The notes under the pieces were generated by a model. That model was not told the DNA's origin and did no database searches. It saw only the letters and a list, made by a program, of their open reading frames with translations. This document shows, one piece after another, positions 1 through 64,000 of a stretch of 64,000 nt of DNA. The stretch spans positions 584,704-648,703 of the forward strand of contig CAVRET010000002.1 in NCBI GenBank assembly GCA_963720265.1, read 5' to 3'. Made by a program: the position numbers and the translations under genes. The stretch is from an uncultured bacterium. GTDB lineage: Bacteria > Patescibacteriota > Saccharimonadia > UBA4664. Position 1 is the first letter of the stretch, and each line of letters starts with the position of its first letter.

Positions 1-1
1 T

Positions 2-247
2 GAGATCCTAGCGCTCGGCCGGCCCGATGATGTGCTCATGGCCACCGTCTGGAGCCTGGCCGATCCCGTGCTCAGGGGCGTCCTCAGGCAAGCCCGTGCC
101 CACGATCGGGAGCATCACGATAACGGCATCTATCGGGCAGCTTACAACCAGATAGGGCGGCGCTGGCCGGATATTGATGACCGGCTGTGCTACTACGTCC
201 TGATCACAGCCTTCTGGCGGCTAAGTGTCGCGCAGATAAACGTCTGA
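2..247 (+). CDS. 3' end of a hypothetical protein; the gene begins upstream of the window
   Basis: Open frame runs in from the window edge and ends at a TAA at 245-247; ORF track lists 32..247; a GC-rich hairpin follows. Confidence 0.3.
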   Translation, partial: EILALGRPDDVLMATVWSLADPVLRGVLRQARAHDREHHDNGIYRAAYNQIGRRWPDIDDRLCYYVLITAFWRLSVAQINV

Positions 248-290
248 CGTGATCCCACCGTGGGCTGCCCGTACTGGGCGGCCCACGTCA
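245..290 (+). terminator. GC-rich inverted repeat TGACGTG...CACGTCA with an inner CGTGGGC/GCCCACG stem, directly after the partial CDS
   Basis: Inverted repeat read directly from the sequence; no clear U-run follows. Confidence 0.3.
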
Positions 291-333
291 TGTCTGCGGA
301 CGACCTGCATTGTCTTATCTGACCATATGAATT

Positions 334-1080
334 ATGAATAAGATAGCCGAACCAGTTCCGCGCCCGTCGCGGTTGTCATTTTGGAGCACATGTATGACGC
401 AAACAGCCGTACCCGCAGCACCGTTTACGGCCATCGCCACCCTCGTTCGCTTTTGGGGCGAGGTCGTGGCGACCATCGAATACGCAGTCGCAGGCCTGAA
501 TGCCAACGACGAGCCAACCATCCTGGCCGTAAAAAACCAGGGCCTCATCGCGGCCGGCCGCTACGAGGTCACCGTCTTCCGGGTTGCCCTCCAGCAAGCC
601 TGGTTGAATGCGGGGCTGTCTGAAGCCGAGAAGCGTATGGTGCTCTTGGTCCTCACGTTTGACCAAGGAGGCGAGGCCATCCCCGCGATCTTCCCGGACA
701 CCGAGGAGCACTTCCGGGCCCTGCTCAAACGCATTGTGCCCAACGCAGACATGCTGCCCCGCTTCACCCGAGCTGTCCGGGCGAACCAGTGGAAGCGAGG
801 GAGGGGAGCGGTCGCCCAGCTGCAAACGTTCCAGGCCATTATGCGGCTACCGCGCGGCGACTGGCCGGTGCACGTCTGGCTGCTCGCCAATTCCGCATTG
901 AGGAAACTCCTTGCGGAGGTAATCGAGTACGACCAACAGCAGCACCGAGGCATGCTCGAAAGCCGGGCTCGGTCAGAATTTACGGAGTCGGGGATCCCGG
1001 ACGACATAGACTACCTGTGTCTGCTAGTCTATGTCGTCGCTCGGATCCGGCTGGGTAAAATAACCGCCCGGCGCCAATAA
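334..1080 (+). CDS. hypothetical protein; start may be the internal Met near 394
   Basis: 248-aa ORF, no recognisable family, high GC. Confidence 0.4.
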   Translation: MNKIAEPVPRPSRLSFWSTCMTQTAVPAAPFTAIATLVRFWGEVVATIEYAVAGLNANDEPTILAVKNQGLIAAGRYEVTVFRVALQQAWLNAGLSEAEKRMVLLVLTFDQGGEAIPAIFPDTEEHFRALLKRIVPNADMLPRFTRAVRANQWKRGRGAVAQLQTFQAIMRLPRGDWPVHVWLLANSALRKLLAEVIEYDQQQHRGMLESRARSEFTESGIPDDIDYLCLLVYVVARIRLGKITARRQ

Positions 1081-1168
1081 AAAAAGCCGGGGGTCATGAT
1101 AACCTCCCAGCTCGCCGAAGCTTGACGGGGATGGCGGGCAGCACGTCCGTCCGCCATCCCCGTGTCTC

Positions 1169-1657
1169 TCATCCTGTCATCAACTGTATGCGGGTAACCA
1201 CCTTGCCGCGGAACAGAAGGGTAGGGTCGAACTCCACCACGTAACGGTAGAGCTCGCCCGCGGGCCCGCGGTTCATTTGATTGGTGCCGTCATCGGCCTC
1301 CAGCACACAAACCATGGTTTGGGCCGGCAGGCCACTGGCCGTAATGGTGCTGAGGACTGGAATATTCCATTGGTCGCCTACCCATGCGGGGTAACTCTGC
1401 CGCTCGATCTCCTCGATCGAAAGAGACTGCCCCAATAGATTACCGAACTCGCCGGCCAGTGCTTCGAGGCCCTCTCCCTCGTCAAGGTGGGTGAGCGTCA
1501 CCAGCGGCCGGTCAACACCCACGCGGTCGATCTTTGCGACCGCCTCTCTGATCCACCGTTGCTCTTGCGCGGTGAGCAAGACCTCGCGGCTATGCCTTGG
1601 CGCCCACAGCACGTACACAACGATCGTATGGGTCGTCCCATCGCCAGTTGTACTCAA
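1169..1657 (-). CDS. hypothetical protein
   Basis: 162-aa ORF, protein-like composition. Confidence 0.4.
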   Translation of the reverse strand: MSTTGDGTTHTIVVYVLWAPRHSREVLLTAQEQRWIREAVAKIDRVGVDRPLVTLTHLDEGEGLEALAGEFGNLLGQSLSIEEIERQSYPAWVGDQWNIPVLSTITASGLPAQTMVCVLEADDGTNQMNRGPAGELYRYVVEFDPTLLFRGKVVTRIQLMTG

Positions 1658-1772
1658 TTGTTCTCCTATTGGTACTCGAACTCCAGACTCGTCCTGATAT
1701 TATGACATAAATCGCTGGTCCAATATGGGTCTCAAGAAAGCAACCAGGCCCTGCCGCGATTCGGCAGGGCCT

Positions 1773-2180
1773 TCAGCGTCTCCACCTCCGCCCAACGCGC
1801 ATAACTGAAAACTCGAGTCCGGCGTCGGCCTCAGGTGCACTTGTTAGTTCGTACACCATTCCGGACGGTACAAACGCCCACTGGGCATAACCCAGGGTAT
1901 ACCGCAGCTCACCCACGATCAGACTGCCACTGCCGCGGATAATGCGCACAGCCGCGCCCCGGCGGCCGGATCGAAACTGGCGACTATGCTCATCCCGCGC
2001 CAGCGGACCGAAGTAGGTGAACGTGTGCCATTTGGCCGTCACCCGCAGGTGATGGATGCCGGTTAGCGCCGCCATGGCCTCGTTCATGCTGCCGGGCTGG
2101 CGATCGTTCCACAACGGGTCTGTTCGTCCTTGTCCAACAATCACCCCGGCATTGGCGGGGCGTGCAGCTTTGCGCCACAT
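1773..2180 (-). CDS. hypothetical protein
   Basis: 135-aa ORF. Confidence 0.3.
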   Translation of the reverse strand: MWRKAARPANAGVIVGQGRTDPLWNDRQPGSMNEAMAALTGIHHLRVTAKWHTFTYFGPLARDEHSRQFRSGRRGAAVRIIRGSGSLIVGELRYTLGYAQWAFVPSGMVYELTSAPEADAGLEFSVMRVGRRWRR

Positions 2181-2619
2181 GTCGCAGCACCTTTCGTAAT
2201 CCGGTCGCTTACTCAGTGCATGAGTTTATACACAATGTCATATAAATCTAAAAAAGTCCAGGTTCAATAATTGGCCAAACAAACAATTCACCGAACCTGA
2301 GAGAGTATTCTTATGGAAACCGCCAAGGCATCGTGGCTAGCCAAAATCCCCAGCGGCCGCTGGACCAAACGGCTCGTTGTAGCCTTTTTGCTCGGCGTGG
2401 CGGCCATGGCCGGTCCACTAGCAGGCAAGCTCACGGGGGTCGAGCCCAACGATGTTTCGGGTTTTCTCCCAGCCTCAGCCGAGTCTACCGAAGCGCTCAA
2501 AATCCAGGATCAATTTCAATCGCCGCACTTAGCATGATGCCCCGCCCAGACCGCAGGCGTGGCATCATGCTTACCTGCACCCCAGGCGGGGCGATTGAAA
2601 TGATTCGGTCAGTGGCCGC

Positions 2620-3249
2620 TCATGGAGCTACCAGATCGGTCACCAGATCGTCGAGGAGCCGGTCACTGGCCTCGAGACCGCAATGCTCGCGGTGGACCGC
2701 ATAAACCACCATGAACTCTGCCACCATTGTCGCCATGTCCGCGGCTTCCGGTTGAATCCGAATTCCACGGTCATCACGGTCCCAGGCGGCCGTGACAAGA
2801 GCGGCCGCCGAGCGCAGAGCGGCATGCAACGCGTGCGGCTCAGCCTGGCCTTCGCCGTACAGTCCCGCCGTGCGGAGCAGGTCATCGATTACCTCGGTGT
2901 TACTCACCGAGCCGCGGTCAGACCATTCGACGCTGATATTGCGCAGATACCTGATGGGCTCAACGACCACCCTGCCCCGCCCCAGCTCCTGCACCATCCT
3001 TACCGCGAAATTTGATAGCCACTGCGCGGCCAGCATGCTGCGCACAGCGGCGGTCGTCGGTTCAGGATAGTCTCGTAGCGCTGTGAGGAGGGTGTCCGGC
3101 GGCTCGAGGATTGTGGGCGTATAAGGCGCGAACGACCGCTGCCTCAGTTCCCGTGGAACATTATCAAGCCACATAAGAATCCTTCCGTCGTGGCCGATTT
3201 TTTGGGCAGGAATTATTAAAACACACATCACGTAATAATGCCAAGCCAC
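2620..3249 (-). CDS. hypothetical protein; start may be the internal Met near 3174
   Basis: 209-aa ORF, alpha-helical composition. Confidence 0.35.
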   Translation of the reverse strand: MAWHYYVMCVLIIPAQKIGHDGRILMWLDNVPRELRQRSFAPYTPTILEPPDTLLTALRDYPEPTTAAVRSMLAAQWLSNFAVRMVQELGRGRVVVEPIRYLRNISVEWSDRGSVSNTEVIDDLLRTAGLYGEGQAEPHALHAALRSAAALVTAAWDRDDRGIRIQPEAADMATMVAEFMVVYAVHREHCGLEASDRLLDDLVTDLVAP

Positions 3250-3349
3250 ACCAAGCGCATCGACGCCCCACCCAGATCAGGCGAAAGCGACGATGCTTGC
3301 CTGCCCCGGGCGGGGCGATTTGGGTCGGCGGCATGTAGCGGTAATCGCG

Positions 3350-3931
3350 TCAGCCCCGGAGGTGCGATACCACGCCCGACAGGCGCGAAGCCGCGAAGTC
3401 GATGTTGAACTTCATACTGCTGCTCGTCGGGCTGTACGTGAAGGTGTCGGTGCGCAGGTCGTAGCCTACGATATACAGCTTGATCCCCGTCGGCGTGACC
3501 ATCAGGAGGTAGCGCTTGGGGATATCGCCGCCCTCGCGGTGGTCGATATGCAGGCCGACGCTGTAGAACAGCTGCTCGCCGTTGCCCTGAAGCTGGCCGA
3601 CCCTGAAGGTCATGCCCCGCAATGGGTATGTGCCGCTGCTGCACCAGGCGCAGTGCAGTGAATCGGCGCACCAATGGGGGCTGCAGAGTAGCAGCAGCTC
3701 ACGCTCGACCAGTAGCAGTGAATCCGCCATCGCCGACTCCCTCACCGGCGTTCGGACCTCGGTGATATCAGGCCGGGCGATAAGCAGCCGGCCGGCCAAG
3801 GCTAGGTCAGGGAGCAGCTGAGCAGTCGCTTCAGCTCCCATAGCGGGAATGAGGTTGATCGGCATCGGCTCTATGCCCTGCAGTAGTGTGTCCAGGGCAG
3901 TCAGCGCTCCGCCGGGTTGTGCTCTGCTCAT
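3350..3931 (-). CDS. hypothetical Cys-rich protein; the ORF as listed extends to 4159
   Basis: Contains CSPHWCADSLHCAWCSS; the longest form overlaps the divergent gene at 4096, so the internal start MSRAQPGG at 3931 is preferred. Confidence 0.35.
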   Translation of the reverse strand: MSRAQPGGALTALDTLLQGIEPMPINLIPAMGAEATAQLLPDLALAGRLLIARPDITEVRTPVRESAMADSLLLVERELLLLCSPHWCADSLHCAWCSSGTYPLRGMTFRVGQLQGNGEQLFYSVGLHIDHREGGDIPKRYLLMVTPTGIKLYIVGYDLRTDTFTYSPTSSSMKFNIDFAASRLSGVVSHLRG

Positions 3932-4095
3932 CTTGCAGACTTCCCCTCTCCGGTTATCACCGGCTCGTTTCAAACAGCTCTGCCAGATGTGCACAATATA
4001 ATAATTCTTAATACCAGGCAAATTATTGCCCAATCGTCCACAACCAGGCACAATATCTTGCATAACTGTGAGCGTTAGCTCTTCTTTGACCGGAA
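3932..4095. promoter_or_regulatory. AT-rich divergent intergenic region, likely holding promoters for the 3350..3931(-) and 4096..4533(+) genes
   Basis: Local AT-richness (tgcacaatataataattcttaatacc) between divergently oriented ORFs. Confidence 0.3.
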
Positions 4096-4533
4096 ATGTC
4101 CAAACCCAGATCAATTGAGGTGGTATCCATGCCCGCCAAGCCCGTACCGGAGCTCGCAATCACCATCCCCCGAGTCTTGCGGATCCTCTACATGAGGCTG
4201 CAGACGCCCCCCTGGAATGCTCAGTCGAGACAAGAAAACAAACCCAGCGGGCCCTTCAAGAATGAGGCCCTTGAGCTCTTCCTCCTGCTCTACATCGCTG
4301 GGGGCGAAGGCGGCCACATCAATGGCCCTAACAGCCACAGGCTCGCAACACAGCTCGGTTACGACAGGAAAAACGTCGAAGCCATCACCAAATGGTGGCT
4401 GTACTTCGACTATTGCGGCTACGTTGTCCGGCGCAATCTGTCCGCCGATGACAGGCATCTCTGGTTGCTTCCGGCCGGCCGCGAACGGCTGATCCAGTTG
4501 ATCGCAAAGTACCTGTTGGGGCACCTGGCGTGA
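4096..4533 (+). CDS. hypothetical protein, possibly winged-helix like
   Basis: 145-aa ORF. Confidence 0.4.
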   Translation: MSKPRSIEVVSMPAKPVPELAITIPRVLRILYMRLQTPPWNAQSRQENKPSGPFKNEALELFLLLYIAGGEGGHINGPNSHRLATQLGYDRKNVEAITKWWLYFDYCGYVVRRNLSADDRHLWLLPAGRERLIQLIAKYLLGHLA

Positions 4534-4694
4534 CGAGTGTCGTATTTAGACGACCAACATCAAAGCCCGGCGCCCCCGAGTAGGGCGCCGGGCAGTCGTA
4601 GGCGCCAAGTAAATCCGCGGCGCCTACGACAGATCCCTTGGGCACCGAACAAACGCCTTGGCACCATCGATGTGCCGGCCGGCTCCGTGGCCGG

Positions 4695-5084
4695 TTAGTG
4701 CACCCACGATTGGCGCGTCAGAATAAGCCCGATCAAGAGTGCGATCGCACCGATGACGGCCCAGCCTGGACTCACGATCGCGGTCGCCACGCCCATGGCC
4801 GCCGACGCGGTGTAGAACAGGAATGCCATCAACAACCAGCGGCGGTTCGTGGGATATCTGGCCACATACAGCAGTACGCCACCGCCAAGCCAGGTCGCCC
4901 CGGCTAGCACCGCCATGTAGCGGTCATTGGGTATCGTGGCGAAGCCGCTGAGGGCTGCGGCGCACACCAAAAAAAACCCGCCAAGCACCAAAGGAGCCGC
5001 ATTCCCTAGCCCCATCCTCTGCGGCGCACCTGCTCCTTGAGTGGTCACGGCCACCTCACTTTCAAAGACGGATCGTGAGCCCAT
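4695..5084 (-). CDS. small integral membrane protein
   Basis: 129 aa with about 4 hydrophobic helices (LVLGGFFLVCAAALSGF, WLGGGVLLYVARY, LLMAFLFYTASAAMGVATAIV, AVIGAIALLIGLIL). Confidence 0.45.
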   Translation of the reverse strand: MGSRSVFESEVAVTTQGAGAPQRMGLGNAAPLVLGGFFLVCAAALSGFATIPNDRYMAVLAGATWLGGGVLLYVARYPTNRRWLLMAFLFYTASAAMGVATAIVSPGWAVIGAIALLIGLILTRQSWVH

Positions 5085-5120
5085 TATAGGCCATCGAACG
5101 TTTCATCTATACTAATATGC

Positions 5121-6044
5121 ATGGCTGCCAAGCGATCTATGGCCTCTTCCGGCATCATTGCCCTAGTAACCGTCGCACTCTTCTATGGTATTACCGCCGT
5201 CCTCGCCCGGTATTTAGCTACCGGCAGCGGCGTATTTGAGCAATGGTATTTGCGCTATGGCATTGCTTTCATTTCGGCTCTTATCATTTTTCACGGCCGC
5301 CTTGATTTCGGGAAGTTCCGCCGGCTGCCCAAAGCCGAATGGCAAATCCTCATATTTCGTTCGCTCGTCGGCGGAGTAGCGGCCGTCGGCCTCTATACGC
5401 TGGCCGCCCAAAATGCCAAAATCGGCGCGGTCGCCTTTATGCAGGCCGTTCCGACCCTGTCGGCCCTGGGTATTCTGCTCATGCACGAAAAACTCACAGC
5501 CCCCAAAGCCGGACTGATCGCCCTGTCGTTTGTGGGCGTGATTATTGCCGCAGTCGAAAACCCCCACGACCTGATGTCGCTTAATATCGGCGAAATCTAC
5601 TCGCTCATCTCCGGTGCCCTGTTTTCGCTCTTTTTCATCACCCGCAAGTGGCACACCGGCGCACTCAATAACCAGGAAATAACCCTAGCCACGTTAGGCC
5701 TTAGTGCAGTCGCAAACTATCTGCTCAGCCTGGTCCTGTACCACCGGCTGTTCCCAGACACTTCCGGCTGGTCGCCGTTCTTTGTGGTCGTGTTGCTGGT
5801 CGCCGGCATCATGGGTGTGGCCAACATTTTCTTACTTAACTTCGGCTTTGAACGAGTCAGCGGCATCATTGCCGGCAACATTATGAATCTCGAACAGCTC
5901 TTCGGCCCCATCTTCGGCTTCATCTTTTATGGCGAAGTGCTGACCGGACGCGAGCTGATCGGCGGCATAATTATTGTCGCCGCCGCCATTGGTATGAACC
6001 GGCTGGGCAATGGCCACGAGCCCGCTGCTGGTGTTCCGGATTAA
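5121..6044 (+). CDS. DMT/EamA-like multi-pass membrane transporter
   Basis: 307 aa, about 10 predicted transmembrane segments, duplicated EamA-like halves. Confidence 0.5.
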   Translation: MAAKRSMASSGIIALVTVALFYGITAVLARYLATGSGVFEQWYLRYGIAFISALIIFHGRLDFGKFRRLPKAEWQILIFRSLVGGVAAVGLYTLAAQNAKIGAVAFMQAVPTLSALGILLMHEKLTAPKAGLIALSFVGVIIAAVENPHDLMSLNIGEIYSLISGALFSLFFITRKWHTGALNNQEITLATLGLSAVANYLLSLVLYHRLFPDTSGWSPFFVVVLLVAGIMGVANIFLLNFGFERVSGIIAGNIMNLEQLFGPIFGFIFYGEVLTGRELIGGIIIVAAAIGMNRLGNGHEPAAGVPD

Positions 6045-6090
6045 AAGCTGAGAGCCCCCGGACAGCCGGAGGTCCCAGCTTTCCGAAGGC

Positions 6091-6588
6091 TCAAATTGCC
6101 TCTCGACCCACCCACCGGAGCGTGTGCTCGGTCAGATCGAGCTCAAATACCACCACCTCTCCCATTCTGATGGGAAAATCGCCCCATCCCGGTTCTCCTG
6201 CCAGTTTGGCCAGCCATCTGATAGCGGGTAGGTGAGTGCAGAGCAGAACTTCCTCGTAGCCCGCGCACGCCTCAAGCACCTGTTCCAGTGTGGGCCTGTA
6301 CTCCAGCCACCTGGCTTCTTTGGGCTCGCACCTGAGTCCGCCGCAGAGTGCTGCGGCGAGCTGCATGGTCCGCCGGTATCCGGAGTGGAGCACGAGCAGC
6401 GTCTTGCCCAGAAGCGTCTGTGCGAAAAATGCAGCGAGCTGTTCCGCGCGCTGCTGTCCGTCTGCGGTCAGCGGACCTTCCAGCGAATCCGTTATCGCAC
6501 GGTGGTCGTAATCCGGGTGCCGGATTGCGCCAACCCGCACCTTGTTTGCCTTTGCCAATAGTCCTCCCTCCAAGGCGGTTCCGGCCAT
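6091..6588 (-). CDS. histidine phosphatase family protein (SixA / phosphoglycerate-mutase-like)
   Basis: N-terminal IRHPDYDH (RH catalytic motif), LTADGQQRAEQLAAFF, LHSGYRRTMQ and a C-terminal CTHLPAI histidine. Confidence 0.5.
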   Translation of the reverse strand: MAGTALEGGLLAKANKVRVGAIRHPDYDHRAITDSLEGPLTADGQQRAEQLAAFFAQTLLGKTLLVLHSGYRRTMQLAAALCGGLRCEPKEARWLEYRPTLEQVLEACAGYEEVLLCTHLPAIRWLAKLAGEPGWGDFPIRMGEVVVFELDLTEHTLRWVGREAI

Positions 6589-6763
6589 ATAACTTTACCG
6601 TCATCTCGAAATTTTACAAATCCGCCAACAACCTCAGGGGTGCAGCCTTGGTCTGAGCAATAATAATTTCTAGCAGCTGCATACAGAAGCGGGCGGACAG
6701 CCCCAGCGAGTTCATCGCCGCGGCCGTCCGCCCGTCGCTTCCGCGGTGCTACCGTGTGCCGGG

Positions 6764-7243
6764 CTAAGCCCAGGTCTCCGTCCGCCCGACGTCCTTGTTC
6801 TTCAGCTTCGTGTTCAGAACGTTGCCCCAGACTTCGAGCACCCCTGTCAGGGTGTCGCCGGTGACCTTCAGTCGGGACACCACCTTGCGCACGAAGGGAT
6901 CCGGGACGTGCACCAGCGAGGCAATAGTGTGGTCGCCGGCGAAAACCCCGGCCTTCCGGCGCACCCGGGCCAGTGTGCCCTGCATGACGATCAGGCACAC
7001 GGTTTCCGTCGTGAGGTAGTCAGGCAGCTTGTCGGTGTAGCCCTTGATGACCACGTACGGGCCGTCGGCACTGAAGTGCACCCGCTCGCCGCCCACGCGC
7101 TCGCGCTTGCCCGCCGAGCTGGTCCGGCGGCAGAAGGCCACGGCAAACTTGTCGGCCAGTGTCTCCGGCTCAGGCAGCGCTATTCTGGCAGCCGCCGCCA
7201 GAGCATCGGTGTCGAGATACAGTTTAATCTTGATGCCGCCCAC
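6764..7243 (-). CDS. hypothetical protein
   Basis: 159-aa ORF; overlapping ORFs 6492..6998(-) and 6746..7309(+) look like spurious Arg/His-rich GC frames. Confidence 0.35.
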   Translation of the reverse strand: MGGIKIKLYLDTDALAAAARIALPEPETLADKFAVAFCRRTSSAGKRERVGGERVHFSADGPYVVIKGYTDKLPDYLTTETVCLIVMQGTLARVRRKAGVFAGDHTIASLVHVPDPFVRKVVSRLKVTGDTLTGVLEVWGNVLNTKLKNKDVGRTETWA

Positions 7244-7651
7244 TGCACGTCCTTACTACTGCTACATCCGAAGAATTCGGACCGGTTGCTTGTAGTGTGT
7301 CCCCGGTAGCAGCCACGGAGAGCTCTCTGGGCACAAACCATTGCGCCGGGAGAGCTCCCCATAGCAAAAAATGTCAAAGGATGACAGTTATTGTAACATA
7401 AAATTTGTATAATTACAATTGGTAGACCAGGCGACCGAAAATTTACACCTGACTGTTAAGGAGTCCAGGCGCTGGAGACGGATAATAGGCTGCGATTCAA
7501 ACGTTTCAAAACCTAGAAGTCAGGATAAGTTGGGCCGCTTACAGACGATAAATGTCCCCATCCACAAATTTCACCACACCGTCACCAATCGCGCTAACCA
7601 TATCACCGTCTACCGCAAGCGCCGTACCATCCGGCAGACCATACACGGTAC

Positions 7652-8206
7652 CTACAAATTCTCGCGTCGCCTCGCCACAATCTCAGTCCGATTGTTATCT
7701 GCGCCGGGCCGATCCAAATGCGATTTTGTGGCAAAGTCCACCAGTTCCAAGTAGCTGGTGAGGGCATAGTCATCACCCTCACCATACAGCTTCTGGAATC
7801 CAGCCTGATTTACCCGTAGGCCCACTATCGCACTTCCCGCACTCGAACCTACGTATACTTTCGTCTCCAGCCATCGCGGCAAACGACGGCTCAAACCTGT
7901 TCTGTTGAACACGTTCATCAAATAGTCGGTGTAGCCTCCGAGCACAAAGAACAGATCGGCAGCCTCAAGCCGATCCATGTATTCCAACTCCGTAAGCGCG
8001 AGTAGATTGACTAGGTCATACACGCCGCCAAAAGCCGCAGCACCTTGAACAAGCTCCCGAACCGCCCAACGGTTACCAACGTCATACACGTAACCTTCGT
8101 TGATGACAGCAATATTGATCTGCTCAGCCGGCTTTCCAACTAAACGGACGGCCGTTTGCGCAATAGCGTCATTTGCAAATCCAGTCGAGGTCAAAAGCAA
8201 CTTCAT
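7652..8206 (-). CDS. peptidase E-like (S51) protein; C-terminal part displaced into another frame (7539..7682), apparent frameshift
   Basis: MKLLLTSTGF...VGSSAGSAIVG matches the paralog at 42955 and peptidase E; the alternative frame downstream encodes EATREFVGTVYGLPDGTALAVDGDMVSAIGDG, which matches the peptidase E C-terminus. Confidence 0.55.
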   Translation of the reverse strand: MKLLLTSTGFANDAIAQTAVRLVGKPAEQINIAVINEGYVYDVGNRWAVRELVQGAAAFGGVYDLVNLLALTELEYMDRLEAADLFFVLGGYTDYLMNVFNRTGLSRRLPRWLETKVYVGSSAGSAIVGLRVNQAGFQKLYGEGDDYALTSYLELVDFATKSHLDRPGADNNRTEIVARRRENL

Positions 8207-8287
8207 TGCGCCATAATATCGTAAAAGAACAATATAGCAAACATAAAATTGAGGCTTCGCCGAGCCTCAGATAAAACATAAGAGCAA

Positions 8288-8362
8288 TGGTAGCCCCACG
8301 GGGAGTCGAACCCCGGTTGCCAGGATGAAAACCTGGTGTCCTAACCGCTAGACGATGGGGCC
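8288..8362 (-). tRNA. tRNA-Glu (anticodon UUC)
   Basis: Reverse complement GGCCCCATCGTCTAGCGGTTAGGACACCAGGTTTTCATCCTGGCAACCGGGGTTCGACTCCCCGTGGGGCTACCA forms a cloverleaf, has a TTC anticodon in a 7-nt loop, a GTTCGACTCC T-arm and an encoded CCA. Confidence 0.85.
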
Positions 8363-8453
8363 ATATCGAGGCATAGGGCCGTGAACCGTCAAATTCTACC
8401 ATTTTTTGCCCGTTTGCTCAATGCCATAGCATGGCTTATCGTATAAGATAAGC

Positions 8454-9029
8454 ATGAAAGATTTAGACAGCTTTTCTATCGAGTCCGACCAGATCGTGCT
8501 GCTCACCTATCGGGACGGCACCAACCGCCGGGCACTCCGGGCCGATCTGCCTCAATTACTGGCCAAAGCCGATCTCAAACGTGTCCACGCCGCCTATCGC
8601 CTGCGTCACAATTATCGCGACACGCTACCGCCCTGGCTTCGCGCTCTTGCGCTCACGGTTATCGTGCTTAGTGCCGGCCTCGGCAGCATGAAAGTGGTCA
8701 GCACGGTTATACATCCGGCCACGCACACGATACGCCATATTGCCGACACCGCCGGCACGAGCGGTGAAGTGCTCGATGCCAACGCCAATCAACCGTCAGG
8801 TGATAGTGCCACCGCCTCAAATTCCGCCCTCGCCGCACCGTCCGTCCCGCAACCGGCTGTCAATCAGCCGGCCATGCCGAATCTATCCACGCCCGCGCCA
8901 AGCCCCATCAAGCTTCCGCTCGGCGTAACTGTGCCCGCTCCCACCGCACTCGTTCCCACTGTGGTTCAAGCAGTTACCCAGCCGGTCGCACACACGGTTA
9001 CTCATGCTCTGAATTCGCTCGGGCTCTAG
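8454..9029 (+). CDS. hypothetical membrane protein with a Pro/Ala-rich C-terminus
   Basis: 191 aa, one hydrophobic helix (ALALTVIVLSAGLGS), low-complexity tail. Confidence 0.35.
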   Translation: MKDLDSFSIESDQIVLLTYRDGTNRRALRADLPQLLAKADLKRVHAAYRLRHNYRDTLPPWLRALALTVIVLSAGLGSMKVVSTVIHPATHTIRHIADTAGTSGEVLDANANQPSGDSATASNSALAAPSVPQPAVNQPAMPNLSTPAPSPIKLPLGVTVPAPTALVPTVVQAVTQPVAHTVTHALNSLGL

Positions 9030-9108
9030 ACAAACCATTAATTTCATTCTATAGTCATCATCGAGTCAACGACTCCCTATATCCGTCCGACCGAAGGAGT
9101 ACACGGGT

Positions 9109-9480
9109 ATGACTGATGCACCGTCACGTCCGGGGCAGCAGAGCCTGGACCTCGTCAACAAAACCGATCTCGAGTCGGGGTTCCAGAGCATCTTCCCATC
9201 CGATCCTCTGTCCAGGCTCTTGGTGCCGGGCGGGCTCCGTGCCGCGCTCAGCGCCGTTAGGGCGTACGCCGCTGGCGCCGAGGGGCTCACGGCAGAGCAG
9301 TGCCTGGCAGTTTGCTTGTTCGTCCAGCACAACCAAAACGCCTTGAAGAGCGGCGGCGACCGCGCCCAAGTAGCCCACGAACTGGTCGGGCTCTGCGTCG
9401 CCACCGCCCTGCAGATCCAGGGCGAGATGATCCTGAAGCTCCGCGGCCAAGCCGGCCGTGAGCCCTTCGGCCACCGCTAA
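9109..9480 (+). CDS. hypothetical protein
   Basis: 123-aa ORF; an antisense ORF overlaps it, so this is a weak call. Confidence 0.25.
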   Translation: MTDAPSRPGQQSLDLVNKTDLESGFQSIFPSDPLSRLLVPGGLRAALSAVRAYAAGAEGLTAEQCLAVCLFVQHNQNALKSGGDRAQVAHELVGLCVATALQIQGEMILKLRGQAGREPFGHR

Positions 9481-10921
9481 CGGTGCGAACCTGCTGAAGC
9501 AGGCGGGCACGTACCGCCACCGGCCGGGAGGGTGCGATCATGCACCCACCCGGCCCGGCCGCAAATTACGTTGCAATTATTCATAAACGGAAAACGGGGC
9601 CTCACCAAAAGTGGCGAGGACCCCGAAAGAAAGGGGAGATTGGCCCGAGCATAGCCCAGGTTACTCGGGCCACCCCCGCGACGCGTTACCCGTGGTTCCT
9701 AGGCACCGTCTGGATCCTGTGCACCTCGACTCATCAGAGGCTGCACATGACGGTATTGCCCGTCGGGCGATGATGCGGCCGCGTTTTCAGATTTTGCGCA
9801 CCAGTAGCCAGTACATCAGCGACCGGATCCTAGGTACCTCTTGCACCCCCCGCGTTCGGAGGCTGCCCAAATCGGGCCCCTGGAGGCATCAGGGTTTTTG
9901 GGTGTAAGGGATATTTGGTCGGCGCAGGGCACGACTCCTTCTCCCTTGCGCGCAAGGCCATCTGCAGAATTATCCTGCACAATCAGCCTCACCCAGGCAG
10001 TAATTCCCAGGTCACGAACCCGGCGAACTCTACACTCGCGCGCCAGCTCGAGACTAAGATTATCCTCGAAAGGACCCCGGCAGTATAGGTAAAGCTACCA
10101 TCATTGTCAATAAAATTCCCAACGAAAAAGGGCCTCGCTAATGCGAGAGCCCTGTCTGTTTCTCGAGCGCCTAGGAAGGCTCTCAAGAAAGTGGTGGGGA
10201 GGAGCGAGCATATCTCGGTGCTCACTCCAACCCCCGAACGTGGCGGCTTCACCCTAAGGGTCGTGTATCTCTGCCGTTTCTTGGGCGTATCCCAGGGTTT
10301 CCCCGGGTGATCATCGCCTGGCAGTTTCTTGCCCTTTTGGGTCCCGGCATGCCGCCGTACCTAGTGTCACCGGTGCTCCGGTCCGAGTTCCTCTCTACCT
10401 GGAGGCTGAAGGTTGGAAGAGCCAGCCGTCACGGCCAAGCCAACTCTCCCCGTACACACCACGGCATCTTCGGCATACAAGCCCGAAGAGTCCACAGTGT
10501 TCAAGACCGGTACCCCGAGGGGCTGGCCCGAAGGCCTCCGGAGCCGTGTGTCTAGCACCTGGCAGGCGCTGGACGTTCTCGTCGTCGTGCCCATCGGGCG
10601 TGTATGACCCCGCGAGCCTGGGTCCCGATCTTGCCGCTCCACCCTGGGAGCGACCATTCCCCGGCCTCACCGATCGCTTCAACACTTGGTGCCAAATCTA
10701 TCGCACTTCGTGCAAACGCCTCGGAAATGCCGGTACTGCCGCGCGATATAAACCATTAACAGAACTTTGTCAACTCTTTTTACAAGCTTTCCCCCAACAA
10801 CACTTTTGCTTATTCATTATCCCAATCTCTAGCTCAAGCCAAAAACCATTTGGAGTTTTGCACTTGTCAGATCGCAAATCGAGTGGATACGATAAGATTA
10901 CAATTAAAGGTGAGGTGTCCT

Positions 10922-11506
10922 ATGAGTTCTCGTGCCATAGCAATAACCCGCGCTGTCTCCGTCATTGGCGGTACGACAGCGCTGATCGTCGCTGCAACCT
11001 TTGCAGCTGTGTCATCAAATCCGGTCACGATATCGGGCATTAGCCTGGCATCAAGTGACGTCCAGGCCCTAAATGTCTACGACTTCACTGGAAATAGCTT
11101 CACAGGAGACACCAGCAACCCTGGCAACACTGGTGCCATAAATGCCGACCTGACAACCTCGACACCGGGAACGCAGTACCCGTTCTATCTGCAAAACACA
11201 AGCGGCACAAGTCTTAACATATCGGCCACAGCCAATCCAACCGCTAGTGGAAGCTTAGACCCGAGCAACGTTGAGGTGACGTTCTGGGATGACTCAACCG
11301 GGGCACCCACTCAGCTGGGACAAGGTACGCTCGCAAGCATGCAGGCCGGGACTAGCGTAGCTCTCAATGCGTTGGCCGCTGGCGCCACAGGTAGTAGCAG
11401 TAGCAATGTGGCCGGCAACTACGATGTCAGCTTCAACCTTATCGCTCCCGATTCAAGCTTCGATACGCTGAGTACTGTGCAGTTGATCTTCACGGGTACG
11501 CCGTAA
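10922..11506 (+). CDS. TasA/camelysin-like secreted protein with a SipW-cognate-type signal peptide (paralog 1)
   Basis: The ORF starts at 10850, but a strong SD (AAAGGTGAGGTG) precedes the ATG at 10922. N-terminus MSSRAIAITRAVSVIGGTTALIVAATFAAVSS is followed by a Thr/Ser/Gly-rich beta-type domain. A SipW-type peptidase gene follows immediately. Confidence 0.5.
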   Translation: MSSRAIAITRAVSVIGGTTALIVAATFAAVSSNPVTISGISLASSDVQALNVYDFTGNSFTGDTSNPGNTGAINADLTTSTPGTQYPFYLQNTSGTSLNISATANPTASGSLDPSNVEVTFWDDSTGAPTQLGQGTLASMQAGTSVALNALAAGATGSSSSNVAGNYDVSFNLIAPDSSFDTLSTVQLIFTGTP

Positions 11507-11556
11507 GTTAGAATAAAGTCCAGGCTCTAGTTCATAGTTCGTAAAGGATTCCCGGC

Positions 11557-12672
11557 ATGAAATTACTTTGGCGCATCGCTAAATTTGCTCTGGTCACTAT
11601 CTACGCTCTGTGCGGGCTCGCACTGTTGCTGTTCTTGGTGCCGGCTACCGGCTTTGAAGCCAAAGAGATCGCCACCGGCAGCATGCGCCCGGCCATTCCA
11701 CCGGGATCCTTAGTCATTATTCACAAGACTCCGCTTAATCAACTCAAGGTCGGCAACGTCGTAACGTACACTAAGTCGGTCAATCCGCCGGTAACGATTA
11801 CGCACCGGATTGTGAAAACGGAAACGAAAAGCGGCGCGCCCTACTTCATCGTTAAAGGCGACGCCAACCCGGCGCCGGATCCGGCTGTGCCCGGCGGGCT
11901 GATTGTGGGCAAGGTCATCTTCCACGCGCCGTATATTGGCCGCGTGGCGATCGATATGCGCAACCCGGTGGTGATCGTGATCATTGTGATCATTCCCGGG
12001 CTGCTGATAATCGCGGATGAAATAATCCGGCTGCGCAAGGCCTTTGGCAGACCCGCGGCGCAAAAGAGCGAACCGACCGAACCGCCCGCACCACCAGCTA
12101 CAAAGGCGAAGGAGGCGGAAGTTGCGGTTAGCGCGGTGAAGAAACCGGTGGCTGTGCCCGCCCGCCGCCGGACAATGGACGGCATGAAGCCCAGACAGCT
12201 GGTGGTTACGCTGGCGGCTTTGTCCATGGTCGCGTTTGGCGTCAAGACAACCTACGCCGAAATTGCCTCAAATGCCGTGACCATTAGTGATATTAAGCTC
12301 TCGACTGGCGGCGGTTCCGGCAGCGGCAGTGGCGGCTCGCCCAGCCCGTCACCCAGCCCCACGACGCCGGCCTGCCCTAGCGGCGACATTTTGATCCAGG
12401 ACACCGGCGCCGGCTCGATCAACATTATTGATTGTAAGAACAAAAAGACCGGCAAGGTCGTGACGATCATTATTAACAACATCGATAACTCAAATAGCCA
12501 GTCGTCGAGCTCCGGCAATGTGAACAGCAGCGGCAACACGAACAGCGGCAATACCGGCAGCGGCAACTCGAGCAACTCCAACTCAACCACAACGACCGTT
12601 AACAATAACAAGCCTTCACCGTCGGCCAGCCCGTCGCCGACGCCGAGCGCGAGTCCGACGCCTCATTCATAA
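11557..12672 (+). CDS. sipW: signal peptidase I, SipW/archaeal type (S26B), with a C-terminal TM, PS linker and Cys-motif extension
   Basis: TGSMRPAIPPGSLVII (Ser box), VVTYTKS, ITHRIV (His box) and FIVKGDANPAPD. C-terminal extension SPSPSPSPTTPACPSGDILIQDTGAGSINIIDCKNKK plus an S/N/T-rich tail. Confidence 0.7.
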   Translation: MKLLWRIAKFALVTIYALCGLALLLFLVPATGFEAKEIATGSMRPAIPPGSLVIIHKTPLNQLKVGNVVTYTKSVNPPVTITHRIVKTETKSGAPYFIVKGDANPAPDPAVPGGLIVGKVIFHAPYIGRVAIDMRNPVVIVIIVIIPGLLIIADEIIRLRKAFGRPAAQKSEPTEPPAPPATKAKEAEVAVSAVKKPVAVPARRRTMDGMKPRQLVVTLAALSMVAFGVKTTYAEIASNAVTISDIKLSTGGGSGSGSGGSPSPSPSPTTPACPSGDILIQDTGAGSINIIDCKNKKTGKVVTIIINNIDNSNSQSSSSGNVNSSGNTNSGNTGSGNSSNSNSTTTTVNNNKPSPSASPSPTPSASPTPHS

Positions 12673-12693
12673 CTATAAGTTCGATGGTCGGCC

Positions 12694-12725
12694 CGGCCGT
12701 CGCTCACGTGCAGGAGCGACGGCCG
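12694..12725. terminator. bidirectional GC hairpin (12-bp perfect stem CGGCCGTCGCTC / GAGCGACGGCCG, 8-nt loop) between convergent genes
   Basis: Perfect inverted repeat read from the sequence; lies between the sipW stop (12672) and the minus-strand gene stop (12734). Confidence 0.45.
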
Positions 12726-12733
12726 AGATCGGC

Positions 12734-13483
12734 TTACGAAAAGATGCGCAGCTCCATCGCGAGCCGCGCGAAGGCGGCTTCCGGCGGCAGTTTTTGGCTA
12801 AACCGAGTACTGCCTAGATGGTGTCCCAGAGCGCCGGCGTAGAACAGCCACGGGTGCGCTACCATCTGAGCAGCCTCGCTAGCATCGTCCCAGGCTCGTT
12901 CTCTGAGCCTGCGCCGCGTGTGGTTGAGACTCAGACCAATGGCGTAGTGCAGCAACACCGCCGCCCGTAGCAACGTGTCGTCGCCCGCCTCCAGTAGGTC
13001 TCGGGCGATCTTAAAGTGCGCGAGCGCATCCTTGAACCGCCGGAGCGAAATCATCAGGCGACCGCGGAACAACGCCACTAGGCACCTGAGCGTCGTGTCT
13101 TCGTCGCCGGCCACCTCTGCGGCCCCGACGAGGCCGTGGTGTGCGTCTTCCAGCTGGTGCATAAGGCGGAAGACATCGGCCTGTAGCACCATGATGAGCA
13201 CTAGCCACGATGCACGGCCCGGGGCATCCGGCTCCATGGCACAAGCATGCCAGCGAGCCTGCTCCAAGTGGGCAAAACTCTTCTTCCACCCCTGAGCGTC
13301 GTCCATGTCTATGACTGCCAGGCCGAGGTGGGCCAGCAGCTGTGGGACGCCGGGGTATTCGCCTGCAAGTATCTCTCTGGCAAGCGGACCGATGAAATAT
13401 TGGACGAAGCCTTCGCGCAGCTCGCGGTGAAGCTTCGCTTCCAGAATGCCGGGATCGGGGTGAGGTTCACTAGCGTCGGTCAT
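12734..13483 (-). CDS. hypothetical alpha-helical protein
   Basis: 249-aa ORF, GC-rich. Confidence 0.4.
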   Translation of the reverse strand: MTDASEPHPDPGILEAKLHRELREGFVQYFIGPLAREILAGEYPGVPQLLAHLGLAVIDMDDAQGWKKSFAHLEQARWHACAMEPDAPGRASWLVLIMVLQADVFRLMHQLEDAHHGLVGAAEVAGDEDTTLRCLVALFRGRLMISLRRFKDALAHFKIARDLLEAGDDTLLRAAVLLHYAIGLSLNHTRRRLRERAWDDASEAAQMVAHPWLFYAGALGHHLGSTRFSQKLPPEAAFARLAMELRIFS

Positions 13484-13737
13484 GTCAAGCTCCCCTTTCT
13501 GGGGCTTTTGCGTACCATAAACGCTCGAGCCATCATTCTAGCTGTCAGGCTCGGGCAGCGCAATTGCTGATCGCGCAAGCTGCGCACGACGAAAGTCCGC
13601 GGGACTACTGGCGGACCAAGCCGCTGTGGCTGCGATGCCTCATGGTGACGGCCGTAGTGCTACTCGTGCTGCTGCACCGTTAATGAAGCCCCTTGCAGGT
13701 CGCGAGGGGCTTCATTACGCCTAATTGATGGGCTGCA

Positions 13738-14607
13738 TCAGTCCTCAACGTCTTCCTCCTCATTGATGTCATCATCTTCGGGCGCTATGACCTTCTCCCA
13801 AATCTTTCCCGTCATTTCATGTGCCTTGAGTCTCTCGGCCGTCGTAAACCACATTGCGATGTCCTCGCCCCACTTATCTTCAAGCAGTCGTTTGGTAGCT
13901 CGCTTGCAGTAGATCAAATCGGTGAGGGTTGGGCAGATGAACAGGGCGATTGGGTTTGGCTCCTCCTCTCCCGTCTCATCTTGCCAATATCCGTCTTCCA
14001 GGTACTCAATGTAGTTCTTGAGCCGCTTCCTCACTCTTTGGCGGGGCATGGTGGCTTCGATGATTTCGATGAAGCGCGTGGTGTCCGTGAAGTCGTCGTC
14101 GGTCTCAACCGTCCTTTCGAACACCAGCTGCGGGCGGATCAAGTCAGACTCACTCAGGAAATGATAATCGCTCTCTAGGTCGAAGTAGTCGGCTTGGGTG
14201 GTGTATAGATAGTGAACGCGGCTGGTGGTGGCATTTGCTAAGTTACTGTTGTGCATGGTGATGCAACAGTCGGCTACAAGCACACACTGCTCAACGAAGC
14301 CCGGGCTGCGGGACGACTCCCGGTAGCGCTTGCGAAACTCCTCGATCGGGTGACCCTGATTCTCCTTGAGCCATCGGATGCCGTTTAAGCCGAGATAGTA
14401 GATCGCTGGCTTAGATTTTTCTAGAAAGTTAGTTGAGTAAATCCATTCGACGTAATGGTTAGCTCGAAGGTCCGCGAGCCACGCATTAATCCGCTTGTAA
14501 TCTTTATGACCCATAAGCGTTTGTATTTGGATACGATTTAAGAATCTGTATTTGTACAGCAGTTTGAGTATAGTTTGTTGTCTTGGAGTTAGTTGCGGCA
14601 GTTTCAT
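13738..14607 (-). CDS. replication-relaxation family protein (plasmid/ICE-type)
   Basis: N-terminus LTPRQQTILKLLYKYRFLNRIQIQTLM matches the replication-relaxation (PF13814-like) wHTH signature; acidic C-terminus; local GC clearly lower than the flanks. Confidence 0.55.
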   Translation of the reverse strand: MKLPQLTPRQQTILKLLYKYRFLNRIQIQTLMGHKDYKRINAWLADLRANHYVEWIYSTNFLEKSKPAIYYLGLNGIRWLKENQGHPIEEFRKRYRESSRSPGFVEQCVLVADCCITMHNSNLANATTSRVHYLYTTQADYFDLESDYHFLSESDLIRPQLVFERTVETDDDFTDTTRFIEIIEATMPRQRVRKRLKNYIEYLEDGYWQDETGEEEPNPIALFICPTLTDLIYCKRATKRLLEDKWGEDIAMWFTTAERLKAHEMTGKIWEKVIAPEDDDINEEEDVED

Positions 14608-14976
14608 TTGATGAGATAGTTAGTGGATATTATAGGTAGCGATTAGTTCTGACGTTTTTTTGTTTGTCTTGTTTTGAGTGATGATATTTTGCCAACCCCA
14701 CCTACCCGTTATTTATATGGTAGGTGCCACGCTTATTCAAATATTACTGCGTATAAAACCCTCTTTATTGTCCTAACCCACTAGGACAAAGGTTACAAAA
14801 AGAAAATGCCCTTATATCGGCGCAGGGGCAACCGCATTGCAGGGCGTTAAGCCTTATTGATGAGCGATTTGTATCAGGCCGTACGGACGGCGGGCTCCCT
14901 GCTCATTTACAGATGCTGTAATTTATGTAAAAGTATTGCGGTATCGAACAAGTTGACAGTGAGAAGGTGATGCAAC
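14608..14976. promoter_or_regulatory. AT-rich divergent intergenic region between the replication-relaxation gene (-) and a membrane protein gene (+)
   Basis: AT-rich tracts (ttttttgtttgtcttgttttgag; tatttatatggtagg). Confidence 0.3.
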
Positions 14977-16095
14977 GTGGCCGCAGATCAGCGGTTTACG
15001 CTAGTGCTTCCGCCAGCGACCCAAGAGCCGGACCTCGCAACCGAGATCGGGGATACCGTCGGCTACATTCCGACGCGCGTGGCTGATTGGTACAAGGCCA
15101 AGACCGAACGAGACGTTAGCGCCCGGCTCCGGCAGCGGACGACGCAGTGTTTCCGCCTCCGGGGCTTCGGGATAGCGTTGACTCCGCTCGGCTTGGTCCT
15201 GATTGTGGATCATTGGCGCGCGCTGGGCATCGTGCTGTACGTCGTGGGCGTCGCAGTCTGGGCGGCTACCATGGAAAAATGCGACGCCATGCACGCGCAG
15301 CTGGACCGGCTGTGTTTGACCGCCACCTGGCACACGGAACGGTTGCTCGGCGATCTTAAAGGCGACCACAACCTGTCCAGGTACGCGATTGGTCTAGCCC
15401 ATCTCGTCCGGCAGCAGCTGGGTCCAACCGCCTGGCTGTACGTCGAGCGGCTTGTAGCCCATGACGGCGACGCTACGAATGATACCGTGGCGCTCTATGT
15501 CCTGCGCAGCGGTCAGCAGTGCTATCTACAGTTCTGGGCCGGCGATGAGCCGGTGTACCTGCCGCGCTGCGGGGCCGACCAGGTAGCGCGGCGCACCGCC
15601 CTTGGACAGGCCTTGCTGGTCGGTGGTGTCCAGGTACGCGAATCCGCTCCGTTGCAGGCGTTCCAGGAGCGGATCAAAGAACTCGCAAGCCGCCAGCAGT
15701 TCGTGGAGCTCATGATCGCCCTCCTCGGCCTCACCGCCGGGTTGGCATGCATCGGAGTGGCCACCCTGCAGCTTTACCTCAAGGCGGCAACCCGGGCGGA
15801 GGCCATAGAGGCGTTGGCCATTCCGGCGCTTATCGGCCTCATCATCGTCGCGATATATTATATCCGCTACCGACGGGGGCCGCGCTGGCGCACGGTGTCC
15901 ATGCCGCCGAACAACACCGTTCCGACCGACCAACTGGAGGTACTGGAAAAAGTCCAGGCCGCCCTGCCACCGGACGCCACCTTGGCCACGGAAGTACTCA
16001 GGGTGCCGCTCATCGGTACGGTGATCTGCTGCCAGGTTGAACGCGACGATGTCGTGGTCGGCGTGGCATCCTGGATCAACAAACGAACGCTGTGA
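14977..16095 (+). CDS. hypothetical membrane protein (2+2 TM helices)
   Basis: 372-aa ORF; hydrophobic segments LGLVLIVDHWRALGIVLYVVGVAVWAA and LGLTAGLACIGVATL...ALIGLIIVAIYYI. Confidence 0.4.
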   Translation: MAADQRFTLVLPPATQEPDLATEIGDTVGYIPTRVADWYKAKTERDVSARLRQRTTQCFRLRGFGIALTPLGLVLIVDHWRALGIVLYVVGVAVWAATMEKCDAMHAQLDRLCLTATWHTERLLGDLKGDHNLSRYAIGLAHLVRQQLGPTAWLYVERLVAHDGDATNDTVALYVLRSGQQCYLQFWAGDEPVYLPRCGADQVARRTALGQALLVGGVQVRESAPLQAFQERIKELASRQQFVELMIALLGLTAGLACIGVATLQLYLKAATRAEAIEALAIPALIGLIIVAIYYIRYRRGPRWRTVSMPPNNTVPTDQLEVLEKVQAALPPDATLATEVLRVPLIGTVICCQVERDDVVVGVASWINKRTL

Positions 16096-16123
16096 CAGCG
16101 CCAAGTCCGCTGACCGCAACCGC

Positions 16124-16163
16124 AAGGAGTCAACCGTCCGCGGTCGCGGTCGGCGGACTCCTT
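16124..16163 (+). terminator. inverted repeat AAGGAGTC...GACTCCTT followed by a T-rich stretch, between convergent genes
   Basis: 8-bp perfect arms separated by a GC-rich 24 nt, then ttgtttat. Confidence 0.35.
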
Positions 16164-16188
16164 GTTTATGGCCCAGGTCCCACTCGTC

Positions 16189-18711
16189 TTATGGGAACTG
16201 GCTAAGCAGCAATGCCGAAGTGCTCGTGGCGGCACCGCTGGGAGTTACCTCCATATCAACCCAGTACGTTTGTCCAAGTCCTTTAACATAAATATCCGGA
16301 TAAGCGTTGGGCGGGCCAACGGCAAATACCGCTTGTCCCTGCGTTGATCCACCTTGGTCAAAATTCGCCGGAGCTCCGGACCCGGTATATGGTGAAGTCG
16401 AGCTGGCTGCATAGATACCGGGCACGTGCATCACACCGTTGCGGATGCCGTCGAACGTCGGGCCGGCATTTTGGATGGCGCTTCCCGGGAACTGGTAGGC
16501 CGCGCCGATGTTGAAGTAGTAGAGTTGCTTGGCCGACCAGGCATCGGGAACGGCCGCGCTGTTGTAGACCGACACCCGGTAACGTCCGGCCGGCAGGGTT
16601 ACGCCTGTTAGTGCGCACGATACCCACCCCGAGCCGGCGATACCGCTCCAAGTCGGGCTGGTGTTACTGGCTACTATCGCCTGAGTGTCCTCGTCCCACA
16701 CGTCGCAGCGTGTGGCTAGCTGGGCGGTCCCGGACGGGCTGTAATACCAGATATTATTTACAGCACAGCTTTGGTTGAGCCGCATCTCCGTGCCAACGAC
16801 GTAGTCGACTGCCGAATCCCCGGTGGTGAATTGGTCGCCGTAAAACTTGTTTGGCCACGCGCGGTAGCTGCCGGTATAACCGTTTGGTGTGGTGGTGGTA
16901 ACCTGGATATCGATCCAGAAATTGGCAGAGTTGGATACACCCAAGGGGCACGTCGCAGACGGGTCAGTGCCGCCGACGGTAAATAGTCCTTGGCCGATAT
17001 TGCCACCGCCGTTGTATTGCGATGATCCGTATGACGAGTTGCCATCGGCAAAGGCCAGGATCGGGCCATTTTGGATGCCGTTAGGATGACCGCCTGCACC
17101 AAACGAGTCAACCGCGCCGGTCCCCGCACCGGACGTGTCTGAATCCGGAAAAGCGCCGTTAATGCCGGTCGCGGCAATGTAACGAGTAATTTCCGACAGC
17201 AAAATCGGCATTGGCAGCGCAACGTAATTCCACCCGGTCGACAGCGCGCCCGAGGTCACAACCGAGCCGGGCACCAGTGTTGTATCAGTAAAGTTAAGGG
17301 GGTTGATTTGCCAGAGGGCGAATTTCTGCGGCGCAGTCAAGCCGCCGGTCGGGCAGACCCAGTGCCAATAGCCCTCAAACCAACAATTGCCCTGGAGCGT
17401 CATAAAACCAACACCGGAGATAAAGTTGCCCGAGTACGACACAGGTGTCGTCGGCCCGTTCCCGGGCCGCCCGTCTTGGCCGTCCATGAAGCGGTAATTC
17501 GCCGCCGGCTCCGGCACCACCTCGACGTCGATCCAGTACAGCGCGTAGGTAAGGGTGGCATTGTCCGGATAGGCCCAGGTATTGGAGTTGTATGACATCT
17601 GCCCCGGGGAAGCTGCGCCATAGCCGGGTATGGTCAGAATGTCTTGCGTGAAACCGGAGCCATACATCTGTCCGGTGTTAAACATATTGTCCGAATACGC
17701 CCACCAGATTGAACCGCCGGCATTAAACGTGGCAACTTTATAATCACCGGCCGCGAGCGTGATAGCGGCGCTCCGGTAATCGCACTTAATCCACCCATTG
17801 CCGGCCGTTGCCGCACTACCGTCCACGTTCACCCAGGTTGGTGAGCTGTTGTCCGTCCCGGCTACAACCGTCTGACTGCCAACGTCCCAGACCGCACACC
17901 GCGTCGGCAGCACGGTCGCCCCCGACGGCGAGTAGTGCCAGATGGACGCCAGCTGGGCTGACTGGCTCAGCGAAAATTCCATCCCAAGTGTAAAGCCGCC
18001 GCTGCTGGTGTCCGTCTGAATCGGAGTCGGCACCGTCGGCCAGGCCCGCTCCGGCGTGCCCGGCGGAACCGCATCTGTCACCTGCACATCGAGCCATAAA
18101 AGGTCGTCTGCATCGTTATTATCGGGTTGGTGCACCGAAGCATCGGCGCCGTTGGTATTAAACGGCTGTTGGGGCCAAAACGTGCTCGCGCTGCTGCCGC
18201 TGGGGTAGGCCATAAGCGGCCCATTAGTGATGCCGTTGACGTATGGATCGCCCGACCCGAACTGATTTTTCGTGTCAGGAAAACCAATCGTGGTGCTGTA
18301 GCCTATCGCAGCCACGTATGGAACATTTGGGGTAAGCGGTATGGGGTTACAGGGAACAAAATTCCACGCCCCGGCTGTGAACGCGCCAGTCCACAGCACC
18401 TCAGACGCCGGAATAACGGTAGCGTCGGGGTAATCGTAAGCCTGCCACAAGGCAAAACCAATGTTCGTGTTGGTGTCGCCGCCGGTTGGCACCCACCACC
18501 AGTAGCCGTTGAAATAGAGACCGCCAGCAGTCACATTAAAAACCAGCCCGGCTACATAATTGCCGCTGTACGCCGTTGGTGAACCCGGCGGCTGGGTGCC
18601 TGAGGATCCAACCCCCGGGCGGCCGCTTTGGCCGTCCATTAAGCGGTATGTACTCACGATCTGTACTTCATACTGCAAACAATTATAGTGAGACCAGGCT
18701 ACTAACCACAA
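16189..18711 (-). CDS. large repeat protein with four DUF4082-like domains arranged (A-B)x2; no N-terminal signal peptide in the longest frame
   Basis: 840 aa. Repeats begin YRLMDGQSGRPG / YRFMDGQDGRPG (A) and GMEFSLSQ...IWHYSPSG...RCAVWD / GTEMRLNQ...IWYYSPSG...RCDVWD (B). Each ends in LLWLDVQV / LYWIDVEV / NFWIDIQV / TYWVDMEV, like the NYWVDVVF ending of DUF4082. The ORF-track start is a non-ATG (TTG) codon; the first ATG is at 18639. Confidence 0.55.
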   Translation of the reverse strand: MWLVAWSHYNCLQYEVQIVSTYRLMDGQSGRPGVGSSGTQPPGSPTAYSGNYVAGLVFNVTAGGLYFNGYWWWVPTGGDTNTNIGFALWQAYDYPDATVIPASEVLWTGAFTAGAWNFVPCNPIPLTPNVPYVAAIGYSTTIGFPDTKNQFGSGDPYVNGITNGPLMAYPSGSSASTFWPQQPFNTNGADASVHQPDNNDADDLLWLDVQVTDAVPPGTPERAWPTVPTPIQTDTSSGGFTLGMEFSLSQSAQLASIWHYSPSGATVLPTRCAVWDVGSQTVVAGTDNSSPTWVNVDGSAATAGNGWIKCDYRSAAITLAAGDYKVATFNAGGSIWWAYSDNMFNTGQMYGSGFTQDILTIPGYGAASPGQMSYNSNTWAYPDNATLTYALYWIDVEVVPEPAANYRFMDGQDGRPGNGPTTPVSYSGNFISGVGFMTLQGNCWFEGYWHWVCPTGGLTAPQKFALWQINPLNFTDTTLVPGSVVTSGALSTGWNYVALPMPILLSEITRYIAATGINGAFPDSDTSGAGTGAVDSFGAGGHPNGIQNGPILAFADGNSSYGSSQYNGGGNIGQGLFTVGGTDPSATCPLGVSNSANFWIDIQVTTTTPNGYTGSYRAWPNKFYGDQFTTGDSAVDYVVGTEMRLNQSCAVNNIWYYSPSGTAQLATRCDVWDEDTQAIVASNTSPTWSGIAGSGWVSCALTGVTLPAGRYRVSVYNSAAVPDAWSAKQLYYFNIGAAYQFPGSAIQNAGPTFDGIRNGVMHVPGIYAASSTSPYTGSGAPANFDQGGSTQGQAVFAVGPPNAYPDIYVKGLGQTYWVDMEVTPSGAATSTSALLLSQFP

Positions 18712-18844
18712 CCATCATCCGAATTGGCGGTCCGCACAACGTACGAAACCATAAGAATTAACAATAAAATGGGGTTATAGTATAAGTATTATTGTAAGAA
18801 CATACATACCAGGTATGCTCTCAGAAAAACTATGATGCAATCTG

Positions 18845-18865
18845 CTAGATAGAAAATCTAGATAG
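18845..18865. promoter_or_regulatory. direct repeat CTAGATAG x2 (13-bp spacing) in the AT-rich leader upstream of the second TasA-like gene
   Basis: ctagatagaaaatctagatag read from the sequence, about 30 nt upstream of SD AGAGGTGAGG. Confidence 0.3.
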
Positions 18866-18895
18866 CAATTAACTAAATAGAGGTGAGGCATAGCT

Positions 18896-19471
18896 ATGAC
18901 TAGACGCTCATTTGCAATCGCCCGGGCCGCTGCCACGATCGGCGGTATGGGTGCGTTAATAATTGGAGCGACGATGGCCGCTACCAATGTCGGCACCGTG
19001 GCGCTAACGGCCAATTCGTTCGCGACCACGTCCACCGGCTTACAGATTTCCAACGATGGCAGCACATTTAGTGACACCGCCACCGGGTTTGACTTTGGCA
19101 GTCTTACGACGGGTGGTACATCAACTAAAGAAAACATGTGGCTTCAGGACACCTCAGGTGGCACGACACCACTCGGCATTACGCTCGCTGCGGCCAATGT
19201 CGGCGCGCTCACCGGCCTGAATCCCGCCGACGTCATGGTAAACGTCGAAGCCCACGGCGGCTCCACGGTTGATAGCTTCTCGCTCTCGTCTCTGGAATCA
19301 AGCACACCGGCGCTCAGCGCGGCCAACGAGCCGACCATTGAAAGCGACGGCACGCCGGTCCCGACCGAGTACGACGTTTGGCTGTCACTCAGCTCCGGCG
19401 CCGTTACCGGCACCACGGATCCTACGAGCAACACGTTTGACCTCAACTTCACCGGAACGAGTAGTTCGTAA
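18896..19471 (+). CDS. TasA/camelysin-like secreted protein with a SipW-cognate-type signal peptide (paralog 2)
   Basis: MTRRSFAIARAAATIGGMGALIIGATMAATNVGTVALTANSFATTSTG resembles the SipW-cognate signal class. Thr/Ser/Gly-rich body; followed 3 nt later by the SipW paralog. Confidence 0.5.
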   Translation: MTRRSFAIARAAATIGGMGALIIGATMAATNVGTVALTANSFATTSTGLQISNDGSTFSDTATGFDFGSLTTGGTSTKENMWLQDTSGGTTPLGITLAAANVGALTGLNPADVMVNVEAHGGSTVDSFSLSSLESSTPALSAANEPTIESDGTPVPTEYDVWLSLSSGAVTGTTDPTSNTFDLNFTGTSSS

Positions 19472-19473
19472 CC

Positions 19474-20496
19474 ATGAGGGCGCCTACGCAAGCTTTCCGC
19501 TGGATTGGCCTGGCCGCATACGCGGGCCTCGCCACGCTCATCATCCTCTTTCTCACGCCCATTGGTGGTTGGAAGGCCCTTGATGTGCTCACGGGAAGCA
19601 TGCGTCCGGCAATTCAGCCGGGCGCCCTTGTCATCATTCATCGTGTACCACTCAGTTCGGTTCATCCCGGCAATGTGGTCACCTATGTTAATCCGCACGA
19701 TACCAAAGAGCTGATCACCCACCGGGTGCAGTCAGTCAATAAGGTCAACGGCGTCACCATGGTGACGGTCAAGGGCGATGCCAATACCATCGCCGACCCG
19801 CCGTTTGCCGGGGGCCAAATTCAGGGCCGGGTGGCAACGATTGTGCCCTATGCCGGTCGTGTGCTCAATGTTATCCACAATCCCTATGGTCTGGCGCTGC
19901 TCGTCATTTTGCCGGCCCTATTTGTAATATGGATCGAAGCTAGGAGGTTGATGGGCGTGCTGGTTGAAGAATCCGACCCCGCGACGCCCGGCTCAGGCCG
20001 CTCCGGCGGTCTGCCGGTAGCAATCCGCTTTCGCCGCCCCCGGGAGATTAAGCAAACAGACGCAGGCCGACCACTCGACGGTATGCGCCGGCTCGCGGTG
20101 TTGCCGGTCGTGGCCATCGCCTTGGCCGTATTCGCGGTTGGAGTAACACTGGCCGCGCTCACCAGCACGGTCTCGCTCACCGGCAACAGCTTCCAAACCC
20201 AAGTCAGCGGCTCGCCCAGCCCCACGCCTTCTCCTAGTGGCAGTCCAACTCCATCGCCCTCGGGTTCGCCCACGCCGTCCGGCTCACCGTCGCCGACTGC
20301 TTCACCTTGCCCCACCAATGTCTCAATTACTGACACCGGTGCCGGCTCTACTAACATCGTGCGCTGCACCTCCAAGACCATCATTACCAACTCAAATTCA
20401 AACAACGTAAGCGTTACGAATTCAAATCATCAGTCCACCTCGGGTGGCGGTTCCAGTACCAACACTCAGACCACCAACATTAACGTCACCTATTAG
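19474..20496 (+). CDS. sipW: signal peptidase I, SipW type (paralog 2) with a TM, PS-linker and Cys-motif C-terminal extension
   Basis: TGSMRPAIQPGALVII, VVTYVNP, ITHRVQ, VTVKGDANTIADP; extension SPSPTPSPSGSPTPS...PCPTNVSITDTGAGSTNIVRCTSK. Confidence 0.7.
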   Translation: MRAPTQAFRWIGLAAYAGLATLIILFLTPIGGWKALDVLTGSMRPAIQPGALVIIHRVPLSSVHPGNVVTYVNPHDTKELITHRVQSVNKVNGVTMVTVKGDANTIADPPFAGGQIQGRVATIVPYAGRVLNVIHNPYGLALLVILPALFVIWIEARRLMGVLVEESDPATPGSGRSGGLPVAIRFRRPREIKQTDAGRPLDGMRRLAVLPVVAIALAVFAVGVTLAALTSTVSLTGNSFQTQVSGSPSPTPSPSGSPTPSPSGSPTPSGSPSPTASPCPTNVSITDTGAGSTNIVRCTSKTIITNSNSNNVSVTNSNHQSTSGGGSSTNTQTTNINVTY

Positions 20497-20543
20497 GGCT
20501 TCGCGTGAGGCGGCCTTGGGCGACGATTTGTAAAACGTCTTCG

Positions 20544-21371
20544 TTATTTCAATAAGCTCGAAGGGGATGGATTATAGCCGAAAAGTTCTAAGTTCAACTC
20601 AATTACCTCCGGAGTAACAAGACTAGCGTACAAGTTTGCGGCGTCTCTATTGCGGGCGAATAGATGCCATCTGTCAGTAACATCCATGTCTTGAGCACGA
20701 CCCTGTAGAGTGAGACCATCGAATGAACTACCCTCACCAATGCCAGAGACCTGGTTGATGCCTAGGTCTTCGTTTAAGAATCCCAGCTGAATTGCAACCC
20801 TATCTCTGTATTCCTTATTCTGAAACCATTTATCGTAGAGAATAGCAGCGAAATCACCTTCAGACATATTAACGATAGCATGCGCGTTTTCTACCCAAAC
20901 ATCACGCACATCCATCAGGCCAAGGCGATGAATGTTACGCGTCTCGCCTCTAGCCTCGACATTACGGCGTCTCTGTATTTGTGAAGCAATGAGGTTGGGG
21001 AAATTTCTTAATAACAACACGTCAATGCAATTGCTTCGTGTAAAAGTCGTATAATGCTCCTGTAGCCTTCGTTTGGCGAACATCAGGTCTTCATAGCTTA
21101 CGACTACATATCTGGGTCTGCCACGATCAATTGCTGACAGCATGTAGTCTACGTCAAGATACGGTTTTGAGGGATCGGCTGGATGACGCGGTTCATTTAC
21201 GGCATTAAAATGCGCAACCCCACCTTTCTGGCCACGGCTTAGTCCTTCACTAAGCCATCCTATCAAGGCATGATTGCCTGAACGTTTAAGTCCGAAAAAA
21301 TGAATGTACGTCACACTTTGTGACTGACCAGCAATGATAGCTTCTGTACGTAACGAATCTACTTCTGGCAT
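20544..21371 (-). CDS. hypothetical protein, possibly a sulfotransferase-like P-loop fold
   Basis: FFGLKRSGNHALIGWL resembles the 5'-PSB PKSGTT motif of sulfotransferases; lower GC than the surroundings. Confidence 0.3.
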   Translation of the reverse strand: MPEVDSLRTEAIIAGQSQSVTYIHFFGLKRSGNHALIGWLSEGLSRGQKGGVAHFNAVNEPRHPADPSKPYLDVDYMLSAIDRGRPRYVVVSYEDLMFAKRRLQEHYTTFTRSNCIDVLLLRNFPNLIASQIQRRRNVEARGETRNIHRLGLMDVRDVWVENAHAIVNMSEGDFAAILYDKWFQNKEYRDRVAIQLGFLNEDLGINQVSGIGEGSSFDGLTLQGRAQDMDVTDRWHLFARNRDAANLYASLVTPEVIELNLELFGYNPSPSSLLK

Positions 21372-21754
21372 CAGAAGTGCATTATGAGACAGCTACGCAC
21401 CTAACACAACTAACCGTTGGGACCACCGCGAATATAGGGGGCTAACGCCTATCAAACTGCACTATAGATCTAAAGTTTAACTACTTGATCTATAGTCTGG
21501 AGCTTGTAGCAAGAACATAGTTTCTAGCCACGCCGTACATGACCAGCTAGAGCTAGTCAATATAGCTAGAACCGGCCTAGCCGTGACCACAAGGTTCTAG
21601 ACCGTCATGCTCAGCCAAGAACCTACGTGCTCATTTGTCAACGCTCTTCTCGGAATTGGCTGCATGGCGTCAAGATGTACCTGTTTCGGTCTATGCACGA
21701 GTGAAGACTCAATCGTGCTACGCGCTTATGCTTAAATAGGGTACAGTTAAGCCA
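21372..21754. promoter_or_regulatory. long AT-rich divergent intergenic region
   Basis: 383 nt without a convincing ORF between the minus-strand gene start and the GH16 gene. Confidence 0.25.
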
Positions 21755-22894
21755 ATGCCAAAAACTCGAAATAAAAATCTGCCAGGACGCAATGGTCTCG
21801 GCCGTTATTTGCTGGGCGCTGTGGTGATATTAGCTTCCATTGTCATCGGTCTAGTGGTGGTACACGTGAAAGCGGCCGGGCTGGTTGGGGATCTCAATGA
21901 TGACGGTGTGGTCAATGTGCTTGACTTGTCGATTCTGCTAAGCGACTGGGGGCAAACAAACGCCGCCATTGAGCAAAACCTCGGACAAACCGGGCCCGTT
22001 GGCGTCATTGACCTGTCGATCTTGTTGTCTCACTGGGGGGATACTGCCTCGACACCCACACCTTCGCCCAGCCCGTCCCCAGTCGCGGCAGGTTGTGTCA
22101 GCGGCGGCGTGGTTGCACCGTGCATCGGCGGAGCTTCTACGGGCGCCAGCGGTTGGGGGACACCCATATTTGATGACGAGTTTAATGGGACTAGCCTGAA
22201 TACCAGCAACTGGAGTACAGGGTGGTTTGGTAGCGGAATCACCGGTCCAGTCAATAGCCTTGAAGATGATTGTTATAACCCGGACCTCGTAAGTATTTCC
22301 GGGGGTTATCTTGATGAGCAGATTATTCAACAAACCTGCACTGGGCGGCTTGGATCGGAACCATACTCTGCAGGCTACATAACTTCAATGACCTCGGGTG
22401 GAGGTAGTGACTTGTTCGGCTTCACTTACGGCTTCATAGAAGCCCGTATTTACTTCCCGGCAGCGTCCAACGGTGAAGTTGCCAACTGGCCGGCTTTCTG
22501 GCTACAAAGTCTGCATGACGGCAGCCAAACTGCGCCGAATACGGAAATAGATATCGAGGAAGGCCTGCATGGAGCGCTAAGGTGGCATGTGCTTGGGGCC
22601 GGAGGAACTACGGTTTGTACTGATGGCGACACTGGACCAGGATGGCACACTATCGGCCTTGATTGGCAGCCTGGTTCGGCGACTTTCTACTATGACGGTG
22701 TAGCAGTTGGGAGTACTTGCACAAGTAGTGCGCTTGATCCTGCTAATACTGGAGAAATGAGAATAGCTTTGGGCGAACAGACTAGCGCCACCATTGCAGG
22801 GCCGCAGACCGCACCACAAACAATGCAGACCGATTACGTTCGGGTTTGGCCTACAACTGGTACAGTTTATACATACGATGGCAGCTCAAATTAA
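21755..22894 (+). CDS. secreted glycoside hydrolase family 16 (laminarinase/beta-glucanase-like) with an N-terminal dockerin-like repeat pair
   Basis: N-terminal TM/signal, then DLNDDGVVNVLDLSILLSDWGQT and GPVGVIDLSILLSHWGDT (dockerin type I-like). PSPSPSP linker; GH16 catalytic motif EIDIEE, and FWLQS. Confidence 0.6.
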   Translation: MPKTRNKNLPGRNGLGRYLLGAVVILASIVIGLVVVHVKAAGLVGDLNDDGVVNVLDLSILLSDWGQTNAAIEQNLGQTGPVGVIDLSILLSHWGDTASTPTPSPSPSPVAAGCVSGGVVAPCIGGASTGASGWGTPIFDDEFNGTSLNTSNWSTGWFGSGITGPVNSLEDDCYNPDLVSISGGYLDEQIIQQTCTGRLGSEPYSAGYITSMTSGGGSDLFGFTYGFIEARIYFPAASNGEVANWPAFWLQSLHDGSQTAPNTEIDIEEGLHGALRWHVLGAGGTTVCTDGDTGPGWHTIGLDWQPGSATFYYDGVAVGSTCTSSALDPANTGEMRIALGEQTSATIAGPQTAPQTMQTDYVRVWPTTGTVYTYDGSSN

Positions 22895-23007
22895 ATTCAT
22901 ACATAACTAATTAACGGCCACACCCCATTATCGCAAGTATACGATCCTGAGTCGGGCAGGCATCGTGTGTTTTTGCCAAAGCCACGCGCACAGGCCATAA
23001 TGAGCTT

Positions 23008-23847
23008 GTGTTTATCGCAGGCATTCTGTTCAGCTCCACACTATTTGAAGAAATCTCCGAAACCATTGGCAAGAAATCGGTTCGCAAGCGCCGCGAAACC
23101 GTCTATAATTTGGCCTTCTTGAGCCTATTTTGGACACTGACGCTGCTAATTGTGGCAGGCCTCATTGGCGTCAAGTTCGTTGTACAGGAAGCCTCATGGC
23201 CGTTTCTGATCGTGCGCATGATAATCGGAATCGCGCTCAATTTTGTGGCCGCCCAAGCCGTGGTCCAGGCCGATCGCAGCACACTCGGGTTCATCCGTCT
23301 GCTCACAATTCCGCTCGTGCTCGCAACCGACATCATGCTCGGCTACCACCTCACGACGCTCCAAATCGTAGCCGTCTGTGTTATGTTTGTCGGCCTTGTC
23401 GCTGCCTTTCATCATAACCCCACCGGCAAACGCGGTGCCGGCTGGGCCTTGCTGGTGGCAATTCTTGCAGCCGCCGACGCCACACTCTACAAGCACGATA
23501 TTACTCACTACAATTCCGTGGTTGGAGAGCAAGTTGTGGTCTATAGCGCCGTTGTCTTGTTCTTCTATGTCTGCTCGGTCCGGCAGGGCAGCCGGCCGCT
23601 CCATCTGTTGGCACGACCAATTACGGGTATTCAGTCGTTTACCGACGGATGCGGCCTGGCGATTGAAAGCTTCGCCTTCAGCTTCGCCCCGGCGTCGGTG
23701 GTTGTAGCTGCCAAGCGTACCTTCGCCCTCATGTGGTCAATCGTGTTTGGGCATCGCTACTTTCACGAGCACAAATTACATCGCAAACTATTCGCCGGCG
23801 CCGTACTGGCCGTCGGCCTCATTCTGCTCGTCAGCCCCGGCATCTGA
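23008..23847 (+). CDS. EamA/DMT-like membrane protein
   Basis: 279 aa, about 8-10 TM helices; start is a GTG and the N-terminus may be longer. Confidence 0.4.
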   Translation: MFIAGILFSSTLFEEISETIGKKSVRKRRETVYNLAFLSLFWTLTLLIVAGLIGVKFVVQEASWPFLIVRMIIGIALNFVAAQAVVQADRSTLGFIRLLTIPLVLATDIMLGYHLTTLQIVAVCVMFVGLVAAFHHNPTGKRGAGWALLVAILAAADATLYKHDITHYNSVVGEQVVVYSAVVLFFYVCSVRQGSRPLHLLARPITGIQSFTDGCGLAIESFAFSFAPASVVVAAKRTFALMWSIVFGHRYFHEHKLHRKLFAGAVLAVGLILLVSPGI

Positions 23848-23892
23848 TTCGCATATGATATAATATGGATCGAAAGACCAAGGAGGGTAACA

Positions 23893-24315
23893 TTGGTCAA
23901 ACCAGCTCGTCATGAATCATATACTTTGCTCGTCGCAGTCAGCGCCGGGCTCGTGCTGGTATTAATCGCCGACTGGTCATGGAGCCAGGGTCACAGCCTC
24001 AGCGCCAAGCCGGCCGACACCACGGTCACGGTTTCAACGTCACCAAGCCCGTCACCGTCCAGCTCTCCCATGTCTACGCCCACGCCGGCCTCATCGCCGA
24101 CCCCTCAGAGCTCATCGCAAAGCTCCACCACCACGAGCTCGTCCGGCAACAGCTCAAACAACATCACCGTTACCAACACCAACGACCAGACCGCAACCTC
24201 AGGTGCGGCCAACAATCATAATTCCAGCTCGACTAGCGTCACTATCAACGGTAATAACACTACTACCACAACCACTGACAACAACGGCCACGTTACCACC
24301 ACGGTCACGCATTAG
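23893..24315 (+). CDS. membrane-anchored S/T/N-rich low-complexity protein
   Basis: One N-terminal TM, SPSPSPSSSP linker, and an NNITVTNTN...TSVTINGNNTTTTTT tail like the SipW C-terminal tails. Confidence 0.4.
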   Translation: MVKPARHESYTLLVAVSAGLVLVLIADWSWSQGHSLSAKPADTTVTVSTSPSPSPSSSPMSTPTPASSPTPQSSSQSSTTTSSSGNSSNNITVTNTNDQTATSGAANNHNSSSTSVTINGNNTTTTTTDNNGHVTTTVTH

Positions 24316-24336
24316 CGTGTGCTAACATAAAAGCAT

Positions 24337-25758
24337 ATGCTTGCGGCTTCGTTTAAACGCACCAAAATCGTTGCCACCATCGGCCCGTCTTCGAGCTCAC
24401 CTCAAGTGCTCGAGCAGTTGTTGCTCGCAGGCGTAAATATGTTCCGGCTTAACTTCTCGCACGGCACCCAGGCTGAGCACGGCGAGGTTTTTCACCTCGT
24501 GCGCAAACTCTCAGCTCACCACAACCGCCCAGCCGCCTTGTTGGCCGATCTCCAAGGGCCCAAGATCCAGATCGGCATGCTGCCGGCCGACGGTTTGGCG
24601 TTCGTGCGCGGACACCTTGTACGTTTTGCCTACAATGCCGATTACGAAACCTCAGGCATCGTGCCGGTCCGCCACAACATTGCCAAATACTTAAAAAAAG
24701 GCGAGCGCATCTTCCTGCACGACGGCCAGATCGAAGTCGAGGTTGAAAAAATCGAGCGGGAACTCATCACTACCAAAGTGCTCGTGCCCGGCATTTTGCT
24801 GTCTAATCAGGGCATTAATCTCCCCGACACCGATCTTGGCGGCGAAATTACCACAGAAAAAGACCTGTCCGACCTCAAATTCGCGGTTGGGCTGGGCGCC
24901 GATTACGTCGGCTACTCATTTGTACAAACCGCTAGCGACATCGAACATCTGCGCGTCAAACTGAAAAAGCTTGGAGCGCCGGACATGCGAATCATCGCCA
25001 AAATCAAAACCGCCGCCGCCGTGGAGAACCTTGAAGCAGTCGTGGCTGCTACCGACGCCATTATGGTGGCCCGCGGCGATCTCGCCATCGAAACTAAACC
25101 GGAATCAGTACCCGCTGCCCAACGCCGGATGATCGAGCTCGGTAAGCTCTACCGTAAGCCGGTTATCGTGGCCACGCAAATGCTCGAATCCATGATCTCA
25201 GCGCCGGCCCCAACCCGCGCCGAGGTCTCTGATGTCGCCACAGCTGTACTCGAGGGCGCCGACGCCGTTATGCTCTCGGCTGAAAGCGCCGTCGGCCTGT
25301 TCCCGGTCGATACTGTCAAAATGATGAAGCGCATCATCCTCTACACCGAGCGCGAAGAACTAGCCAAACTCCCGACCCCGCCACTGCCCGCATCGTCCCA
25401 CGGCAACCAAACCAACGCCATTTCAGCTGCCGCCGTCGAGCTAGCGCGCCAGCTCCCGGCCAAAGTTATCATTGCCGAAACCAGCTCGGGCCAAACCGCC
25501 AGAAACGTCTCCGCCCTCCGTCCCGGCGTGCCCATCATCATGGTGACCGACCACGAGCGGGTGTATCATCAAATGGCCATTGTGTGGGGCGGCAAGTCGT
25601 TTCTAGTTAACAACATGGACGGCGCCACCGAGCACGTCATTCGTGAGTTAAAGGCCGCCGGCAATGTCGCCACCGGCGATGCTTTGGTAGTAGCTTCGGG
25701 CAACCAGCCCGGCCTCATCGGCGGCACCGACCGTGTACAAATTAAGATCGTGGAGTAG
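24337..25758 (+). CDS. pyk: pyruvate kinase
   Basis: KIVATIGPSS...NMFRLNFSHG, MVARGDLAIE, full 473 aa. Confidence 0.85.
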   Translation: MLAASFKRTKIVATIGPSSSSPQVLEQLLLAGVNMFRLNFSHGTQAEHGEVFHLVRKLSAHHNRPAALLADLQGPKIQIGMLPADGLAFVRGHLVRFAYNADYETSGIVPVRHNIAKYLKKGERIFLHDGQIEVEVEKIERELITTKVLVPGILLSNQGINLPDTDLGGEITTEKDLSDLKFAVGLGADYVGYSFVQTASDIEHLRVKLKKLGAPDMRIIAKIKTAAAVENLEAVVAATDAIMVARGDLAIETKPESVPAAQRRMIELGKLYRKPVIVATQMLESMISAPAPTRAEVSDVATAVLEGADAVMLSAESAVGLFPVDTVKMMKRIILYTEREELAKLPTPPLPASSHGNQTNAISAAAVELARQLPAKVIIAETSSGQTARNVSALRPGVPIIMVTDHERVYHQMAIVWGGKSFLVNNMDGATEHVIRELKAAGNVATGDALVVASGNQPGLIGGTDRVQIKIVE

Positions 25759-25761
25759 CCT

Positions 25762-25992
25762 ATGGAATGCCCCGCCTGCAAATCGCCGATGATTCACTCC
25801 AAAGTTGGCTGGTTGTGCATGAATTGCGGCAACCTCGAACCCACGCGCCATCATCACGAGGACGACAAACCGGCTCATGAAACCAAAGAGCCAGCCAAGC
25901 CTGCACCCAACCACACTGAGTCCAAACCCTCCGCCGTTACCGATATCAAAATCAAAGTCCACAAACACTCACGCAGCGCGAACCCCCGATAA
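25762..25992 (+). CDS. small zinc-ribbon protein with a basic/Pro-rich tail
   Basis: MECPACKSPMIHSKVGWLCMNCG; paralogous to the N-terminus of the 31399 gene. Confidence 0.4.
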   Translation: MECPACKSPMIHSKVGWLCMNCGNLEPTRHHHEDDKPAHETKEPAKPAPNHTESKPSAVTDIKIKVHKHSRSANPR

Positions 25993-26032
25993 CCAGGGGG
26001 CTCACGCCACTGCCCTGGTCATCGGGGGTCTC

Positions 26033-26650
26033 TTAGCGGCGATGAACTCCGGTACGACCGGGCAGTGAGCGCACCGGCACGGAATTCCCGTTCAGCTTAG
26101 CCGCCACATCGACTTGGGAGCTTCCGTGATACACGGCAAGATGCCGCAGTCGTGACAGTCTCCCCGGCCGTCGGTACAGTAGCACACGGTACGGGCCGTA
26201 GCGTTGGACGTACAACAGATACCTCGGGAACTGTTCCCCAACGGCCTTGGCCGCATCCTCCACCTCGGGCGCCACCGCCGTGCTCTCCCAGTTGTAGCAT
26301 TCGCGCTTCCAGCAGACCACGCAGGCGATCACCACAATCTGCCAGACCGCAACCAGCGCGATTATGCCCCCGAGTATTCCGTAATCCCGGTAGAACGAGC
26401 GGTCGGGTGAGAACCGGCCCAGCACCAGGAGTGCTACGGCTACCAGGGCCGCAACCACGGCTCGGTTGCGGCACGGCCGCCATTCATGTGCAGTTACACT
26501 CCAGATGAAGCGAATCATGGGCTGGAGACTGATCTCGCTGATCCGGACCTCTGAGCCCGGTCGTGCGACTTGTGTTATCAAGGCGGCTCCTAAGTTCGGA
26601 GGTTGCTGAGCGATCGGTTCAATTATCCAATAGGAAATGAAGTTTGCCAA
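26033..26650 (-). CDS. hypothetical membrane protein
   Basis: 205-aa ORF; hydrophobic segments AVVAALVAVALLVLG and GIIALVAVWQIVVIACVVCW. Confidence 0.35.
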   Translation of the reverse strand: MANFISYWIIEPIAQQPPNLGAALITQVARPGSEVRISEISLQPMIRFIWSVTAHEWRPCRNRAVVAALVAVALLVLGRFSPDRSFYRDYGILGGIIALVAVWQIVVIACVVCWKRECYNWESTAVAPEVEDAAKAVGEQFPRYLLYVQRYGPYRVLLYRRPGRLSRLRHLAVYHGSSQVDVAAKLNGNSVPVRSLPGRTGVHRR

Positions 26651-26714
26651 ATGCGGCCATCAACGCGCGCAGATCATTTTGGCATGAGCCTGCGCAATCA
26701 ATTACACTAGGCAC

Positions 26715-27923
26715 ATGAACAAACTCACCATCCGCGACATTGACCTTGAAGGTAAAACCATCTTTTCTAGGCTCGATTGGAACGTACCCGTAGACGACGG
26801 CCGCATTGAAGACACTGCGCGCATCGAAGCCACTCACTCTACCATCGAATATCTGGTAGGGAAACACTGCCGCATCGTTATAACGAGTCATCTTGGCCGC
26901 CCGGATGGGAAGCCAAGGCCCGAGTTTAGTCTTGAGCCGGTGGCCAAAAAAGCTGCCCAAGTGCTCGGCCGGCCGGTCGCGTTTGTGCATGATTGCGTCG
27001 GACCCGAGGTCAAGGCCGCGGCTGATGCCCTGAAGCCAGGTGAGCTCCTTTGCCTCGAAAATGTTCGCTTTCACCCCGAAGAAGAGGCCAACGACCCCAA
27101 ATTTGCGAAGCAATTGGCCGAAGATTCCGGTGCTGAAGTATTTGTCTACGATGCTTTTGCCAGCTATCGTCCTCACGCCTCCACCGAAGGGATTTCGCAT
27201 GTTTTGCCCGGCGTGGCCGGATTACTTGTCGAGCGCGAAGTCGATTATATTACCGGCGCGGTCGAGCACCCCAACCGCCCGCTTATTGCCATCATCGGCG
27301 GCGCCAAGGTCTCCACCAAGCTCGGGATTTTGGAAAACCTTATCCCCAAAGTCGACGCGATGCTGCTAACTGGCCCGATTGCCAATACCTTCGCGCACAC
27401 ACGCGGGCTGAGCATTGGTAAAAGTGTCATCGAGCCGAACATGGAAGCCGAGATCCATAAGCTCGAAAAGATCGCCGCCGCCGCCAATACGCAATTGCTC
27501 CTGCCAAACGAAGTGATGGTGTCAACGAGTATTGAAAAAGCCAGCCATCTGCACGCCACCAAGCTGGGAGAAGTTGAAGCGAGCGAATATATTGTTGACG
27601 CCGCACCCAGCTATGCCTCGCAGCTCAGCGCTGAGGTCTTCGACTTCCTCGACTTTGACCACAAGTGCACCGTTATCTGGAACGGCCCGCTCGGCCTAAC
27701 CGAGATCCCTGATTTCCAAGTCGGCTCGCGTGCCATGGCCGAGGCCATCATCAAGCTGCCGGGCTGCACCTCAATTGTAGGCGGTGGCGACACCACCGCC
27801 TACGTCGATGAAGCCGGCCTGCGCGATAAATTCACTTGGGTCTCTACCGGCGGCGGCGCCAGCTTGGAACTCATGAGCGGCAAAGGCCTGCCCTGCGTTG
27901 ACGCCCTGCAAGATAAGCCATGA
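26715..27923 (+). CDS. pgk: phosphoglycerate kinase
   Basis: FSRLDWNVPV, ITSHLGRP, LENVRFHPEEE, GGGDT; 402 aa. Confidence 0.85.
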   Translation: MNKLTIRDIDLEGKTIFSRLDWNVPVDDGRIEDTARIEATHSTIEYLVGKHCRIVITSHLGRPDGKPRPEFSLEPVAKKAAQVLGRPVAFVHDCVGPEVKAAADALKPGELLCLENVRFHPEEEANDPKFAKQLAEDSGAEVFVYDAFASYRPHASTEGISHVLPGVAGLLVEREVDYITGAVEHPNRPLIAIIGGAKVSTKLGILENLIPKVDAMLLTGPIANTFAHTRGLSIGKSVIEPNMEAEIHKLEKIAAAANTQLLLPNEVMVSTSIEKASHLHATKLGEVEASEYIVDAAPSYASQLSAEVFDFLDFDHKCTVIWNGPLGLTEIPDFQVGSRAMAEAIIKLPGCTSIVGGGDTTAYVDEAGLRDKFTWVSTGGGASLELMSGKGLPCVDALQDKP

Positions 27924-28795
27924 AACGCCCCCAGCTCGCCTACCCGCTGCCGGCGGGCCAGGCCGGCGACCCGGGTTACTTCGAGCCCGACAGCCTCGTC
28001 TGGCGCATTATGCGCGAGCGTGTACTCGTGCTAGGGGGTGTACCGGCCGTACTGCTGCAACTCGCCCATCCCTTGATTGCCGCCGCCCTCACAGAACATT
28101 CAAACTTTAAAGCCAATACCTTCCGGCGCCTCAAACACACCCTTACCGCCGCCCTGTGGGTCAGTTTCGGCGACCATGACACGGCCCATGATGCGGCCGC
28201 ACGAGTGGCCAAGTCGCACCGGCCGGTTGAGGGCAAATTGGCTGCCGCACACGGCCCGTGGCAAGCCGGTGCGCCCTACAGTGCCACTGACCCTGCGCTC
28301 GACCTTTGGGTCTACGGCACGACCATAGAACTGTTTCTTAACACCTATGACCATTTTGTTCGCCGATTGAGCTTCAGCGAGCGTGAACAATACTATAACG
28401 CCAGCAAGCCGGTCGGCGCACTCTTTGGTGTCACGCCTACGGTCAGGCCAAAAAGTTATCCCGATTTTAAGCGCTATTACAACGATATGTTAGCGAGTCC
28501 GCAGCTCGTGATTGATGAGCCGGCTGCGGAGCTGGCCAGAACCGTCTTTACAATCAAGGTCTACGGCCTGCCACTCGCACCGTTAAAACGGGTTATTTGC
28601 GCCGAACTCTTGCCTCGCGAGCTGGCGACGGCTTATGGCTTGCAGACCAATCGTTTCTCAAGCCTCTGTTTCCGTGCACTCGGCTCCACAAGCCGCAGCC
28701 TCATGCCGCTCTTGCCTACAAGACTCAGATATTGGCGGCATTATCACACGGCCCTGCGCCGATGCCCCGTTTCGCTTACAGAAAAAAAGCATTAG
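27920..28795 (+). CDS. DUF2236 (MpaB-type oxygenase-like) domain protein
   Basis: GGVPAVLLQLAHPLIAAAL, typical of DUF2236; overlaps the pgk stop by 4 nt (ATGA). Confidence 0.45.
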   Translation: MKRPQLAYPLPAGQAGDPGYFEPDSLVWRIMRERVLVLGGVPAVLLQLAHPLIAAALTEHSNFKANTFRRLKHTLTAALWVSFGDHDTAHDAAARVAKSHRPVEGKLAAAHGPWQAGAPYSATDPALDLWVYGTTIELFLNTYDHFVRRLSFSEREQYYNASKPVGALFGVTPTVRPKSYPDFKRYYNDMLASPQLVIDEPAAELARTVFTIKVYGLPLAPLKRVICAELLPRELATAYGLQTNRFSSLCFRALGSTSRSLMPLLPTRLRYWRHYHTALRRCPVSLTEKKH

Positions 28796-28799
28796 TATA

Positions 28800-29585
28800 A
28801 TGAGGAACATGAAACGCCTCATCGTCGCCAACTGGAAAATGAATCTCGGGCCGGCTGAGGCTAGTCTACTCGTGAAGCGGCTTGAGCAAAAAATCAAGCC
28901 AACATCTGAGGTTGATGTGGTCATCTGCCCGCCGTTTGTCGATCTTGTACCGCTCGCCCGCGACCTCGACCATGACAAGCTCGCCCTCGGCGCACAAACC
29001 ATCCACGACGCCGATTCCGGCCCCTTTACCGGCGAGATTTCTGCCCCCATGTTAGACGGCTTGGCCAACTACGCCATCATCGGCCACTCCGAGCGCCGCG
29101 CCATGGGCGAAACCGACCCCATGATTGCGAAAAAATTGGCTGCCGCGGTTCGCAACCACCTCATCCCTATCCTCTGTGTCGGCGAAAACCTGCATGAGCG
29201 CGGGTCCGGCCTCGCAGCAAAAGTGGTGACCGATCAGCTCACGGCTGACCTCCGTGACCTCACGGCTGAAGATATATCAGGCCTGGTGGTCGCCTATGAA
29301 CCGGTTTGGTCAATCAATCATCACGACGGCAAGCCGGTTAAACACGCGCTGCCTGAAGATATTAAGTTTGCCTACTCCACGATCCGCACCACTCTCGAAG
29401 AACTCTACGGCGAAGCCGGCCCGGCCAACGTGCGTTTACTGTACGGCGGCTCGGTTGATCCTGACCATTGCCGCGCCTACCTCGAAATGCAGTATGTCGA
29501 CGGCCTGCTTGTCGGCACCGACAGTCTTAATTATGAGGACTTTAGCAAAATCGTCGCCACAGCCCAAAAACTGGCGCAATCATAG
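28800..29585 (+). CDS. tpiA: triosephosphate isomerase
   Basis: MKRLIVANWKMN, AIIGHSERR, YEPVWSIN, LYGGSV. The longer ORF from 28635 overlaps the upstream gene; start taken at the ATG at 28800/28809. Confidence 0.8.
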   Translation: MRNMKRLIVANWKMNLGPAEASLLVKRLEQKIKPTSEVDVVICPPFVDLVPLARDLDHDKLALGAQTIHDADSGPFTGEISAPMLDGLANYAIIGHSERRAMGETDPMIAKKLAAAVRNHLIPILCVGENLHERGSGLAAKVVTDQLTADLRDLTAEDISGLVVAYEPVWSINHHDGKPVKHALPEDIKFAYSTIRTTLEELYGEAGPANVRLLYGGSVDPDHCRAYLEMQYVDGLLVGTDSLNYEDFSKIVATAQKLAQS

Positions 29586-29626
29586 GCATTGTGGTACACA
29601 TAAGAGCATAAGGGGAAAAGTCAAAA

Positions 29627-30844
29627 ATGTTCGCAATGGTATCTGGCCTCATGGCGTTGCTCGTGCAGGTTTTTAGTTTGTTTACGCCCATCAGCTTAAG
29701 TGCCCCGACCTCTACCGTGTCCGCCGGTCCGGCCACAGAGGCAGTTTGTCCAGCCGCCGCCAACATGCAGGCAACCTGCTTGTCGTGGGTACGCGCGATG
29801 TCCGGTGATCATTTCCAGGCCGCTGCGAGATCCAACGCACAGCCGGCCGGACTAAGCCCGACTCAGCTCAAAAACGCCTACGGGGTAACTACTTCCGGAA
29901 CTGGCAGCCTGGCCGTGATCACCGCCTATGACAACCCGCGCCTAACGTCAGATCTTGCCACCTATGACCAAACCTTTGGTCTACCTACGTTCCCTAGCTG
30001 CACAGCCAGCCTGCAAACCGGCTGCTTTGCCAAAATGAGCCAAACCGGCAGTACTACCTTCATGCCCACCCCCAATCGCGGCTGGGCACTCGAAGCGGAC
30101 CTAGATGTTGAGCTCGCGCACGCCACCTGCCCGAGCTGCCGCCTGACCATTGTGGAGGCCAACAATGCCTCCATTACCAATCTGCTGGCCGCAGTCGACC
30201 GCGCCGTCACCATTGGGGCTCACGTAGTTTCAATGTCGTGGGGCGCCGGCGAATTCTCCTCCGAAACCTCCTACGACAGTCACTTTACAAACCCCAATGT
30301 CAACTTTGTGGCCGCTGCCGGTGACTCGGGTTACAGTGTCGGCTGGCCGGCCGCCTCAAATCATGTACTGGCCGTTGGTGGCACTCATCTGGTGCTCAAC
30401 TCGAATGGCACCCGCGCCTCTGAAACCGTTTGGAACGACACCGGTTCGGGCTGCAGCGCCTACGAGACCAAGCCGGCCTGGCAAACCGATACTGCTCCCG
30501 GCGACTGTGTCCGCCGCACATCCAACGACATCGCAGCCGACGCTGACCCCAACACTGGTGCAGCTATTTACGCCGGTTACAGCCCATACGGCTCGGGTTG
30601 GCTCGTCATCGGTGGGACTAGTCTGGCGACACCACTCGTTTCGGGCATGATCGCTGACTCCCCGGCCGCCACGCAGTCCGCGCTGCTCACAAGCGTCTAC
30701 GGCGCGCTCGGTAACACTGCGGACCTCTACGATGTCACCGTAGGCCAGGACGGCCACTGCTCGCCGGCCTATCTCTGCACCGCCGGCACCGGTTACGACG
30801 GCCCCACCGGCGTCGGTGCACCCACCGGACTTGGCGCGTTCTAA
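29627..30844 (+). CDS. secreted subtilase-superfamily (S8/S53, sedolisin-like) serine peptidase
   Basis: Signal peptide, sedolisin-like pro-domain (LSPTQLKNAYGV), AAAGDSGYS, and GGTSLATPLVSGMIA (catalytic Ser motif). Confidence 0.5.
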   Translation: MFAMVSGLMALLVQVFSLFTPISLSAPTSTVSAGPATEAVCPAAANMQATCLSWVRAMSGDHFQAAARSNAQPAGLSPTQLKNAYGVTTSGTGSLAVITAYDNPRLTSDLATYDQTFGLPTFPSCTASLQTGCFAKMSQTGSTTFMPTPNRGWALEADLDVELAHATCPSCRLTIVEANNASITNLLAAVDRAVTIGAHVVSMSWGAGEFSSETSYDSHFTNPNVNFVAAAGDSGYSVGWPAASNHVLAVGGTHLVLNSNGTRASETVWNDTGSGCSAYETKPAWQTDTAPGDCVRRTSNDIAADADPNTGAAIYAGYSPYGSGWLVIGGTSLATPLVSGMIADSPAATQSALLTSVYGALGNTADLYDVTVGQDGHCSPAYLCTAGTGYDGPTGVGAPTGLGAF

Positions 30845-30927
30845 GCGTCGCTTTGCAAAACTGCTGACTCAGTATAGCCGCGTTGACAGCTTTTTAACCG
30901 TCGCCTGCCAGTCCGATATGGTCTAGA

Positions 30928-31365
30928 ATGGGCAGCATGGACCTGAAACTCACTCCCAAGGAATACCTCAAACTGATTGAACTAGCTTATCTCGGCGAAT
31001 GGATGATTAACGCGCATCACGACCCCGAGGTGCAGGATGACTCAGCCAGCCAGGTGCTGCAGCGCCTCTTGGCTGCCGGACCACCCGCCGAAGCGAGCCG
31101 CGATGAGGAAACAGGGCAGTACTATCTGTCGACCGAGTGGATCGACCGCGTCTACGATACCTACATCCTAGATTACGATGATCATGTCTTTTGGGATGAG
31201 CTGACTGAGCGTTTGGCCGGTCGAGATCTCGCTCGTCAACGTGGAATTGATGTCGAAGAGATTGACCGCGATGAAAACCTATCAGAATTACGTCCACTCG
31301 AAGAAAAATACCGCGACGAACTAGAGACATACGGAATCGAGCGGCTCGGTATCATGGGCTATTAA
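30928..31365 (+). CDS. hypothetical acidic protein
   Basis: 145-aa ORF, D/E-rich. Confidence 0.4.
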   Translation: MGSMDLKLTPKEYLKLIELAYLGEWMINAHHDPEVQDDSASQVLQRLLAAGPPAEASRDEETGQYYLSTEWIDRVYDTYILDYDDHVFWDELTERLAGRDLARQRGIDVEEIDRDENLSELRPLEEKYRDELETYGIERLGIMGY

Positions 31366-31398
31366 GGCGAAACATAACAGTTATGGTATACTACACGC

Positions 31399-32733
31399 AT
31401 GAAGTGCCCTAACTGCGGCAATGAGATGGTACAGTCACGCGCCGGCTGGCTCTGTTTGGCTTGTGGGCACGTTGTAACCGAAAATAAGCCCCTCGTGCCA
31501 ACGGCTACCATCACCAAAGGTAGCGGCAACGCCGACGCAAGCTCGAGGCCGGAAGAGCCTCAGGCATCCCCGCTCTCGCCACCGGCTCCAGTTTCTGAAC
31601 CGTCAAATGAGGAGACTGCAGATACATCGGACGATCAAGCAGATGCTCAGGTCGATGATAATACAGACAACGAGGAAGACACTCAGGCCGCGCCGCCCGA
31701 ACCGCCGGTTACCATGCCTGCGACCACCGATCCTAATTCGCAGGCGGAAGCTGCCGAAGAATCTTCAGCGCCAGCTGATGCAGCCGAATCGCCGGCTACC
31801 GTGGCGGCCGATGCGATGCCTGAAACCGATGCCAAGTCGGAAGCGGAACCAGAGGCAGACTCAGGATCAAAACCAGCAGCGGAACAGCCAATGGAACCGG
31901 AGCCGATAACCGTCAGCGAGCCAAAGCCCGAGTCGGCACCGGAAGATGCGTCAGAGGCCAGCGCTATACCCGAACCTGACGATCAGCCAACATCTCAGCC
32001 AGAACCGGCCGCCGACGATTCCGGATCAGTGAGCGAACCGGTTCCATCGGCCGAGCCGGCAGTTGGGCCGCCAATTGAGGCGGAACCTGCACCTTCCACC
32101 GAGCCGGACTCTGCACCGGTGACCAACCCAGAACCACAACCAGAACCAGCGCCACCGGCGCCGTCGCAGCCGCTCCAACCCCCGGCTGGTCCAGTCGCCT
32201 CAGATAACCAATCCGCACAATCCCCCGACATGCTCAACGCCAAGCCCCCGTTCACACCAGCTACTCATCCGCGTCCGGTGAGCCCTGCGGTGAAGGCCGG
32301 CGCCACTGCGGTAATAGCCGTCGTCGTGCTTGCTACTGGTGTCCTGTACTTCTCGCACTCGTCCAAACTCGCCGCCGATCATACATTGTCTACTGCACCT
32401 GCAGCCTCAGCGCCGACCTCACCATCTGCCATTGCCGAGGCTAGTCGCGACGCGGAGCGCAAGGCCGATGTCGCCGCCCTGCTCAGAGCCTATCAGGCTG
32501 CAGTCACAAACAGCCCTTTCCCGACCGCGCCGCCCTCCGTAAGTGTCAACAGCGTTGATCCTACCACGGGCCAAAATTACGTCATCATCACCACCAAGCC
32601 AACTTCGCTTGGTCAGGTCCAGTATCAGGCAGGAGCAACCTGTGGCTCAACCAGTGTCACCAACGGCTCGCTAGCCTTGTCGACCGAGCTCGAATCCGGC
32701 TCAACCTATTGCGTCGACGCTCAATCTCAATAA
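31399..32733 (+). CDS. zinc-ribbon protein with a long acidic/Pro-rich disordered region, one TM helix and a C-terminal extracellular domain
   Basis: MKCPNCGNEMVQSRAGWLCLACG; about 250 aa of E/P/A/S low complexity; TM helix AGATAVIAVVVLATGVLYF. Confidence 0.45.
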   Translation: MKCPNCGNEMVQSRAGWLCLACGHVVTENKPLVPTATITKGSGNADASSRPEEPQASPLSPPAPVSEPSNEETADTSDDQADAQVDDNTDNEEDTQAAPPEPPVTMPATTDPNSQAEAAEESSAPADAAESPATVAADAMPETDAKSEAEPEADSGSKPAAEQPMEPEPITVSEPKPESAPEDASEASAIPEPDDQPTSQPEPAADDSGSVSEPVPSAEPAVGPPIEAEPAPSTEPDSAPVTNPEPQPEPAPPAPSQPLQPPAGPVASDNQSAQSPDMLNAKPPFTPATHPRPVSPAVKAGATAVIAVVVLATGVLYFSHSSKLAADHTLSTAPAASAPTSPSAIAEASRDAERKADVAALLRAYQAAVTNSPFPTAPPSVSVNSVDPTTGQNYVIITTKPTSLGQVQYQAGATCGSTSVTNGSLALSTELESGSTYCVDAQSQ

Positions 32734-32794
32734 TTGCCGCAGTCAAAGTAACGCTCCATGCGTGTAACGTGACGCAACCGCACGAAATAGCAAA

Positions 32795-35700
32795 TTGCGC
32801 TATCATCAGGAGGTGCATCCACTCCTTTCTGAACTCAACGACGAACAACGCCGCGCCGCCGAGACCATAAACGGCCCGGTACTCATTTTGGCCGGCGCGG
32901 GTAGCGGCAAAACCAAAGCTCTCACGCACCGCATCGCCTACCTGGTAGCAGAAAAGCGCGTCCGGCCGTTGAACATTCTGGCCGTCACCTTTACCAACAA
33001 AGCCGCGGCCGAAATGCGCGGCCGTGTTCTGGGTTTGCTCAACCTGCCGCCGGACAGCCGTAGCTATTTCCCATTTATCGGCACGTTCCATTCCATCGCC
33101 CTCAGGCTGTTACGCGCCAACGCTGCCGTAGCCGGCTTGCCGTCCAACTTCCTCGTTTTCGATGCGGCTGATTCGCAGGCCGCGGTCAAACGTGCCCTCC
33201 GCAGCGCTGCCGTTGACGACAAGAAATTCACTCCCAATCTCATTGCAAACCTCATCTCCAGCGCCAAAAATGAACTCATCGGGCCAAAAGCTTATGCCAA
33301 ACTGGCGGCCGGTCAGGCTGGGAGTGTAGCCGCCAAAGTGTATCCCCTCTACCAAGCCATCTTGGCCGAAGCCGGCGCGCTCGATTTCGACGACCTGCTT
33401 TTCCGCACGGTTGAACTCCTGCGTGACAATCCCGAAGTTTTGGCCAAATACCAGCAGCAATTCCAATACATCATGGTCGATGAGTATCAAGACACCAACC
33501 ATGCCCAGTACCAATTCACCAAATTGCTGGCAGCAAGCCATCATAATCTCTGCGTCGTGGGCGACGACTGGCAGTGTCTGCCCCCGACCACGGTAATTGA
33601 AACTGCATCAGGTCCCAAGCGAATCAAAGATGTTGCCAAAGGCGAGCTTGTACGAGCCGCCGCAGGATTCGGCAAGACAGCCATGTTTAAAGTGCGAAAC
33701 ACTCGTGAAACATGGTTCAACGGCGGTTTAATTCAGCTCAAAACAGCCTCCGGACGCGAGCTTACTTGCACACCGGGCCATATTCTTTTTGCGAAATTCG
33801 CGCAAACGGACGCTTACTTCGTATATCTAATGTACGCGCATAAGATTGGATATCGAATCGGCGTTGCCAAGGGAACAAGGTTTGACGGAAAACTCTACGA
33901 TATTGGACTAAGAGTGCGCGCAAATCAGGAACGCGCTGATCATATATGGGTACTCAAAGTATGCGACGACAAGGCCGAGGCCATGTTTACCGAAAGTCTC
34001 CTCGCTTATAACTATGGCATTCCCATGACTGTCTTCCGGGCCTACGCAAACCGGCGCATGAAGTTCGATCAACTGTACATTGACCGGCTGTATCAGGAAA
34101 TCGACACCGAAAAACGGGCCAGGCATCTAATGGCCGATGTCGGGCTAATGTTCGACTACCCCCACTTCTCGCCGCAGGCGACAACGAGAAACGGGCGCAA
34201 GCGGGTGAGCATCAACATTGTGCTTTTTGGTGACCGACGAACAACGGCACAAAGCCCATGGTCTGCAAGTCGAATGTCCGCCAACACTTCTGATACGCAA
34301 GACCTGCAGTGGTTCGAGCAGGTTGGGTATTCGATACGTCCCGGAAGAGCGGATACATACCGCTCGGAAACACAAAATCTAGATTTCGGCAAGATTGAGC
34401 AAACACTGCAATCAATGGGTGTCGAGCATACTGACAATCTAGAAATAAGCCGGTGGGCTTATCTCACCGATCATAGATTTAGTTTCATGCCTGCAGCCCA
34501 AATCCACCGCGAAATGATGGTGGCTCAACTAGATTCCAGCGGCCAGCTAGTTGAGGACAGGGTAACAGCCACAAGCAAAGTGAACTATTCAGGTCCGGTC
34601 TTCGATCTTGACATCGATTATGTGCACAACTATCTAGCAAACGGTATTGCGGTCCACAACTCCATTTATTCCTGGAGGGGCGCAAATTTCCAAACAATCC
34701 TCGATTTTGAAAAAGACTATCCCGAAGCTACCATTATTAAACTTGAACAGAATTATCGCTCCACCAAGCCGATACTAGATGCCGCTCACGCCGTCATAAC
34801 CAAAAATCGCGTCCGCAGTGATAAAAAGCTCTGGACCAATCGCGAAGGGGGAGCGGGCCTGGGCATCGCCAACGTTTACAACGAAATCCAAGAGGCCGAG
34901 TGGGTGGTCCGGCAAATCCGCGACCTGCAAGTGGCCGAAAAGCGTGAGCTCTACGATTTTGCCGTTCTATATCGCACCAATGCACAGTCGCGCTCACTCG
35001 AGGAAGGCTTCTTGCGCGCAGGTGTTCCCTACAAAATCGTCGGTGGCACGCGTTTCTACGAGCGCAAAGAAATCAAAGACGCGCTGGCCTATCTGCGCTT
35101 CATCTACCAGCCCGACGACGCCGTCAGCTTCGGCCGCATCATCAATGTACCGGCCAGGGGTTTAGGTGATGTTACCCTCCAGCGCCTTGAACAGTGGCGC
35201 GCAAACGCAGCCGGCACAGCCCGTCCCACCAACTTACTCGACGCATCCCGAACGGCCGACCAAATCCCCGGCCTCCAAGCCAGGGCCGCCGTAGCACTCA
35301 AGGCCTTCGCCGACCTCATCGACGAACTTCGCACGAAGTCCACCTCGCTCGATCCGGCCGCCCTCCTTGACCTCACCTTAAAGCGCTCTGGCTACCTGGC
35401 CTCGCTCGACGACGGCTCCATCTCAGCCGCCGATCGCATCGAAAACGTCAAAGAGCTCCTGTCTGTCGCCGAAACCTACAACGGCCTCGGTCTCCAAGCC
35501 TTTCTCGAGGAAATCGCCCTCATCTCCGACCTCGACAACTATTCCGAATCCACCAATGCCGTCACACTCATGACCCTCCACGCCGCCAAGGGCCTGGAGT
35601 TTCCCGTCGTCTTCATCGTCGGCATGGAAGAAGGCATTTTCCCGCACTCGCGCGCGCTGTTTGATGCCGAGCAAATGGAGGAGGAGCGCCGATTGTGTTA

Positions 35701-36130
35701 CGTCGGCTTCACTCGGGCCAAGGAGCGCCTGTTTCTCGTTTACGCCAACTCGCGCTTGCTCTACGGTGCCACCAACCACAACCCGCCCAGCCGTTTCCTG
35801 CTCGATATCCCGCCTGAGCTGCAGGCGGCTGGCAGTGAATGGGGCAGCGCCTCCCGTGGCACGGCCGTTACCGGCCACTCGGCGGGCGCCGGCAGTTGGT
35901 CGCTCGGCACGCTCACTACGACCGGCCTACCGGCCACCGAGGCCCAGGCCGCGGCTCATCGCGAAACCATGCTTGGCCTCGATCTTGCCCCCGGCGACCG
36001 CATCCGTCATGCCAAATTCGGCGAGGGCCTGGTATCAGAAGTCGCGGGCGACGAAATTACCGCCACGTTCGAAGGCCTGGGTCAAAAGCGCCTCTCCCTA
36101 GCATTCGCTCCAATTGAGAAAATCAGCTAA
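32795..36130 (+). CDS. uvrD: ATP-dependent DNA helicase UvrD/PcrA, interrupted in-frame by an intein
   Basis: Walker A AGAGSGKT; motif II VDEYQDTN; motif III split as VVGDDWQ / SIYSWRGA around the intein; helicase C-terminal motifs LHAAKGLEFPVVF, VGFTRAKERL. Confidence 0.8.
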   Translation: MRYHQEVHPLLSELNDEQRRAAETINGPVLILAGAGSGKTKALTHRIAYLVAEKRVRPLNILAVTFTNKAAAEMRGRVLGLLNLPPDSRSYFPFIGTFHSIALRLLRANAAVAGLPSNFLVFDAADSQAAVKRALRSAAVDDKKFTPNLIANLISSAKNELIGPKAYAKLAAGQAGSVAAKVYPLYQAILAEAGALDFDDLLFRTVELLRDNPEVLAKYQQQFQYIMVDEYQDTNHAQYQFTKLLAASHHNLCVVGDDWQCLPPTTVIETASGPKRIKDVAKGELVRAAAGFGKTAMFKVRNTRETWFNGGLIQLKTASGRELTCTPGHILFAKFAQTDAYFVYLMYAHKIGYRIGVAKGTRFDGKLYDIGLRVRANQERADHIWVLKVCDDKAEAMFTESLLAYNYGIPMTVFRAYANRRMKFDQLYIDRLYQEIDTEKRARHLMADVGLMFDYPHFSPQATTRNGRKRVSINIVLFGDRRTTAQSPWSASRMSANTSDTQDLQWFEQVGYSIRPGRADTYRSETQNLDFGKIEQTLQSMGVEHTDNLEISRWAYLTDHRFSFMPAAQIHREMMVAQLDSSGQLVEDRVTATSKVNYSGPVFDLDIDYVHNYLANGIAVHNSIYSWRGANFQTILDFEKDYPEATIIKLEQNYRSTKPILDAAHAVITKNRVRSDKKLWTNREGGAGLGIANVYNEIQEAEWVVRQIRDLQVAEKRELYDFAVLYRTNAQSRSLEEGFLRAGVPYKIVGGTRFYERKEIKDALAYLRFIYQPDDAVSFGRIINVPARGLGDVTLQRLEQWRANAAGTARPTNLLDASRTADQIPGLQARAAVALKAFADLIDELRTKSTSLDPAALLDLTLKRSGYLASLDDGSISAADRIENVKELLSVAETYNGLGLQAFLEEIALISDLDNYSESTNAVTLMTLHAAKGLEFPVVFIVGMEEGIFPHSRALFDAEQMEEERRLCYVGFTRAKERLFLVYANSRLLYGATNHNPPSRFLLDIPPELQAAGSEWGSASRGTAVTGHSAGAGSWSLGTLTTTGLPATEAQAAAHRETMLGLDLAPGDRIRHAKFGEGLVSEVAGDEITATFEGLGQKRLSLAFAPIEKIS
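33575..34660 (+). mobile_element. intein (362 aa) inserted in UvrD helicase motif III
   Basis: Begins Cys (CLPPTTVIET...GELV, block A), TCTPGH (block B), ends NGIAVHN followed by extein Ser (block G); the central ~200 aa could hold a degenerate or unrecognised endonuclease domain. Confidence 0.75.
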
Positions 36131-36184
36131 TCATGCCTGACACCCGGTTGACGGCCGAGCTGATCAGTTCCAAAATATGGTCAC

Positions 36185-36817
36185 TTGCCGCCCCATCAAC
36201 CTATAGGAGCATTCATGGAGCAGGGCAAAAGCACCAGCCTCGATCACGATGCTACCGCAACCGCCAGGGACGTCGCTGGGCAGATTGAAAAGCTCAGTTA
36301 TCTAGTTCAGATGCTGCTCACAAGCGCATCTCTCATAGTTACCCGGCTCACTCTGACCCAGCAGCGGCGAGCGTTTGAGCTCGTCTGCCCACTTGTACAG
36401 CAGCTCGTCGAGCTTACCGATCTGAGCATCCTGTGCCAGGGGTTGGCGTTGTCGGCCCACTTGAACCTCGGTGCAGCACCGGAGCCAAAAGTGAGCGAGA
36501 CCGATCGGCTGTGCGAGGGACTGAATAATGTATCGCAACAGCTGCTCATGATCGCACAACAATCCCAAAGCCGGCTGTCTCAAGCCCAGCAACGGCAAGC
36601 CTGCGATGCTGGGCACGATCTTGCTCAGCGGGTCGCGGAACTCTCCGAGCTCAGTCTCACCTGTCGCCAGATTGCACTAGCAAGCCGGCTTGGCAAAGCA
36701 CCGTCACGATCTCGGGGTGCGTCCTCACGAGCCTACGACCGCGCTACCGAACCCCTTGAGGTCAGCAATCCAGACATTGACCGGGTCATCGAGCTGCTGC
36801 ATGCCCGTACGCAGTGA
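36185..36817 (+). CDS. hypothetical coiled-coil/alpha-helical protein
   Basis: 210-aa ORF, Leu/Gln-rich heptad-like repeats. Confidence 0.35.
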   Translation: MPPHQPIGAFMEQGKSTSLDHDATATARDVAGQIEKLSYLVQMLLTSASLIVTRLTLTQQRRAFELVCPLVQQLVELTDLSILCQGLALSAHLNLGAAPEPKVSETDRLCEGLNNVSQQLLMIAQQSQSRLSQAQQRQACDAGHDLAQRVAELSELSLTCRQIALASRLGKAPSRSRGASSRAYDRATEPLEVSNPDIDRVIELLHARTQ

Positions 36818-36832
36818 CCGGCCGAAGACCAG

Positions 36833-37186
36833 GTGGTTGAGCCGCCACTCAGCGCAACTCAAAGGTTTGTGATCGCGGTCTTGCGGCTTGCCGCAGACCC
36901 TTCCAACCGCATGGTCACGCTCCGAGTCCGGCCGGCCGACCTGATCGGGAACTGCCAGATGGGTCCTGCCATCGATGCCCGGCGGATTGCGCTCTGGGTA
37001 CTGTGGCACGAGACCAATCTCACCAATGACCAACTCTCCAGGTTGATCGGCAAACCGGTCTCCAGGGTCAAGATCTACCTGACATATATTCAAAAACTAG
37101 CTGGTGTCAGCGCTGACCGGTTGCGCCAACTCCAAGCCATCGTCGCTGCCGCCCACGCGAGGTCGGACCAGGCGGAAAGAGAATGA
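36833..37186 (+). CDS. small protein resembling the DnaA C-terminal DNA-binding (HTH) domain
   Basis: ARRIALWVLWHETNLTNDQLSRLIGKPVSRVKIY resembles the DnaA domain IV pattern (R.IAMYL.RELT..S...IG..FG.RDHTTV). Confidence 0.35.
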   Translation: MVEPPLSATQRFVIAVLRLAADPSNRMVTLRVRPADLIGNCQMGPAIDARRIALWVLWHETNLTNDQLSRLIGKPVSRVKIYLTYIQKLAGVSADRLRQLQAIVAAAHARSDQAERE

Positions 37187-37241
37187 ACGGTCGGCTCCAC
37201 CGCCGCCGGTGGCTCCTCGTTCATAAAGGGGCCACCGGCGT

Positions 37242-37997
37242 GTGTACAATGCTATAATCACGCCAATGCCGAATCCCGCTCCCACCAAGCCGTTTACCCG
37301 TGTACTGCTCAAGCTCTCCGGCGAGCAATTTGCCGGTCAGGGTGGGTATGGAATAAATTTGGGTCTTGTAGAAAAATTTGCGGCTGAAATCCAAGCCGCC
37401 CGCAACGCTACCGGCGCCCAAATCGTAATCGTGGCCGGTGGCGGCAATATCATGCGCGGCGCTAGCGTCAAAGGCACCGCCATTCAAGAGATCACCGGCC
37501 ATTATATGGGCATGCTGGCCGGAGTTTTAAACGGCATGGCCTTAGTCGATATCATGAACCACTCAGGCGTGCCCACCGTGCTGCAATCGCGCCTCGCCAT
37601 CGGCACCATGATTGAGCCGTTTGTGCGCAGTACCGCCATAAAGCATATAGAAGACGGTAATGTCGTACTCATGGCCGGCGGTTCGGGACTGCCGTTTGTT
37701 ACCCACGACACCGCCGCGGTCACGGCCGCTCTTGAGCTCGGCGCCGAGGTGGTGCTCAAAGGCACCAACGTCGACGGCGTGTATGACCGCGACCCGCATA
37801 AACACCCCGGCGCCAAGCTGCTCGGCCGCACCTCTCATAATCAGGCATTAATCGATCCGAACATTAACGTATTCGACGCCGCCGCCATCTCACTGGCCAT
37901 GGAGAACGCTCTTCCGATCATTGTTTTCGACCTCCTCACCCCTGGCAACATCCGCCGCGTCATCGAGGGTCAAGCCGTCGGCACGCGCGTGGAATAG
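37242..37997 (+). CDS. pyrH: UMP kinase
   Basis: RVLLKLSGE, IVIVAGGGNIMRG, GTNVDGVYDRDP. Confidence 0.85.
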   Translation: MYNAIITPMPNPAPTKPFTRVLLKLSGEQFAGQGGYGINLGLVEKFAAEIQAARNATGAQIVIVAGGGNIMRGASVKGTAIQEITGHYMGMLAGVLNGMALVDIMNHSGVPTVLQSRLAIGTMIEPFVRSTAIKHIEDGNVVLMAGGSGLPFVTHDTAAVTAALELGAEVVLKGTNVDGVYDRDPHKHPGAKLLGRTSHNQALIDPNINVFDAAAISLAMENALPIIVFDLLTPGNIRRVIEGQAVGTRVE

Positions 37998-38106
37998 GAT
38001 TTTCCACAAACCCGAACCAACCCCGAAATTGACTCGCACCAGATACTCCGCTACCATAAGCAAGATCTCAGTTCCGGTTGCCATATCAATTTAGCCAAAC
38101 CAAAAC

Positions 38107-39408
38107 TTGCGAAAAATAAACGTCCCTATCGTATTAACGAGCGAGACACTTATTTTACGCCCCACTACGAGTCGCTTCGGCGCTCACCAAGTCAACATTC
38201 GAGAGCTCAAACGCCAGGCAGTGGCGTATTACGACCGGCTCAAGGCTCAGCCGCGTAATTTTGTTGCCCTAGGCATTCTGGCTGTCGCGCTTAGCTTCGG
38301 TCTGGCTACCGGCCGTCTGCCGATCGCTGCCAGCGCCAGCGCCGATTCGCAGCATCTTGTTTCGCTTTACGCCGACGGCCAAAAGCGCCTCTTTGCCACC
38401 AACGCCGCCACCGTTGGCCAGGTGCTGAATCGCGCCGGCGTGAAATTGGGAGCCGGCGATCTTGTTGAGCCGGCCGCAAGCACCTCACTACCGTCCGGCC
38501 AGTTCAACATCAACGTGTATCGCGCCCGTCGCGTGCTGGTGGTCGACGGCTCGCACCAGTATCTCGTCAATTCGGCTTACCAAAGCCCGCATTTGCTTGC
38601 CCAAGCTGCCGGCCTCACGCTTTATCCTGAGGACAAATACCAGACCGGAGTTATTACCAATTTCGTGCAAACCGGTGCGGTCGGCGAGGAAGTGGTGGTA
38701 AACCGCGCTATCCCGTTTACCGTCCAGGTTGACGGCAAAACCTATAATCTACGCACCCAGGCCAAAACTGTGCAATCCGCACTCACCGGTGCCGGTATCG
38801 CTCTTGGTCCCAAGGATATTGTGTCCGCACCCCTGACCGCTCCGGTCACGGCCGGCGAAGGCATCGGCATCACGCGCGTTACCGAGGCCCTCGCCACCAT
38901 TACGCAGACCATCCCATTCGCGGTCCAAAATGCCACCGATCCGGACCTAATGCAGGGACAAACTCAGGTCAAAACCCCTGGCGTGAATGGCCAGAAAACC
39001 GCCACCTACATGATCCACTACACTAACGGCGCCGAAACCAGCCGCGACCTTGTGCAGCTCGTCAGCCAGACCGCCCCGGTGCCGCAAGTCGTCGAGATTG
39101 GCACCATGGTCATCTTTGAGGGCTCGGTCGAATATTGGCGCCCGCAGGTCGACGCCGCAGCCAGTGCCAACGGCATCGACCCCAACATGATGCTGCGCAT
39201 TATGGAGTGCGAATCCAACGGCAACGCCGCCGATGTGTCGAGTTTCGTGGTCGACGGCCAGCACCCCACCGGCCTCTTCCAGTTCCTCCCCTCCACGTGG
39301 GCTGCCGACGGGGGCACCCCCAGCAACATCATGGACGGCTCGGCTCAAATCCAGATAGCGGCCAAAGTGATGGCCACCCAAGGCACCGGCGCCTGGGCTT
39401 GCCAATAA
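38107..39408 (+). CDS. secreted G5-domain protein with a C-terminal transglycosylase-like domain (RpfB-like architecture)
   Basis: N-terminal TM, DUF348-like repeats, a G5-like region (VKTPGVNGQKTATYMIHYTNG), C-terminal IMECESNGNAADVS...GLFQFLPSTW. Confidence 0.5.
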   Translation: MRKINVPIVLTSETLILRPTTSRFGAHQVNIRELKRQAVAYYDRLKAQPRNFVALGILAVALSFGLATGRLPIAASASADSQHLVSLYADGQKRLFATNAATVGQVLNRAGVKLGAGDLVEPAASTSLPSGQFNINVYRARRVLVVDGSHQYLVNSAYQSPHLLAQAAGLTLYPEDKYQTGVITNFVQTGAVGEEVVVNRAIPFTVQVDGKTYNLRTQAKTVQSALTGAGIALGPKDIVSAPLTAPVTAGEGIGITRVTEALATITQTIPFAVQNATDPDLMQGQTQVKTPGVNGQKTATYMIHYTNGAETSRDLVQLVSQTAPVPQVVEIGTMVIFEGSVEYWRPQVDAAASANGIDPNMMLRIMECESNGNAADVSSFVVDGQHPTGLFQFLPSTWAADGGTPSNIMDGSAQIQIAAKVMATQGTGAWACQ

Positions 39409-39444
39409 CCGTGGTTTCTCAGTTGGCTACGGTATAATGAAGGT

Positions 39445-40626
39445 GTGAACGCGCTCGATATTGTACTAATTGTGCTGCTCATTGCAGTGGCAGTCCGGGG
39501 TGTGGCCTCGGGTTTTTTGCGTCAGGCCGGCTCGTTGTCCGGATTCATTTTGGGCCTGGTGCTCGGTGCCATAGTTGCGCCATGGGTTGGAAACTATGTT
39601 TCAGGGGCCGGCGTGCGCGTGCTGGTCGTGCTGGGAGTGTTTTTTGGAGTGGCCGTACTTATCGGGGGTTTGGGTGAGGCGCTGGGCTATCGGCTCTCGC
39701 GTTTAGCCGAACGCGCCAAGCTTGCCATCCCTGATAGTTTTTTGGGGGCTATCCTCGGCATTGTTGTAACATTGGTCACGGTTTGGTTGCTCGCGCCCAC
39801 GTTCGCTCGTGCACCTTCGCCCCTCTTGGACAATGAAGTGCAGGGCTCATACATTCTCCAAACCCTCGACCACGTGCTGCCGCCGGTACCGGATGTTATG
39901 TCGCGGCTCGAACGCTCGCTTGGTATTGCTAATCTCCCCCGCGCGTTTGCCGGCCTTGAGCCCACTCCGCCCGCGCCGGTCACCGGGCCGGACGCCGCGG
40001 CCGTGAATGCCGCTGCGAGTGCCGGCCAAGCTGCCACAGTTAAAATAGAAGGCCTAGGCTGCGGCGGCGTGCTTGAAGGCACGGGCATAGTCGTTGGCCA
40101 AGATCTCGTAGCTACCAATGCCCACGTCATCGCCGGCATTCCGGCTCCCACCGTGCTCGATGCCAACGGCCGCCACGACGCCACGGTGGTCTTCTTTGAC
40201 CCCAATCTCGACTTCGCGGTCTTGCGCGTTTCGCATCTGGCCGCCTCCCCCTTAGGCCTGTCAACTATCACCTCGCCGCGCGGCACGGTCGGCGCGGTGC
40301 TTGGCTATCCCGGCGGCGGCGACTTCCACGTGAGCGCGGCCGCGGTACTCGATTCGCAGACCGCCATTGGCCGCAACATTTACGACGCCGGCCTCATTCA
40401 TCGCGAAATCTATGAGATCCAGGCCGTGGTCCGGCCCGGCAATTCCGGCGGCCCGCTCATTACTCCTAGCGGCACTGTCATCGGCGTTGTCTTTGCAATG
40501 TCTACCACCAACGGTGATGTCGGCTACGCTCTTACCTCAGCCGAAGTTCTACCCGACATCCACACCGCTGCTGTCACCGCCGCCGCGGGCGGTTCGGTTG
40601 CCGACGGCGCATGCGTCGACGACTAG
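39445..40626 (+). CDS. CvpA-family membrane domain fused to a trypsin-like serine protease (MarP-like)
   Basis: N-terminal about 4 TM CvpA-like region, C-terminal ATNAHVI (His), and GNSGGPL (Ser). Confidence 0.6.
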   Translation: MNALDIVLIVLLIAVAVRGVASGFLRQAGSLSGFILGLVLGAIVAPWVGNYVSGAGVRVLVVLGVFFGVAVLIGGLGEALGYRLSRLAERAKLAIPDSFLGAILGIVVTLVTVWLLAPTFARAPSPLLDNEVQGSYILQTLDHVLPPVPDVMSRLERSLGIANLPRAFAGLEPTPPAPVTGPDAAAVNAAASAGQAATVKIEGLGCGGVLEGTGIVVGQDLVATNAHVIAGIPAPTVLDANGRHDATVVFFDPNLDFAVLRVSHLAASPLGLSTITSPRGTVGAVLGYPGGGDFHVSAAAVLDSQTAIGRNIYDAGLIHREIYEIQAVVRPGNSGGPLITPSGTVIGVVFAMSTTNGDVGYALTSAEVLPDIHTAAVTAAAGGSVADGACVDD

Positions 40627-40689
40627 ACATATAAAATCATATATGCTATAACAATTACTTCCAGACGTTTCAGTAACTGCCGAGGAGGC

Positions 40690-41415
40690 ATGAACGGAAT
40701 GGTTGCAACGCCCGATGCGGGCACCGATGAACTGAGGGTACTCATCAGCTTGTCGTATCAGACCTGGCTACCAATCGCCAACTACTTCAAGGCGACTCGC
40801 GGCCCAGGGCCTGTGACGCTCGCTGAGCTGGCAGAGATGACCGAGACTCAGATACTTGAGATCGAAAACGTCGGCCCTGTGGGCCTGGCCCGCATCATCC
40901 TGCTCCTGGTAAAGAACGATCTTCGACTGACCGGCGACCCCGAGGTGCCGTTCGACCATCTGGTTGAGCACCTTGTGGTCCGGGACGGCGTGTTCAGCTT
41001 CCGCCAGTACCGCGTATCCCGTGACGGGTACGCTGCGATTAAGCAAGCGGGTTACCACGATATTCGCGACCTCGCCCAGCTTAATCGGGTCCAGATTGCG
41101 AAACTCGTCAGCCGAGGAGGCATCGGTAGTGTAATCCGGGCGCTGGACGTGCGCGGTCTCAGTCTGCCGCCGCTGGCACGCTCACACACAGTGCGTGAGC
41201 TCCGGCTGCCGCGTAGTCTCGCGAACCTGCTCCGGGAAGCCAAGCTGATGGACGCACCGATCGGGCAGCTCTCGCAGAACGGGCTGTACTCGCAGATCGT
41301 CGGACGAGGCAGCCAGCTCGATTCCCCGGCCATCTGGGCGCACATCCGGGCGCTGACCAAGGTGCTGCTGGATGACTACGGCTACGAGCTCCCCGAGCAT
41401 CCCCGCGTTCGGTAA
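40690..41415 (+). CDS. hypothetical protein with tandem RNA-polymerase alpha-CTD-like helix-hairpin-helix repeats
   Basis: LAELAEMTETQILEIENVGPVGLARII and IRDLAQLNRVQIAKLVSRGGIGSVIRALDVRGLSL resemble the RpoA C-terminal domain. Confidence 0.35.
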   Translation: MNGMVATPDAGTDELRVLISLSYQTWLPIANYFKATRGPGPVTLAELAEMTETQILEIENVGPVGLARIILLLVKNDLRLTGDPEVPFDHLVEHLVVRDGVFSFRQYRVSRDGYAAIKQAGYHDIRDLAQLNRVQIAKLVSRGGIGSVIRALDVRGLSLPPLARSHTVRELRLPRSLANLLREAKLMDAPIGQLSQNGLYSQIVGRGSQLDSPAIWAHIRALTKVLLDDYGYELPEHPRVR

Positions 41416-41607
41416 TGGCTATGCCGCACATTTCGCAGAGCACAGACGATAGGGTGGGGCAGACGGCCGGACGGTCGCCTGCCCCACCCTAAGTTGCATT
41501 TATTGCTGCTCTGCGATCAAGCGCATACGGCGTGAAGTAATAATGATCAAACGTTCCGCCCGGAGCGGCCGCACGCCGCCCCGCTAAACGTTTCGGTTTG
41601 TTAAGAT

Positions 41608-42444
41608 ATGATTATGGATCTCTCCCGCGTCGATGATGTACGCACCGCGCTCAAACTCGCCGGCATCCGGCCCAACAAGAGCCTGGGGCAGCATTTTTTG
41701 GTCGATAAAGCAAGTCTAGAAGCCGTCATGGAGGCCGCCGCACCCACGGCGACTGACACTGTGCTGGAAATTGGCCCGGGCCTGGGCGTTATGACGCGCC
41801 CGCTCACGGCTCGCGTCGGCCGTGTGGTCGCGGTTGAAACCGACCCCGTACTGGCCGGCCTCCTGCGTCGCGACGCGCCGCTCAACCTCCAGGTTGAGGA
41901 GGCTGATATTCTGAACTTCAACCTCACGGCACTGCCTCGCGGCTACAAGGTTATTGCCAATCTACCGTATTACCTGACATCCAAAATCCTCCGCCTGCTC
42001 ATCGAATCGCCGAATCCTCCGAGTGTCATGTCTGTGCTGGTGCAAAAAGAGGTGGCCGAGCGCATCACGGCCCGGCCGGGCGATCTGTCGCTGCTGGCGC
42101 TCTCAGTCCAATACTATGGCCGACCCGAGCTCGTGCAAGTCATTGAACGGCACAAATTCTGGCCCGCGCCGGAAGTCGACTCGGCCATACTGCACATTAC
42201 CATGACAGGCAAACCGGCCTTCCCGGCCGATCCGACCAAATTCTTCCGCTTGGCCAAAGCCGGCTTCGGCGAGCGCCGTAAGCAGCTCAAAAACGCCCTC
42301 GCCGGCGGCCTTAACCTCACCGCCGACTTTGCCGCCCAGCTGCTCGTATCGGCCAAGCTACCACCCACCGCCCGCGCTCAGGAGCTTGACCTCAAAGCTT
42401 GGGGGCGTCTCTACAAAGTCGCCGTTAAGCGCAACTTGCTTTAA
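41608..42444 (+). CDS. rsmA: 16S rRNA (adenine1518/1519-N6)-dimethyltransferase
   Basis: LGQHFLVD, VLEIGPGLGVMT, ANLPYY. Confidence 0.8.
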   Translation: MIMDLSRVDDVRTALKLAGIRPNKSLGQHFLVDKASLEAVMEAAAPTATDTVLEIGPGLGVMTRPLTARVGRVVAVETDPVLAGLLRRDAPLNLQVEEADILNFNLTALPRGYKVIANLPYYLTSKILRLLIESPNPPSVMSVLVQKEVAERITARPGDLSLLALSVQYYGRPELVQVIERHKFWPAPEVDSAILHITMTGKPAFPADPTKFFRLAKAGFGERRKQLKNALAGGLNLTADFAAQLLVSAKLPPTARAQELDLKAWGRLYKVAVKRNLL

Positions 42445-42487
42445 CTGCTCTGTCACGCCATAATTTCAGTAATAATTAAGGTGAATC

Positions 42488-42958
42488 ATGGATTCAACCA
42501 CGATATATCAAACCACCAGCAGCCAGCCCGTATCCGCCGGTGCGACCGCCGGTCTGATCGTATTGCAGCTTGTTATTTTGGTTGTCGCTATTGTCCTCAT
42601 TGTATCAATGTGGAAGCTTTTCAAAAAAGCCGGCCGGCCCGGCTGGGCAGCCATCATCCCTTTTTACAATGCCTATATCTTGATTAAAATTGCCGGCCGG
42701 CCCGGCTGGTGGCTCGTACTCTACTTAATACCAATAGTAAACCTCATAATCGGGATCATCATCGTTATAGACATAGCTAAGGCCTTCGGCAAGTCTGGAG
42801 CGTGGGGCTTCTGGATGCTCTATATCCTCAGCTTTATCGGGTATCCAATACTAGGTTTTGGTTCAACCCAGTACCAGTCGGGAGGTAATGGTGGTACCAA
42901 CCCGGCTATGCCCGTACCGCCACCCATACCGCCGGTGGCTCCGCCGCCCGCCGCATGA
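42488..42958 (+). CDS. small membrane protein with an internal AGRPGW repeat and a Pro-rich tail
   Basis: 156 aa; KKAGRPGWAAIIPFYNAYILIKIAGRPGWWLVLYLIP. Confidence 0.4.
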   Translation: MDSTTIYQTTSSQPVSAGATAGLIVLQLVILVVAIVLIVSMWKLFKKAGRPGWAAIIPFYNAYILIKIAGRPGWWLVLYLIPIVNLIIGIIIVIDIAKAFGKSGAWGFWMLYILSFIGYPILGFGSTQYQSGGNGGTNPAMPVPPPIPPVAPPPAA

Positions 42959-43596
42959 AACTCTTCCTCAGTTCAGTCGCCATGACATCCGAGCTCATCA
43001 GCCCATTCACAAAGCTGGTTGGTAAGGCCGCTCCCGACATCAGCATTGTCTTAAGCGAAAATGCGGCCGACCCGTACCGGCGCACCGGGGAGACCATTGG
43101 CTGGCTACAAGATAACTACCAGGCCATGGAAGACGCCGGACTAAACATTGAGCGCATTGATTTGCGGGGGTTTCGCGACCCCGATAGGCTCGCGGCCAAA
43201 CTCTCAACCTACGACGTCATTTGGCTGGCCGGCGGTAACACATTTTATCTGCGCTGGCTCCTGGCCGATACCGGCGCCGACACCGTAATTTGCAAGCTGG
43301 TTGCAAACGACAAAGTCTTCGCCGGCGCCAGTGCCGGCGCCATTGTGGCCGGGCCAACGCTGCGTCACGTCGAGCTGGCCGACGATCCAAAGCTTTCGCC
43401 GGCTTGGCCAAAAGACGGCCTCGGCCTCACCGATATTGTGGCTGTGCCGCACTACGATCAGCCTGGTTACGCTACCATCACCGGCAAAATCAATCTCGAG
43501 CTTCAAGCCGACGGTTTCACCACCTGCCCGCTGAACAACGACCAAGCCCTGATCATCGATGGTACCGCCACCACGGTCGTGCCCTCTCCTGCTTAG
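42955..43596 (+). CDS. peptidase E-like (S51) protein
   Basis: MKLFLSS..., IWLAGGNTFYL, GASAGAIVAG; paralog of 7652..8206. Confidence 0.6.
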   Translation: MKLFLSSVAMTSELISPFTKLVGKAAPDISIVLSENAADPYRRTGETIGWLQDNYQAMEDAGLNIERIDLRGFRDPDRLAAKLSTYDVIWLAGGNTFYLRWLLADTGADTVICKLVANDKVFAGASAGAIVAGPTLRHVELADDPKLSPAWPKDGLGLTDIVAVPHYDQPGYATITGKINLELQADGFTTCPLNNDQALIIDGTATTVVPSPA

Positions 43597-43625
43597 CCCT
43601 GAATCATGGTAAGATAGGCCCTATC

Positions 43626-45101
43626 ATGCCCAAATTCTATGTCACCACGTCCATTGCCTATACCAACGCCGAGCCCCACATCGGCTACGCAATGGAGCTC
43701 ATTCAGGCCGACGTGCTGGCCCGCTATCACCGCCAGCGCGGCTATCAAGTGTGGTTTCTGACCGGCACCGACGAACACGGCAACAAGAACAAGCAGGCAG
43801 CCGTTGCCAAAGGGTTAGCACCCCAGGCCTACGTTGATCAAATTAGCGAAAAATTCCGCGACCTCGCAAAAGTACTCAACGTCTCAAACGACCAATTCAT
43901 CCGCACCACCGATCCGCACCACAAAGTGGCTTCGCAAGCGCTCTGGCTGGCCTGCAAGAAAGACATCTACAAAAAGCCCTATGAAGGTTGGTACTGTACC
44001 GGTTGCGAGGCCTTTTATACCGACATCGATGTGCCTGACCACATTTGCCCCATTCACAAGCACCCGCTTGAGCACGTTAAAGCCGAGAATTACTTTTTCA
44101 AGCTCTCGGCCTATACCGGGCAAATCAAGGAGCTCGTTACATCGGGCAAGCTGCTAGTGCGGCCGCAAAGCCGCCGCAACGAATTACTCGCCCTGCTTGA
44201 CCGCGGCCTCGAAGACGTCAGCATTAGCCGCGAAAAAACCCAACTAGATTGGGGCATCGAGGTACCGGACGACCACGACCACGTCATGTATGTCTGGTTC
44301 GATGCCCTCGCCAACTACATCTCGGCACTCGGCTATCCAGACAAGGATGCCAAGCCCTTCCAGACCTTCTGGCCGGCCGACGTGCAGATCATTGGCAAAG
44401 ATATTACCCGCTTCCACGCTGCGCTCTGGCCCGCCATGCTGATCTCGGCCTGGCTCACGCCGCCGGTCAGCGTGTATGCGCACGGCTTCATCAGCTCTGA
44501 AGGTCACAAGATGTCAAAAAGCCTCGGCAATGTGGTGGCGCCGGCCGATGTCATTAACAAGTATGGCGTCGACGCGCTGCGCTATTACCTGTTGCGCGAA
44601 ATCCCATCCGACAGCGACGGTGATTTTTCCTGGACCCGCATGGAGCAACTTTACAATGCCGACCTGGCCAACGACCTCGGCAACCTCGTGCAGCGTGTCA
44701 TCGTAATGTTCCGCAAATACCTTGAAGGCATTATCGGTGATCTGCCTCCGCACTCGCACGATATTGAGCCATACGAAACCGCCATGGCTGATCTGCGCTT
44801 TGACAAAGCTCTGGCCGAAGTGTGGCTGCTCGTCCGCGGGCTCAACCAATACCTTGAAGAGGAAAAGCCATGGGAGCTTGCGAAAGATAGCAAGGAGCAC
44901 CTCACCGACGTCTTGCATCATGCCGTCGCCGACCTCGTCCAGATCGCTAGCATGCTCATGCCGTTCATGCCTGAAACAGCCGGCAAGATCGCGGCCAGCT
45001 TCGCCGGCGGCGTGGCCCGCACCGAGGTTGGCATTCTTTTTCCGAAACTCGAAGAAACCACTAGTCAACCAGCAGGCAAGCAGCGACCCGAAGCCAAGTG
45101 A
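43626..45101 (+). CDS. metG: methionyl-tRNA synthetase (short form)
   Basis: PHIGYAM (HIGH), CPIHKHPLE zinc knuckle, GHKMSKSLGN (KMSKS). The ORF-track N-terminal extension from 43290 is Arg-rich and overlaps the upstream gene; start set at the ATG at 43626. Confidence 0.8.
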   Translation: MPKFYVTTSIAYTNAEPHIGYAMELIQADVLARYHRQRGYQVWFLTGTDEHGNKNKQAAVAKGLAPQAYVDQISEKFRDLAKVLNVSNDQFIRTTDPHHKVASQALWLACKKDIYKKPYEGWYCTGCEAFYTDIDVPDHICPIHKHPLEHVKAENYFFKLSAYTGQIKELVTSGKLLVRPQSRRNELLALLDRGLEDVSISREKTQLDWGIEVPDDHDHVMYVWFDALANYISALGYPDKDAKPFQTFWPADVQIIGKDITRFHAALWPAMLISAWLTPPVSVYAHGFISSEGHKMSKSLGNVVAPADVINKYGVDALRYYLLREIPSDSDGDFSWTRMEQLYNADLANDLGNLVQRVIVMFRKYLEGIIGDLPPHSHDIEPYETAMADLRFDKALAEVWLLVRGLNQYLEEEKPWELAKDSKEHLTDVLHHAVADLVQIASMLMPFMPETAGKIAASFAGGVARTEVGILFPKLEETTSQPAGKQRPEAK

Positions 45102-45859
45102 CGCTCGTCGACACCCACTCACACATCCATTTCGACAATTTCGACGCCGATTTGCCCGACGTCCTGGAGCGTGCGAAGGCCGCCGGCATGGCCAAAATGC
45201 TGTGCGTAGGCGTAAACGATGACGATTCCCAGCGTGCGATTGCATTAGCCAAGCAACACACCGGAACCTTGCGCTCTACCGTCGGCCTCCATCCGCACGA
45301 TGCCGACCGCGGCCAGCCCGCACTCAACCATTTAACCGAGCTCGCTCAAGATCCCGTTGTCGTAGCCGTCGGAGAATGCGGCCTCGACCGGTTCAAATCC
45401 ACAACCACGCCCGTCGAACAAGAACACGCCCTGCGCTTTCAAATCGAGCTGGCCCACGAGCGTAACCTCCCAATGGTCTTCCACGTCCGCAATGCCTTTC
45501 CCGATTTCTGGCGCATCATGGTCGATTACCCCGGCACGAAAGGCGTGGTCCACAGCTTTACCGCCGGGCCGCCGGAGCTCGAGGCCGCCTTAGCGCGCGG
45601 ACTCTTGATCGCGCTCAACGGTATCATGACATTCACCAAAGACCCAGACCAACTCGAAGCCGCACGCCTTGTCCCGCTGGAGCGCCTAATCCTCGAAACC
45701 GACTGTCCCTTCCTGGCGCCCGTCCCCATGCGCGGCCGCCGGAACGAGCCCGCCTACATCACCCACACGGCCGAGTTCCTGGCCAATCTCCGCGGCGAGT
45801 CATTGGGTGAACTCAGTACGGCAACCACGAAGAATGCCGAGGCACTCTTTAATGTGTGA
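45098..45859 (+). CDS. tatD: TatD-family metal-dependent hydrolase
   Basis: LVDTHSHIHF, GECGLD, HVRNA, VHSFTAG, ETDCPFLAP; GTGA overlap with the metG stop. Confidence 0.75.
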   Translation: MTLVDTHSHIHFDNFDADLPDVLERAKAAGMAKMLCVGVNDDDSQRAIALAKQHTGTLRSTVGLHPHDADRGQPALNHLTELAQDPVVVAVGECGLDRFKSTTTPVEQEHALRFQIELAHERNLPMVFHVRNAFPDFWRIMVDYPGTKGVVHSFTAGPPELEAALARGLLIALNGIMTFTKDPDQLEAARLVPLERLILETDCPFLAPVPMRGRRNEPAYITHTAEFLANLRGESLGELSTATTKNAEALFNV

Positions 45860-45945
45860 CAGGTCACAAATTTGACCGCCAAATAAAAGAAATTTACTAT
45901 AACAAAGCACGGCTTCCCTGCAAGTTCAACGGAAGGACGTAGTAC

Positions 45946-46422
45946 GTGTCGTCACGACCTGCTACTGCAAAGACCAGAGCTCCTCGAGAAGCACGACCCG
46001 GTCATGGACCCACTCGGCGTCATGGCACTCCACGGCCGTATGGGCTGGCCCCGGCCGACCCCTGCGGGCGCGAGCAGTGCCGGTGTCATCAGGCTCATGA
46101 CTTCGCAACTGAGCTCGTGATGCTCCAAATCAGCTCCCGGGACGTACCCAAGCAGCGATCAAGGGCAATGGCAACCAGGCTGCTGAAGGCGCTGTTCGCC
46201 CACGGCCGACTCCCGGTGACCGACCTGAACATCGGCCAAGAGCTACATGAGATGGTCCTCTGGGCCTATGCCGTGGCCTGTCCACTGTTCGGTGTGAGCG
46301 GCCTTGCCGGGCATCGGGATCGCAGCTATGCAGATGTAATAGCTGCACTGCCGCTTCGCATAACGATCCCCGTGGCGCGTGATTACGCCCGCAACGGTCG
46401 GCTGGCGGTCTCGGCCGTCTGA
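45946..46422 (+). CDS. hypothetical protein; start probably at an internal Met
   Basis: 158-aa ORF, Arg-rich N-terminus looks spurious. Confidence 0.3.
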   Translation: MSSRPATAKTRAPREARPGHGPTRRHGTPRPYGLAPADPCGREQCRCHQAHDFATELVMLQISSRDVPKQRSRAMATRLLKALFAHGRLPVTDLNIGQELHEMVLWAYAVACPLFGVSGLAGHRDRSYADVIAALPLRITIPVARDYARNGRLAVSAV

Positions 46423-46553
46423 TTTTCCATCAACATTGCCGTGCACCATAGCTGCGTGGCGGGCCCGGGTACGACCCGGGTCCGCCACCGCGATCCATAC
46501 AGAATTCGCGTGTTACAGTAAACCAGAAGCTAATATCCTAAAGGAGAATCATC

Positions 46554-47159
46554 GTGGGCGAAGCACCTGGGCATGCAGGGGAGCCGGGCTGGACAGTACC
46601 GGAAGGCTGGCACCACAAGCTAAACGAACTAGATGAGCAAAACGACGAGCATATCCGTGAACAACTGCTAGATCACGAACGTGCCAGGCAGCGTGGGGCC
46701 ATAGAAAACCGTCACGAAGCCGCTGCTGCTCTCACTGAAATGCTAGGCGTTGCTCAAGAAGCCCGGAGATCTCTTCTCAGCACAATAAGCGGTGATCCCG
46801 ATTCAAGCCCTGAAGCCAAGGCCCGCTACCAGGAATTAAGCGCGGCGCTCACAGCGTCTGAAGATGCCGTACTAAAGCCTTTTTCGTTACGTGACGGCCA
46901 GCTCTTTCAATCACGACCAGTTGAGCACAGCGGCCAGCAAGAAGTCGTAGTGGCATCTGCGAGCGGCGATCCGGATTCAATCCAGGAGCTGACGAACTCG
47001 CTCAGGGCGGCCTCGCCCTCGGAGGGGCAGCCCGTGAGCGGCGGCATTGCGCTTGACGTCGGCAATGCGGCGCTACATTATAGCGATTATCTGAGAACCT
47101 TGTCAGATATGCCGGTAGCAATGGTGGAAAAGTCCCTGACCGCACAGATCCGAGAGTAA
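46554..47159 (+). CDS. hypothetical protein
   Basis: 201-aa ORF, acidic. Confidence 0.35.
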   Translation: MGEAPGHAGEPGWTVPEGWHHKLNELDEQNDEHIREQLLDHERARQRGAIENRHEAAAALTEMLGVAQEARRSLLSTISGDPDSSPEAKARYQELSAALTASEDAVLKPFSLRDGQLFQSRPVEHSGQQEVVVASASGDPDSIQELTNSLRAASPSEGQPVSGGIALDVGNAALHYSDYLRTLSDMPVAMVEKSLTAQIRE

Positions 47160-47166
47160 TACCGGA

Positions 47167-48363
47167 ATGAAGTCAACCGTACCAAAAAATTATTATTTCG
47201 ATCATGCCGCCGGTGCGCCGCTTGCTCCCGAGGCGCTCGAGGCCATGCTGCCGTATCTGCAGGAATACGCCAACCCCTCGAGCTTGTATGGTGCCGCCCG
47301 TGAGGCTAGGCACGCCATTGATGCCGCCCGCGCCGCTATCGCCGATACCCTCGGCGCCAAGCCCACCGAGATCGTGTTCACGTCTGGCACGACGGAGGGT
47401 GACAACCTAGCGCTCCAAGGTGTGCTCCGCGCTCACCGGGGCGCCCATTGGATTACAAGCGCGATCGAGCACGAGGCCGTTTTGGCCTACACTAAGCCGG
47501 CAAAAAGCGAGCACCACCCATTCACTATCGTCCCGGTGAGGCCCAACGGTATTATCGATCCAACGGCGGTTGAGCGCGCCATCACGGATAAAACGGTGCT
47601 CATTAGCCTCATGATGGCCAATAACGAAATTGGTACCCTTCAGCCTGTGGCCGAGATCGCAAAAACAATTGCGGGAGTCCGTGCTGACCGCAAACAGCGC
47701 GGCCTCGACCTCCCACTGTACCTCCACTCTGACGCCGCCCAGGCCGCTGGCTACTTAGACCTGCACGTCTCGCGGCTCGGCCTCGACCTCCTTACCTTAG
47801 GCGGCGCTAAAATGTATGGCCCCAAGGGCACCGGCATCCTGTACGTGCGTCATGGCACCGAGCTTGAGCCGCTCATCTACGGTGGCGGCCAGGAGCGCGG
47901 CCGCCGCAGCGGTACCGAAAATGTAGCCGGCGCAGTCGGCATTGCCAAAGCCTTTGAGCTTGCGACCAACCTGCGGGCTGAGGAATCCCGTCGTCTCAGC
48001 GCCTTGCGTGACGAGCTCATCCACCGCATACTCGAGACCATCCCCGGTGCCAAGATCAACGGCGACTCCAAACGCCGCCTGCCAAACAACATCTCGCTCA
48101 TCATCCCCGGCGCTGAAGGCGAAGCCATGGTGCTCTACCTCGATCAGGCTGGGATCCAGGCCTCTACCGGCTCGGCCTGCACCACCGGCAGCCTTGAGCC
48201 GTCACATGTGTTGCTCGCCATTGGCCGCACCCCGGCCGAAGCCAACTCATCGCTGCGCCTCACCCTCGGCCGTGCCATCAATCAGGCCGCCGTCGATCAC
48301 CTCATTACCGTATTGCCGCCCATTGTGAGCCGCTTGCGCGACCTAAGCCACGAGCGACACTAG
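47167..48363 (+). CDS. cysteine desulfurase (class V aminotransferase, NifS/IscS/SufS-like)
   Basis: FTSGTTEGDNLALQGV, SAIEHEAV, LHSDAAQAAG, GGAKMYGPKG (PLP Lys), SGSACTTGS (active Cys). Confidence 0.75.
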   Translation: MKSTVPKNYYFDHAAGAPLAPEALEAMLPYLQEYANPSSLYGAAREARHAIDAARAAIADTLGAKPTEIVFTSGTTEGDNLALQGVLRAHRGAHWITSAIEHEAVLAYTKPAKSEHHPFTIVPVRPNGIIDPTAVERAITDKTVLISLMMANNEIGTLQPVAEIAKTIAGVRADRKQRGLDLPLYLHSDAAQAAGYLDLHVSRLGLDLLTLGGAKMYGPKGTGILYVRHGTELEPLIYGGGQERGRRSGTENVAGAVGIAKAFELATNLRAEESRRLSALRDELIHRILETIPGAKINGDSKRRLPNNISLIIPGAEGEAMVLYLDQAGIQASTGSACTTGSLEPSHVLLAIGRTPAEANSSLRLTLGRAINQAAVDHLITVLPPIVSRLRDLSHERH

Positions 48364-48801
48364 ATACACCGCCATCACGATACCGATTGCCAAATCGGAA
48401 TACATTGCTATATTTTCTTCAAAATTACGCTTTTTCGGAAGGTGTTCGAGCCCAGCCAAGAATAAAAACAGGCCGCCGCTAAGCGCCACGGCTGGCTGCC
48501 AACCCGGCTGCCAGAGCGAGACTATCCCCGCTAAACCCACGGCGAGATTATAGTTGCCAAGCTCCCGTACCAGCTGCCACGAAGCCTTATCTTTAATCCC
48601 TAATATGCCCTCCGCAGTTAGGCCGGGCTTCACGATCTGCCTCACGCCGGCGGTAAACAGCCGCACCCCAATGGCCCAAAAAATGAACCACTGGCCAATT
48701 AAGGATAAGACTGCCGAGTGGTTTTTATTTATGGCCACTTCCGTCACGACCGACAACACCGGAAAGACAAACATGAGTGCCGCGACTGTTACTACATACA
48801 T
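48343..48801 (-). CDS. hypothetical membrane protein
   Basis: 152 aa, about 4 TM helices. Confidence 0.4.
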   Translation of the reverse strand: MYVVTVAALMFVFPVLSVVTEVAINKNHSAVLSLIGQWFIFWAIGVRLFTAGVRQIVKPGLTAEGILGIKDKASWQLVRELGNYNLAVGLAGIVSLWQPGWQPAVALSGGLFLFLAGLEHLPKKRNFEENIAMYSDLAIGIVMAVYLVSLVA

Positions 48802-49400
48802 TGCGCGATAATCCTGGCCGGCGCACCGTCGGCACTTAGCTTCAGCGGCAGTGCAATCACGTTAAACGTCTGTCCCTCCAAGACGGATAATCCCACCAAG
48901 TTTTCGGCCAGTAGTATATTCTTCTTCAACCAGGCCTTGTGTAACGGAAACGGCTCGGCGTCAAAGCTACCGGCATCCACCGCCATGATACTCGGCTGTC
49001 GGCCGGTAAGGTACGCCACCGATTCATCATCCAGTTTTGGCACCTTGTCGTAGTAATCGGCCGCCATATAGTCATCGCTAAAACCGGTCCACAAGAGCAC
49101 AATGTCGCCCGGCCGTAAGGCCGCTTGTTCAAGCCCGGCCAGGGTAAACCCCCGCCGACCGTCCACCAGCACACCCCGCCCAACCAGCCGGTCCACGCCA
49201 AATGCATCTAGCATTACCCCGCCGGCCATCATGTGTCCTGGCGCATCAAGATGAGTACCGTTATGAGTATCCAAACGCAGCACCGAGTCCTGATAACCAT
49301 CGCTATCAACGGTCGCAATGGTCTCAAGCTCCACCCGCGGATCACCGGGATACACCGGTGTGTTGGGGCCGAGCGGCATAGTAAGGTCAATGAGTTTCAT
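48792..49400 (-). CDS. cyclase-family protein (kynurenine formamidase-like)
   Basis: DTHNGTHLDAPGHM, characteristic of the cyclase/arylformamidase family. Confidence 0.6.
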   Translation of the reverse strand: MKLIDLTMPLGPNTPVYPGDPRVELETIATVDSDGYQDSVLRLDTHNGTHLDAPGHMMAGGVMLDAFGVDRLVGRGVLVDGRRGFTLAGLEQAALRPGDIVLLWTGFSDDYMAADYYDKVPKLDDESVAYLTGRQPSIMAVDAGSFDAEPFPLHKAWLKKNILLAENLVGLSVLEGQTFNVIALPLKLSADGAPARIIAQCM

Positions 49401-49459
49401 ATGGCCATTCTAGCAGCTGTACAGGGACCGGCTCATTCCCGCCTGGTACAATAGAATTC

Positions 49460-50053
49460 ATGAAGCGCTTGGTGTTGGTGACGAGTATAACGCTCGGCGT
49501 CCTCCTATTCCTGGCTGTGGCGGTCTTTTTTAGCGTCGGCTTTTACCTGTCGCCCCAAAGCCCACTCACCAAAGCCGACGTCATTGTGGCCATTTCAGGC
49601 GGTGAGACCAATGCCCGCACCGCCGCAGCCGTTGACTTATATCAGGCTGGTTATGCGCCGCACCTCATTTTCTCCGGTGCTGCGGCCGATCCGTCCGGCC
49701 CGTCCAATGCCAGAGCGATGGCCGACGCCGCCATTGCCGCAGGCGTTCCGCCGTCTGCTATCGAGCTTGACGAAACTTCCACTGATACGGCCCAAAATGC
49801 CGCCAACGTGTCCGCCATCATCCGTCGCGACAACTATCACTCCCTGATCCTCGTTACCTCGCCGTATCATCAGCGCCGGGCCTACATCGTCTTCCGGCGC
49901 GCACTCGGACCGGGCTACAACATTATCAATCACTCTAGCTACGACCAGGGCTGGCGTCGTTCCGACTGGTGGGCCACACCGGCATCACGCGCGCTGACGG
50001 TTTCCGAACTGCAAAAAGTTGCCTATGAGCTCATAAGTGGATCCAACCAATGA
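49460..50053 (+). CDS. DUF218 (YdcF/SanA-like) envelope protein
   Basis: N-terminal TM, ADVIVAISGGETNAR, SPYHQRRAYIVFRR. Confidence 0.55.
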   Translation: MKRLVLVTSITLGVLLFLAVAVFFSVGFYLSPQSPLTKADVIVAISGGETNARTAAAVDLYQAGYAPHLIFSGAAADPSGPSNARAMADAAIAAGVPPSAIELDETSTDTAQNAANVSAIIRRDNYHSLILVTSPYHQRRAYIVFRRALGPGYNIINHSSYDQGWRRSDWWATPASRALTVSELQKVAYELISGSNQ

Positions 50054-51012
50054 TTGTTGATCTCGTAATTGTGGCCGCGCTCGTGTATGCCGCTTACGTC
50101 GGCACCAAGCGAGGCTTCATGCTTATCGGTCTCGAGCTGATCAGCTTCGTTATCGCCACCGCTGCCGGCCTGTTGGCCTATCGCCCGGTTGGTACCTGGT
50201 TGCATGCGTTGCCCACGGTTACGCTTGCGCTCGGAGAAATCGGCGGTTTTGTGCTGGTTTGGGTGTTTGTTGAGATCCTCTGTGCGCTCGTCATTCGACT
50301 AACCGTATTACCGCGTCTTATGCGCAGTCGTCATCAACTGTCACGGATCGACCAGGCCGGCGGCGCCGTACTCAATACGCTGCGCGGCCTTATTCTGCTC
50401 ACGCTCGGGCTGATCGTGTTTGTCGGCCTCCCGGTTTCCGCCAGCACGAAACAGCCGGTTACCGAAGCCGCCCTGCCGAAACTCATGTTGGCCAAAAGCG
50501 GCCAGCTTCAAACCTGGCTATCGAACGGCCTCGGTGGCGACCTCAACCAGTCACTCAACTTTTTCACCGTCACCACTGATCCCGAATCCACCGAGCACAT
50601 CAATCTCGGCTACACCACCACCGGCATCGCCGACCCGGCCGACGAAGAAGCTATGCTGGTGCTGGTCAATCACGAGCGCACCAGTCGCGGCTTGAAACCG
50701 CTTGTTATGGACCAAAAGATTCGCCTCGAAGCGCGGGCCTACTCGCAAGAAATGTTCCAGCACGGCTACTTCTCGCACATCGACCCCGAGGGCAACAACC
50801 CGTTCGAGCGCATGACCGCAGCCGGCATTAAATACAATGTGGCCGGCGAAAACCTGGCCTTAGCACCCACGCTCCAACTCGCGCACCAGGGGCTCATGAA
50901 TTCGCCGCCCCACCGCGCCAACATTCTCAATCCGTCCTTCCGCAAAGTCGGCATTGGTATTGAAAACGGCGGCTCCTACGGCCTCATGGTCACCCAGGAC
51001 TTCACCGACTAA
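50050..51012 (+). CDS. CvpA-family membrane domain fused to a CAP (SCP/PR-1-like) extracellular domain
   Basis: About 4 TM N-terminus; C-terminus HERTSRGLKPL...GYFSHIDPEGNNPFERM...GENLA...MNSPPHRANILNPSFRKVGIGI. Confidence 0.55.
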   Translation: MIVDLVIVAALVYAAYVGTKRGFMLIGLELISFVIATAAGLLAYRPVGTWLHALPTVTLALGEIGGFVLVWVFVEILCALVIRLTVLPRLMRSRHQLSRIDQAGGAVLNTLRGLILLTLGLIVFVGLPVSASTKQPVTEAALPKLMLAKSGQLQTWLSNGLGGDLNQSLNFFTVTTDPESTEHINLGYTTTGIADPADEEAMLVLVNHERTSRGLKPLVMDQKIRLEARAYSQEMFQHGYFSHIDPEGNNPFERMTAAGIKYNVAGENLALAPTLQLAHQGLMNSPPHRANILNPSFRKVGIGIENGGSYGLMVTQDFTD

Positions 51013-51075
51013 AAAAACGCCCGCCCTTCCAACTGGAAAGGCGGGATGGGGCGGCCCATAGCAGCCGCCCGCCCG

Positions 51076-51537
51076 TCAACTGTGGTATGACACGGTCAAG
51101 TGTTGCATGGCCAGCGGCCGCACCCGGTCCAAGATGACCGCTTCAGGCGTACCTGCGGCCGGCAGGCCGGCAGCCACGATGGCCTTCGTATCTGCGTGCC
51201 TCAGCACCCAGAATGGGCCGGTCGGTCCCGGCCGCACATGTATGGGCCACGTGCTCGCTGCGTACTCAACATTTTCCTCCGGCCCGGTATCTGGAAATAC
51301 TGCCAGCGCCCGGTCACGGTTGTGGTCGGCGATATAGGCCAGAACAAGTCCGGTAATCGCCAGTTCGAATGTGCGCCGTTCCTCAGCCTGCTCGTCTGTA
51401 AGCTGCACCTGTTCGGTACGGGCCGCCTCTACCGCGCCATCCGGGTTATATAGGGTCCAGCGAATGCCCCTTGGGTTCTCTGCGATCACGAGCAGGTAGC
51501 GATCACTGCCCACATAGAGGTACATTGCTCCTAGCAT
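51076..51537 (-). CDS. hypothetical protein
   Basis: 153-aa ORF. Confidence 0.35.
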   Translation of the reverse strand: MLGAMYLYVGSDRYLLVIAENPRGIRWTLYNPDGAVEAARTEQVQLTDEQAEERRTFELAITGLVLAYIADHNRDRALAVFPDTGPEENVEYAASTWPIHVRPGPTGPFWVLRHADTKAIVAAGLPAAGTPEAVILDRVRPLAMQHLTVSYHS

Positions 51538-51592
51538 CAGGCATCTCCTTCTGTCGATTGGCCCCCAGGGTCATGCTATAATAAAATATAAT

Positions 51593-52639
51593 ATGCCAAC
51601 TGTCTATGTCGGTCTTAGCGGGGGAGTCGATTCCTCCACCTCAGCCGCCTTGCTCAAAACGCAGGGCTATAACGTCATGGGCGTGTACATGAAGAACTGG
51701 ACTTCCGACGTTGCCGGCGTGGCCTGCCCGTGGAAGCAGGACCTGGCCGACGCCCGTGCTGCTGCGGCCGTACTCGACATTCCATTTAAGGTCTTTGATT
51801 TTCAGGCCGAATATCGCCAGCACGTCGTCGACGCTATGGTGGCCGAATACAAATCAGGTCGCACGCCCAACCCCGATGTGCTCTGCAACCAGCACATCAA
51901 GTTCGACCTATTTTTGCGCACCGCCCTAGCCGACGGCGCCGACCTCATTGCGACCGGTCATTACGCGAAAACGGAAAACGGCCGGCTCTTCGCTGCCGCC
52001 GACAAAAATAAGGACCAAAGCTACTTCCTCTACCGTCTCACGCCCGATGCTCTGGCCAAAACCATCTTTCCACTAGCCGCCATCACCAAGCCAGAAGTGC
52101 GCCGACTGGCGGCCAAATTTGGTCTGCCCACAGCCACAAAGCCCGACTCCCAAGGCATTTGCTTCATTGGCGAAGTGAGTCTGCGCGAATTCTTGCAGCA
52201 ATATCTCACGCCCGCACCTGGTCCGGTCGTGCTGGCCGCCACCGGAGAAACGCTTGGGGCCCATACAGGCGCCGAATTCTACACGCACGGTCAGCGCCAC
52301 GGCCTCGGCATCGGTGGCGGCATGCCGTATTACGTTACTCGCACCGATGTCACGACCGGCACGGTGTACGTCACCGCTGACCCGGCCGACCTCGAGCTCA
52401 CAACCGACCGCTTTGAGCTCGAAAACCTCCATTGGATCAGTGAGCCACCGACGCCCGGCCAAACCTACCACGTCCGCGCCCGCTACCGGGCTGCGCTCAT
52501 TACCGGCACACTCACGCCCAACACCGTCGGCACCCACGCCGTGCAGCTCGAGCGCCCCGAGCGCGCCGTTACTCCCGGCCAGTCAGCTGTTATCTATGAC
52601 GACTCTAGCCGTGTCCTCGGCGGCGGCCTCATCGCATAG
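51593..52639 (+). CDS. mnmA: tRNA-specific 2-thiouridylase
   Basis: VGLSGGVDSS PP-loop, NVMGVYMKNW, CNQHIKFD, GHYA. Confidence 0.85.
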   Translation: MPTVYVGLSGGVDSSTSAALLKTQGYNVMGVYMKNWTSDVAGVACPWKQDLADARAAAAVLDIPFKVFDFQAEYRQHVVDAMVAEYKSGRTPNPDVLCNQHIKFDLFLRTALADGADLIATGHYAKTENGRLFAAADKNKDQSYFLYRLTPDALAKTIFPLAAITKPEVRRLAAKFGLPTATKPDSQGICFIGEVSLREFLQQYLTPAPGPVVLAATGETLGAHTGAEFYTHGQRHGLGIGGGMPYYVTRTDVTTGTVYVTADPADLELTTDRFELENLHWISEPPTPGQTYHVRARYRAALITGTLTPNTVGTHAVQLERPERAVTPGQSAVIYDDSSRVLGGGLIA

Positions 52640-53198
52640 CATGGTAAACATTTAGGTACCACTTGTGCGGGTCAGAATCCTGAATCCCGAGCCACAACGA
52701 CCGCGCAGTCTCGGTATACAGATCGTTTACAAACATATTCTCGCGTAAAGTACCCATGCTACGGGCAAACTTCCATGCATCGCGCTGCTCACGAAACTCC
52801 ATGTCTACATCCAGCCGGTCAGCGTCCTTAACGATTTTTGCCTCAAGGGTCTCCATAGCCGCAAGTTCCCGCCACCACTTTGTGCCCTCGCCGGCCAGTA
52901 CCGTGTCCGCCAGCATGTGTTTGACTGCCTTTGTCTCGTCTCGGTGCAAATAAGCCTTATTAAACCAATTGGCGTCACCGGTGCGGCTTTCACCAATATC
53001 GTGCATGAGTGCCAACTGGAGCACCTTGCCGGCATCGGCCTGCTCATACAATGCAATCACAATCGCGATCCAGGCCACTCGCAAGGTGTGCTCCGCCACG
53101 TTCTGGACATTGGGACCATAAAACTGTACCCATTGACGGTCGATAAACCGCATCGCCCCGAGTTCATACAACAGATCGAGATCGCGGGAGGTACCCAC
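52629..53198 (-). CDS. HD-domain phosphohydrolase (YfbR-like nucleotidase)
   Basis: HTLRVAWIAIVIA...LALMHDIGESRTGD (HD motif). Confidence 0.6.
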   Translation of the reverse strand: MGTSRDLDLLYELGAMRFIDRQWVQFYGPNVQNVAEHTLRVAWIAIVIALYEQADAGKVLQLALMHDIGESRTGDANWFNKAYLHRDETKAVKHMLADTVLAGEGTKWWRELAAMETLEAKIVKDADRLDVDMEFREQRDAWKFARSMGTLRENMFVNDLYTETARSLWLGIQDSDPHKWYLNVYHAMR

Positions 53199-53920
53199 TA
53201 GTAATCCTCCTTCTTGCTCTCATATGACTGCTCCCAAAACAAAATGCCATCCTGCAAGGTATGGTCAATGACGTCCTCAACACCGGGAAACAGATTATCC
53301 AGTCTCTGGATCTCTGCTCGCGTATACCAATGGTTCGCGCCGCCGTCAAACCGGGCTTTAAAATCGCCGTGCGGATTCAGCGCCCGGAGGATGTAAAAGT
53401 GCTTGTCCTCGAGCAAATCGCCCTCGGTCGTGTAATCAAGCTTGTGGTAGAGGCACGTTAAAGTCATATCAGCGCGTAGACCAGCTTCTTCCATAAGTTC
53501 ACGCTCCGCCCCCTGAATTACCGTCTCGCCCCACCGGATCTTGCCACTCATAAACCCATGCCGGCCATAAAACGGCTGCTTCAACCGCTGCTGAATCATG
53601 TACTCGGTCTCGCCATCCGGACGCTCGCGGCTCGGCACCAGCAAGACGGTTATCTTGGCCTGCCGTTCAATCGTGCGCTCATCAGTATCCAGCCGGTTGG
53701 CATACTCCTTGCCCTTCACCGTTAACCGGTACCGGCCCGTTCTCACCTGCTCCACAAATCCCAGCTCGACCAGTCGCGCAATGTGAAAGTTAAAATGGTT
53801 GCTCGCAAGCCCCGTCGGCTTCTGCAATTCGGCAAACCCGGCTTCGGGCACAAACAACAGCTCGCGCAAAATTGAGGTCTGGGCAGCATGAATGGAAACT
53901 TCGTGACTCATTACGCCCAC
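53198..53920 (-). CDS. winged-helix DNA-binding domain fused to a NUDIX hydrolase (paralog A)
   Basis: N-terminal [43 protein letters not shown]; NUDIX box [23 protein letters not shown]. Confidence 0.55.
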   Translation of the reverse strand: MGVMSHEVSIHAAQTSILRELLFVPEAGFAELQKPTGLASNHFNFHIARLVELGFVEQVRTGRYRLTVKGKEYANRLDTDERTIERQAKITVLLVPSRERPDGETEYMIQQRLKQPFYGRHGFMSGKIRWGETVIQGAERELMEEAGLRADMTLTCLYHKLDYTTEGDLLEDKHFYILRALNPHGDFKARFDGGANHWYTRAEIQRLDNLFPGVEDVIDHTLQDGILFWEQSYESKKEDY

Positions 53921-53972
53921 AGTCTACGGACACATTGGGGCTTCGTCTAGTCAAGCGAGCTTGAGTTACCTA

Positions 53973-54683
53973 CTAAAACACCTTGCGATCGTATTCGTGC
54001 CGACCTTCCACAAACACACGCTCACCTGACAAAATACTCAGGCCAACGTCAAAGTTGCCAAAATGCTTCGGCTGGGCCAGCACCTCATCCAGTATCATCC
54101 AGGCATTCTGTCCGCCCTCAAAACGCTCTCGCAACTCTCCCTGAACATTAGTGCAATGGATATTAAAAAACAGTTTATCCTCAAGCAGCACATCAGTACC
54201 TTTTTCGAATGTTAATTCATGGTACAGGCCGAGGATTTTGTGGTCGGCCGTAAGACCCGTCTCCTCCGCAAGCTCGCGTGCCGCCGCCTCCACAATCGTC
54301 TCACCCCAGCGAATTTTGCCCGTCGGCCTGCCCCAAAAGCCAAAATACGGGTGCTTAAGCCGCTGTTGAAATAGAAACTCCTGCCGCCCGCCGCGCCTGC
54401 GCTCAATAATCAGCAGCACCACACATTTCGGTTGCCGCTCGACCGTATTGTTGTCGGTATCGAGCCGGTTGGCATACTCCTTGCCGGCTGTAGTTAGCCT
54501 GTAACGCGCCCGCCCGGCTCGCTCCACATAGACAAGCTCCACCAGCCGGTTAATATGAAACGTAAAGTGGTCGCTCGAAAGTCCCGTCGGCTTCTGCAGT
54601 TCCGCAAACCCGGCCGTCGGCAAAAACAGCAGCTCCCGCAGAATTGACGTTTGCGCCTCATGAATTTTCACTTCATGGCCCAT
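53973..54683 (-). CDS. winged-helix DNA-binding domain fused to a NUDIX hydrolase (paralog B)
   Basis: Same architecture: [43 protein letters not shown]; [23 protein letters not shown]. Confidence 0.55.
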
Positions 54684-54802
54684 AGCCGCACTCTGTTACT
54701 GCCGCGAGTATACGGCTCGCCCACCCACATGACTAGTAAAGTTGACTTTACTTGTGTAAACTACCCTAACCCCAACGTTACCCACTGAAGGGAGCAGCCC
54801 AA

Positions 54803-55219
54803 ATGGACGGGCCCACAAAGCTAACCTCGTCATCGCGGCGCCATTCCATGGTCAATACCAGGCCCGCGCGCGGCCTGTCGGCCCAGCAAATACTGGCCCG
54901 GCTTCTGCCACCTGGCACACCAACCGTGACCGCACTCGAACGGTGCGGAGCGCTGCGCCGAATGGTCTTGCGCCTCTGCAGCCACACGGCGTATGGACGC
55001 ACCAACCCGGATGAGCGCTACGACATTAAGGCCGATCGCAGGGTACTGATAGAGGCCGGCATTGGCTGGGAAGAGTTCCTGGCCATACACGACCAGGTCG
55101 TGGCCGGCGACTACCGCCTTTGCACTCGTCTGCTGGTGTCACTGCGGTGCCAACGGCGCCTGCTGGATTATGTCCGCGCCCGCCAAGGATCCGCCGGCGG
55201 AGAGCTCGTCCGGACGTAA
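54803..55219 (+). CDS. hypothetical protein
   Basis: 138-aa ORF, Arg-rich, weak. Confidence 0.25.
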   Translation: MDGPTKLTSSSRRHSMVNTRPARGLSAQQILARLLPPGTPTVTALERCGALRRMVLRLCSHTAYGRTNPDERYDIKADRRVLIEAGIGWEEFLAIHDQVVAGDYRLCTRLLVSLRCQRRLLDYVRARQGSAGGELVRT

Positions 55220-55324
55220 TCAGCAAAGGGAGGCCGATGTGCCGGCAAGTTGGGGATAGGCGGGCGCCTCACCGCGCCCGCCTATCCTTTGGAATTATGA
55301 AGAACCTACGCTAAACTATCACCC

Positions 55325-57214
55325 ATGACCACGCAAGAAATTCGTTCCGCCTATCTCAAATTTATGGCCGACCGCGGCCACGCCATTATCCCCCGCGCCA
55401 ACTTGGTGCCGGCCGAGGATCCTACCACGCTCTTTACCGGTTCGGGTATGCAGCCGCTCGTGCCCTACTTGCTCGGCGCCGAGCACCCGGAGGGCAAACG
55501 ACTGGCAGATTCGCAGCCCAGCTTCCGCGCCGAAGATATCGATGAGGTCGGCGACAATCGCCACACTACCCTGTTCGAAATGCTCGGCAACTGGAGCCTC
55601 GGTGATTACTTTAAGGCCGAAGAATTACTCTGGTTTTGGGAATTCCTAACCGAAGTCGTCGGCCTTGATCCCAAGCGGCTCTATTCTACCGCATACATCG
55701 GCGACGAGAAATACGACATTCCACCCGACACCGAATCAGTTGAAATCTGGAAAAAGTTGTTTGCCCAAAAGAATATCGAAGCCGAAGTTGCCGAAATCGG
55801 CTCCGAAGCCGAAGGTTACAAGCGCGGCATGAGGCCAGGCGAGCGCATTTTCCTTTACGACGGCAAAAAAAATTGGTGGAACCGCGGCGAAAAAGGGCCC
55901 AAAACCACTCCCATTGGTGACCCCTGCGGCCCTAACTCCGAAGTCTTTTACGAGTTCACCCACATCGTGCACAACAAGGCCTGGGGCGAACATTGCCACC
56001 CCAACTGCGACTGCGGTCGGTTTGTAGAAGTCGGTAACGCTGTCTTCATGCAGTACCGCAAGCGCGAGGACGGCGGCCTCGACAAGCTGCCCAAAGCTAA
56101 CGTCGATTTTGGCGGCGGCCTTGAGCGCATTGCCCAGGCGGCCGAAGGCTCGGGCGACATGTTTAAAATCAGCCTACTCTGGCCCATCATCCGCAAACTC
56201 GAGGAGCTATCCGGCTTCACGTATGATCAAAATCCCGGCGCTATGCGCATTATTGCCGACCATCTGCGCGCCGCCACCTGGCTGGCCACCGACGGCGTGA
56301 TGCCGAGTAACACTGCCCAGGGCTACGTTATGCGCCGCTTCATTCGTCGCGCCATCCGCCAGGCGCTCACACTCGACCTCCGTGACGACTTCCTTGAGCT
56401 CATCGTGCCGGTCATCACCGAACTCTACAAAAAAGACTATCCCGAGATGGCTGCTCGCGAAGAAACCATCATCCATACTCTGGTCAGCGAGGAAAAACAA
56501 TTCCGCGCCACCCTGGAGCGTGGCGTCCGCGAATTCGACAAGCTCTCCGAGCACGGCCTCACCGGTTATGAAATCTTCAAACTCTTCGACACGTTTGGCT
56601 TCCCCTACGAATTAACCCTTGAAGAAGCTGAAACCAAGCACATCAAAATCTCCAACAACTGGCGCGAGCAGTTCGACAAACTCATGGCCGAGCAAAAAGA
56701 CCGTTCCCGCACCGCCACCGTGGGCCAATTCAAAGGCGGCCTGGCCGACCATTCAGAAATCAGCACGAAGTACCACACCGCCACCCACCTCATGTATAAG
56801 GCCCTGCGGCTCGTACTCGGCGACCACGTCGTGCAGCGTGGCTCAAACATCACGCCCGAGCGCTTGCGCTTCGACTTTTCATACCCAGCCAAGATGACCC
56901 CGGAAGAGATCAAGCGTGTCGAAGACATTGTGAACGAAAACATTGCCAAAGACTGGCCCATGGGCTTTCGCGAAATCCCGACCGAGCAGGCCTTTAAAGA
57001 GGGGGCTCTCGGCGCATTTGGCGACAAGTACGGCGACAAGGTCAAGGTTTACACTGCTGGCGACCCGGAAGGTGAGTGGTACTCCAAGGAAATCTGCGGC
57101 GGCCCGCACGTTTCGCACACCGGCCAACTCGCCGAGGGCGGCAAGCACTTCAAAATCACCAAAGAAGAATCATCATCCGCCGGCGTCCGCCGCATCAAAG
57201 CTGTATTACAATAG
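55325..57214 (+). CDS. alaS: alanyl-tRNA synthetase, short form lacking the C-terminal C-Ala domain
   Basis: N-terminal catalytic core (FTGSGMQP, GDNRHTTLFEMLGNWS) and an editing-domain HxxxH (HTATHLMY), CGGPHV; 629 aa versus about 870 for the canonical form. Confidence 0.7.
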   Translation: MTTQEIRSAYLKFMADRGHAIIPRANLVPAEDPTTLFTGSGMQPLVPYLLGAEHPEGKRLADSQPSFRAEDIDEVGDNRHTTLFEMLGNWSLGDYFKAEELLWFWEFLTEVVGLDPKRLYSTAYIGDEKYDIPPDTESVEIWKKLFAQKNIEAEVAEIGSEAEGYKRGMRPGERIFLYDGKKNWWNRGEKGPKTTPIGDPCGPNSEVFYEFTHIVHNKAWGEHCHPNCDCGRFVEVGNAVFMQYRKREDGGLDKLPKANVDFGGGLERIAQAAEGSGDMFKISLLWPIIRKLEELSGFTYDQNPGAMRIIADHLRAATWLATDGVMPSNTAQGYVMRRFIRRAIRQALTLDLRDDFLELIVPVITELYKKDYPEMAAREETIIHTLVSEEKQFRATLERGVREFDKLSEHGLTGYEIFKLFDTFGFPYELTLEEAETKHIKISNNWREQFDKLMAEQKDRSRTATVGQFKGGLADHSEISTKYHTATHLMYKALRLVLGDHVVQRGSNITPERLRFDFSYPAKMTPEEIKRVEDIVNENIAKDWPMGFREIPTEQAFKEGALGAFGDKYGDKVKVYTAGDPEGEWYSKEICGGPHVSHTGQLAEGGKHFKITKEESSSAGVRRIKAVLQ

Positions 57215-57218
57215 AACC

Positions 57219-57548
57219 ATGCCAATCATTCGCATCGAATACGACCCCGACAAAATTTCAGCCGAGCAAATCACGCACCTAGCCCTTGAGGTTGTGTCAT
57301 ATACTCGGGAAGTTACCGGCATACCCGAAACGTACGCCTGGGCCAATGCCTCGCAAATCCGGATCGACATTGATCCGGTTGATATCTTTATTGAGCTTTC
57401 GGCCCACAAGGTGCCAGATGGCGACGCCAGCAAACTCTCAAAGCCAATCGCTGCCAAAATCAAGCAGTGGAAGGCCGACCACAACTTTCACCACCCCATC
57501 AACTTAACAGTAACACCGGTGAACTGGCAGCTCGAAATCGGCATTTAG
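57219..57548 (+). CDS. tautomerase-family-like small protein (Pro1 N-terminus)
   Basis: MPIIRIEYDPDKISAEQITHLALEVVSYTREVTGIPE resembles the 4-OT/tautomerase beta-alpha-beta start. The ORF-track extension from 56943 overlaps alaS in another frame and is spurious. Confidence 0.4.
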   Translation: MPIIRIEYDPDKISAEQITHLALEVVSYTREVTGIPETYAWANASQIRIDIDPVDIFIELSAHKVPDGDASKLSKPIAAKIKQWKADHNFHHPINLTVTPVNWQLEIGI

Positions 57549-58069
57549 CCAACGCCAACAATCACTACCCCACATAAAAAAGGAAGGCCGGCTCTGTCGC
57601 AAGGACAGGCCGGCTTCGTCCGTAGAGGAAAAGTATGTGGGACCCGCGAGCGCAGGGCCGCAGGCAGTGTTGAGGCATGGGCGGTTTTTGGAGCAATACG
57701 CGGTTAGTCCGCGCTCCAGCCGCTCACCGGGCAGGTTCGTTCGAACGATCGACGACACTTACCCCAAGGTTGTTGTGTGTGCTTATTATCGTGAACGGCC
57801 GACAAACCATCATCGGCAAAAAGCTAGGCGCTTTCCAAACCGTTCTATTGGCACACCTCGTTTGTGCGAACATATCCAGTGGCCCGCAGCCGTTGGCCCC
57901 AAACGGGCTCCACCATACAAAGCTGGTGGTCATGGCTGCGTAGCCAACACAAACGAAAAACCTTACCTCTTACTACACCTCCAACGAACGCCGGCATTAA
58001 ACCATAAACTCCCCGGATATTCAATGGCTGTCAGGCAAACACAAGCTTGTTATAATCAGATTAACGAAC

Positions 58070-58723
58070 ATGAGGCAAGGGCTGGGCGTGGCGTGGGGGT
58101 CTATTAAACTATGGGTCGTTGTTGCCGTTGTCCTTGGGCTCGGCTTTGTTGCCTCGGCTTATCTCAATTTTTACCAGTACCAGCAGGCCAACCAGGAACA
58201 ATCCCAGCTGCAAGGCCAAATTACCGATCTGACCTATCAGGTGAAACAGGATCACCTGCCCGGCGGCGACGCTTATTCGCCCTCGCCGAGCCCTGCTGCT
58301 AATTCTGGTTCAAGCGCAAGCCCGAGTCCTTCGCCGAGCCCCTCACCGTCCGTAGCCGGTACGGCCAGCATTAAAATTAGCCAATTCGGCGTCAACTTCA
58401 CCGTTTCCGATCCAATCGTTGACCTCACCTATGCTCCGACCGAATCCGGTGGGCTAATCGTCGCCGGCCTCACGACTCAAAGTTTGCTCGCAAAATACCC
58501 CGGTTGCACTCCGTCCAACGCCGCTCTTGGCATGTTGGTGCGCAGGCCCACGGGTGAAACCGCTCCTTCGCACGACAAACTCGTTAAAAATCTTGGTGGC
58601 TATAGCTTTTATTATGTGGCGCCCTTAGGCTATTGCACCTCCGACTCAGCCGGCCGCAATATTATCGCCGCCGACTCCGCCGCGCTCTCTGGCACTGCGC
58701 TGGCAACATTGGAGAGCGACTAG
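58070..58723 (+). CDS. hypothetical exported protein with an SPSPSP linker
   Basis: N-terminal TM/signal; PSPSPAANSGSSASPSPSPSPSPS. Confidence 0.4.
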   Translation: MRQGLGVAWGSIKLWVVVAVVLGLGFVASAYLNFYQYQQANQEQSQLQGQITDLTYQVKQDHLPGGDAYSPSPSPAANSGSSASPSPSPSPSPSVAGTASIKISQFGVNFTVSDPIVDLTYAPTESGGLIVAGLTTQSLLAKYPGCTPSNAALGMLVRRPTGETAPSHDKLVKNLGGYSFYYVAPLGYCTSDSAGRNIIAADSAALSGTALATLESD

Positions 58724-58782
58724 CAATCAGTTGCGCCACTGTCCGCAGCGACGTAAGCTGGTGAAGTGAACGAAGGGCAGGC

Positions 58783-59073
58783 ATGCACAACTCCCGCAAA
58801 CTTATCACGCTACTCTGGATAGTCATCGCCGTGCTCGTGGTCGGCGGTGGCATAGCGGCCTTTCTGTTGATTCATAAAGTCAACGATCTCGAGAGCAATA
58901 ATTCTGACCTCAACAGCGACGTCTCGGATTTGCGCAGCCAACTCCAACAAGCGCAAACCACGCCATCACCCACGCCTACTCCCAGCCTGACGCCGACACC
59001 GTCACCCAAGCCCGCTGCCACGCCTACGCCGGCCGCCAAAGCAACCACTCCAACGCCGGTGCCAAAGGGCTAA
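58783..59073 (+). CDS. small membrane protein with a coiled segment and PT-rich tail
   Basis: TM helix LITLLWIVIAVLVVGGGIAAFLL; TPSPTPTPSLTPTPSPKPAATPTPAAKATTPTP. Confidence 0.4.
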   Translation: MHNSRKLITLLWIVIAVLVVGGGIAAFLLIHKVNDLESNNSDLNSDVSDLRSQLQQAQTTPSPTPTPSLTPTPSPKPAATPTPAAKATTPTPVPKG

Positions 59074-59155
59074 CGACCAGGCAGCCACTGGGCCTAGGTG
59101 TTTGGCGCCCCGCACCATAAGCGCTACAATTGCAAGGTAACTGCACACATAGGTC

Positions 59156-60448
59156 ATGGCCACCAAATTGATTGAAAAACTTGCAAAGCTACGTCAGCCC
59201 GGCAGTAGTCAGCGCTATCTGGTAGCACTCGATATTGGTACCGAATTCGTGAAAGCGCTCATCGGCGAGGTCAAGTTTGATCCCGCTTCGGGTGCACCGT
59301 CGCAGGTCGAAATCATTGGCGTCGGCCGCCAACGCCAACGCCTTACCGATATGCAAGGCGGTGCCGTTACCGACATTACCGGTGTGGTCGAAAATTGTGA
59401 CGCCGCGCTCAAACTAGCCGAACGCATGGCCGGAGTGGTGGCCAAAGACGTGGTCATCGGAATCGCCGGCGAGCTGGTGAAAGGCGCCTCCACGATCGTC
59501 CGCTACCGCCGCGCCCAACCCAGTACACCCATTGACATGCCGGAGCTGCGCAAAATCCTCGACCGCGTCCAATATCGCGCTTTTGAGCGCGCCAGAGAGC
59601 AACTCACCTGGGAAACAGGCTACAAAGAGCTCGAGGTGAAGCTCGTCAACACCGCCATCGTTGATGTCCAGATCGACGGCTACCGTGTTACCAACCCCAT
59701 TGGCTTCCAGGGCAAAGATGTCTCCATTCAGCTTTTCAACGCCTTCGCCCCCATGGTCCATCTTGGTGCGCTCCAAACTGTCGCCGCTGACCTCGACCTC
59801 AACCTTATTAATATCGCGGCCGAGCCGTTTGCTGTGGCCAAATCCGTCGGCGGCCAGGACACTAGTGAGTTCTCGGCCATCTTTATCGACATCGGCGGCG
59901 GCACCACCGACATCGCGCTCGTCAATAACGGGGGAGTGGAAGGCACCAAAATGTTCGCTATCGGCGGCCGAGCCTTTACCAAGCGCATCGCCCAGGTAGC
60001 CAACATTAGTTTTGAAAAAGCCGAAGAAATGAAAATCGCTTATGGCACGGAAAAGCTTGGTCCGAAATCAGTGTCTGCGGTCGAAGAGGCCGTTAATGCC
60101 GACATACAGGTCTGGCTATCCGGTGTAGAATTGAGTCTCGCCGAATTCGACCGCGTCGACCACCTGCCGGCCAAAATCCTGCTCTGCGGCGGCGGCACTG
60201 GCCTGCCCCAGATCGTGGCCGCACTCAAGGGCAAAAATTGGTACAAAAACCTGCCGTTTGCCAGAAAGCCGGTCGTCAACCACATCTCGCCTTCAGAAGT
60301 TAACCGCGTTATCGACAAAACCGGCAAGCTCACGAGCTTTGCCGACATCACGCCGATGGGTCTGGCCAACCTCGGTCTTGACCAAGTCGGCGGCGAAACC
60401 ACCACCGACACCCTCATGCGCAAACTCGCCCGCGCCATCGCTAATTAA
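59156..60448 (+). CDS. ftsA: cell division protein FtsA (actin-like ATPase)
   Basis: LVALDIGTEFVKALIGEV, IGVGRQ, VIGIAGELVKG, IFIDIGGGTTDIALV, LCGGGTGLPQI. Confidence 0.7.
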   Translation: MATKLIEKLAKLRQPGSSQRYLVALDIGTEFVKALIGEVKFDPASGAPSQVEIIGVGRQRQRLTDMQGGAVTDITGVVENCDAALKLAERMAGVVAKDVVIGIAGELVKGASTIVRYRRAQPSTPIDMPELRKILDRVQYRAFERAREQLTWETGYKELEVKLVNTAIVDVQIDGYRVTNPIGFQGKDVSIQLFNAFAPMVHLGALQTVAADLDLNLINIAAEPFAVAKSVGGQDTSEFSAIFIDIGGGTTDIALVNNGGVEGTKMFAIGGRAFTKRIAQVANISFEKAEEMKIAYGTEKLGPKSVSAVEEAVNADIQVWLSGVELSLAEFDRVDHLPAKILLCGGGTGLPQIVAALKGKNWYKNLPFARKPVVNHISPSEVNRVIDKTGKLTSFADITPMGLANLGLDQVGGETTTDTLMRKLARAIAN

Positions 60449-60784
60449 GCAAATATAAAGTCTCATAACACACGCCCCGCCTTCCGGCCGGGCGCATGTC
60501 CAAGCGGAAAACGGGGAAATCGCAGGAGGCCCGGCGCCTACGCAGGGCGGCGGCGTTGGGTGTAAAAGCCAAAAGCACAATTCGCACCCATAAACAGGAA
60601 CGAAAGGTGCCCGGTGATGAAGTGCCAGAAGCCAATCAGTACAGCCTCCCACAGGGGCGCACCCAGCTGCGACGACTGAGTGGGCGGGGCCCACACCTGT
60701 GCGGTGGTATTGGCGGACGACTCCGTGTTTGTGTTGCCCAAATCAACACTGGTCGTGTTGTTGGTAACGGTGACCACGCCTACC

Positions 60785-61168
60785 TCAGCGGCCGGTTGGC
60801 CGTCGGGCGTTGTGCCGGTGATGCGGCCTATGCACACCTGCACCAGCGTGGACTGCCGAGGCGGCTGGAACGACCACAAGTCTCCAAGGGCCCGGCGCCA
60901 AGGTGACATCCTGGAGTTGGCTGGAAGTCCCGGCCAGTACATGCGCCGGTTTGTAACCCGGGAGCATCCTGAACGTCACAGACTGGCGTGACAGTGCATA
61001 GCTGAACATCGAAGTCCTGCCGGTCATCGGACTTCCGGTTATGTGCAACGCAAAACTCACCTGACCCGCACCGCATTCGGCTTCACCGGCTAGGGCCGGT
61101 CGAGCCGCGCCAAGGATTACTCCGATTGCGACCAGCGGTATCGGCAACACCCAACCCCAGCGCCTCAT
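60785..61168 (-). CDS. possible small secreted protein
   Basis: Signal-peptide-like N-terminus MRRWGWVLPIPLVAIGVILGAARPALAGEAE; sits in a GC-rich region where spurious ORFs are common. Confidence 0.2.
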   Translation of the reverse strand: MRRWGWVLPIPLVAIGVILGAARPALAGEAECGAGQVSFALHITGSPMTGRTSMFSYALSRQSVTFRMLPGYKPAHVLAGTSSQLQDVTLAPGPWRLVVVPAASAVHAGAGVHRPHHRHNARRPTGR

Positions 61169-61763
61169 AGCGCCTCCTCTTCGGTGCTAGTGCTATTCGA
61201 GAAGAATCACAGATTATAGTAGCACGCCGCAGGATCAGCCTGACTATTGGGTCAAAAATTAAGACAAAATTTTAGACCCAGCCCAGGAGTCGCAAGATCG
61301 CGACTCCTGGACATGGGCCTGTACACCGACTGCAAGGCCACAAGGCCGTCCCGGTGTTGACACCCGGGCGGGCGATGAGACACGCACGCCGGCGACAATG
61401 AAGCGTGCAATCAAGCGCGCTCAAAACTCTGTGCCGCCTGGGCCGATGCGGACAAACTCCTGCCCGCATCTGGTTGAGAAGCCCGGCGACTCCCCGCCTG
61501 TTAAGGTGGAAGTATTATGGAGATGCCGCCGTCAGGCCGGGTGCGGCGACGGCCTTGCGGCCTTAACCTGACGGCCCCGGCTAGCAGCCGGACGAAATCC
61601 AGCTGCGCACCTCCCGATGGTAGCGCGACCGAACTCCTGGCATCCCCTCCGGGGCGCCGGAAACACATCCGAGATTGATCAGCGCTAGATGCAGCGTGAT
61701 CCACTTGCCTGCGACAAGTGCTCCTGCATCCGCGGAGTGTTTCTGATTCGGCACCTAAAGTAG

Positions 61764-61798
61764 CGAGGGCACGCGTCCCGCTTGCGCGTGCCCTCGCC
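61764..61798. repeat. perfect 13-bp inverted repeat GCGAGGGCACGCG-N9-CGCGTGCCCTCGC (stable hairpin, no U-tract)
   Basis: Read directly from the sequence; one of several hairpins in the 60.45-61.9 kb non-coding stretch. Confidence 0.5.
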
Positions 61799-61913
61799 TT
61801 CATGCTAGCACGAAAATTGCACCCGTAAAGATAAAAACAAAATCCGGTGCTCGCAACACCAGCTAGAGCGTCAAGCACAAGCACGGTCGCGCCAATTATG
61901 GTAGGCTTAGAGC

Positions 61914-63626
61914 ATGCAGGATTCTGCACTCTACCTCGAAGCCGACGAAGACATTACCTCCGCCATCGATAAGCTCAGCAAAGCCCCCGGCAATGCTGTG
62001 CAGATTGTGGTACCCAAGCGCTCAACCATGCTGCAAAGCATTATTAATCTAAAGCTGCTCAAGAAGGCTGCCGAGTCTCACCATAAGAATCTTGTACTCG
62101 TTACTGGTGACAAAATCGCCTCTGAGTTGGCTTCACGCGTGGGTCTGGCCGTAGCGCCCAGCCTAGGCGCCAAAGCCGTGCTTGGCGCTGCCGAAACTCC
62201 AGCCAAATTACAAACGAACGAAGAGGTGATCGAGGCCGATGACCCCCCGCCACCACCCCCGGCACCGGAGCCGACCCCTCCAAAGCCAAAAGGCCCACCG
62301 CTACTAAGGCGCCGCGAGCTCTCAGACACACCGGCACCTCCGCCGCCGTCTCCAGCTGGACCCGAACCCGAGCCGGCCGAGTCACCGTCCACGGATGCTA
62401 AACCGGCTGCGGCGAAGTCGAGCGGAGCAAGCGTACCGAAGATCCCGAATTTCAATATTTTCCAAAAGCGCCTCGGCTGGGTTGCGCTGGTGGTGGTCGT
62501 TATTATCGCGTACTTCGTCTTTATGGCGTTTTTCACCAGCGCCAAGGTTACGCTCTACGCCCAAGGCACCCAATCAACTATTGATACGAGTTTCGCAATT
62601 GATACATCTGCGCAAACCTCCGACTCGGCCAATGCCGTACTGGCCGGCCGCACGATTTCCGCCAGCAAGGATCTTTCCGGACCGTTTACGCCCACAGGCA
62701 CGCAAGACGTCGGTACCAAAGCCTCGGGCACCATGACGATCTTCAACTCGTACGACGAAAACCCGCACACGCTGGTGTCCGGCACACGCTTCCAGGCGCC
62801 CGACGGCACGGTCTTTCTCTCAACAGCCGATGCCACAGTGCCGGGTGCAACACTGAGCTTGTCCGGCGGCCATGTCTCGCTCAATCCAGGCCAAACCACG
62901 GTAAACGTCCAGGCTTCGGCCAATGGGGCTAACTTCAATGAATCCCCAGCTAGCTACACCATCCCCGGTCTCCCGGCCAGCGAGCAGTCGCAGCAAAACG
63001 GCATCTATGCCACCGGCGCTCAGATGTCTGGTGGTACCACCAAAACGATTACAGTTGTGGCCCAGTCCGACGTCAGCACCGCGCAAGCTGCCCTACTGCA
63101 AAAAGACGCCGGTAATGCCGGCTCCGAACTCAAGGCCGCCCTACCCAACGGTTACACCGAAATTGTTGCCTCCCAGTCCAGCTCCGCCTCGGCTGTAACC
63201 CCGTCGCCGGCTGTTGGCCAGCAGGCTGATACTGCCACGCTACAGCTCAAGGTTACTTACACCGTGCTAGCCGTCAAAACCAGCGATTACCAGGCCTTTG
63301 TAAATGCCGCCGAGCAAAAACAAATCGGCGCAAACAACCAGATTTACGACAACGGCCTCGGCTCGGCGCAACTCACATCGACCGGCCAAGATAGTTCCGG
63401 CCGCCCCACCTTCCACCTCAACACCACGGCCTTTAGCGGCGCCAAACTCAGCACCACGCAAGTCGCCTCGCAAATCAAAGGCAAGCGCTATGGCGACGCC
63501 GCCAGTTACGCCTCCGGCCTGCCGGGCGTGCAGCAAGCCACCATTAGCATCTGGCCGGCCTGGGCCTCGAGCTTACCTTCGAGCACGGGCAAAATTAAGG
63601 TTGTAATCCAAATCGCCAAACAATAG
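61914..63626 (+). CDS. hypothetical single-pass membrane protein: cytoplasmic N-domain, poly-Pro linker, TM, large extracellular S/T/G-rich domain
   Basis: 570 aa; DDPPPPPPAPEPTPPKPKGPP; TM helix LGWVALVVVVIIAYFVFMAFF. Confidence 0.45.
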   Translation: MQDSALYLEADEDITSAIDKLSKAPGNAVQIVVPKRSTMLQSIINLKLLKKAAESHHKNLVLVTGDKIASELASRVGLAVAPSLGAKAVLGAAETPAKLQTNEEVIEADDPPPPPPAPEPTPPKPKGPPLLRRRELSDTPAPPPPSPAGPEPEPAESPSTDAKPAAAKSSGASVPKIPNFNIFQKRLGWVALVVVVIIAYFVFMAFFTSAKVTLYAQGTQSTIDTSFAIDTSAQTSDSANAVLAGRTISASKDLSGPFTPTGTQDVGTKASGTMTIFNSYDENPHTLVSGTRFQAPDGTVFLSTADATVPGATLSLSGGHVSLNPGQTTVNVQASANGANFNESPASYTIPGLPASEQSQQNGIYATGAQMSGGTTKTITVVAQSDVSTAQAALLQKDAGNAGSELKAALPNGYTEIVASQSSSASAVTPSPAVGQQADTATLQLKVTYTVLAVKTSDYQAFVNAAEQKQIGANNQIYDNGLGSAQLTSTGQDSSGRPTFHLNTTAFSGAKLSTTQVASQIKGKRYGDAASYASGLPGVQQATISIWPAWASSLPSSTGKIKVVIQIAKQ

Positions 63627-63635
63627 GGGGACGGC

Positions 63636-64000
63636 ATGCGCAAATTCCTTGGTATTGATTATGGTGCTCGCCGCATCGGACTAGCCGTGGGCGACGACGA
63701 AACAAAGCTCGCCCGCCCGCTCGCAACCGTTGGCGCACCCGAGCTGGCTGACACGATTAAGCGCGAAGGCCCATTCGCCGCCGTGGTGGTGGGCCTGCCG
63801 CGCAATCTCGACGGCGCCGACACGCCGCAGACCCTGGCCGTCCGCCGTTTCACCGACGACGTCCTCTGGCGCACGCATCACATCGAGGCTGTTTACCAGG
63901 ATGAAGCCGCCACCTCTCAGGTCGCGGAAGAGCAGCTCAAAGAGTCGGGCAAGCCCTACACCAAGGCCGATATCGACGCCGAAGCTGCCACCATCATTTT
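63636..64000 (+). CDS. ruvX: putative pre-16S rRNA nuclease / Holliday-junction-resolvase-like YqgF (RuvX); 5' part only, continues past the window end
   Basis: MRKFLGIDYGARRIGLAVGD...VVVGLPRNLDG; no stop before the window edge. Confidence 0.6.
   Translation, partial: MRKFLGIDYGARRIGLAVGDDETKLARPLATVGAPELADTIKREGPFAAVVVGLPRNLDGADTPQTLAVRRFTDDVLWRTHHIEAVYQDEAATSQVAEEQLKESGKPYTKADIDAEAATII

Follow-up and report, generated by a model that had tools for sequence, protein, structure and literature searches.

A duplicated subunit and signal peptidase gene pair as a candidate TasA-like fibre system, with a copy of the subunit strand fused to the peptidase

We propose, with a probability of roughly 60%, that the locus described here is an anciently duplicated two-gene system for a TasA-like donor-strand surface fibre, with a strand of TapA-like initiator or anchor function fused to the signal peptidase, and that a third gene possibly belongs to it. 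Each of its two cassettes consists of a small subunit gene (A1, A2) and a gene for an S26B signal peptidase (S1, S2). As judged from sequence, each peptidase carries a copy of the N-terminal strand of a subunit, and this copy fits the subunit of its own cassette better than any other subunit.

The window (the whole stretch of 64,000 nucleotides that was analysed) holds the four genes on the plus strand. A1 (10922..11506, 194 aa) and S1 (11557..12672, 371 aa) form the first cassette, A2 (18896..19471, 191 aa) and S2 (19474..20496, 340 aa) the second. The first-pass annotation had described two such cassettes, each with the peptidase gene starting 50 nt or less behind the small gene; all four open reading frames are present, and the gaps are 50 and 2 nt. 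It had also ascribed the same SD to both small genes, and the octamer AGGTGAGG indeed lies 6-7 nt upstream of each ATG (10908..10915 for A1, 18881-18888 for A2), the window holding four copies against 1.6 expected. Identity is 39% over 124 aa between A1 and A2 and 35% between S1 and S2, lower than the 40-50% once estimated by eye. The view that the cassettes are divergent paralogs and not the product of a recent duplication is supported, and we regard them as old paralogs. The arrangement is widespread among relatives: a small gene stands immediately 5´ of the peptidase gene in nearly all related loci with enough flanking sequence (L001, L018, L020, L026 and L028-L035, in addition to this window), and the L020 locus has three subunit genes. 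L026-L035 derive from soil and peat samples.

The small proteins, by their predicted structure, belong to the TasA-superfamily fold class; by score they are remote relatives of the M73 and TIGR04088 families, not members. The A1 family comprises 175 representatives, almost all of 180-215 aa and matching over their full length. In A1 the signal ends with T26-F27-A28; the post-cleavage strand (residues 29-48) comes next, and the body is a beta jelly-roll. A2 has T26-M27-A28 and then ATNVGTVALTANSFATT. T26 and A28 are close to invariant across the family, and the predicted cleavage of A1 is before A29, after T26-x-A28. Conservation per column is highest in the signal region (2.96 bits), intermediate in the post-cleavage strand (2.34 bits) and lowest in the body (1.6-1.95 bits). 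The AF2 model of A1 (pLDDT 83.8, pTM 0.72) leaves residues 29-45 outside the monomer fold, and these residues are more conserved than the body. When folds of 48,164 chains were compared, all of the top five matches were donor-strand filament subunits, and the small proteins show the jelly-roll, matching TasA, AbpA or CanA, by which the TasA superfamily is recognised. The TasA-like jelly-roll that had been expected of them is thus what structure prediction returns.

Sequence models reach this family only in part. Neither A1 nor A2 matched TIGR04088, Peptidase_M73 (PF12389) or the TasA model NF046066 at E<=0.1 in Pfam and NCBIfam scans, contrary to what membership in the first two families would require. 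The proposed SipW-cognate type of signal stands as far as a specialised and conserved T-x-A signal is concerned, and a TIGR04088 match is seen in relatives of A1 and A2 only. Among 150 members of the A1 family, 26 match TIGR04088 (best 3.4e-4), a short model with intrinsically low scores, nine match Peptidase_M73 (best 2.1e-5), three the TasA model and two BsaA. A profile search of PDB sequences with the small-protein family returned de novo Ig designs only and did not find TasA, and no relative appeared when the genome contigs were searched with the small-protein alignment. Against a B. subtilis TasA sequence, the family profile gave an hmmsearch E of 0.017 among 3,483 sequences in a sensible register, which we treat as a lead only. 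An hhalign probability of "99%" to TasA was discarded as an artefact, because shuffled TasA also reached "99%".

The peptidases had been assigned to the SipW/S26B type, outside LepB, and this assignment holds. S1 and S2 score 87.6 and 87.8 bits with TIGR02228 (sigpep_I_arch; cut-off 51.85), and 28 and 23 bits with the bacterial TIGR02227, under its cut-off of 47. Residues 1-211 of S1 (11557..12189) comprise an N-terminal membrane helix, the S26B catalytic domain, a second membrane helix and a basic, Pro-rich cytoplasmic linker. Its S42 (in TGSMRP), H83 (ITHR), D102 (GDAN) and D108 are invariant across 34 homologs, so that the catalytic Ser is accompanied by His, not Lys, and by the GDAN Asp; the corresponding motifs in SEC11A/C, by alignment, are SGSMEP, IVHR and GDNN. 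The best PDB matches by both sequence and fold are SEC11C/SEC11A (Foldseek of S1: 7p2q E 2.5e-7 and 7p2p E 2.3e-6, versus 4.7e-3 for SpsB and 9e-3 for LepB). With the SipW equivalog model NF046067 the two peptidases obtain 61.4 and 64.7 bits, under the cut-off of 190; by these scores they share the subfamily of SipW and are not orthologs of the Bacillus protein. When the genome contigs were searched with the peptidase alignment, the S26B genes that came up were all distant and belonged to Halolamina and actinobacteria.

Behind the peptidase domain lies the fused module. In S1, residues 212-252 (12190..12312) contain a third membrane helix of moderate hydrophobicity only and T232-Y233-A234; the EIASNAVTISDIKLST that comes next repeats the post-cleavage strand of A1. 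The rest (12313..12672) is made up of a linker of Gly/Ser and Pro/Ser, a segment of the form Cys...Cys (CPSG..DTGAGSINIIDC) and a stretch of the type "NxNxQxxxSG", rich in N, S, T and G. In S2 the third helix spans about residues 207-225. T225-L226-A227 and ALTSTVSLTGNSFQT (nt 20086-20202, plus strand) come next, the latter copying the A2 strand, and here too a linker of Pro/Ser, a Cys...Cys segment and an NxNxQ tail follow. Third membrane helix, T-x-A, subunit-strand copy and N/S/T/G-rich tail are found together in 33 of the 34 related peptidases, and the C-terminal extension in this clade measures 130-300 aa, sometimes with a terminal lamin-tail domain. Because the tail-less peptidase at L018 (234 aa) nonetheless adjoins a subunit gene, the tail is not indispensable. 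We found no description of a SipW with such an extension in the searched literature. The fused tail, absent from the claims of the first-pass annotation, is the most unusual feature of the locus.

The resemblance between strand and copy was evaluated in two ways. Firstly, an HMM of the subunit N-terminus matches S2 at residues 213-243 (E 3e-7), S1 at 216-251 (E 1e-3) and other peptidases, with no match among about 510 other ORF fragments of the window. Secondly, in seven cassettes with segments anchored by hand, the similarity of cognate strands sums to 53, whereas 1854 derangements average 35.8 and never exceed 44. The codons at shared residues are mostly different between the copy and its cognate subunit, and the match runs 12-16 residues past the cleavage site (SN.VTIS.I.L; TV.LT.NSF.T). 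Beyond the strand, the tail segments match no known family, and AF2 of full-length S1 leaves the tail disordered. No SD precedes the internal Met codons of the peptidases, which gives no support to a separate translation of the tail.

Instead of forming a fibre, the small proteins might be secreted or wall-associated monomeric beta-sandwich proteins, such as an adhesin, a binding protein or a camelysin-like enzyme, with the peptidase tail as an extra anchor and low-complexity spacer. We consider this unlikely. The nearest folds are all those of donor-strand filament subunits, the N-terminal segment is left out of the fold and conserved above the body, and an inert anchor would not track its partner strand cassette by cassette with different codons. 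A second alternative takes the fused segment for a tethered pseudo-substrate, which would fill the binding cleft of the peptidase or compete for it, outside any fibre, and would so regulate the processing of the cognate subunit or give it specificity. The segment does reproduce what a peptidase would be expected to recognise, namely the h-region of the signal, T-x-A and the residues around it, and the way in which it co-varies with the cognate substrate is explained equally well by enzyme recognition and by binding to a subunit. Signal peptidases, however, usually read near the cleavage site (the -3/-1 rule), and here the match extends well beyond this reach, over the very stretch that we regard as the candidate for strand donation; nor would this reading give the conserved extracellular tail anything to do. 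We hold this alternative to be distinctly improbable.

Returning to the donor-strand fibre, gene order, the S26B class of the peptidases, the fold class of the subunit, the fused strand copy with its cassette-specific match and the insertions are shown by the data given here; what we infer is the mechanism, namely where cleavage takes place, how the subunits polymerise and what the tail does. The subunit (about 190 aa) would be exported with its specialised signal ending in T-x-A, and the dedicated ER/archaeal-type S26B peptidase encoded immediately 3´ would cut it off behind T26-x-A28. Each subunit could then insert its freed N-terminal strand into the next one by donor-strand complementation, and a chaperone-free fibre would result, as with TasA, AbpA, archaeal threads and cannulae. 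The C-terminal module of the peptidase would represent a fused TapA-like initiator or anchor. Either self-cleaved or still tethered, it might donate its strand to the first subunit, and this donation would prime the fibre or hold it at the site of processing. Against the fibre proposal weigh the missing TasA, M73 and TIGR04088 matches of A1 and A2, the PDB profile search that did not return TasA, the disordered tail of no known family, the tail-less peptidase at L018, the moderate hydrophobicity of the third helix of S1 and the scope of the cognate test, with its seven cassettes and hand-anchored segments. Only tentatively do we go further and suggest, as a possibility rather than an expectation, that the fibre is assembled on the S26B peptidase, which would then serve as enzyme and platform in one. 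The fused and co-evolving donor strand of the peptidase, placed behind a T-x-A of its own and self-processed or tethered, would both prime and anchor; SipW and a TapA-like initiator would thus be one polypeptide, and a genome of about 1.1 Mb would hold two specificity-matched copies of a complete, chaperone-free two-gene machine.

One of the closest known parallels is the tapA-sipW-tasA operon of Bacillus subtilis. Shared features are a dedicated S26B Ser/His signal peptidase encoded beside its substrate, a signal ending in T-x-A, a jelly-roll subunit with a conserved N-terminal strand and a second polypeptide with a matching N-terminal strand, which is TapA in Bacillus and the peptidase here. 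We take the TasA signal to end in GTWA, with the mature protein starting at AF, and its alignment with the present signals is weak. The differences are also considerable. Identity of A1 and A2 to TasA is negligible and goes with the missing M73 and TasA model matches, the mature subunit has about 165 aa instead of 234 aa, and the order is subunit before peptidase, with the whole pair duplicated. Unlike in Bacillus, there is no separate tapA gene, the strand being fused behind the third helix of the peptidase, and the peptidases fall far short of SipW itself (61-65 bits versus the NF046067 cut-off of 190). The N-terminus of TapA primes TasA through strand complementation, and biofilms form even when a construct secretes TapA residues 44-57 alone (PMC10151520). 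For AbpB a similar function as initiator was proposed, and the same study found no dedicated peptidase gene beside the AbpA operon (PMC9245690).

Several other systems are relevant. The donor-strand filaments of archaea, namely Pyrodictium cannulae (CanA/CanX, 9h8b), DUF1102 tubes (9bac), Pyrobaculum AbpA bundling pili (7ueg) and Sulfolobus threads (7pnb), have 6-13% identity and, unlike the present locus, are without a peptidase-fused strand. The SipW-cognate families of Firmicutes and Actinobacteria (TIGR04088, TIGR04089, TIGR04090/BsaA; sipW-calY1-calY2 of B. cereus) likewise combine an S26B peptidase with a cluster of one or more small exported paralogs, whose signal is unusual and conserved. 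Their models are matched weakly by relatives of A1 and A2 and, as at L020, several subunit genes may stand in one locus, whereas A1 and A2 themselves are below detection and the peptidases carry the long extension. In Streptococcus pyogenes, the pilus-associated SipA/LepA-type homolog (4n31), which is the third-best fold match of S1, also dedicates a signal-peptidase fold to surface-fibre assembly. SipA itself has no catalytic activity and serves pili that are linked by sortase, whereas S1 and S2 keep Ser, His and Asp and have no sortase nearby.

TasA-superfamily donor-strand fibres assemble without chaperone or usher, and to our knowledge the sole proposals for how their first subunit is primed and how they are attached to the cell concern TapA (Bacillus) and AbpB (archaea). 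If the dedicated peptidase does carry a fused priming strand that follows the sequence of its partner, this would offer a simple two-gene model of initiation and specificity, in which the two paralogous pairs control for specificity by themselves. A surface-fibre system would also be added to this uncultivated soil and peat lineage, the contig of which measures 1,108,292 bp, and it would be one that is invisible to current Pfam/NCBIfam annotation.

A possible third component is a 140-aa protein (23893..24315, plus strand) that has a single membrane helix, a linker of Pro/Ser and a "NNITVTNTNDQTATSG" stretch resembling the peptidase tails. We suggest this role because its gene lies directly 3´ of the cassettes in both L026 and L001. 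The protein matches no known family, its similarity to the S2 tail by BLASTP reaches E 0.02 only, and an HMM of the tail motif, in which composition bias dominates, does not extend to it.

The remaining genes in the vicinity are, by comparison with a close relative, later insertions. In L026 the order A1-S1-A2-S2-140-aa gene-pyruvate kinase gene runs through without gaps, and because of this we regard 12673..18727 and 20497..23892 as insertions in the window. The L026 spacer between S1 and A2 can be aligned to 18728..18895 (plus strand), the conserved region upstream of A2 that includes its SD. The first insertion, which lies outside the proposed system, contains a 249-aa ORF (minus strand), a Replic_Relax gene (13738-14607, minus strand), a 372-aa membrane ORF (plus strand) and a DUF4082-like giant (16189-18639/18711, minus strand; 840 aa as ORF, 816 aa in the database, P0196). 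The second, of lower GC (0.45-0.55), contains a 275-aa ORF (minus strand) and genes of a GH16-domain protein and an EamA-like membrane protein (both plus strand). No att-like direct repeats flank the inserted blocks, and an Rfam scan found tRNA-Glu only.

That the cassettes, the giant and the adjacent genes make up one SipW-dependent surface or adhesion module, as was initially suggested, is hardly tenable: the genes are physically adjacent in the window and giant homologs carry DUF4082 and are located near glycosyltransferase genes, which suggests an envelope-related role, yet the cassettes of L026 are directly in tandem with nothing between them, L001 has cassette 1 and no giant, a signal peptide of whatever type is not visible in the giant, and the surroundings of its 62% ortholog are unrelated, 8-10 kb of them being free of cassettes. 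Neither the giant nor the Replic_Relax gene should be annotated as part of the fibre system.

The giant had been described as an 840-aa protein with four DUF4082 repeats. The ORF is there and is internally duplicated (halves 35% identical, E 9e-53), but the domain assignment is not borne out: the whole protein matches nothing in Pfam at E<=0.1, and one of its four segments reaches DUF4082 (PF13313) at E 0.04 and 14.3 bits, under the cut-off of 28.4. About half of its listed homologs carry a precomputed PF13313 match, flagged as "faint" in the ortholog. The label thus comes from homologs only, and the giant would be a remote relative of DUF4082 at best. The Replic_Relax gene fared better, matching PF13814 with 51.4 bits (threshold 25.3; E 1.9e-13). 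A tblastn search of plasmid and phage collections with its product gave no match, and its similarity to PHROG replication-initiation families (2.5e-7) is the sole PHROGs match among the island genes. The low GC attributed to this gene proved to be local, the dip to 0.38 being confined to 14400-14799, which covers its 5´ end and the upstream region.

The window lies on a contig of 1,108,292 bp with about 58% GC and carries two cassettes on the forward strand, each formed by a gene for a small secreted protein and a signal peptidase gene: A1 (10922-11506, 194 aa) with S1 (11557-12672, 371 aa), and A2 (18896-19471, 191 aa) with S2 (19474-20496, 340 aa). All ORFs named in the first-pass annotation were recovered with unchanged coordinates, as was the Shine-Dalgarno octamer it ascribed to both small genes: AGGTGAGG is located 6-7 nt upstream of the ATG of A1 and of A2, and 4 copies are present in the window against 1.6 expected. 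The cassettes are indeed divergent paralogs, although identities are somewhat lower than the 40-50% estimated by eye (A1 and A2, 39% across 124 aa, E 1e-10; S1 and S2, 35%, E 2e-45). The region of about 1.9 kb between a 191-aa gene and A1 (9030-10900) reaches GC of 0.67 and contains overlapping ORFs on both strands, none of them a convincing gene; searches of it against Pfam and Rfam gave no matches.

Both peptidases belong to S26B enzymes, as had been supposed, and not to the LepB clade. They score 87.6 (S1) and 87.8 (S2) bits with TIGR02228, the model of archaeal/ER-type signal peptidase I (curated cut-off 51.85), but fall far short of the cut-off of the bacterial LepB-type model and also short of that of the Bacillus SipW equivalog. 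Residues Ser42, His83, Asp102 and Asp108 are invariant across an alignment of 34 homologs. The sole matches of a PDB sequence search were human SEC11C and SEC11A, which also rank first in fold comparison of the S1 AF2 model (catalytic domain pLDDT >85), followed by S. pyogenes SipA and then by SpsB and LepB.

Neither A1 nor A2 matched any Pfam or NCBIfam model. Word-indexed search found six relatives only; a full HMMER profile scan yielded 175 cluster representatives (76 at E<=1e-10), nearly all of 180-215 aa and aligned over their whole length. They share the N-terminus M..R.LAIARAVxVIGAxAALVxGVTFAAL.S...TL..NT.S., in which T26 and A28 are close to invariant. In B. subtilis, the signal of TasA ends with GTWA and AF follows the cut, a correspondence weakly backed by the family-profile alignment. 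The signal h-region is the best-conserved part of the small proteins (2.96 bits per column), and the 20 residues past the T-x-A site reach 2.34 against 1.6-1.95 in the body; on this measure the profile is unlike that of ordinary signal peptides. Among 150 family members, 26 gave weak matches to TIGR04088 (SipW-dependent-type signal), 9 to Peptidase_M73, 3 to TasA, 2 to BsaA and 2 to TIGR04089. For A1, AF2 gave a good model (pLDDT 83.8, pTM 0.72), a beta-sandwich starting at residue 50, with residues 29-45 unstructured. Model matches and predicted fold thus support the TasA-like assignment at the level of superfamily and fold, but the scores do not place A1 and A2 in Pfam M73 or in TIGR04088.

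A feature absent from the first-pass picture of the locus is the tail of the peptidases. In S1, S2 and 31 of 32 further homologs, the chain runs on after the catalytic domain and the membrane helix at its C-terminal end; one peptidase of locus L018 (234 aa) entirely lacks the fused tail. The extension opens with a linker that is basic and rich in Pro and continues through a conserved (R)xLDGM motif into a third helix, after which come T-x-A and a segment resembling the start of the mature subunit. More distally, a Pro/Ser linker leads, often by way of a Cys...Cys segment, to a 'VTVTNxNxQxxxSG...' stretch rich in N/S/T/G, past which some homologs (P0167, P0169, P0171, P0175, P0178) carry a lamin-tail domain (PF00932). 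No Shine-Dalgarno sequence was found ahead of internal Met codons of the tails. An HMM restricted to residues 1-48 of the small proteins matched S2 at 213-243 (E 3e-7) and S1 at 216-251 (E 1e-3), along with several further peptidases; of the roughly 510 remaining ORF fragments in the window it matched none.

The strands in question are SNPVTISGISLAS (A1) and SNAVTISDIKLST (S1 tail) in cassette 1, TVALTANSFAT (A2) and TVSLTGNSFQT (S2 tail) in cassette 2, and TTTNQVAASGTVAV (subunit) and TTTNSVESRGIVTV (tail) in locus L030. Across seven independent cassettes, cognate pairs share 53 positions, while all 1854 derangements give a mean of 35.8 and a maximum of 44; judged from these alignments, the tail copy is specific for the subunit of its own cassette. 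Codons at the shared residues are mostly unlike (identical in 3/8 and 2/8; for Ser, TCG in one copy and AGT/AGC in the other), so the match is kept at the protein level and does not stem from recent gene conversion.

We propose that the S26B enzyme would, by analogy with TasA, cleave the small protein after T26-x-A28, and that the freed conserved strand would complete the fold of the next subunit. Completion of a neighbour's fold by a strand was shown for TasA, AbpA, threads and cannulae (PMC9674648, PMC9245690, PMC9715654, 10.1101/2024.12.30.630787). In B. subtilis, TapA primes the fibre by donating its N-terminal strand; TapA residues 44-57 alone, secreted from a construct, are enough for biofilm formation, and the tapA/sipW overlap was read as hinting at a physical association (PMC10151520). 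In our cassettes, the peptidase itself appears to bear the TapA-equivalent strand as a fusion, located on the exterior side of the membrane and preceded by its own T-x-A site. The strand could either be self-cleaved and released with the tail, or stay tethered as an anchor of the fibre base. The fused segment may instead modulate the enzyme as a pseudo-substrate; the strand match, however, extends well beyond the residues normally read by signal peptidases. Alternatively, the small proteins may act at the surface as monomers, with the tail as no more than an inert anchor; both the ranking of fold matches and the cassette-specific strand match speak against this. We assign a probability of about 0.85 to the core of the cassette reading, consider it rather probable when fibre formation is included, and regard a function of the tail as initiator or anchor, argued by analogy, as tentative.

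The first-pass annotation saw the cassettes as bracketing a giant DUF4082 protein and a mobile-element patch in one module, and this did not hold. A metagenome scan with the peptidases as queries led to a close relative, L026 (pyruvate kinase 86% identical), where a homolog of window 8454-9029, orthologs of A1 (45% identity), S1 (69%), A2 (81%), S2 (67%) and a 140-aa gene (54-60%), and pyruvate kinase are all directly adjacent. Since its cassettes stand in tandem and its S1-A2 spacer can be aligned to window 18728-18895, window 12673-18727 is, by this comparison, an insertion relative to L026; it contains a 249-aa ORF, the replication-relaxation gene, a 372-aa membrane ORF and the DUF4082-like giant. 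A second, lower-GC insertion relative to L026 (20497-23892) contains a 275-aa ORF, a GH16 protein and an EamA-like protein. The more distant L001 (pyruvate kinase 75% identical) has cassette 1 only, then the 140-aa gene and pyruvate kinase. A 62% ortholog of the giant has unrelated neighbours and no cassette within 8-10 kb. L026, L001 and L022 all contradict a module that would combine the cassettes with the DUF4082 protein. The L026 spacer corresponding to window 9030-10900 is only about 1 kb long.

The giant, as called, has 816 aa, starts with MDGQ and is without signal peptide. It arose as an internal duplication, with 35% identity between its two halves (E 9e-53). Many homologs have the DUF4082 domain, but its own match is confined to one segment with E 0.04. 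The Replic_Relax identity of its neighbour was confirmed; no relatives were found in plasmid and phage collections, nor any repeats flanking the insertion genes. An inverted repeat directly 3' of this gene (13681-13717), with nearly perfect 16-nt arms and a loop of 5 nt, is probably a terminator. The GH16-domain protein (21755-22894, forward strand), encoded in the lower-GC block missing from L026, is secreted; close to the N-terminus it carries DxNxDGxVNxxDL repeats of dockerin-like type.

The conserved 140-aa gene invariably follows the cassettes and precedes pyruvate kinase (window 23893-24315, forward strand; L026 8037-8516; L001 13746-14168). Its membrane-anchored product combines a membrane helix with a Pro/Ser linker and a 'NNITVTNTNDQTATSG' stretch resembling the NxNxQ of peptidase tails (E 0.02 with the S2 tail), which makes it a weak candidate for an additional component of the anchor.

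Clusters of SipW-type peptidase with TasA-like substrates are already known from Firmicutes and Actinobacteria and modelled in NCBIfam, and in B. cereus the subunits are duplicated. What appears new is a subunit family too divergent for annotation, duplication of subunit and peptidase as a unit, and an S26B clade with a fused, co-varying copy of the substrate strand plus tail, of which we found no description in the literature searched. The subunit profile weakly matches (E 1e-4 to 1e-2) ORFs adjoining S26B peptidase genes in L012 (Agromyces), L017 and L036, and more strongly (5e-8 to 6e-12) those in L007; such matches in distant taxa suggest that the pairing is much more widespread than present annotation shows. 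A second genome of about 1.1 Mb (L018, ENA contig_50194, 1.12 Mb) has two cassettes about 5.4 kb apart (7373-8705 and 14125-15765), and in L020 (GCA_038230095.1, 6164-9428) three tandem subunit genes precede one lamin-tail peptidase.

Elsewhere in the window there are genes for a MarP-family serine protease (39445-40626) and, on the forward strand, for a short-form alanine-tRNA ligase of the PRK01584 type (55325-57214, 629 aa), which fits a reduced genome. A UvrD/PcrA-type helicase (32795-36130, forward strand, 1111 aa) is split by an intein, with Intein_splicing and Hint matches between the N-terminal helicase domain (14-261) and UvrD_C (648-985).

Follow-up and report, generated by a model that had tools for sequence, protein, structure and literature searches.

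A probable primer or anchor module fused to SipW-like signal peptidases in candidate fibre cassettes of Saccharimonadia

Introduction

In the tapA-sipW-tasA system of Bacillus subtilis, a dedicated archaeal-type signal peptidase, SipW, adjoins the gene for a secreted β-sandwich fibre subunit, TasA, in which cleavage by SipW exposes the donor strand (PMC9674648). The N-terminus of the accessory protein TapA, which is likewise exposed by SipW, resembles the TasA donor strand and has been placed in the TasA groove, as its first strand, by modelling; a separate domain follows it (PMC9674648). A second, peptidase-independent role of B. subtilis SipW has also been reported (Terra et al. 2012, as cited in PMC4292775). 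In the AbpA/AbpB system of the archaeon Pyrobaculum calidifontis, the first-strand donor has been proposed to be AbpB, a separate 410-aa protein that bears distal adhesin domains, and the ABP locus was not found to encode a peptidase of its own (PMC9245690). The abpX/tafi loci, by comparison, encode ten-helix type I signal peptidases and DUF5305-peptidase fusions (bioRxiv 10.64898/2026.01.04.697558), while type 1 pili (FimA/FimG/FimF) follow the same donor-strand logic through N-terminal extensions and include non-polymerising tip and adaptor subunits. How TasA-like donor-strand-exchange fibres start and are anchored is still open, even in Bacillus and the archaea, and TapA and AbpB have only been modelled as givers of the first strand.

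Here, we describe two gene cassettes on a 64,000-nucleotide stretch of DNA from an uncultured bacterium (GCA_963720265.1, CAVRET010000002.1:584704-648703; referred to as the window), each of which pairs a pilin-like gene with a SipW-like peptidase bearing a C-terminal extension. We consider it probable that this extension is a TapA-like primer or anchor for a donor-strand (TasA-like) fibre, fused to the peptidase. Shared with B. subtilis are a dedicated archaeal-type peptidase next to a secreted β-sandwich subunit and an accessory N-terminus that copies the donor strand ahead of a separate domain. Unlike in B. subtilis, the accessory part belongs to the same polypeptide as the peptidase, joined to it by an extra helix, the pilin does not match TasA/PF12389 by sequence, the peptidase is not the SipW equivalog, and the distal domain is a Cys-bracketed Asn/Ser/Thr (N/S/T) repeat with no homology to the TapA domain. 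The likeness to TapA, an N-terminus resembling the fibre donor strand, is thus one of function only: Pfam and NCBIfam gave no match on the tails that would suggest homology to the central β-sandwich of TapA, the module is fused rather than free-standing, and, judged by its sequence, it is not a TapA family member.

Compared with the archaeal system, the module here is fused to the peptidase, whereas AbpB is a separate protein, and a SipW-like peptidase is present, of a kind that was not found at the ABP locus. The abpX/tafi peptidases are closer in that they are dedicated to TasA-like fibre loci and have extra fused membrane or extracellular modules, but those fusions are accessory-subunit or polytopic domains and not a second signal peptide with a donor-strand copy, and the preprint makes no mention of Patescibacteria. 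The tail module can be likened to the tip and adaptor subunits of type 1 pili; in contrast to chaperone-usher pili, however, there is no chaperone or usher in this monoderm-type CPR cell, where secretion is by Sec and SipW. In the literature that we searched on SipW C-terminal extensions, on SipW in Saccharibacteria/Patescibacteria and on archaeal-type peptidases with donor strands, no such fusion is described, which bears out an earlier reading of the window (the sequence-only reading) that had called the Cys-bracketed tail an undescribed feature.

Results

Two pilin-peptidase pairs

The window lies in a 1.68-Mb Saccharimonadia genome (the source genome), which encodes a single LepB-type peptidase and two that are SipW-like. 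It has only two pilins, and each pilin adjoins one SipW. Pilin-like gene 1 (10922-11506, + strand; post-cleavage strand TFAAVSSNPVTISGISLASS), recognised from the family alignment, is the partner of SipW1 (11557-12672, + strand; 371 aa), while pilin-like gene 2 (18896-19471, + strand) is the partner of SipW2 (19474-20496, + strand; 340 aa). Scans for promoters and terminators remained at background level. A locus search with the peptidase alignment yielded 9 related loci.

By BLASTP, the two peptidases share 35% identity from end to end, including the tail (E 2e-45), and with 87.6 bits (SipW1) and 87.8 bits (SipW2) both exceed the cut-off of 51.85 for TIGR02228, the archaeal-type signal peptidase I model, as expected of archaeal/ER-type signal peptidases I (MEROPS S26B type). 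The peptidase core of SipW1 spans residues 13-157. S42, H83, D102 and D108 (SipW2 numbering) are invariant in an alignment of 25 homologues, and by analogy with B. subtilis SipW we take them to provide the catalytic Ser/His/Asp. In an AlphaFold (AF2) model of SipW2, the core has a pLDDT of about 90 and is flanked by helices 3-31 and 137-166. The equivalog model of Bacillus SipW, NF046067, gives 61.4 and 64.7 bits against a cut-off of 190, so we regard the genes as SipW-like rather than as SipW orthologues. Its alignment is restricted to residues 31-164 and leaves the extension uncovered, and the comparison with a signalling tail as in B. subtilis SipW that had been drawn from the sequence is not supported.

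The AF2 model of pilin 2 is a β-sandwich (pLDDT 75.6, pTM 0.70), with residues 1-36 disordered (pLDDT <50). Among its top Foldseek matches are FimA (6r74, E 4.4e-5), FimG/F, CS20, AbpA of P. calidifontis (7ueg_A, probability 0.91) and the Sulfolobus 0406 thread (7pnb_A); the best of these are the type 1 pilus subunits, at a sequence identity of 10-16%, and the E-values of the archaeal matches are weak (0.03-0.13). The top 20 are mostly pilin chains, with modest TM-scores of 0.3-0.48, and TasA is not among the top 50. At the level of sequence, a single one of 25 members of the pilin-like family matches TasA/camelysin PF12389, with an E-value of only 0.35, and a search of PDB sequences with the pilin-like genes matched no chain, which led us to reject TasA membership by sequence. 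The predicted structure instead places the partner genes in the donor-strand-exchange pilin fold class, and "TasA-like" should, on the strength of this model, be read as "SipW-associated donor-strand pilin fold".

Topology of the extension

The sequence-only reading had noted one transmembrane helix after the peptidase core. A helix is indeed found there, but hydropathy and AlphaFold agree on two: TM2 (residues 137-158/160) and TM3 (205/214-226/236). In SipW2, the AF2 helices are 3-31, 137-166 and 205-222. The loop between TM2 and TM3, which in SipW1 comprises residues 159-213 (12031-12195, + strand) and ends in RRRTMDGMKPR, is basic (K+R at 13/55 residues in SipW1 and 7/44 in SipW2), and its R-x-[LMI]-D-G-hydrophobic motif is kept in the homologues, most of which (46 in total) are 280-480 aa long with three hydrophobic helices. 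With TM1 and TM2 flanking a catalytic domain that has to lie outside, the loop from TM2 to TM3 should be cytoplasmic and the part after TM3 outside again. The extracytoplasmic location of the tail that had been supposed earlier thus holds as a prediction from topology parity, given the three helices, the external catalytic domain and the K/R-rich inner loop.

A putative internal signal peptide and a copied pilin strand

The most informative part of the extension is one that the sequence-only reading did not contain, namely a putative internal signal peptide followed by a copy of the pilin strand. TM3 has the features of a SipW-type signal peptide both in SipW1 (Q214-A234; 12196-12258, + strand), with a putative cleavage site T-Y-A↓E, and in SipW2 (R205-A227; 20086-20154, + strand), with a putative site T-L-A↓A. 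A227 of SipW2, at -1, is among only two nearly invariant positions outside the core. Directly downstream are donor-strand-like segments, EIASNAVTISDIKLST in SipW1 (12259-12306, + strand; BLOSUM62 score of 50 against pilin 1) and ALTSTVSLTGNSFQTQ in SipW2 (20155-20202, + strand). TIGR04088, the model of SipW-dependent signal peptides, matches one relative (P0033) at residues 221-244, inside the extension, with 22.6 bits against a cut-off of 19; SipW2 reaches 11.2 bits (E 0.31) at residues 213-242, and SipW1 has no match. Since the window's own pilins also fall under the cut-off, the model is insensitive in this lineage.

All tailed homologues have a signal-peptide-like segment past the TM2-TM3 loop and then a start like that of a mature pilin. 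An alignment of 22 tails (TM3 plus 50 residues) with the N-terminal ends of the pilin-like proteins encoded 12-65 bp upstream shows that the two sets agree by column over more than 20 positions. T is found at -3 in 22/22 pilins and 12/22 tails, and A at -1 in 21/22 pilins and 19/22 tails; after -1, both sets continue with L, S, A, L (18/22 in both), N (16 pilins, 14 tails) and a hydrophobic residue. Past about 18 residues, the pilins pass into the β-sandwich and the tails into a PS/PT linker. The copied strand in the tails is 16-18 residues long and corresponds to the N-terminal strand of the pilin-like protein that the adjacent upstream gene encodes.

The copy follows the cognate pilin. Over the 18 post-cleavage columns of the 22 cassettes, which come from related and hence not independent genomes, the identity of the tail strand is 0.486 to its own pilin versus 0.293 to the other pilins (p<=5e-5 in 20,000 permutations of the pairing), and the own pilin ranks first in 10/22 cassettes and in the top two in 16/22. 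The n/h region of the signal peptide shows no co-variation with the own pilin in the same 22 cassettes (0.141 vs 0.151, p=0.80), and this null result serves as a control for composition and kinship. In the window, tail 1 has an identity of 0.43 to pilin 1 and 0.17 to pilin 2, and tail 2 one of 0.26 to pilin 1 and 0.43 to pilin 2. Alternatively, tail strand and pilin could co-vary because one peptidase recognises the P' residues of both.

The similarity is also detectable against the background of the whole genome. When an HMM of the pilin strand built from 20 other genomes was run against 12,238 six-frame ORFs, SipW2 was the top match (E 1.2e-4) and pilin 1 the second, with all others at E >= 0.4. 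The pilin 1 strand and the SipW1 tail strand are reciprocal best ungapped matches genome-wide (50 vs 36-40 for the next), while the corresponding matches in cassette 2 are marginal (35 vs 34; 37 vs 38). At the nucleotide level, the SipW1 strand is 53% identical to that of pilin 1 and most identical residues have different codons, which excludes recent gene conversion between pilin and tail; the similarity is maintained at the protein level only. A free-standing gene of the type signal peptide, strand and module, from which the fusion could be seen to have arisen, was not found among the tail-only matches in Saccharimonadia genomes, all but one of which are PT-rich proteins with sortase-like C-terminal signals, the exception being a protein of the third-gene type described below.

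The Cys-bracketed module

In SipW1, the copied strand is followed by a Gly/Ser and Pro/Ser linker (12307-12369, + strand), read from the sequence, and then by a Cys-bracketed module (12370-12609, + strand) with C273 (12373-12375), C293 (12433-12435), a DTGAGSIN segment and an N/S/T β region. The module of SipW2 (20302-20493, + strand) has C279 (20308-20310), C298 (20365-20367), DTGAGSTN and a predicted hairpin, NVSVTNSNHQSTSGG. Both proteins contain C-x(7-8)-DTGAGSxNI-x2-C followed by the N/S/T stretch, and G289 of SipW2 is nearly invariant among the aligned homologues. The motif sequences of the sequence-only reading are exact, with positions that were off by 1 nt in SipW1 and 2 nt in SipW2: 12370-12447 translates to ACPSGDILIQDTGAGSINIIDCKNKK and 20305-20376 to PCPTNVSITDTGAGSTNIVRCTSK.

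The motif is kept in SipW homologues of related genomes, where it co-occurs with pilin-like (TasA-like) genes. Among 30 SipW-like ORFs drawn from 401 Saccharimonadia genomes, 26 carry a tail: 16 have a bracket of the form C-x(2-14)-[TSNV]G-x-x-S-x(3-14)-C, 3 have the N/S/T core only, with Cys at either end of the module, and 7 have other tails, while the remaining 4 are short and have none. The bracket is specific to the peptidase cassettes, in that Cys residues on both sides of TGxxS occur in 13/19 motif matches in SipW homologues and in 3/322 motifs of 148 free-standing representatives. A disulfide between the two Cys outside the cytoplasm, also supposed earlier, is plausible, given that the source genome has genes for VKOR (138 bits) and for a DsbA-like thioredoxin (83 bits).

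What had been described as a low-complexity tail is a conserved domain. We built a profile from nine sequences that starts at the first Cys and extends through the whole N/S/T region; on it, the SipW1 and SipW2 tails score 88.2 and 64.9 bits. Among 1.84 billion cluster representatives, it finds 837 matches at E<=1e-3, 248 at E<=1e-10 and 3 at E<=1e-30, with E-values down to 1e-32. Its best matches, annotated as "hypothetical", are secreted proteins with 2, 3 or 4 tandem copies at lengths of about 195, 285 and 340-390 aa, respectively, and matches start at profile position 6-8, directly past the first Cys. The N/S/T tail is therefore one copy of an uncharacterised repeat domain of about 72 aa, with the consensus TG(P/A)xSxN-x-I ... 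N-x-V-x-V-x-N-x-N-x-Q-x-A-x-SG ... NT-x-GG-x-A-x-SG-x-A-x-N-x-N-x-T, and multi-copy members are also encoded elsewhere in the source genome. Of 401 Patescibacteria genomes sampled from across the phylum, only four, all of them Saccharimonadia, have matches at E<=1e-8. Searches of Pfam, NCBIfam, PHROGs and PDB with the module gave nothing significant, including no match to curli repeats. The tail contains 17% Asn, 19-23% Ser and 11-22% Thr, and, owing to this low complexity, a word-based homologue search with the tail alone yielded no more than 2 matches. AlphaFold on full-length SipW2 predicts a long hairpin at residues 309-339, with a tail pLDDT of 32-53, at which we make no claim about the fold.

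A third gene in the cassette

The sequence-only reading had linked the SipW tails to a separate protein of 140 aa encoded at 23893-24315 (+ strand), and this connection is borne out by relatives. The protein consists of an N-terminal membrane anchor, a PS linker and the core of the module without the Cys loop, and it aligns with small proteins of related cassettes that carry the same module. At eight loci (L014, L016, L017, L020, L024-L026 and L031; L043, L044 and L046 are three of those genomes fetched again), a gene for a protein of 130-160 aa is found 13-86 bp downstream of SipW; the encoded protein starts with an anchor and continues through a PT linker into the same module, in which CP...TGxxS...C is often present. 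In the window protein, the Cys-loop/TGxxS part has been lost and the N-I-T-V-T-N-T-N-D-Q-T-A-T-S-G core kept. The protein is a membrane-anchored paralogue of the module. Since the next gene is pyruvate kinase (pyk, at 24337), as it is after the third gene in L031, L043 and L044, we assign the 23893-24315 gene to cassette 2. A block of 3.3 kb with three unrelated genes and a lower GC content (20544-23847; GC 0.50-0.54 vs about 0.58 elsewhere) parts SipW2 from this third gene, whereas the two are contiguous in relatives.

Discussion

We propose, as the probable reading, that the extension is a TapA-like primer or anchor fused to the peptidase of a donor-strand fibre. The three-helix SipW-like protein would hold its peptidase domain outside, between TM1 and TM2, and its basic loop in the cytoplasm, and TM3 would re-export a fused, substrate-like module. 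From the membrane outward, this module comprises a putative SipW-type signal peptide with its T-x-A end, the donor-strand copy of 16-18 residues, the Pro/Ser/Thr linker and a single Cys-bracketed copy of the Asn/Ser/Thr-rich β repeat. The tail strand may dock into the acceptor groove of the cognate pilin, as has been proposed for TapA with TasA. A donor-strand-exchange fibre would in this way start from, or be held by, the very enzyme responsible for maturing its subunits. The peptidase may then cleave at T-x-A and so free the module as a TapA-like primer, or the module may stay attached through TM3. A disulfide between the two Cys probably staples the exposed domain at its first hairpin, the TGxGSxN turn, and the third-gene product, as a membrane-anchored paralogue, is possibly a docking partner of that domain. 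Across the homologues, the signal peptide and strand are constant and the distal domain varies (N/S/T module, a DCKNGGW...C mini-domain, a lamin-tail domain (LTD) or LamG), which is as expected of a primer or a tip adaptor.

A more elaborate version of this proposal, to which we attach a rather low probability, is that the tethered donor strand is an assembly platform and not a passive primer. Attached through TM3, the tail strand would hold the open groove of the fibre's proximal subunit, much as a chaperone strand does in chaperone-usher pili, and would be displaced by each new pilin N-terminus, which cleavage generates only a few nanometres from it. Pairing between the disulfide-stapled N/S/T module and the membrane-anchored third-gene paralogue would fix the complex in the envelope. 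Were this the case, a cell lacking an outer membrane would link polymerisation to the cleavage of signal peptides.

Other explanations of the extension differ mainly in what they make of its likeness to the pilins. If it were an uncleaved surface stalk or adhesin, TM3 would be an anchor, the module would be on display, and the likeness would be a relic of the origin of the fusion or of shared targeting that plays no part in building the fibre. Such a stalk would suit the distal domains of relatives, which are of adhesin or carbohydrate-binding type (LTD, LamG), as well as the PS/PT linkers, which are typical of surface stalks, and the T-x-A cleavage is putative. However, a relic would not co-vary with the cognate pilin solely in the post-cleavage strand while sparing the hydrophobic region, nor would it persist at the protein level with diverged codons, and the near-invariance of A at -1 also speaks against it, so that we regard a stalk as unlikely. 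The same co-variation would arise, through shared recognition by one enzyme, if the tail were a pseudo-substrate regulator, with its signal peptide and P' strand filling the peptidase's own cleft and gating activity until a pilin arrives; the tail does share the -3/-1 and P' pattern of a true substrate, and tethering puts it beside the active site. We nevertheless think this quite improbable, as it leaves the linker, the folded distal domains, their variety and the paralogous third gene unexplained, and no type I signal peptidase is known to read 18 P' residues.

The Asn-, Ser- and Thr-rich composition of the tail and the reported peptidase-independent role of B. subtilis SipW (as cited in PMC4292775) would be in keeping with a signalling tail of the B. 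subtilis type or with mere low complexity containing a chance pair of Cys. This explanation is already contradicted by the profile search, with its strong E-values and its 2-4 tandem copies in hundreds of proteins, and by the recurrence of the Cys pair, at variable spacing, in 16/30 relatives; with the Bacillus SipW model also leaving the extension uncovered, we give it very little credence. Equally remote, in our view, is an artefact in which two genes have been wrongly joined or an internal start yields the tail as a separate secreted protein. Both window genes do have a Met just before TM3 (MKPRQ, MRRLAV), but the equivalent codon in relatives is GTC, ATT, CTC, CTG or ATA, and no Shine-Dalgarno sequence lies ahead of this Met, whereas AGGTGAGG precedes both pilin genes, on which grounds we rejected internal translation before TM3; wrong joining is countered by the continuous frame in 26 tailed ORFs from independent assemblies.

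With a candidate primer welded to the processing peptidase, the idea of priming becomes directly testable, through T-x-A cleavage, through the specificity between strand and groove across the two cassettes of one genome, and through the role of the distal domain. The work also defines an uncharacterised repeat domain that has hundreds of members and no structure. For the organism, the locus points to a surface-fibre system in Saccharibacteria, epibionts whose attachment structures matter for their lifestyle.

Pilin subtypes and cassette organization

When the two cassettes of the window (10850-12672 vs. 18896-20496) are compared with the related loci L019 and L031, the pilins fall into two subtypes. 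Type 1 pilins, which comprise pilin 1 of the window and those of L019 and L031, carry L(R/N)(I/V)YDFxG C-terminal to the strand, and type 2 pilins, comprising pilin 2 and those of L014 and L016, carry GLQISNGG. There is no third gene in cassette 1, which adjoins a mobile-element remnant. Within cassette 2, SipW2 and the third gene are held apart by a lower-GC block (20544-23847; GC 0.50-0.54) of three unrelated genes: a 275-aa ORF on the minus strand, a GH16 protein bearing a dockerin-like repeat, and a membrane protein with several predicted helices. SipW, the small protein and the pyruvate kinase gene, pyk, are contiguous in the relatives L031, L043 and L044. A related MAG has two tandem pilin-SipW cassettes directly ahead of pyk (L045:328-3957; DASXHH010000004.1), a pair that recalls the two cassettes of this window; of its SipW tails, one belongs to the DCKNGGW type and the other to the Cys-bracket type.

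SipW motifs and tail domains

Immediately N-terminal to TM3, on the cytoplasmic side, both fused peptidases contain the motif R-x-[LMI]-D-[GS]-hydrophobic (12160-12195 and 20065-20100), which is kept in the homologues of L014-L028. This conservation is at the protein level and is not that of a start codon or ribosome-binding site.

An alternative Cys-bracketed mini-domain, DCKNGGW..(F/Y)KNPDGSP.FKNQGQC (homologues P0009, P0012, P0016, P0017, P0019-P0021, P0023 and P0026; L020:1450-2517 (-) and L020:3265-3687 (-)), is present in other SipW tails, where it precedes the N/S/T module or stands in its place, and is also found as a free-standing secreted protein. The ~72-aa repeat occurs outside SipW: contig C2 of the same genome encodes, near 119.6 kb and at 69-72 kb, secreted proteins with two, three and several tandem copies, all Cys-free (L009:895-1755 (+), L011:1979-2629 (-) and L011:1-1863 (-)), none with a family match in Pfam or NCBIfam.

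Third-gene and other small proteins

Small PT-rich proteins of other Saccharimonadia (L052:2021-2419 (-), L053:2984-3337, L056:2989-3543 (-) and L058:3007-3402 (-)) have C-termini made up of a sortase-like sorting signal (MPTTG, TPDTG, TPETG or LSNTG), then a helix and lastly a basic tail.

The window's third-gene product lacks an L-x-L-x-I-x-D-G-like segment that lies C-terminal to the anchor in four of ten third-gene small proteins (L014:2558-3025, L016:919-1389 (-), L017:528-1013 (-) and L031:2347-2823). This segment is similar to the second strand of the pilin (GLQISNGG/LRIYDFxG). The two accessory proteins, the SipW tail and the third-gene protein, may mimic consecutive pilin strands.

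Follow-up and report, generated by a model that had tools for sequence, protein, structure and literature searches.

Results

Gene content and base composition

The window, i.e. the whole 64-kb stretch of DNA analysed in this work, hosts an intact replication-relaxation (RR) gene, with a short relic of a transposase gene upstream of it and conserved non-coding sequence between the two (Table 1). The initial annotation had recognised the RR gene from an N-terminal sequence that is indeed present, and this assignment is confirmed by an HMM search. The product matches PF13814 (Replic_Relax) with E=1.9e-13 and 51.4 bits, above the gathering threshold (cutoff 25.3), and RR residues 14-213 align to model positions 1-186 of 191. 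The public record of the gene begins at M32 and gives a product of 258 aa. We consider the longer start to be correct because the N-terminal 31 aa are conserved among the 531 homologues that we collected.

Table 1. Features of the locus, with the evidence that each assignment rests on.
Feature	Position	Strand	Evidence
Whole remnant: transposase tail, non-coding module, leader and RR gene	13728..14873	-	blastn
IS1595-family transposase relic, last 8 codons and stop (YKSLINKA*)	14847..14873	-	translation, alignment
Conserved non-coding module, ~110 nt	14682..14789	-	nhmmer, alignment
Hairpin 1, TTGTCCTA-gtgggt-TAGGACAA, 8-bp stem, GGGC-type loop	14768..14789	-	covariation
Helix 2, CACCTACC ... 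GGTAGGTG	14699..14726	-	sequence conservation
A/C-rich leader, ~90 nt	14608..14695	-	sequence, alignment
RR gene (replication-relaxation, PF13814, MOB_C-like), intact, 289 aa	13738..14607	-	Pfam, homologues
Local hairpin 3' of the RR stop, outside the remnant	13681..13717		16-nt arms, 94% complementary

The gene itself has not decayed. It is full length, it carries the conserved residues of the family and its pairwise dN/dS against relatives is 0.04-0.15, a value that averages over the whole divergence and is blind to selection since the loss of the transposase. An AF2 model gives the C-terminal domain a confident alpha/beta core (pLDDT 80-97), with a low-confidence N-terminus (pLDDT 45-59). 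In PHROGs, phrog_2190 matches residues 8-79 and there is a weak match to 'replication initiation by nicking'; the matches are to replication-initiation families. A Foldseek comparison with the PDB returned nothing significant (best E=0.075), although restriction endonucleases were weakly enriched, and a profile sequence search of the PDB and searches of NCBIfam and PADLOC were empty. BLAST-level relatives are absent from 72,556 PLSDB plasmids (tblastn) and from IMG/VR.

The region 12734..16095 had been described as a low-GC patch, consisting of the RR gene and two AT-rich spacers between GC-rich ORFs. Some of this survives calculation. The GC content is 0.502 in the RR gene (3.6th percentile for windows of this size), 0.42 in the spacer upstream of it, 14608..14976 (0.4th percentile), and 0.479 in the remnant as a whole (1.2th percentile). 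However, the downstream spacer 13484..13737 is not AT-rich (0.594), and the entire interval is average (0.573). The GC3 of the RR gene (0.638) is host-like, inside the range of the window's genes, therefore its low GC is mostly a matter of amino-acid composition, especially in the N-terminal 145 nt (GC 0.41). The flanking ORFs are GC-rich as described, at 0.624 and 0.638 (95th and 99.8th percentile), and because they are so unusual the contrast with the RR gene is exaggerated. Other stretches of the window dip equally or lower, e.g. 20.5-21.5 kb with a GC of 0.44-0.47.

No related locus has a counterpart of either flanking ORF. One of the two, of 372 aa, is an ORFan with no homologue in 5.8 billion proteins. 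A further neighbour, of 840 aa with DUF4082, has its closest homologue (62%) in an unrelated context. The related contigs that we found come from species other than the window's own.

A remnant of an IS1595-type transposon

Our comparison set consists of 80 related loci, nearly all from Saccharibacteria MAGs, and of 83 RR copies, the window included. The best matches (L004, L005 and L007) are 79-80% identical to the window over 1116-1154 nt (blastn), and the rest of the window is unmatched. The closest loci thus have only the remnant in common with the window, a much smaller piece than the 12734..16095 originally proposed, with the flanking ORFs lying outside it. Homology ends upstream at about 14874-14880 and downstream at 13728, ~10 nt past the RR stop. 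The upstream end is the tail of a transposase gene: the relatives' transposases terminate in ...MYKSLINKA (L007) and ...MYKSLISKA (L005), and the relic lies immediately upstream of the conserved module, where the closest relatives carry the transposase gene. Beyond the downstream end, a local hairpin occupies the place where relatives have two conserved hairpins.

Complete elements occur in the relatives. An IS1595-family transposase gene lies directly upstream of RR in 33 of the 83 copies, and in 17 of 23 transposase-adjacent loci IRs and perfect 8-bp TSDs enclose the transposase, RR and cargo, giving elements of 3.1-9.6 kb. The IRs measure 25-31 nt with the core TATATACTTGAC, and the TSDs are AT-rich. 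For example, L007 has perfect 26-nt IRs and the TSD ACTACTTA around its transposase, RR gene and cargo, and this transposase matches DDE_Tnp_IS1595 (3.9e-43) and also Zn_ribbon_IS1595. The order of an intact element is IR, DDE transposase, ~110-nt module, RR, two hairpins, variable cargo, IR.

Little of this is left in the window. There is no integrase, transposase, serine recombinase or coupling-protein gene in the 64 kb (tblastn), nor any T4SS or replication gene. Allowing up to 9 mismatches in 26, we found no IRs of the relatives' type, and the window contains no further transposon fragments. A search for flanking direct repeats or att sites around 12-17 kb gave no TSD and nothing beyond chance-level short matches. 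The initial annotation was therefore right that the window lacks an integrase and a T4SS. Its claim that there is no relaxase is open to doubt, since the MOB_C relaxases are the very family that PF13814 describes.

At the level of sequence comparison, these results show that 13728..14873 (1.15 kb) is what survives of the interior of a passenger-carrying transposon of the IS1595 family. The transposase tail, together with the IR-bounded and TSD-flanked elements of the relatives, makes a transposon the direct ancestor, not a plasmid or ICE; the earlier idea of a decayed mobile element with a replication-relaxation gene was thus correct in kind, but not in the type of element. Because the full transposase, the IRs and the 8-bp TSD are all missing, the window copy is a remnant rather than a member of the IS1595-family transposons, and it can no longer transpose. 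A deletion or rearrangement took all but the last 27 nt of the transposase gene, along with the two IRs, the hairpins downstream of RR and any cargo. The remnant now lies in a chromosomal region that is otherwise core, with a GC-rich ORF specific to the lineage on each side. By itself the window is a modest result: an ordinary decayed mobile element, a dead transposon fragment that accounts for a compositional blip.

More is gained from the comparison, which defines a large family. RR homologues form 1033 clusters at 50% identity (E<=1e-3), almost confined to Saccharibacteria and often with several copies per genome. The IS1595-type RR transposon is widespread in Saccharibacteria, and this element family appears to be undescribed. 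RR also lies beside a divergent large serine recombinase in ~20 of the 83 copies, and 11 of the 83 have a coupling-protein-like ATPase within 10 kb (the other 72 have none), together with XRE, RadC and PLD-nuclease genes. In L029 and L042 the order is T4CP, module, RR, and one protein of 1232 aa is a fusion of a T4CP-like region to an RR domain. Besides the window, six solo copies have no recombinase nearby, each with at least 3 kb of flank. The contexts of RR are non-syntenic, with no conserved host neighbourhood. DDE transposons and serine-recombinase islands alike carry the MOB_C-like gene together with the covarying cis element.

A conserved non-coding module upstream of RR

An nhmmer model of the module finds one match per locus in 77 sequences, always just upstream of RR and on the same strand; the window copy scores 98.6 bits. 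Its identity to close relatives is 72-82%, compared with ~40% at synonymous sites. No Rfam family matches over 12-17 kb, the module included.

Two structured segments can be recognised. In hairpin 1, both partners vary in 7 of the 8 pairs and pairing holds in 87.8% of cells; when it is scored jointly with helix 2, none of 500 shuffles attains the observed covariation score. RNAalifold independently predicts hairpin 1, which has a conserved asymmetric loop and lies ~30 nt upstream of a -35-like hexamer. A strand test on its mismatches gave 15 G.T against 36 A.C, with one pair dominating. We also considered hairpin 1 as a terminator of the transposase gene and rejected this, as no T-run follows it on either strand and it is present beside the divergent recombinase too. 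Helix 2 encloses a -10-like TATAAA (14717..14712), and its 3' arm overlaps a Shine-Dalgarno (SD)-like GGTGGGG (14702..14696). Its changes are one-sided, C>T only, and leave sense-strand G.U pairs (76 against 26 of the antisense type).

The -35-like hexamer, TTGAAT at 14740..14735, is separated by a 17-nt spacer from the TATAAA, and the two may form a promoter, although a scan of 13.4-15.1 kb for strict sigma-70 promoter and terminator consensus sequences gave 0 sites. In the leader that follows, no Shine-Dalgarno precedes the ATG, and a TAA stands in frame 5 codons before it. This leader is confined to the window's clade; in distant clades the ATG is found ~9 nt past a GGAGG-like motif.

Is RR a relaxase?

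PF13814 has been placed in the PD-(D/E)XK superfamily with an HTH (PMC3424549) and has been equated with the MobC relaxase superfamily (PMC5357655). The MOB_C prototype is TraX/oriT2/TraW (T4CP) of pAD1-type enterococcal plasmids, along with MobC of CloDF13. The TraX-like MOBC relaxase of pTEF1 is annotated as a 'replication-relaxation family protein', matches PF13814 with 28.5 bits and is encoded downstream of a coupling-protein gene; the CloDF13 record, which has no annotated mobC, was left out of the comparison. Like TraX and MobC, RR is a PF13814 protein of ~260-290 aa that appears to consist of an N-terminal wHTH and then a nuclease-like domain with conserved acidic residues. In some relatives a coupling-protein gene also precedes it, separated from it by non-coding sequence, which is the pAD1-type order. 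That said, the similarity is detectable at the Pfam-HMM level only, and RR is chromosomal, transposon-borne and from Patescibacteria, whereas TraX and MobC belong to plasmids of Firmicutes or Proteobacteria.

Among 121 sequences an acidic trio is strongly conserved (D/E140 in 115, E181 in 116 and D/E184 in 120), and the window has D140, E181 and E184. Y199 and Y233 are (near-)invariant. Position 190, a tentative match to TraX Y181 in a by-eye alignment, is Y in 102 of the 121 sequences, H in 14 and Q in 3; the window has Q and its closest clade H. Matching the catalytic residues to TraX is likewise tentative: its trio is D152/E170/E172, and in the by-eye alignment D152 faces the non-conserved Q160 of RR. 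An hhalign comparison with the pTEF1 TraX-like protein aligned the wHTH alone, at 2% probability. We infer that RR is probably a wHTH plus PD-(D/E)XK-type nuclease of the PF13814/MOB_C relaxase family. The conservation of the acidic trio favours catalysis rather than binding alone.

Discussion

Interpretation of the cassette

We think it probable that the locus is the remnant of an IS1595-type transposon that has kept an orphaned relaxase-like gene with an oriT/promoter module. The cassette would then encode a relaxase-like nickase and its oriT and/or promoter module. In this model the module would combine the RR promoter, a ribosome-binding region and a structured site, hairpin 1, that is recognised by the protein and is most likely the origin of transfer (oriT). 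Within an intact element, the cassette would introduce a nick and pass the element to a coupling protein and on to the chromosomal type IV secretion system, and nicking and hand-over would make the transposons and the related serine-recombinase islands mobilizable. The window's cassette is orphaned, but looks expressible and under purifying selection. Mobilization is supported by the linkage of RR to coupling-protein-like ATPases, the one fusion, and the pairing of module and RR in 77 loci. Against it stands a survey of Patescibacteria that found relaxases in few of them and argued that their T4SS is not used for conjugation (PMC12102498); the window, too, has no T4SS or T4CP gene. A counterpoint concerning the oriT is that the module is wholly explicable as promoter, operator and RBS, given the hexamers, the GGAGG and the sense-strand G.U pairs.

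This counterpoint leads to an alternative that we regard as possible though rather unlikely, namely that RR is not a relaxase but a wHTH-nuclease regulator or a replication initiator, and the module its autoregulated promoter, operator and translation-control leader. RR might then control transposition, or nick in order to replicate an excised circle; excision of IS1595-type elements is thought to yield a circular copy (PMC5704250), which counts for an initiator, as do the replication-initiation families matched in PHROGs. In addition, Steczkiewicz et al. (PMC3424549) predicted that PF13814 proteins act as transcriptional regulators. The -35/-10-like hexamers and the SD-like motif fit regulation too, and helix 2 could mask the SD in the sense RNA; moreover, 72 of the 83 copies have no coupling protein within 10 kb. 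Against this stand the conserved acidic trio and the linkage, once a fusion, to coupling-protein-like ATPases in the pAD1-type order. Furthermore, a covarying hairpin with an asymmetric loop ~30 nt upstream of the -35-like hexamer would be unusual for a simple operator.

The intact ORF, the conserved module, the low dN/dS, the host-like GC3 and the six further solo copies could also mean that RR was domesticated, i.e. kept by the host after the transposon decayed, e.g. as a DNA-binding regulator or nuclease. We judge this unlikely: pairwise dN/dS is uninformative on selection after the loss of the transposase, solo copies are a minority, and contexts are non-syntenic with no conserved host neighbourhood. 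An origin from an integrated plasmid, an ICE or an actinobacterial-type integrative element, as first suggested, is highly improbable. Island-type elements with an RR cassette do exist, as the copies with a serine recombinase or a coupling-protein-like ATPase illustrate, but in the window the 3' end of an IS1595 transposase sits exactly where the closest relatives have that gene, there are no recombinase, replication or T4SS genes and no att-like repeats, and plasmid and viral collections hold no BLAST-level relatives. That the GC dip is merely an effect of intergenic sequence or of amino-acid composition, and owes nothing to horizontal transfer, is hardly credible. The typical GC3, the average GC of the whole interval and comparable dips elsewhere all suit such an effect, yet homology refutes it, through the relatives' IRs and TSDs, the transposase tail and the non-syntenic contexts.

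A far-reaching extension of the relaxase model is that RR and the hairpin module are the long-missing relaxase/oriT pair of Saccharibacteria, making the chromosomal T4SS, ubiquitous in the phylum, competent for DNA transfer and the transposons and islands self-mobilizing. We consider this unlikely. If it were true, orphaned chromosomal cassettes like the window's could serve as chromosomal transfer origins and, in the manner of an Hfr strain, mobilize neighbouring core genes from one epibiont to another or into their hosts. The cassette is a concrete candidate that is testable in genetically tractable strains of Saccharibacteria, and as a relaxase cassette it would give the first IS1595-type mobilizable transposons with a relaxase of their own.

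Comparison with known mobilizable elements

Among the closest described systems are two mobilizable transposons of the IS1595 family, MTnSag1 (tISSag10) from Streptococcus agalactiae and tISCpe8 from Clostridium perfringens. Their IRs are 25 bp long and their DRs 8 bp, and a co-resident conjugative system can mobilize them (PMC5704250). Like the Saccharibacteria elements, they have an IS1595-family DDE transposase, ~25-bp IRs and 8-bp duplications, carry passenger genes and prefer AT-rich targets. However, MTnSag1 and tISCpe8 measure 1.7-2 kb, against 3.1-9.6 kb for the Saccharibacteria elements. They carry a resistance gene but no relaxase gene, and their oriT is fortuitous, whereas the Saccharibacteria elements bring a PF13814 gene of their own and, with it, the conserved cis module.

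Streptococcal IMEs combine a MobC (PF13814) relaxase with their own VirD4 coupling protein (PMC5357655, PMC5704250), and the loci with a serine recombinase and T4CP, e.g. L019, L020, L050 and L075, follow the same logic. They differ from the IMEs in phylum and in their very divergent proteins, and the ancestor of the window copy used a DDE transposase, not a site-specific recombinase. The MOBscan survey of Patescibacteria did not describe transposon context, cis module or copy number. It assigned 58 of 109 relaxase matches to MOBC and found 39 relaxase genes near t4cp (PMC12102498), and its MOBC homologues probably overlap with the RR family.

The replication-relaxation gene and its family

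The initial annotation named a replication-relaxation (RR) gene in this region and suggested an HMM search with PF13814. The gene is there: its 289-aa product, which starts MKLPQLTPRQQTILKLLYKYRFLNRIQIQTL, matches PF13814 (Replic_Relax) over residues 14-213 with 51.4 bits against a cutoff of 25.3 (E=1.9e-13). The 289-aa start is the right one, because the first 31 residues are kept in full-length homologues. A public record of the identical protein (P0001) begins at M32 and has 258 aa, a start that removes a conserved N-terminal wHTH helix which the homologues show to belong to the protein. The gene is full length, keeps the family's conserved residues, and has dN/dS values of 0.04-0.15 against eight relatives where this was computable, with dS around 1 or higher. 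It is evidently intact, with no decay.

The RR family itself is, by these searches, large and strongly conserved. A first protein search gave 531 matches, with 40-84% identity among the matches listed, and a profile search (E<=1e-3) gave 1033 clusters at 50% identity. We retrieved 80 related loci from contigs at one genome per species; almost all are from Candidatus Saccharibacteria, Saccharimonadia or Saccharimonadales MAGs, and two or three RR paralogues per genome are common.

Features of the window discussed in the text (GC percentiles refer to same-size windows)
Feature	Position	Strand	GC	Remarks
Whole window			0.577	
RR gene	13738..14607	-	0.502	3.6th percentile
Upstream spacer	14608..14976		0.42	0.4th percentile
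Downstream spacer	13484..13737		0.594	not AT-rich
Flanking ORF	12734..13483		0.624	95th percentile
Flanking ORF, 372 aa	14977..16095	+	0.638	99.8th percentile; GC3 0.77
Transposase tail, 27 nt	14873..14847	-		
Conserved module	14789..14682	-		98.6 bits
Hairpin 1	14789..14768	-		TTGTCCTA-gtgggt-TAGGACAA; conserved GGGC-type loop
-35-like TTGAAT	14740..14735	-		downstream of hairpin 1
-10-like TATAAA	14717..14712	-		17-nt spacer after TTGAAT
Helix 2	14726..14699	-		CACCTACC ... GGTAGGTG; imperfect repeat around -10-like element
Peptidase_S51-like gene	7652..8206	-	0.52	
tRNA-Glu	8288..8362	-		sole tRNA in window
Two-gene module	10850..12672	+		
Two-gene module, paralogous	18896..20496	+		
840-aa gene	16189..18711	-		two internally similar halves
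ORF	20544..21371	-	0.452	GC3 0.41; no family match
GH16-like gene	21755..22894			GC3 0.50; adjoins preceding ORF
PcrA/UvrD-type helicase	32795..36130	+		1111 aa; intein (Intein_splicing) at residues 300-622
Second S51 gene	42955..43596			

IS1595-type transposons in related genomes

The neighbouring ORFs of 83 RR copies were clustered, and the families were named by Pfam. An IS1595-family transposase (DDE_Tnp_IS1595, 3.9e-43, plus a zinc ribbon) lies directly upstream of the RR gene on the same strand in 33 of the 83 copies, and elsewhere nearby in 12 more. A large serine recombinase is encoded upstream and divergently in 20 copies, and a coupling-protein-like ATPase (TrwB_AAD_bind, TraG-D_C, T4SS-DNA_transf) within 10 kb in 11, while seven copies flanked by 3 kb or more, the window's included, have none of the three. 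An example is locus L007, from a complete MAG chromosome, where a 4414-bp element holds transposase, RR gene and cargo within perfect 26-nt terminal inverted repeats (8784-8809 and 13172-13197), which are bracketed by the 8-bp duplication ACTACTTA. A systematic search of transposase-adjacent loci found terminal inverted repeats (core TATATACTTGAC) and perfect 8-bp duplications, mostly AT-rich, in 17 of 23, with element sizes of 3.1-9.6 kb. These repeats and duplications indicate that the RR gene regularly travels with active IS1595-type transposons, as passenger or as partner.

In L003, L004, L005, L006, L008 and L047 a pair of conserved hairpins comes after the RR stop codon, the first being ACTTTCGTTTG..CAAACGGAAGT and the second, which is terminator-like, AACCTATTT..AAATAGGTTTT. 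L007 has the pair at 11845..11879, about 1 kb farther downstream, past inserted cargo. A Peptidase_S51-like gene is the cargo directly downstream of the RR gene in the L005 transposon, and five other loci have S51-like genes in the vicinity of RR.

The window copy as a transposon remnant

When positions 12-17 kb were compared with the related loci by blastn, homology was confined to 13728..14873, which is 79-80% identical to L004, L005 and L007; the rest of the 64-kb window gave no further match to the related elements. At the upstream end, on the RR strand, a short stretch translates as YKSLINKA-stop. This is the C-terminal end of the transposases of L007 and L005, and in a nucleotide alignment of RR upstream regions it occupies the same place with respect to the RR leader. 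Homology ends upstream of about 14874-14880, and downstream about 10 nt past the RR stop, where the window holds an unrelated hairpin and the relatives' two hairpins are missing. No terminal inverted repeat was found in the window, and no transposase, recombinase or coupling-protein gene in its 64 kb. The window copy is evidently an ordinary decayed remnant of an IS1595-type transposon. Locus L006 appears to have decayed in parallel: in the same alignment, read by eye, its counterpart of the transposase 3' end seems to hold an in-frame stop, and ORF clustering found no transposase ORF there.

A plasmid or ICE relic spanning 12734-16095 had been proposed for this region. The element is indeed a decayed mobile one, but the retained YKSLINKA tail and the inverted repeats of the relatives identify an IS1595-type transposon, not a plasmid or ICE. 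Its extent is also smaller than was thought, with only 13728..14873 belonging to the remnant; the flanking ORFs have no counterpart at any related locus, and no direct repeats flanking the patch were found in the window. The 372-aa ORF, which is divergent from RR and has predicted membrane segments, starts about 100 nt beyond the upstream end of homology. It had no match except itself in 5.8 billion proteins and is therefore an ORFan, located right at the breakpoint of the transposase loss.

A conserved non-coding module

A profile of the RR upstream region (about 110 nt), built from ten close loci, has exactly one match per locus (77 sequences), always immediately 5' of RR on the same strand, regardless of the neighbouring gene. 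This module is 72-82% identical to the window in close relatives, where synonymous sites stand at about 40%, and about 57% identical where RR proteins are about 40-57% identical. A search of Rfam found no family that matches it.

The stem of hairpin 1 covaries, with changes in both partners of seven of the eight pairs and pairing in 87.8% of cells, and it was independently predicted by RNAalifold. When hairpin 1 and helix 2 were scored jointly, none of 500 shuffles reached the observed covariation score. Variation in helix 2 is one-sided, C>T only, and keeps sense-strand G.U pairs (76 versus 26 antisense-type). An SD-like GG(A/T)GG motif lies in the 3' arm of the helix 2 repeat; the RR ATG of distant clades is about 9 nt past it, and the window's clade has an additional A/C-rich leader of about 90 nt without an SD. 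We infer that the -35-like and -10-like elements would form the promoter of RR; a strict consensus promoter scan found no site.

Possible function of the gene and module

A relaxase/oriT mechanism for the RR protein and the module is the best-supported reading, with about an even chance of being right. PF13814, which usually comes with a fused HTH, has been placed in the PD-(D/E)XK nuclease superfamily (PMC3424549) and identified as the MobC (MOB_C) relaxase superfamily (PMC5357655). MOB_C relaxases use a D-E-E metal site and are similar to BamHI, and TraX depends on Y181 (PMC6736028). The plasmid pTEF1 is typed MOBC by MOB-suite; its TraX-like 261-aa protein is annotated as a 'replication-relaxation family protein', scores 28.5 bits for PF13814, below the window protein, and is encoded downstream of a coupling-protein gene. 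RR in the Saccharibacteria family is linked to coupling-protein-like genes, and in L029 and L042 the gene order is coupling protein, module, RR. The Saccharibacteria family conserves an acidic trio (D/E140, E181, D/E184), and the C-terminal alpha/beta domain of the predicted RR structure is confidently modelled (pLDDT 80-97).

The main rival is that RR has a regulatory or replication role instead. The relaxase reading has substantial caveats, and the module could be purely regulatory. Foldseek returned nothing significant for the RR model, with a weak enrichment for restriction endonucleases, and a profile comparison of RR with the TraX-like protein aligned the wHTH alone. Residue equivalences between RR and TraX were set by eye; on these, position 190 may correspond to Y181, and the window has Q there and its closest clade H.

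In the same family, the protein record P0235 (1232 aa) joins a coupling-protein-like region (TrwB_AAD_bind, TraG-D_C) to an RR domain at residues 984-1232; the fusion may be genuine or may come from read-through in the annotation.

Mobilizable elements based on IS1595 are already known. MTnSag1 and tISCpe8 have 25-bp inverted repeats and 8-bp repeats and encode no relaxase (PMC5704250), whereas the Saccharibacteria elements carry a PF13814 gene. Streptococci have IMEs that combine a MobC relaxase with a VirD4 of their own (PMC5357655, PMC5704250), and a 2025 survey of Patescibacteria detected few relaxases, MOBC being the commonest, with 39 relaxase genes near t4cp (PMC12102498). In our literature search neither DDE transposons that bring along a PF13814 gene of their own nor the RR-linked hairpin module were found described, and the element family therefore appears to be an undescribed variation on these known elements.

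Composition and surrounding genes

The region had been described as a lower-GC patch with AT-rich spacers. This holds for the RR gene and the upstream spacer, but not for the downstream spacer, and the GC3 of the RR gene (0.638) is ordinary among window genes. The contrast with the flanks is exaggerated because both flanking ORFs are GC-rich outliers, and other dips elsewhere in the window are similarly deep or deeper. Both genes in 20544..22894 are compositionally more atypical than RR, and may be a separate acquisition.

The window is otherwise core chromosome, with genes for pyruvate kinase, PGK, TIM, PcrA/UvrD helicase, MetRS, AlaRS, MnmA and FtsA. The first S51-like gene adjoins the tRNA-Glu gene, and no DNA-level link between it and the remnant was found. 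The paralogous two-gene modules bracket the block containing the remnant, and each encodes a small protein without a Pfam match, then a SipW/archaeal-type signal peptidase I. The first of these peptidases matches TIGR02228 (87.6 bits), and BLAST clustering with it is the sole basis for placing the second; the RR locus L036 also contains, within 10 kb, two peptidase genes of this type. The 840-aa protein was assigned to the DUF4082 family from the annotations of its homologues, and the gene neighbourhood of its closest relative (62%) is an unrelated one. The helicase intein coincides with a GC dip at 33.5-35 kb (0.50).
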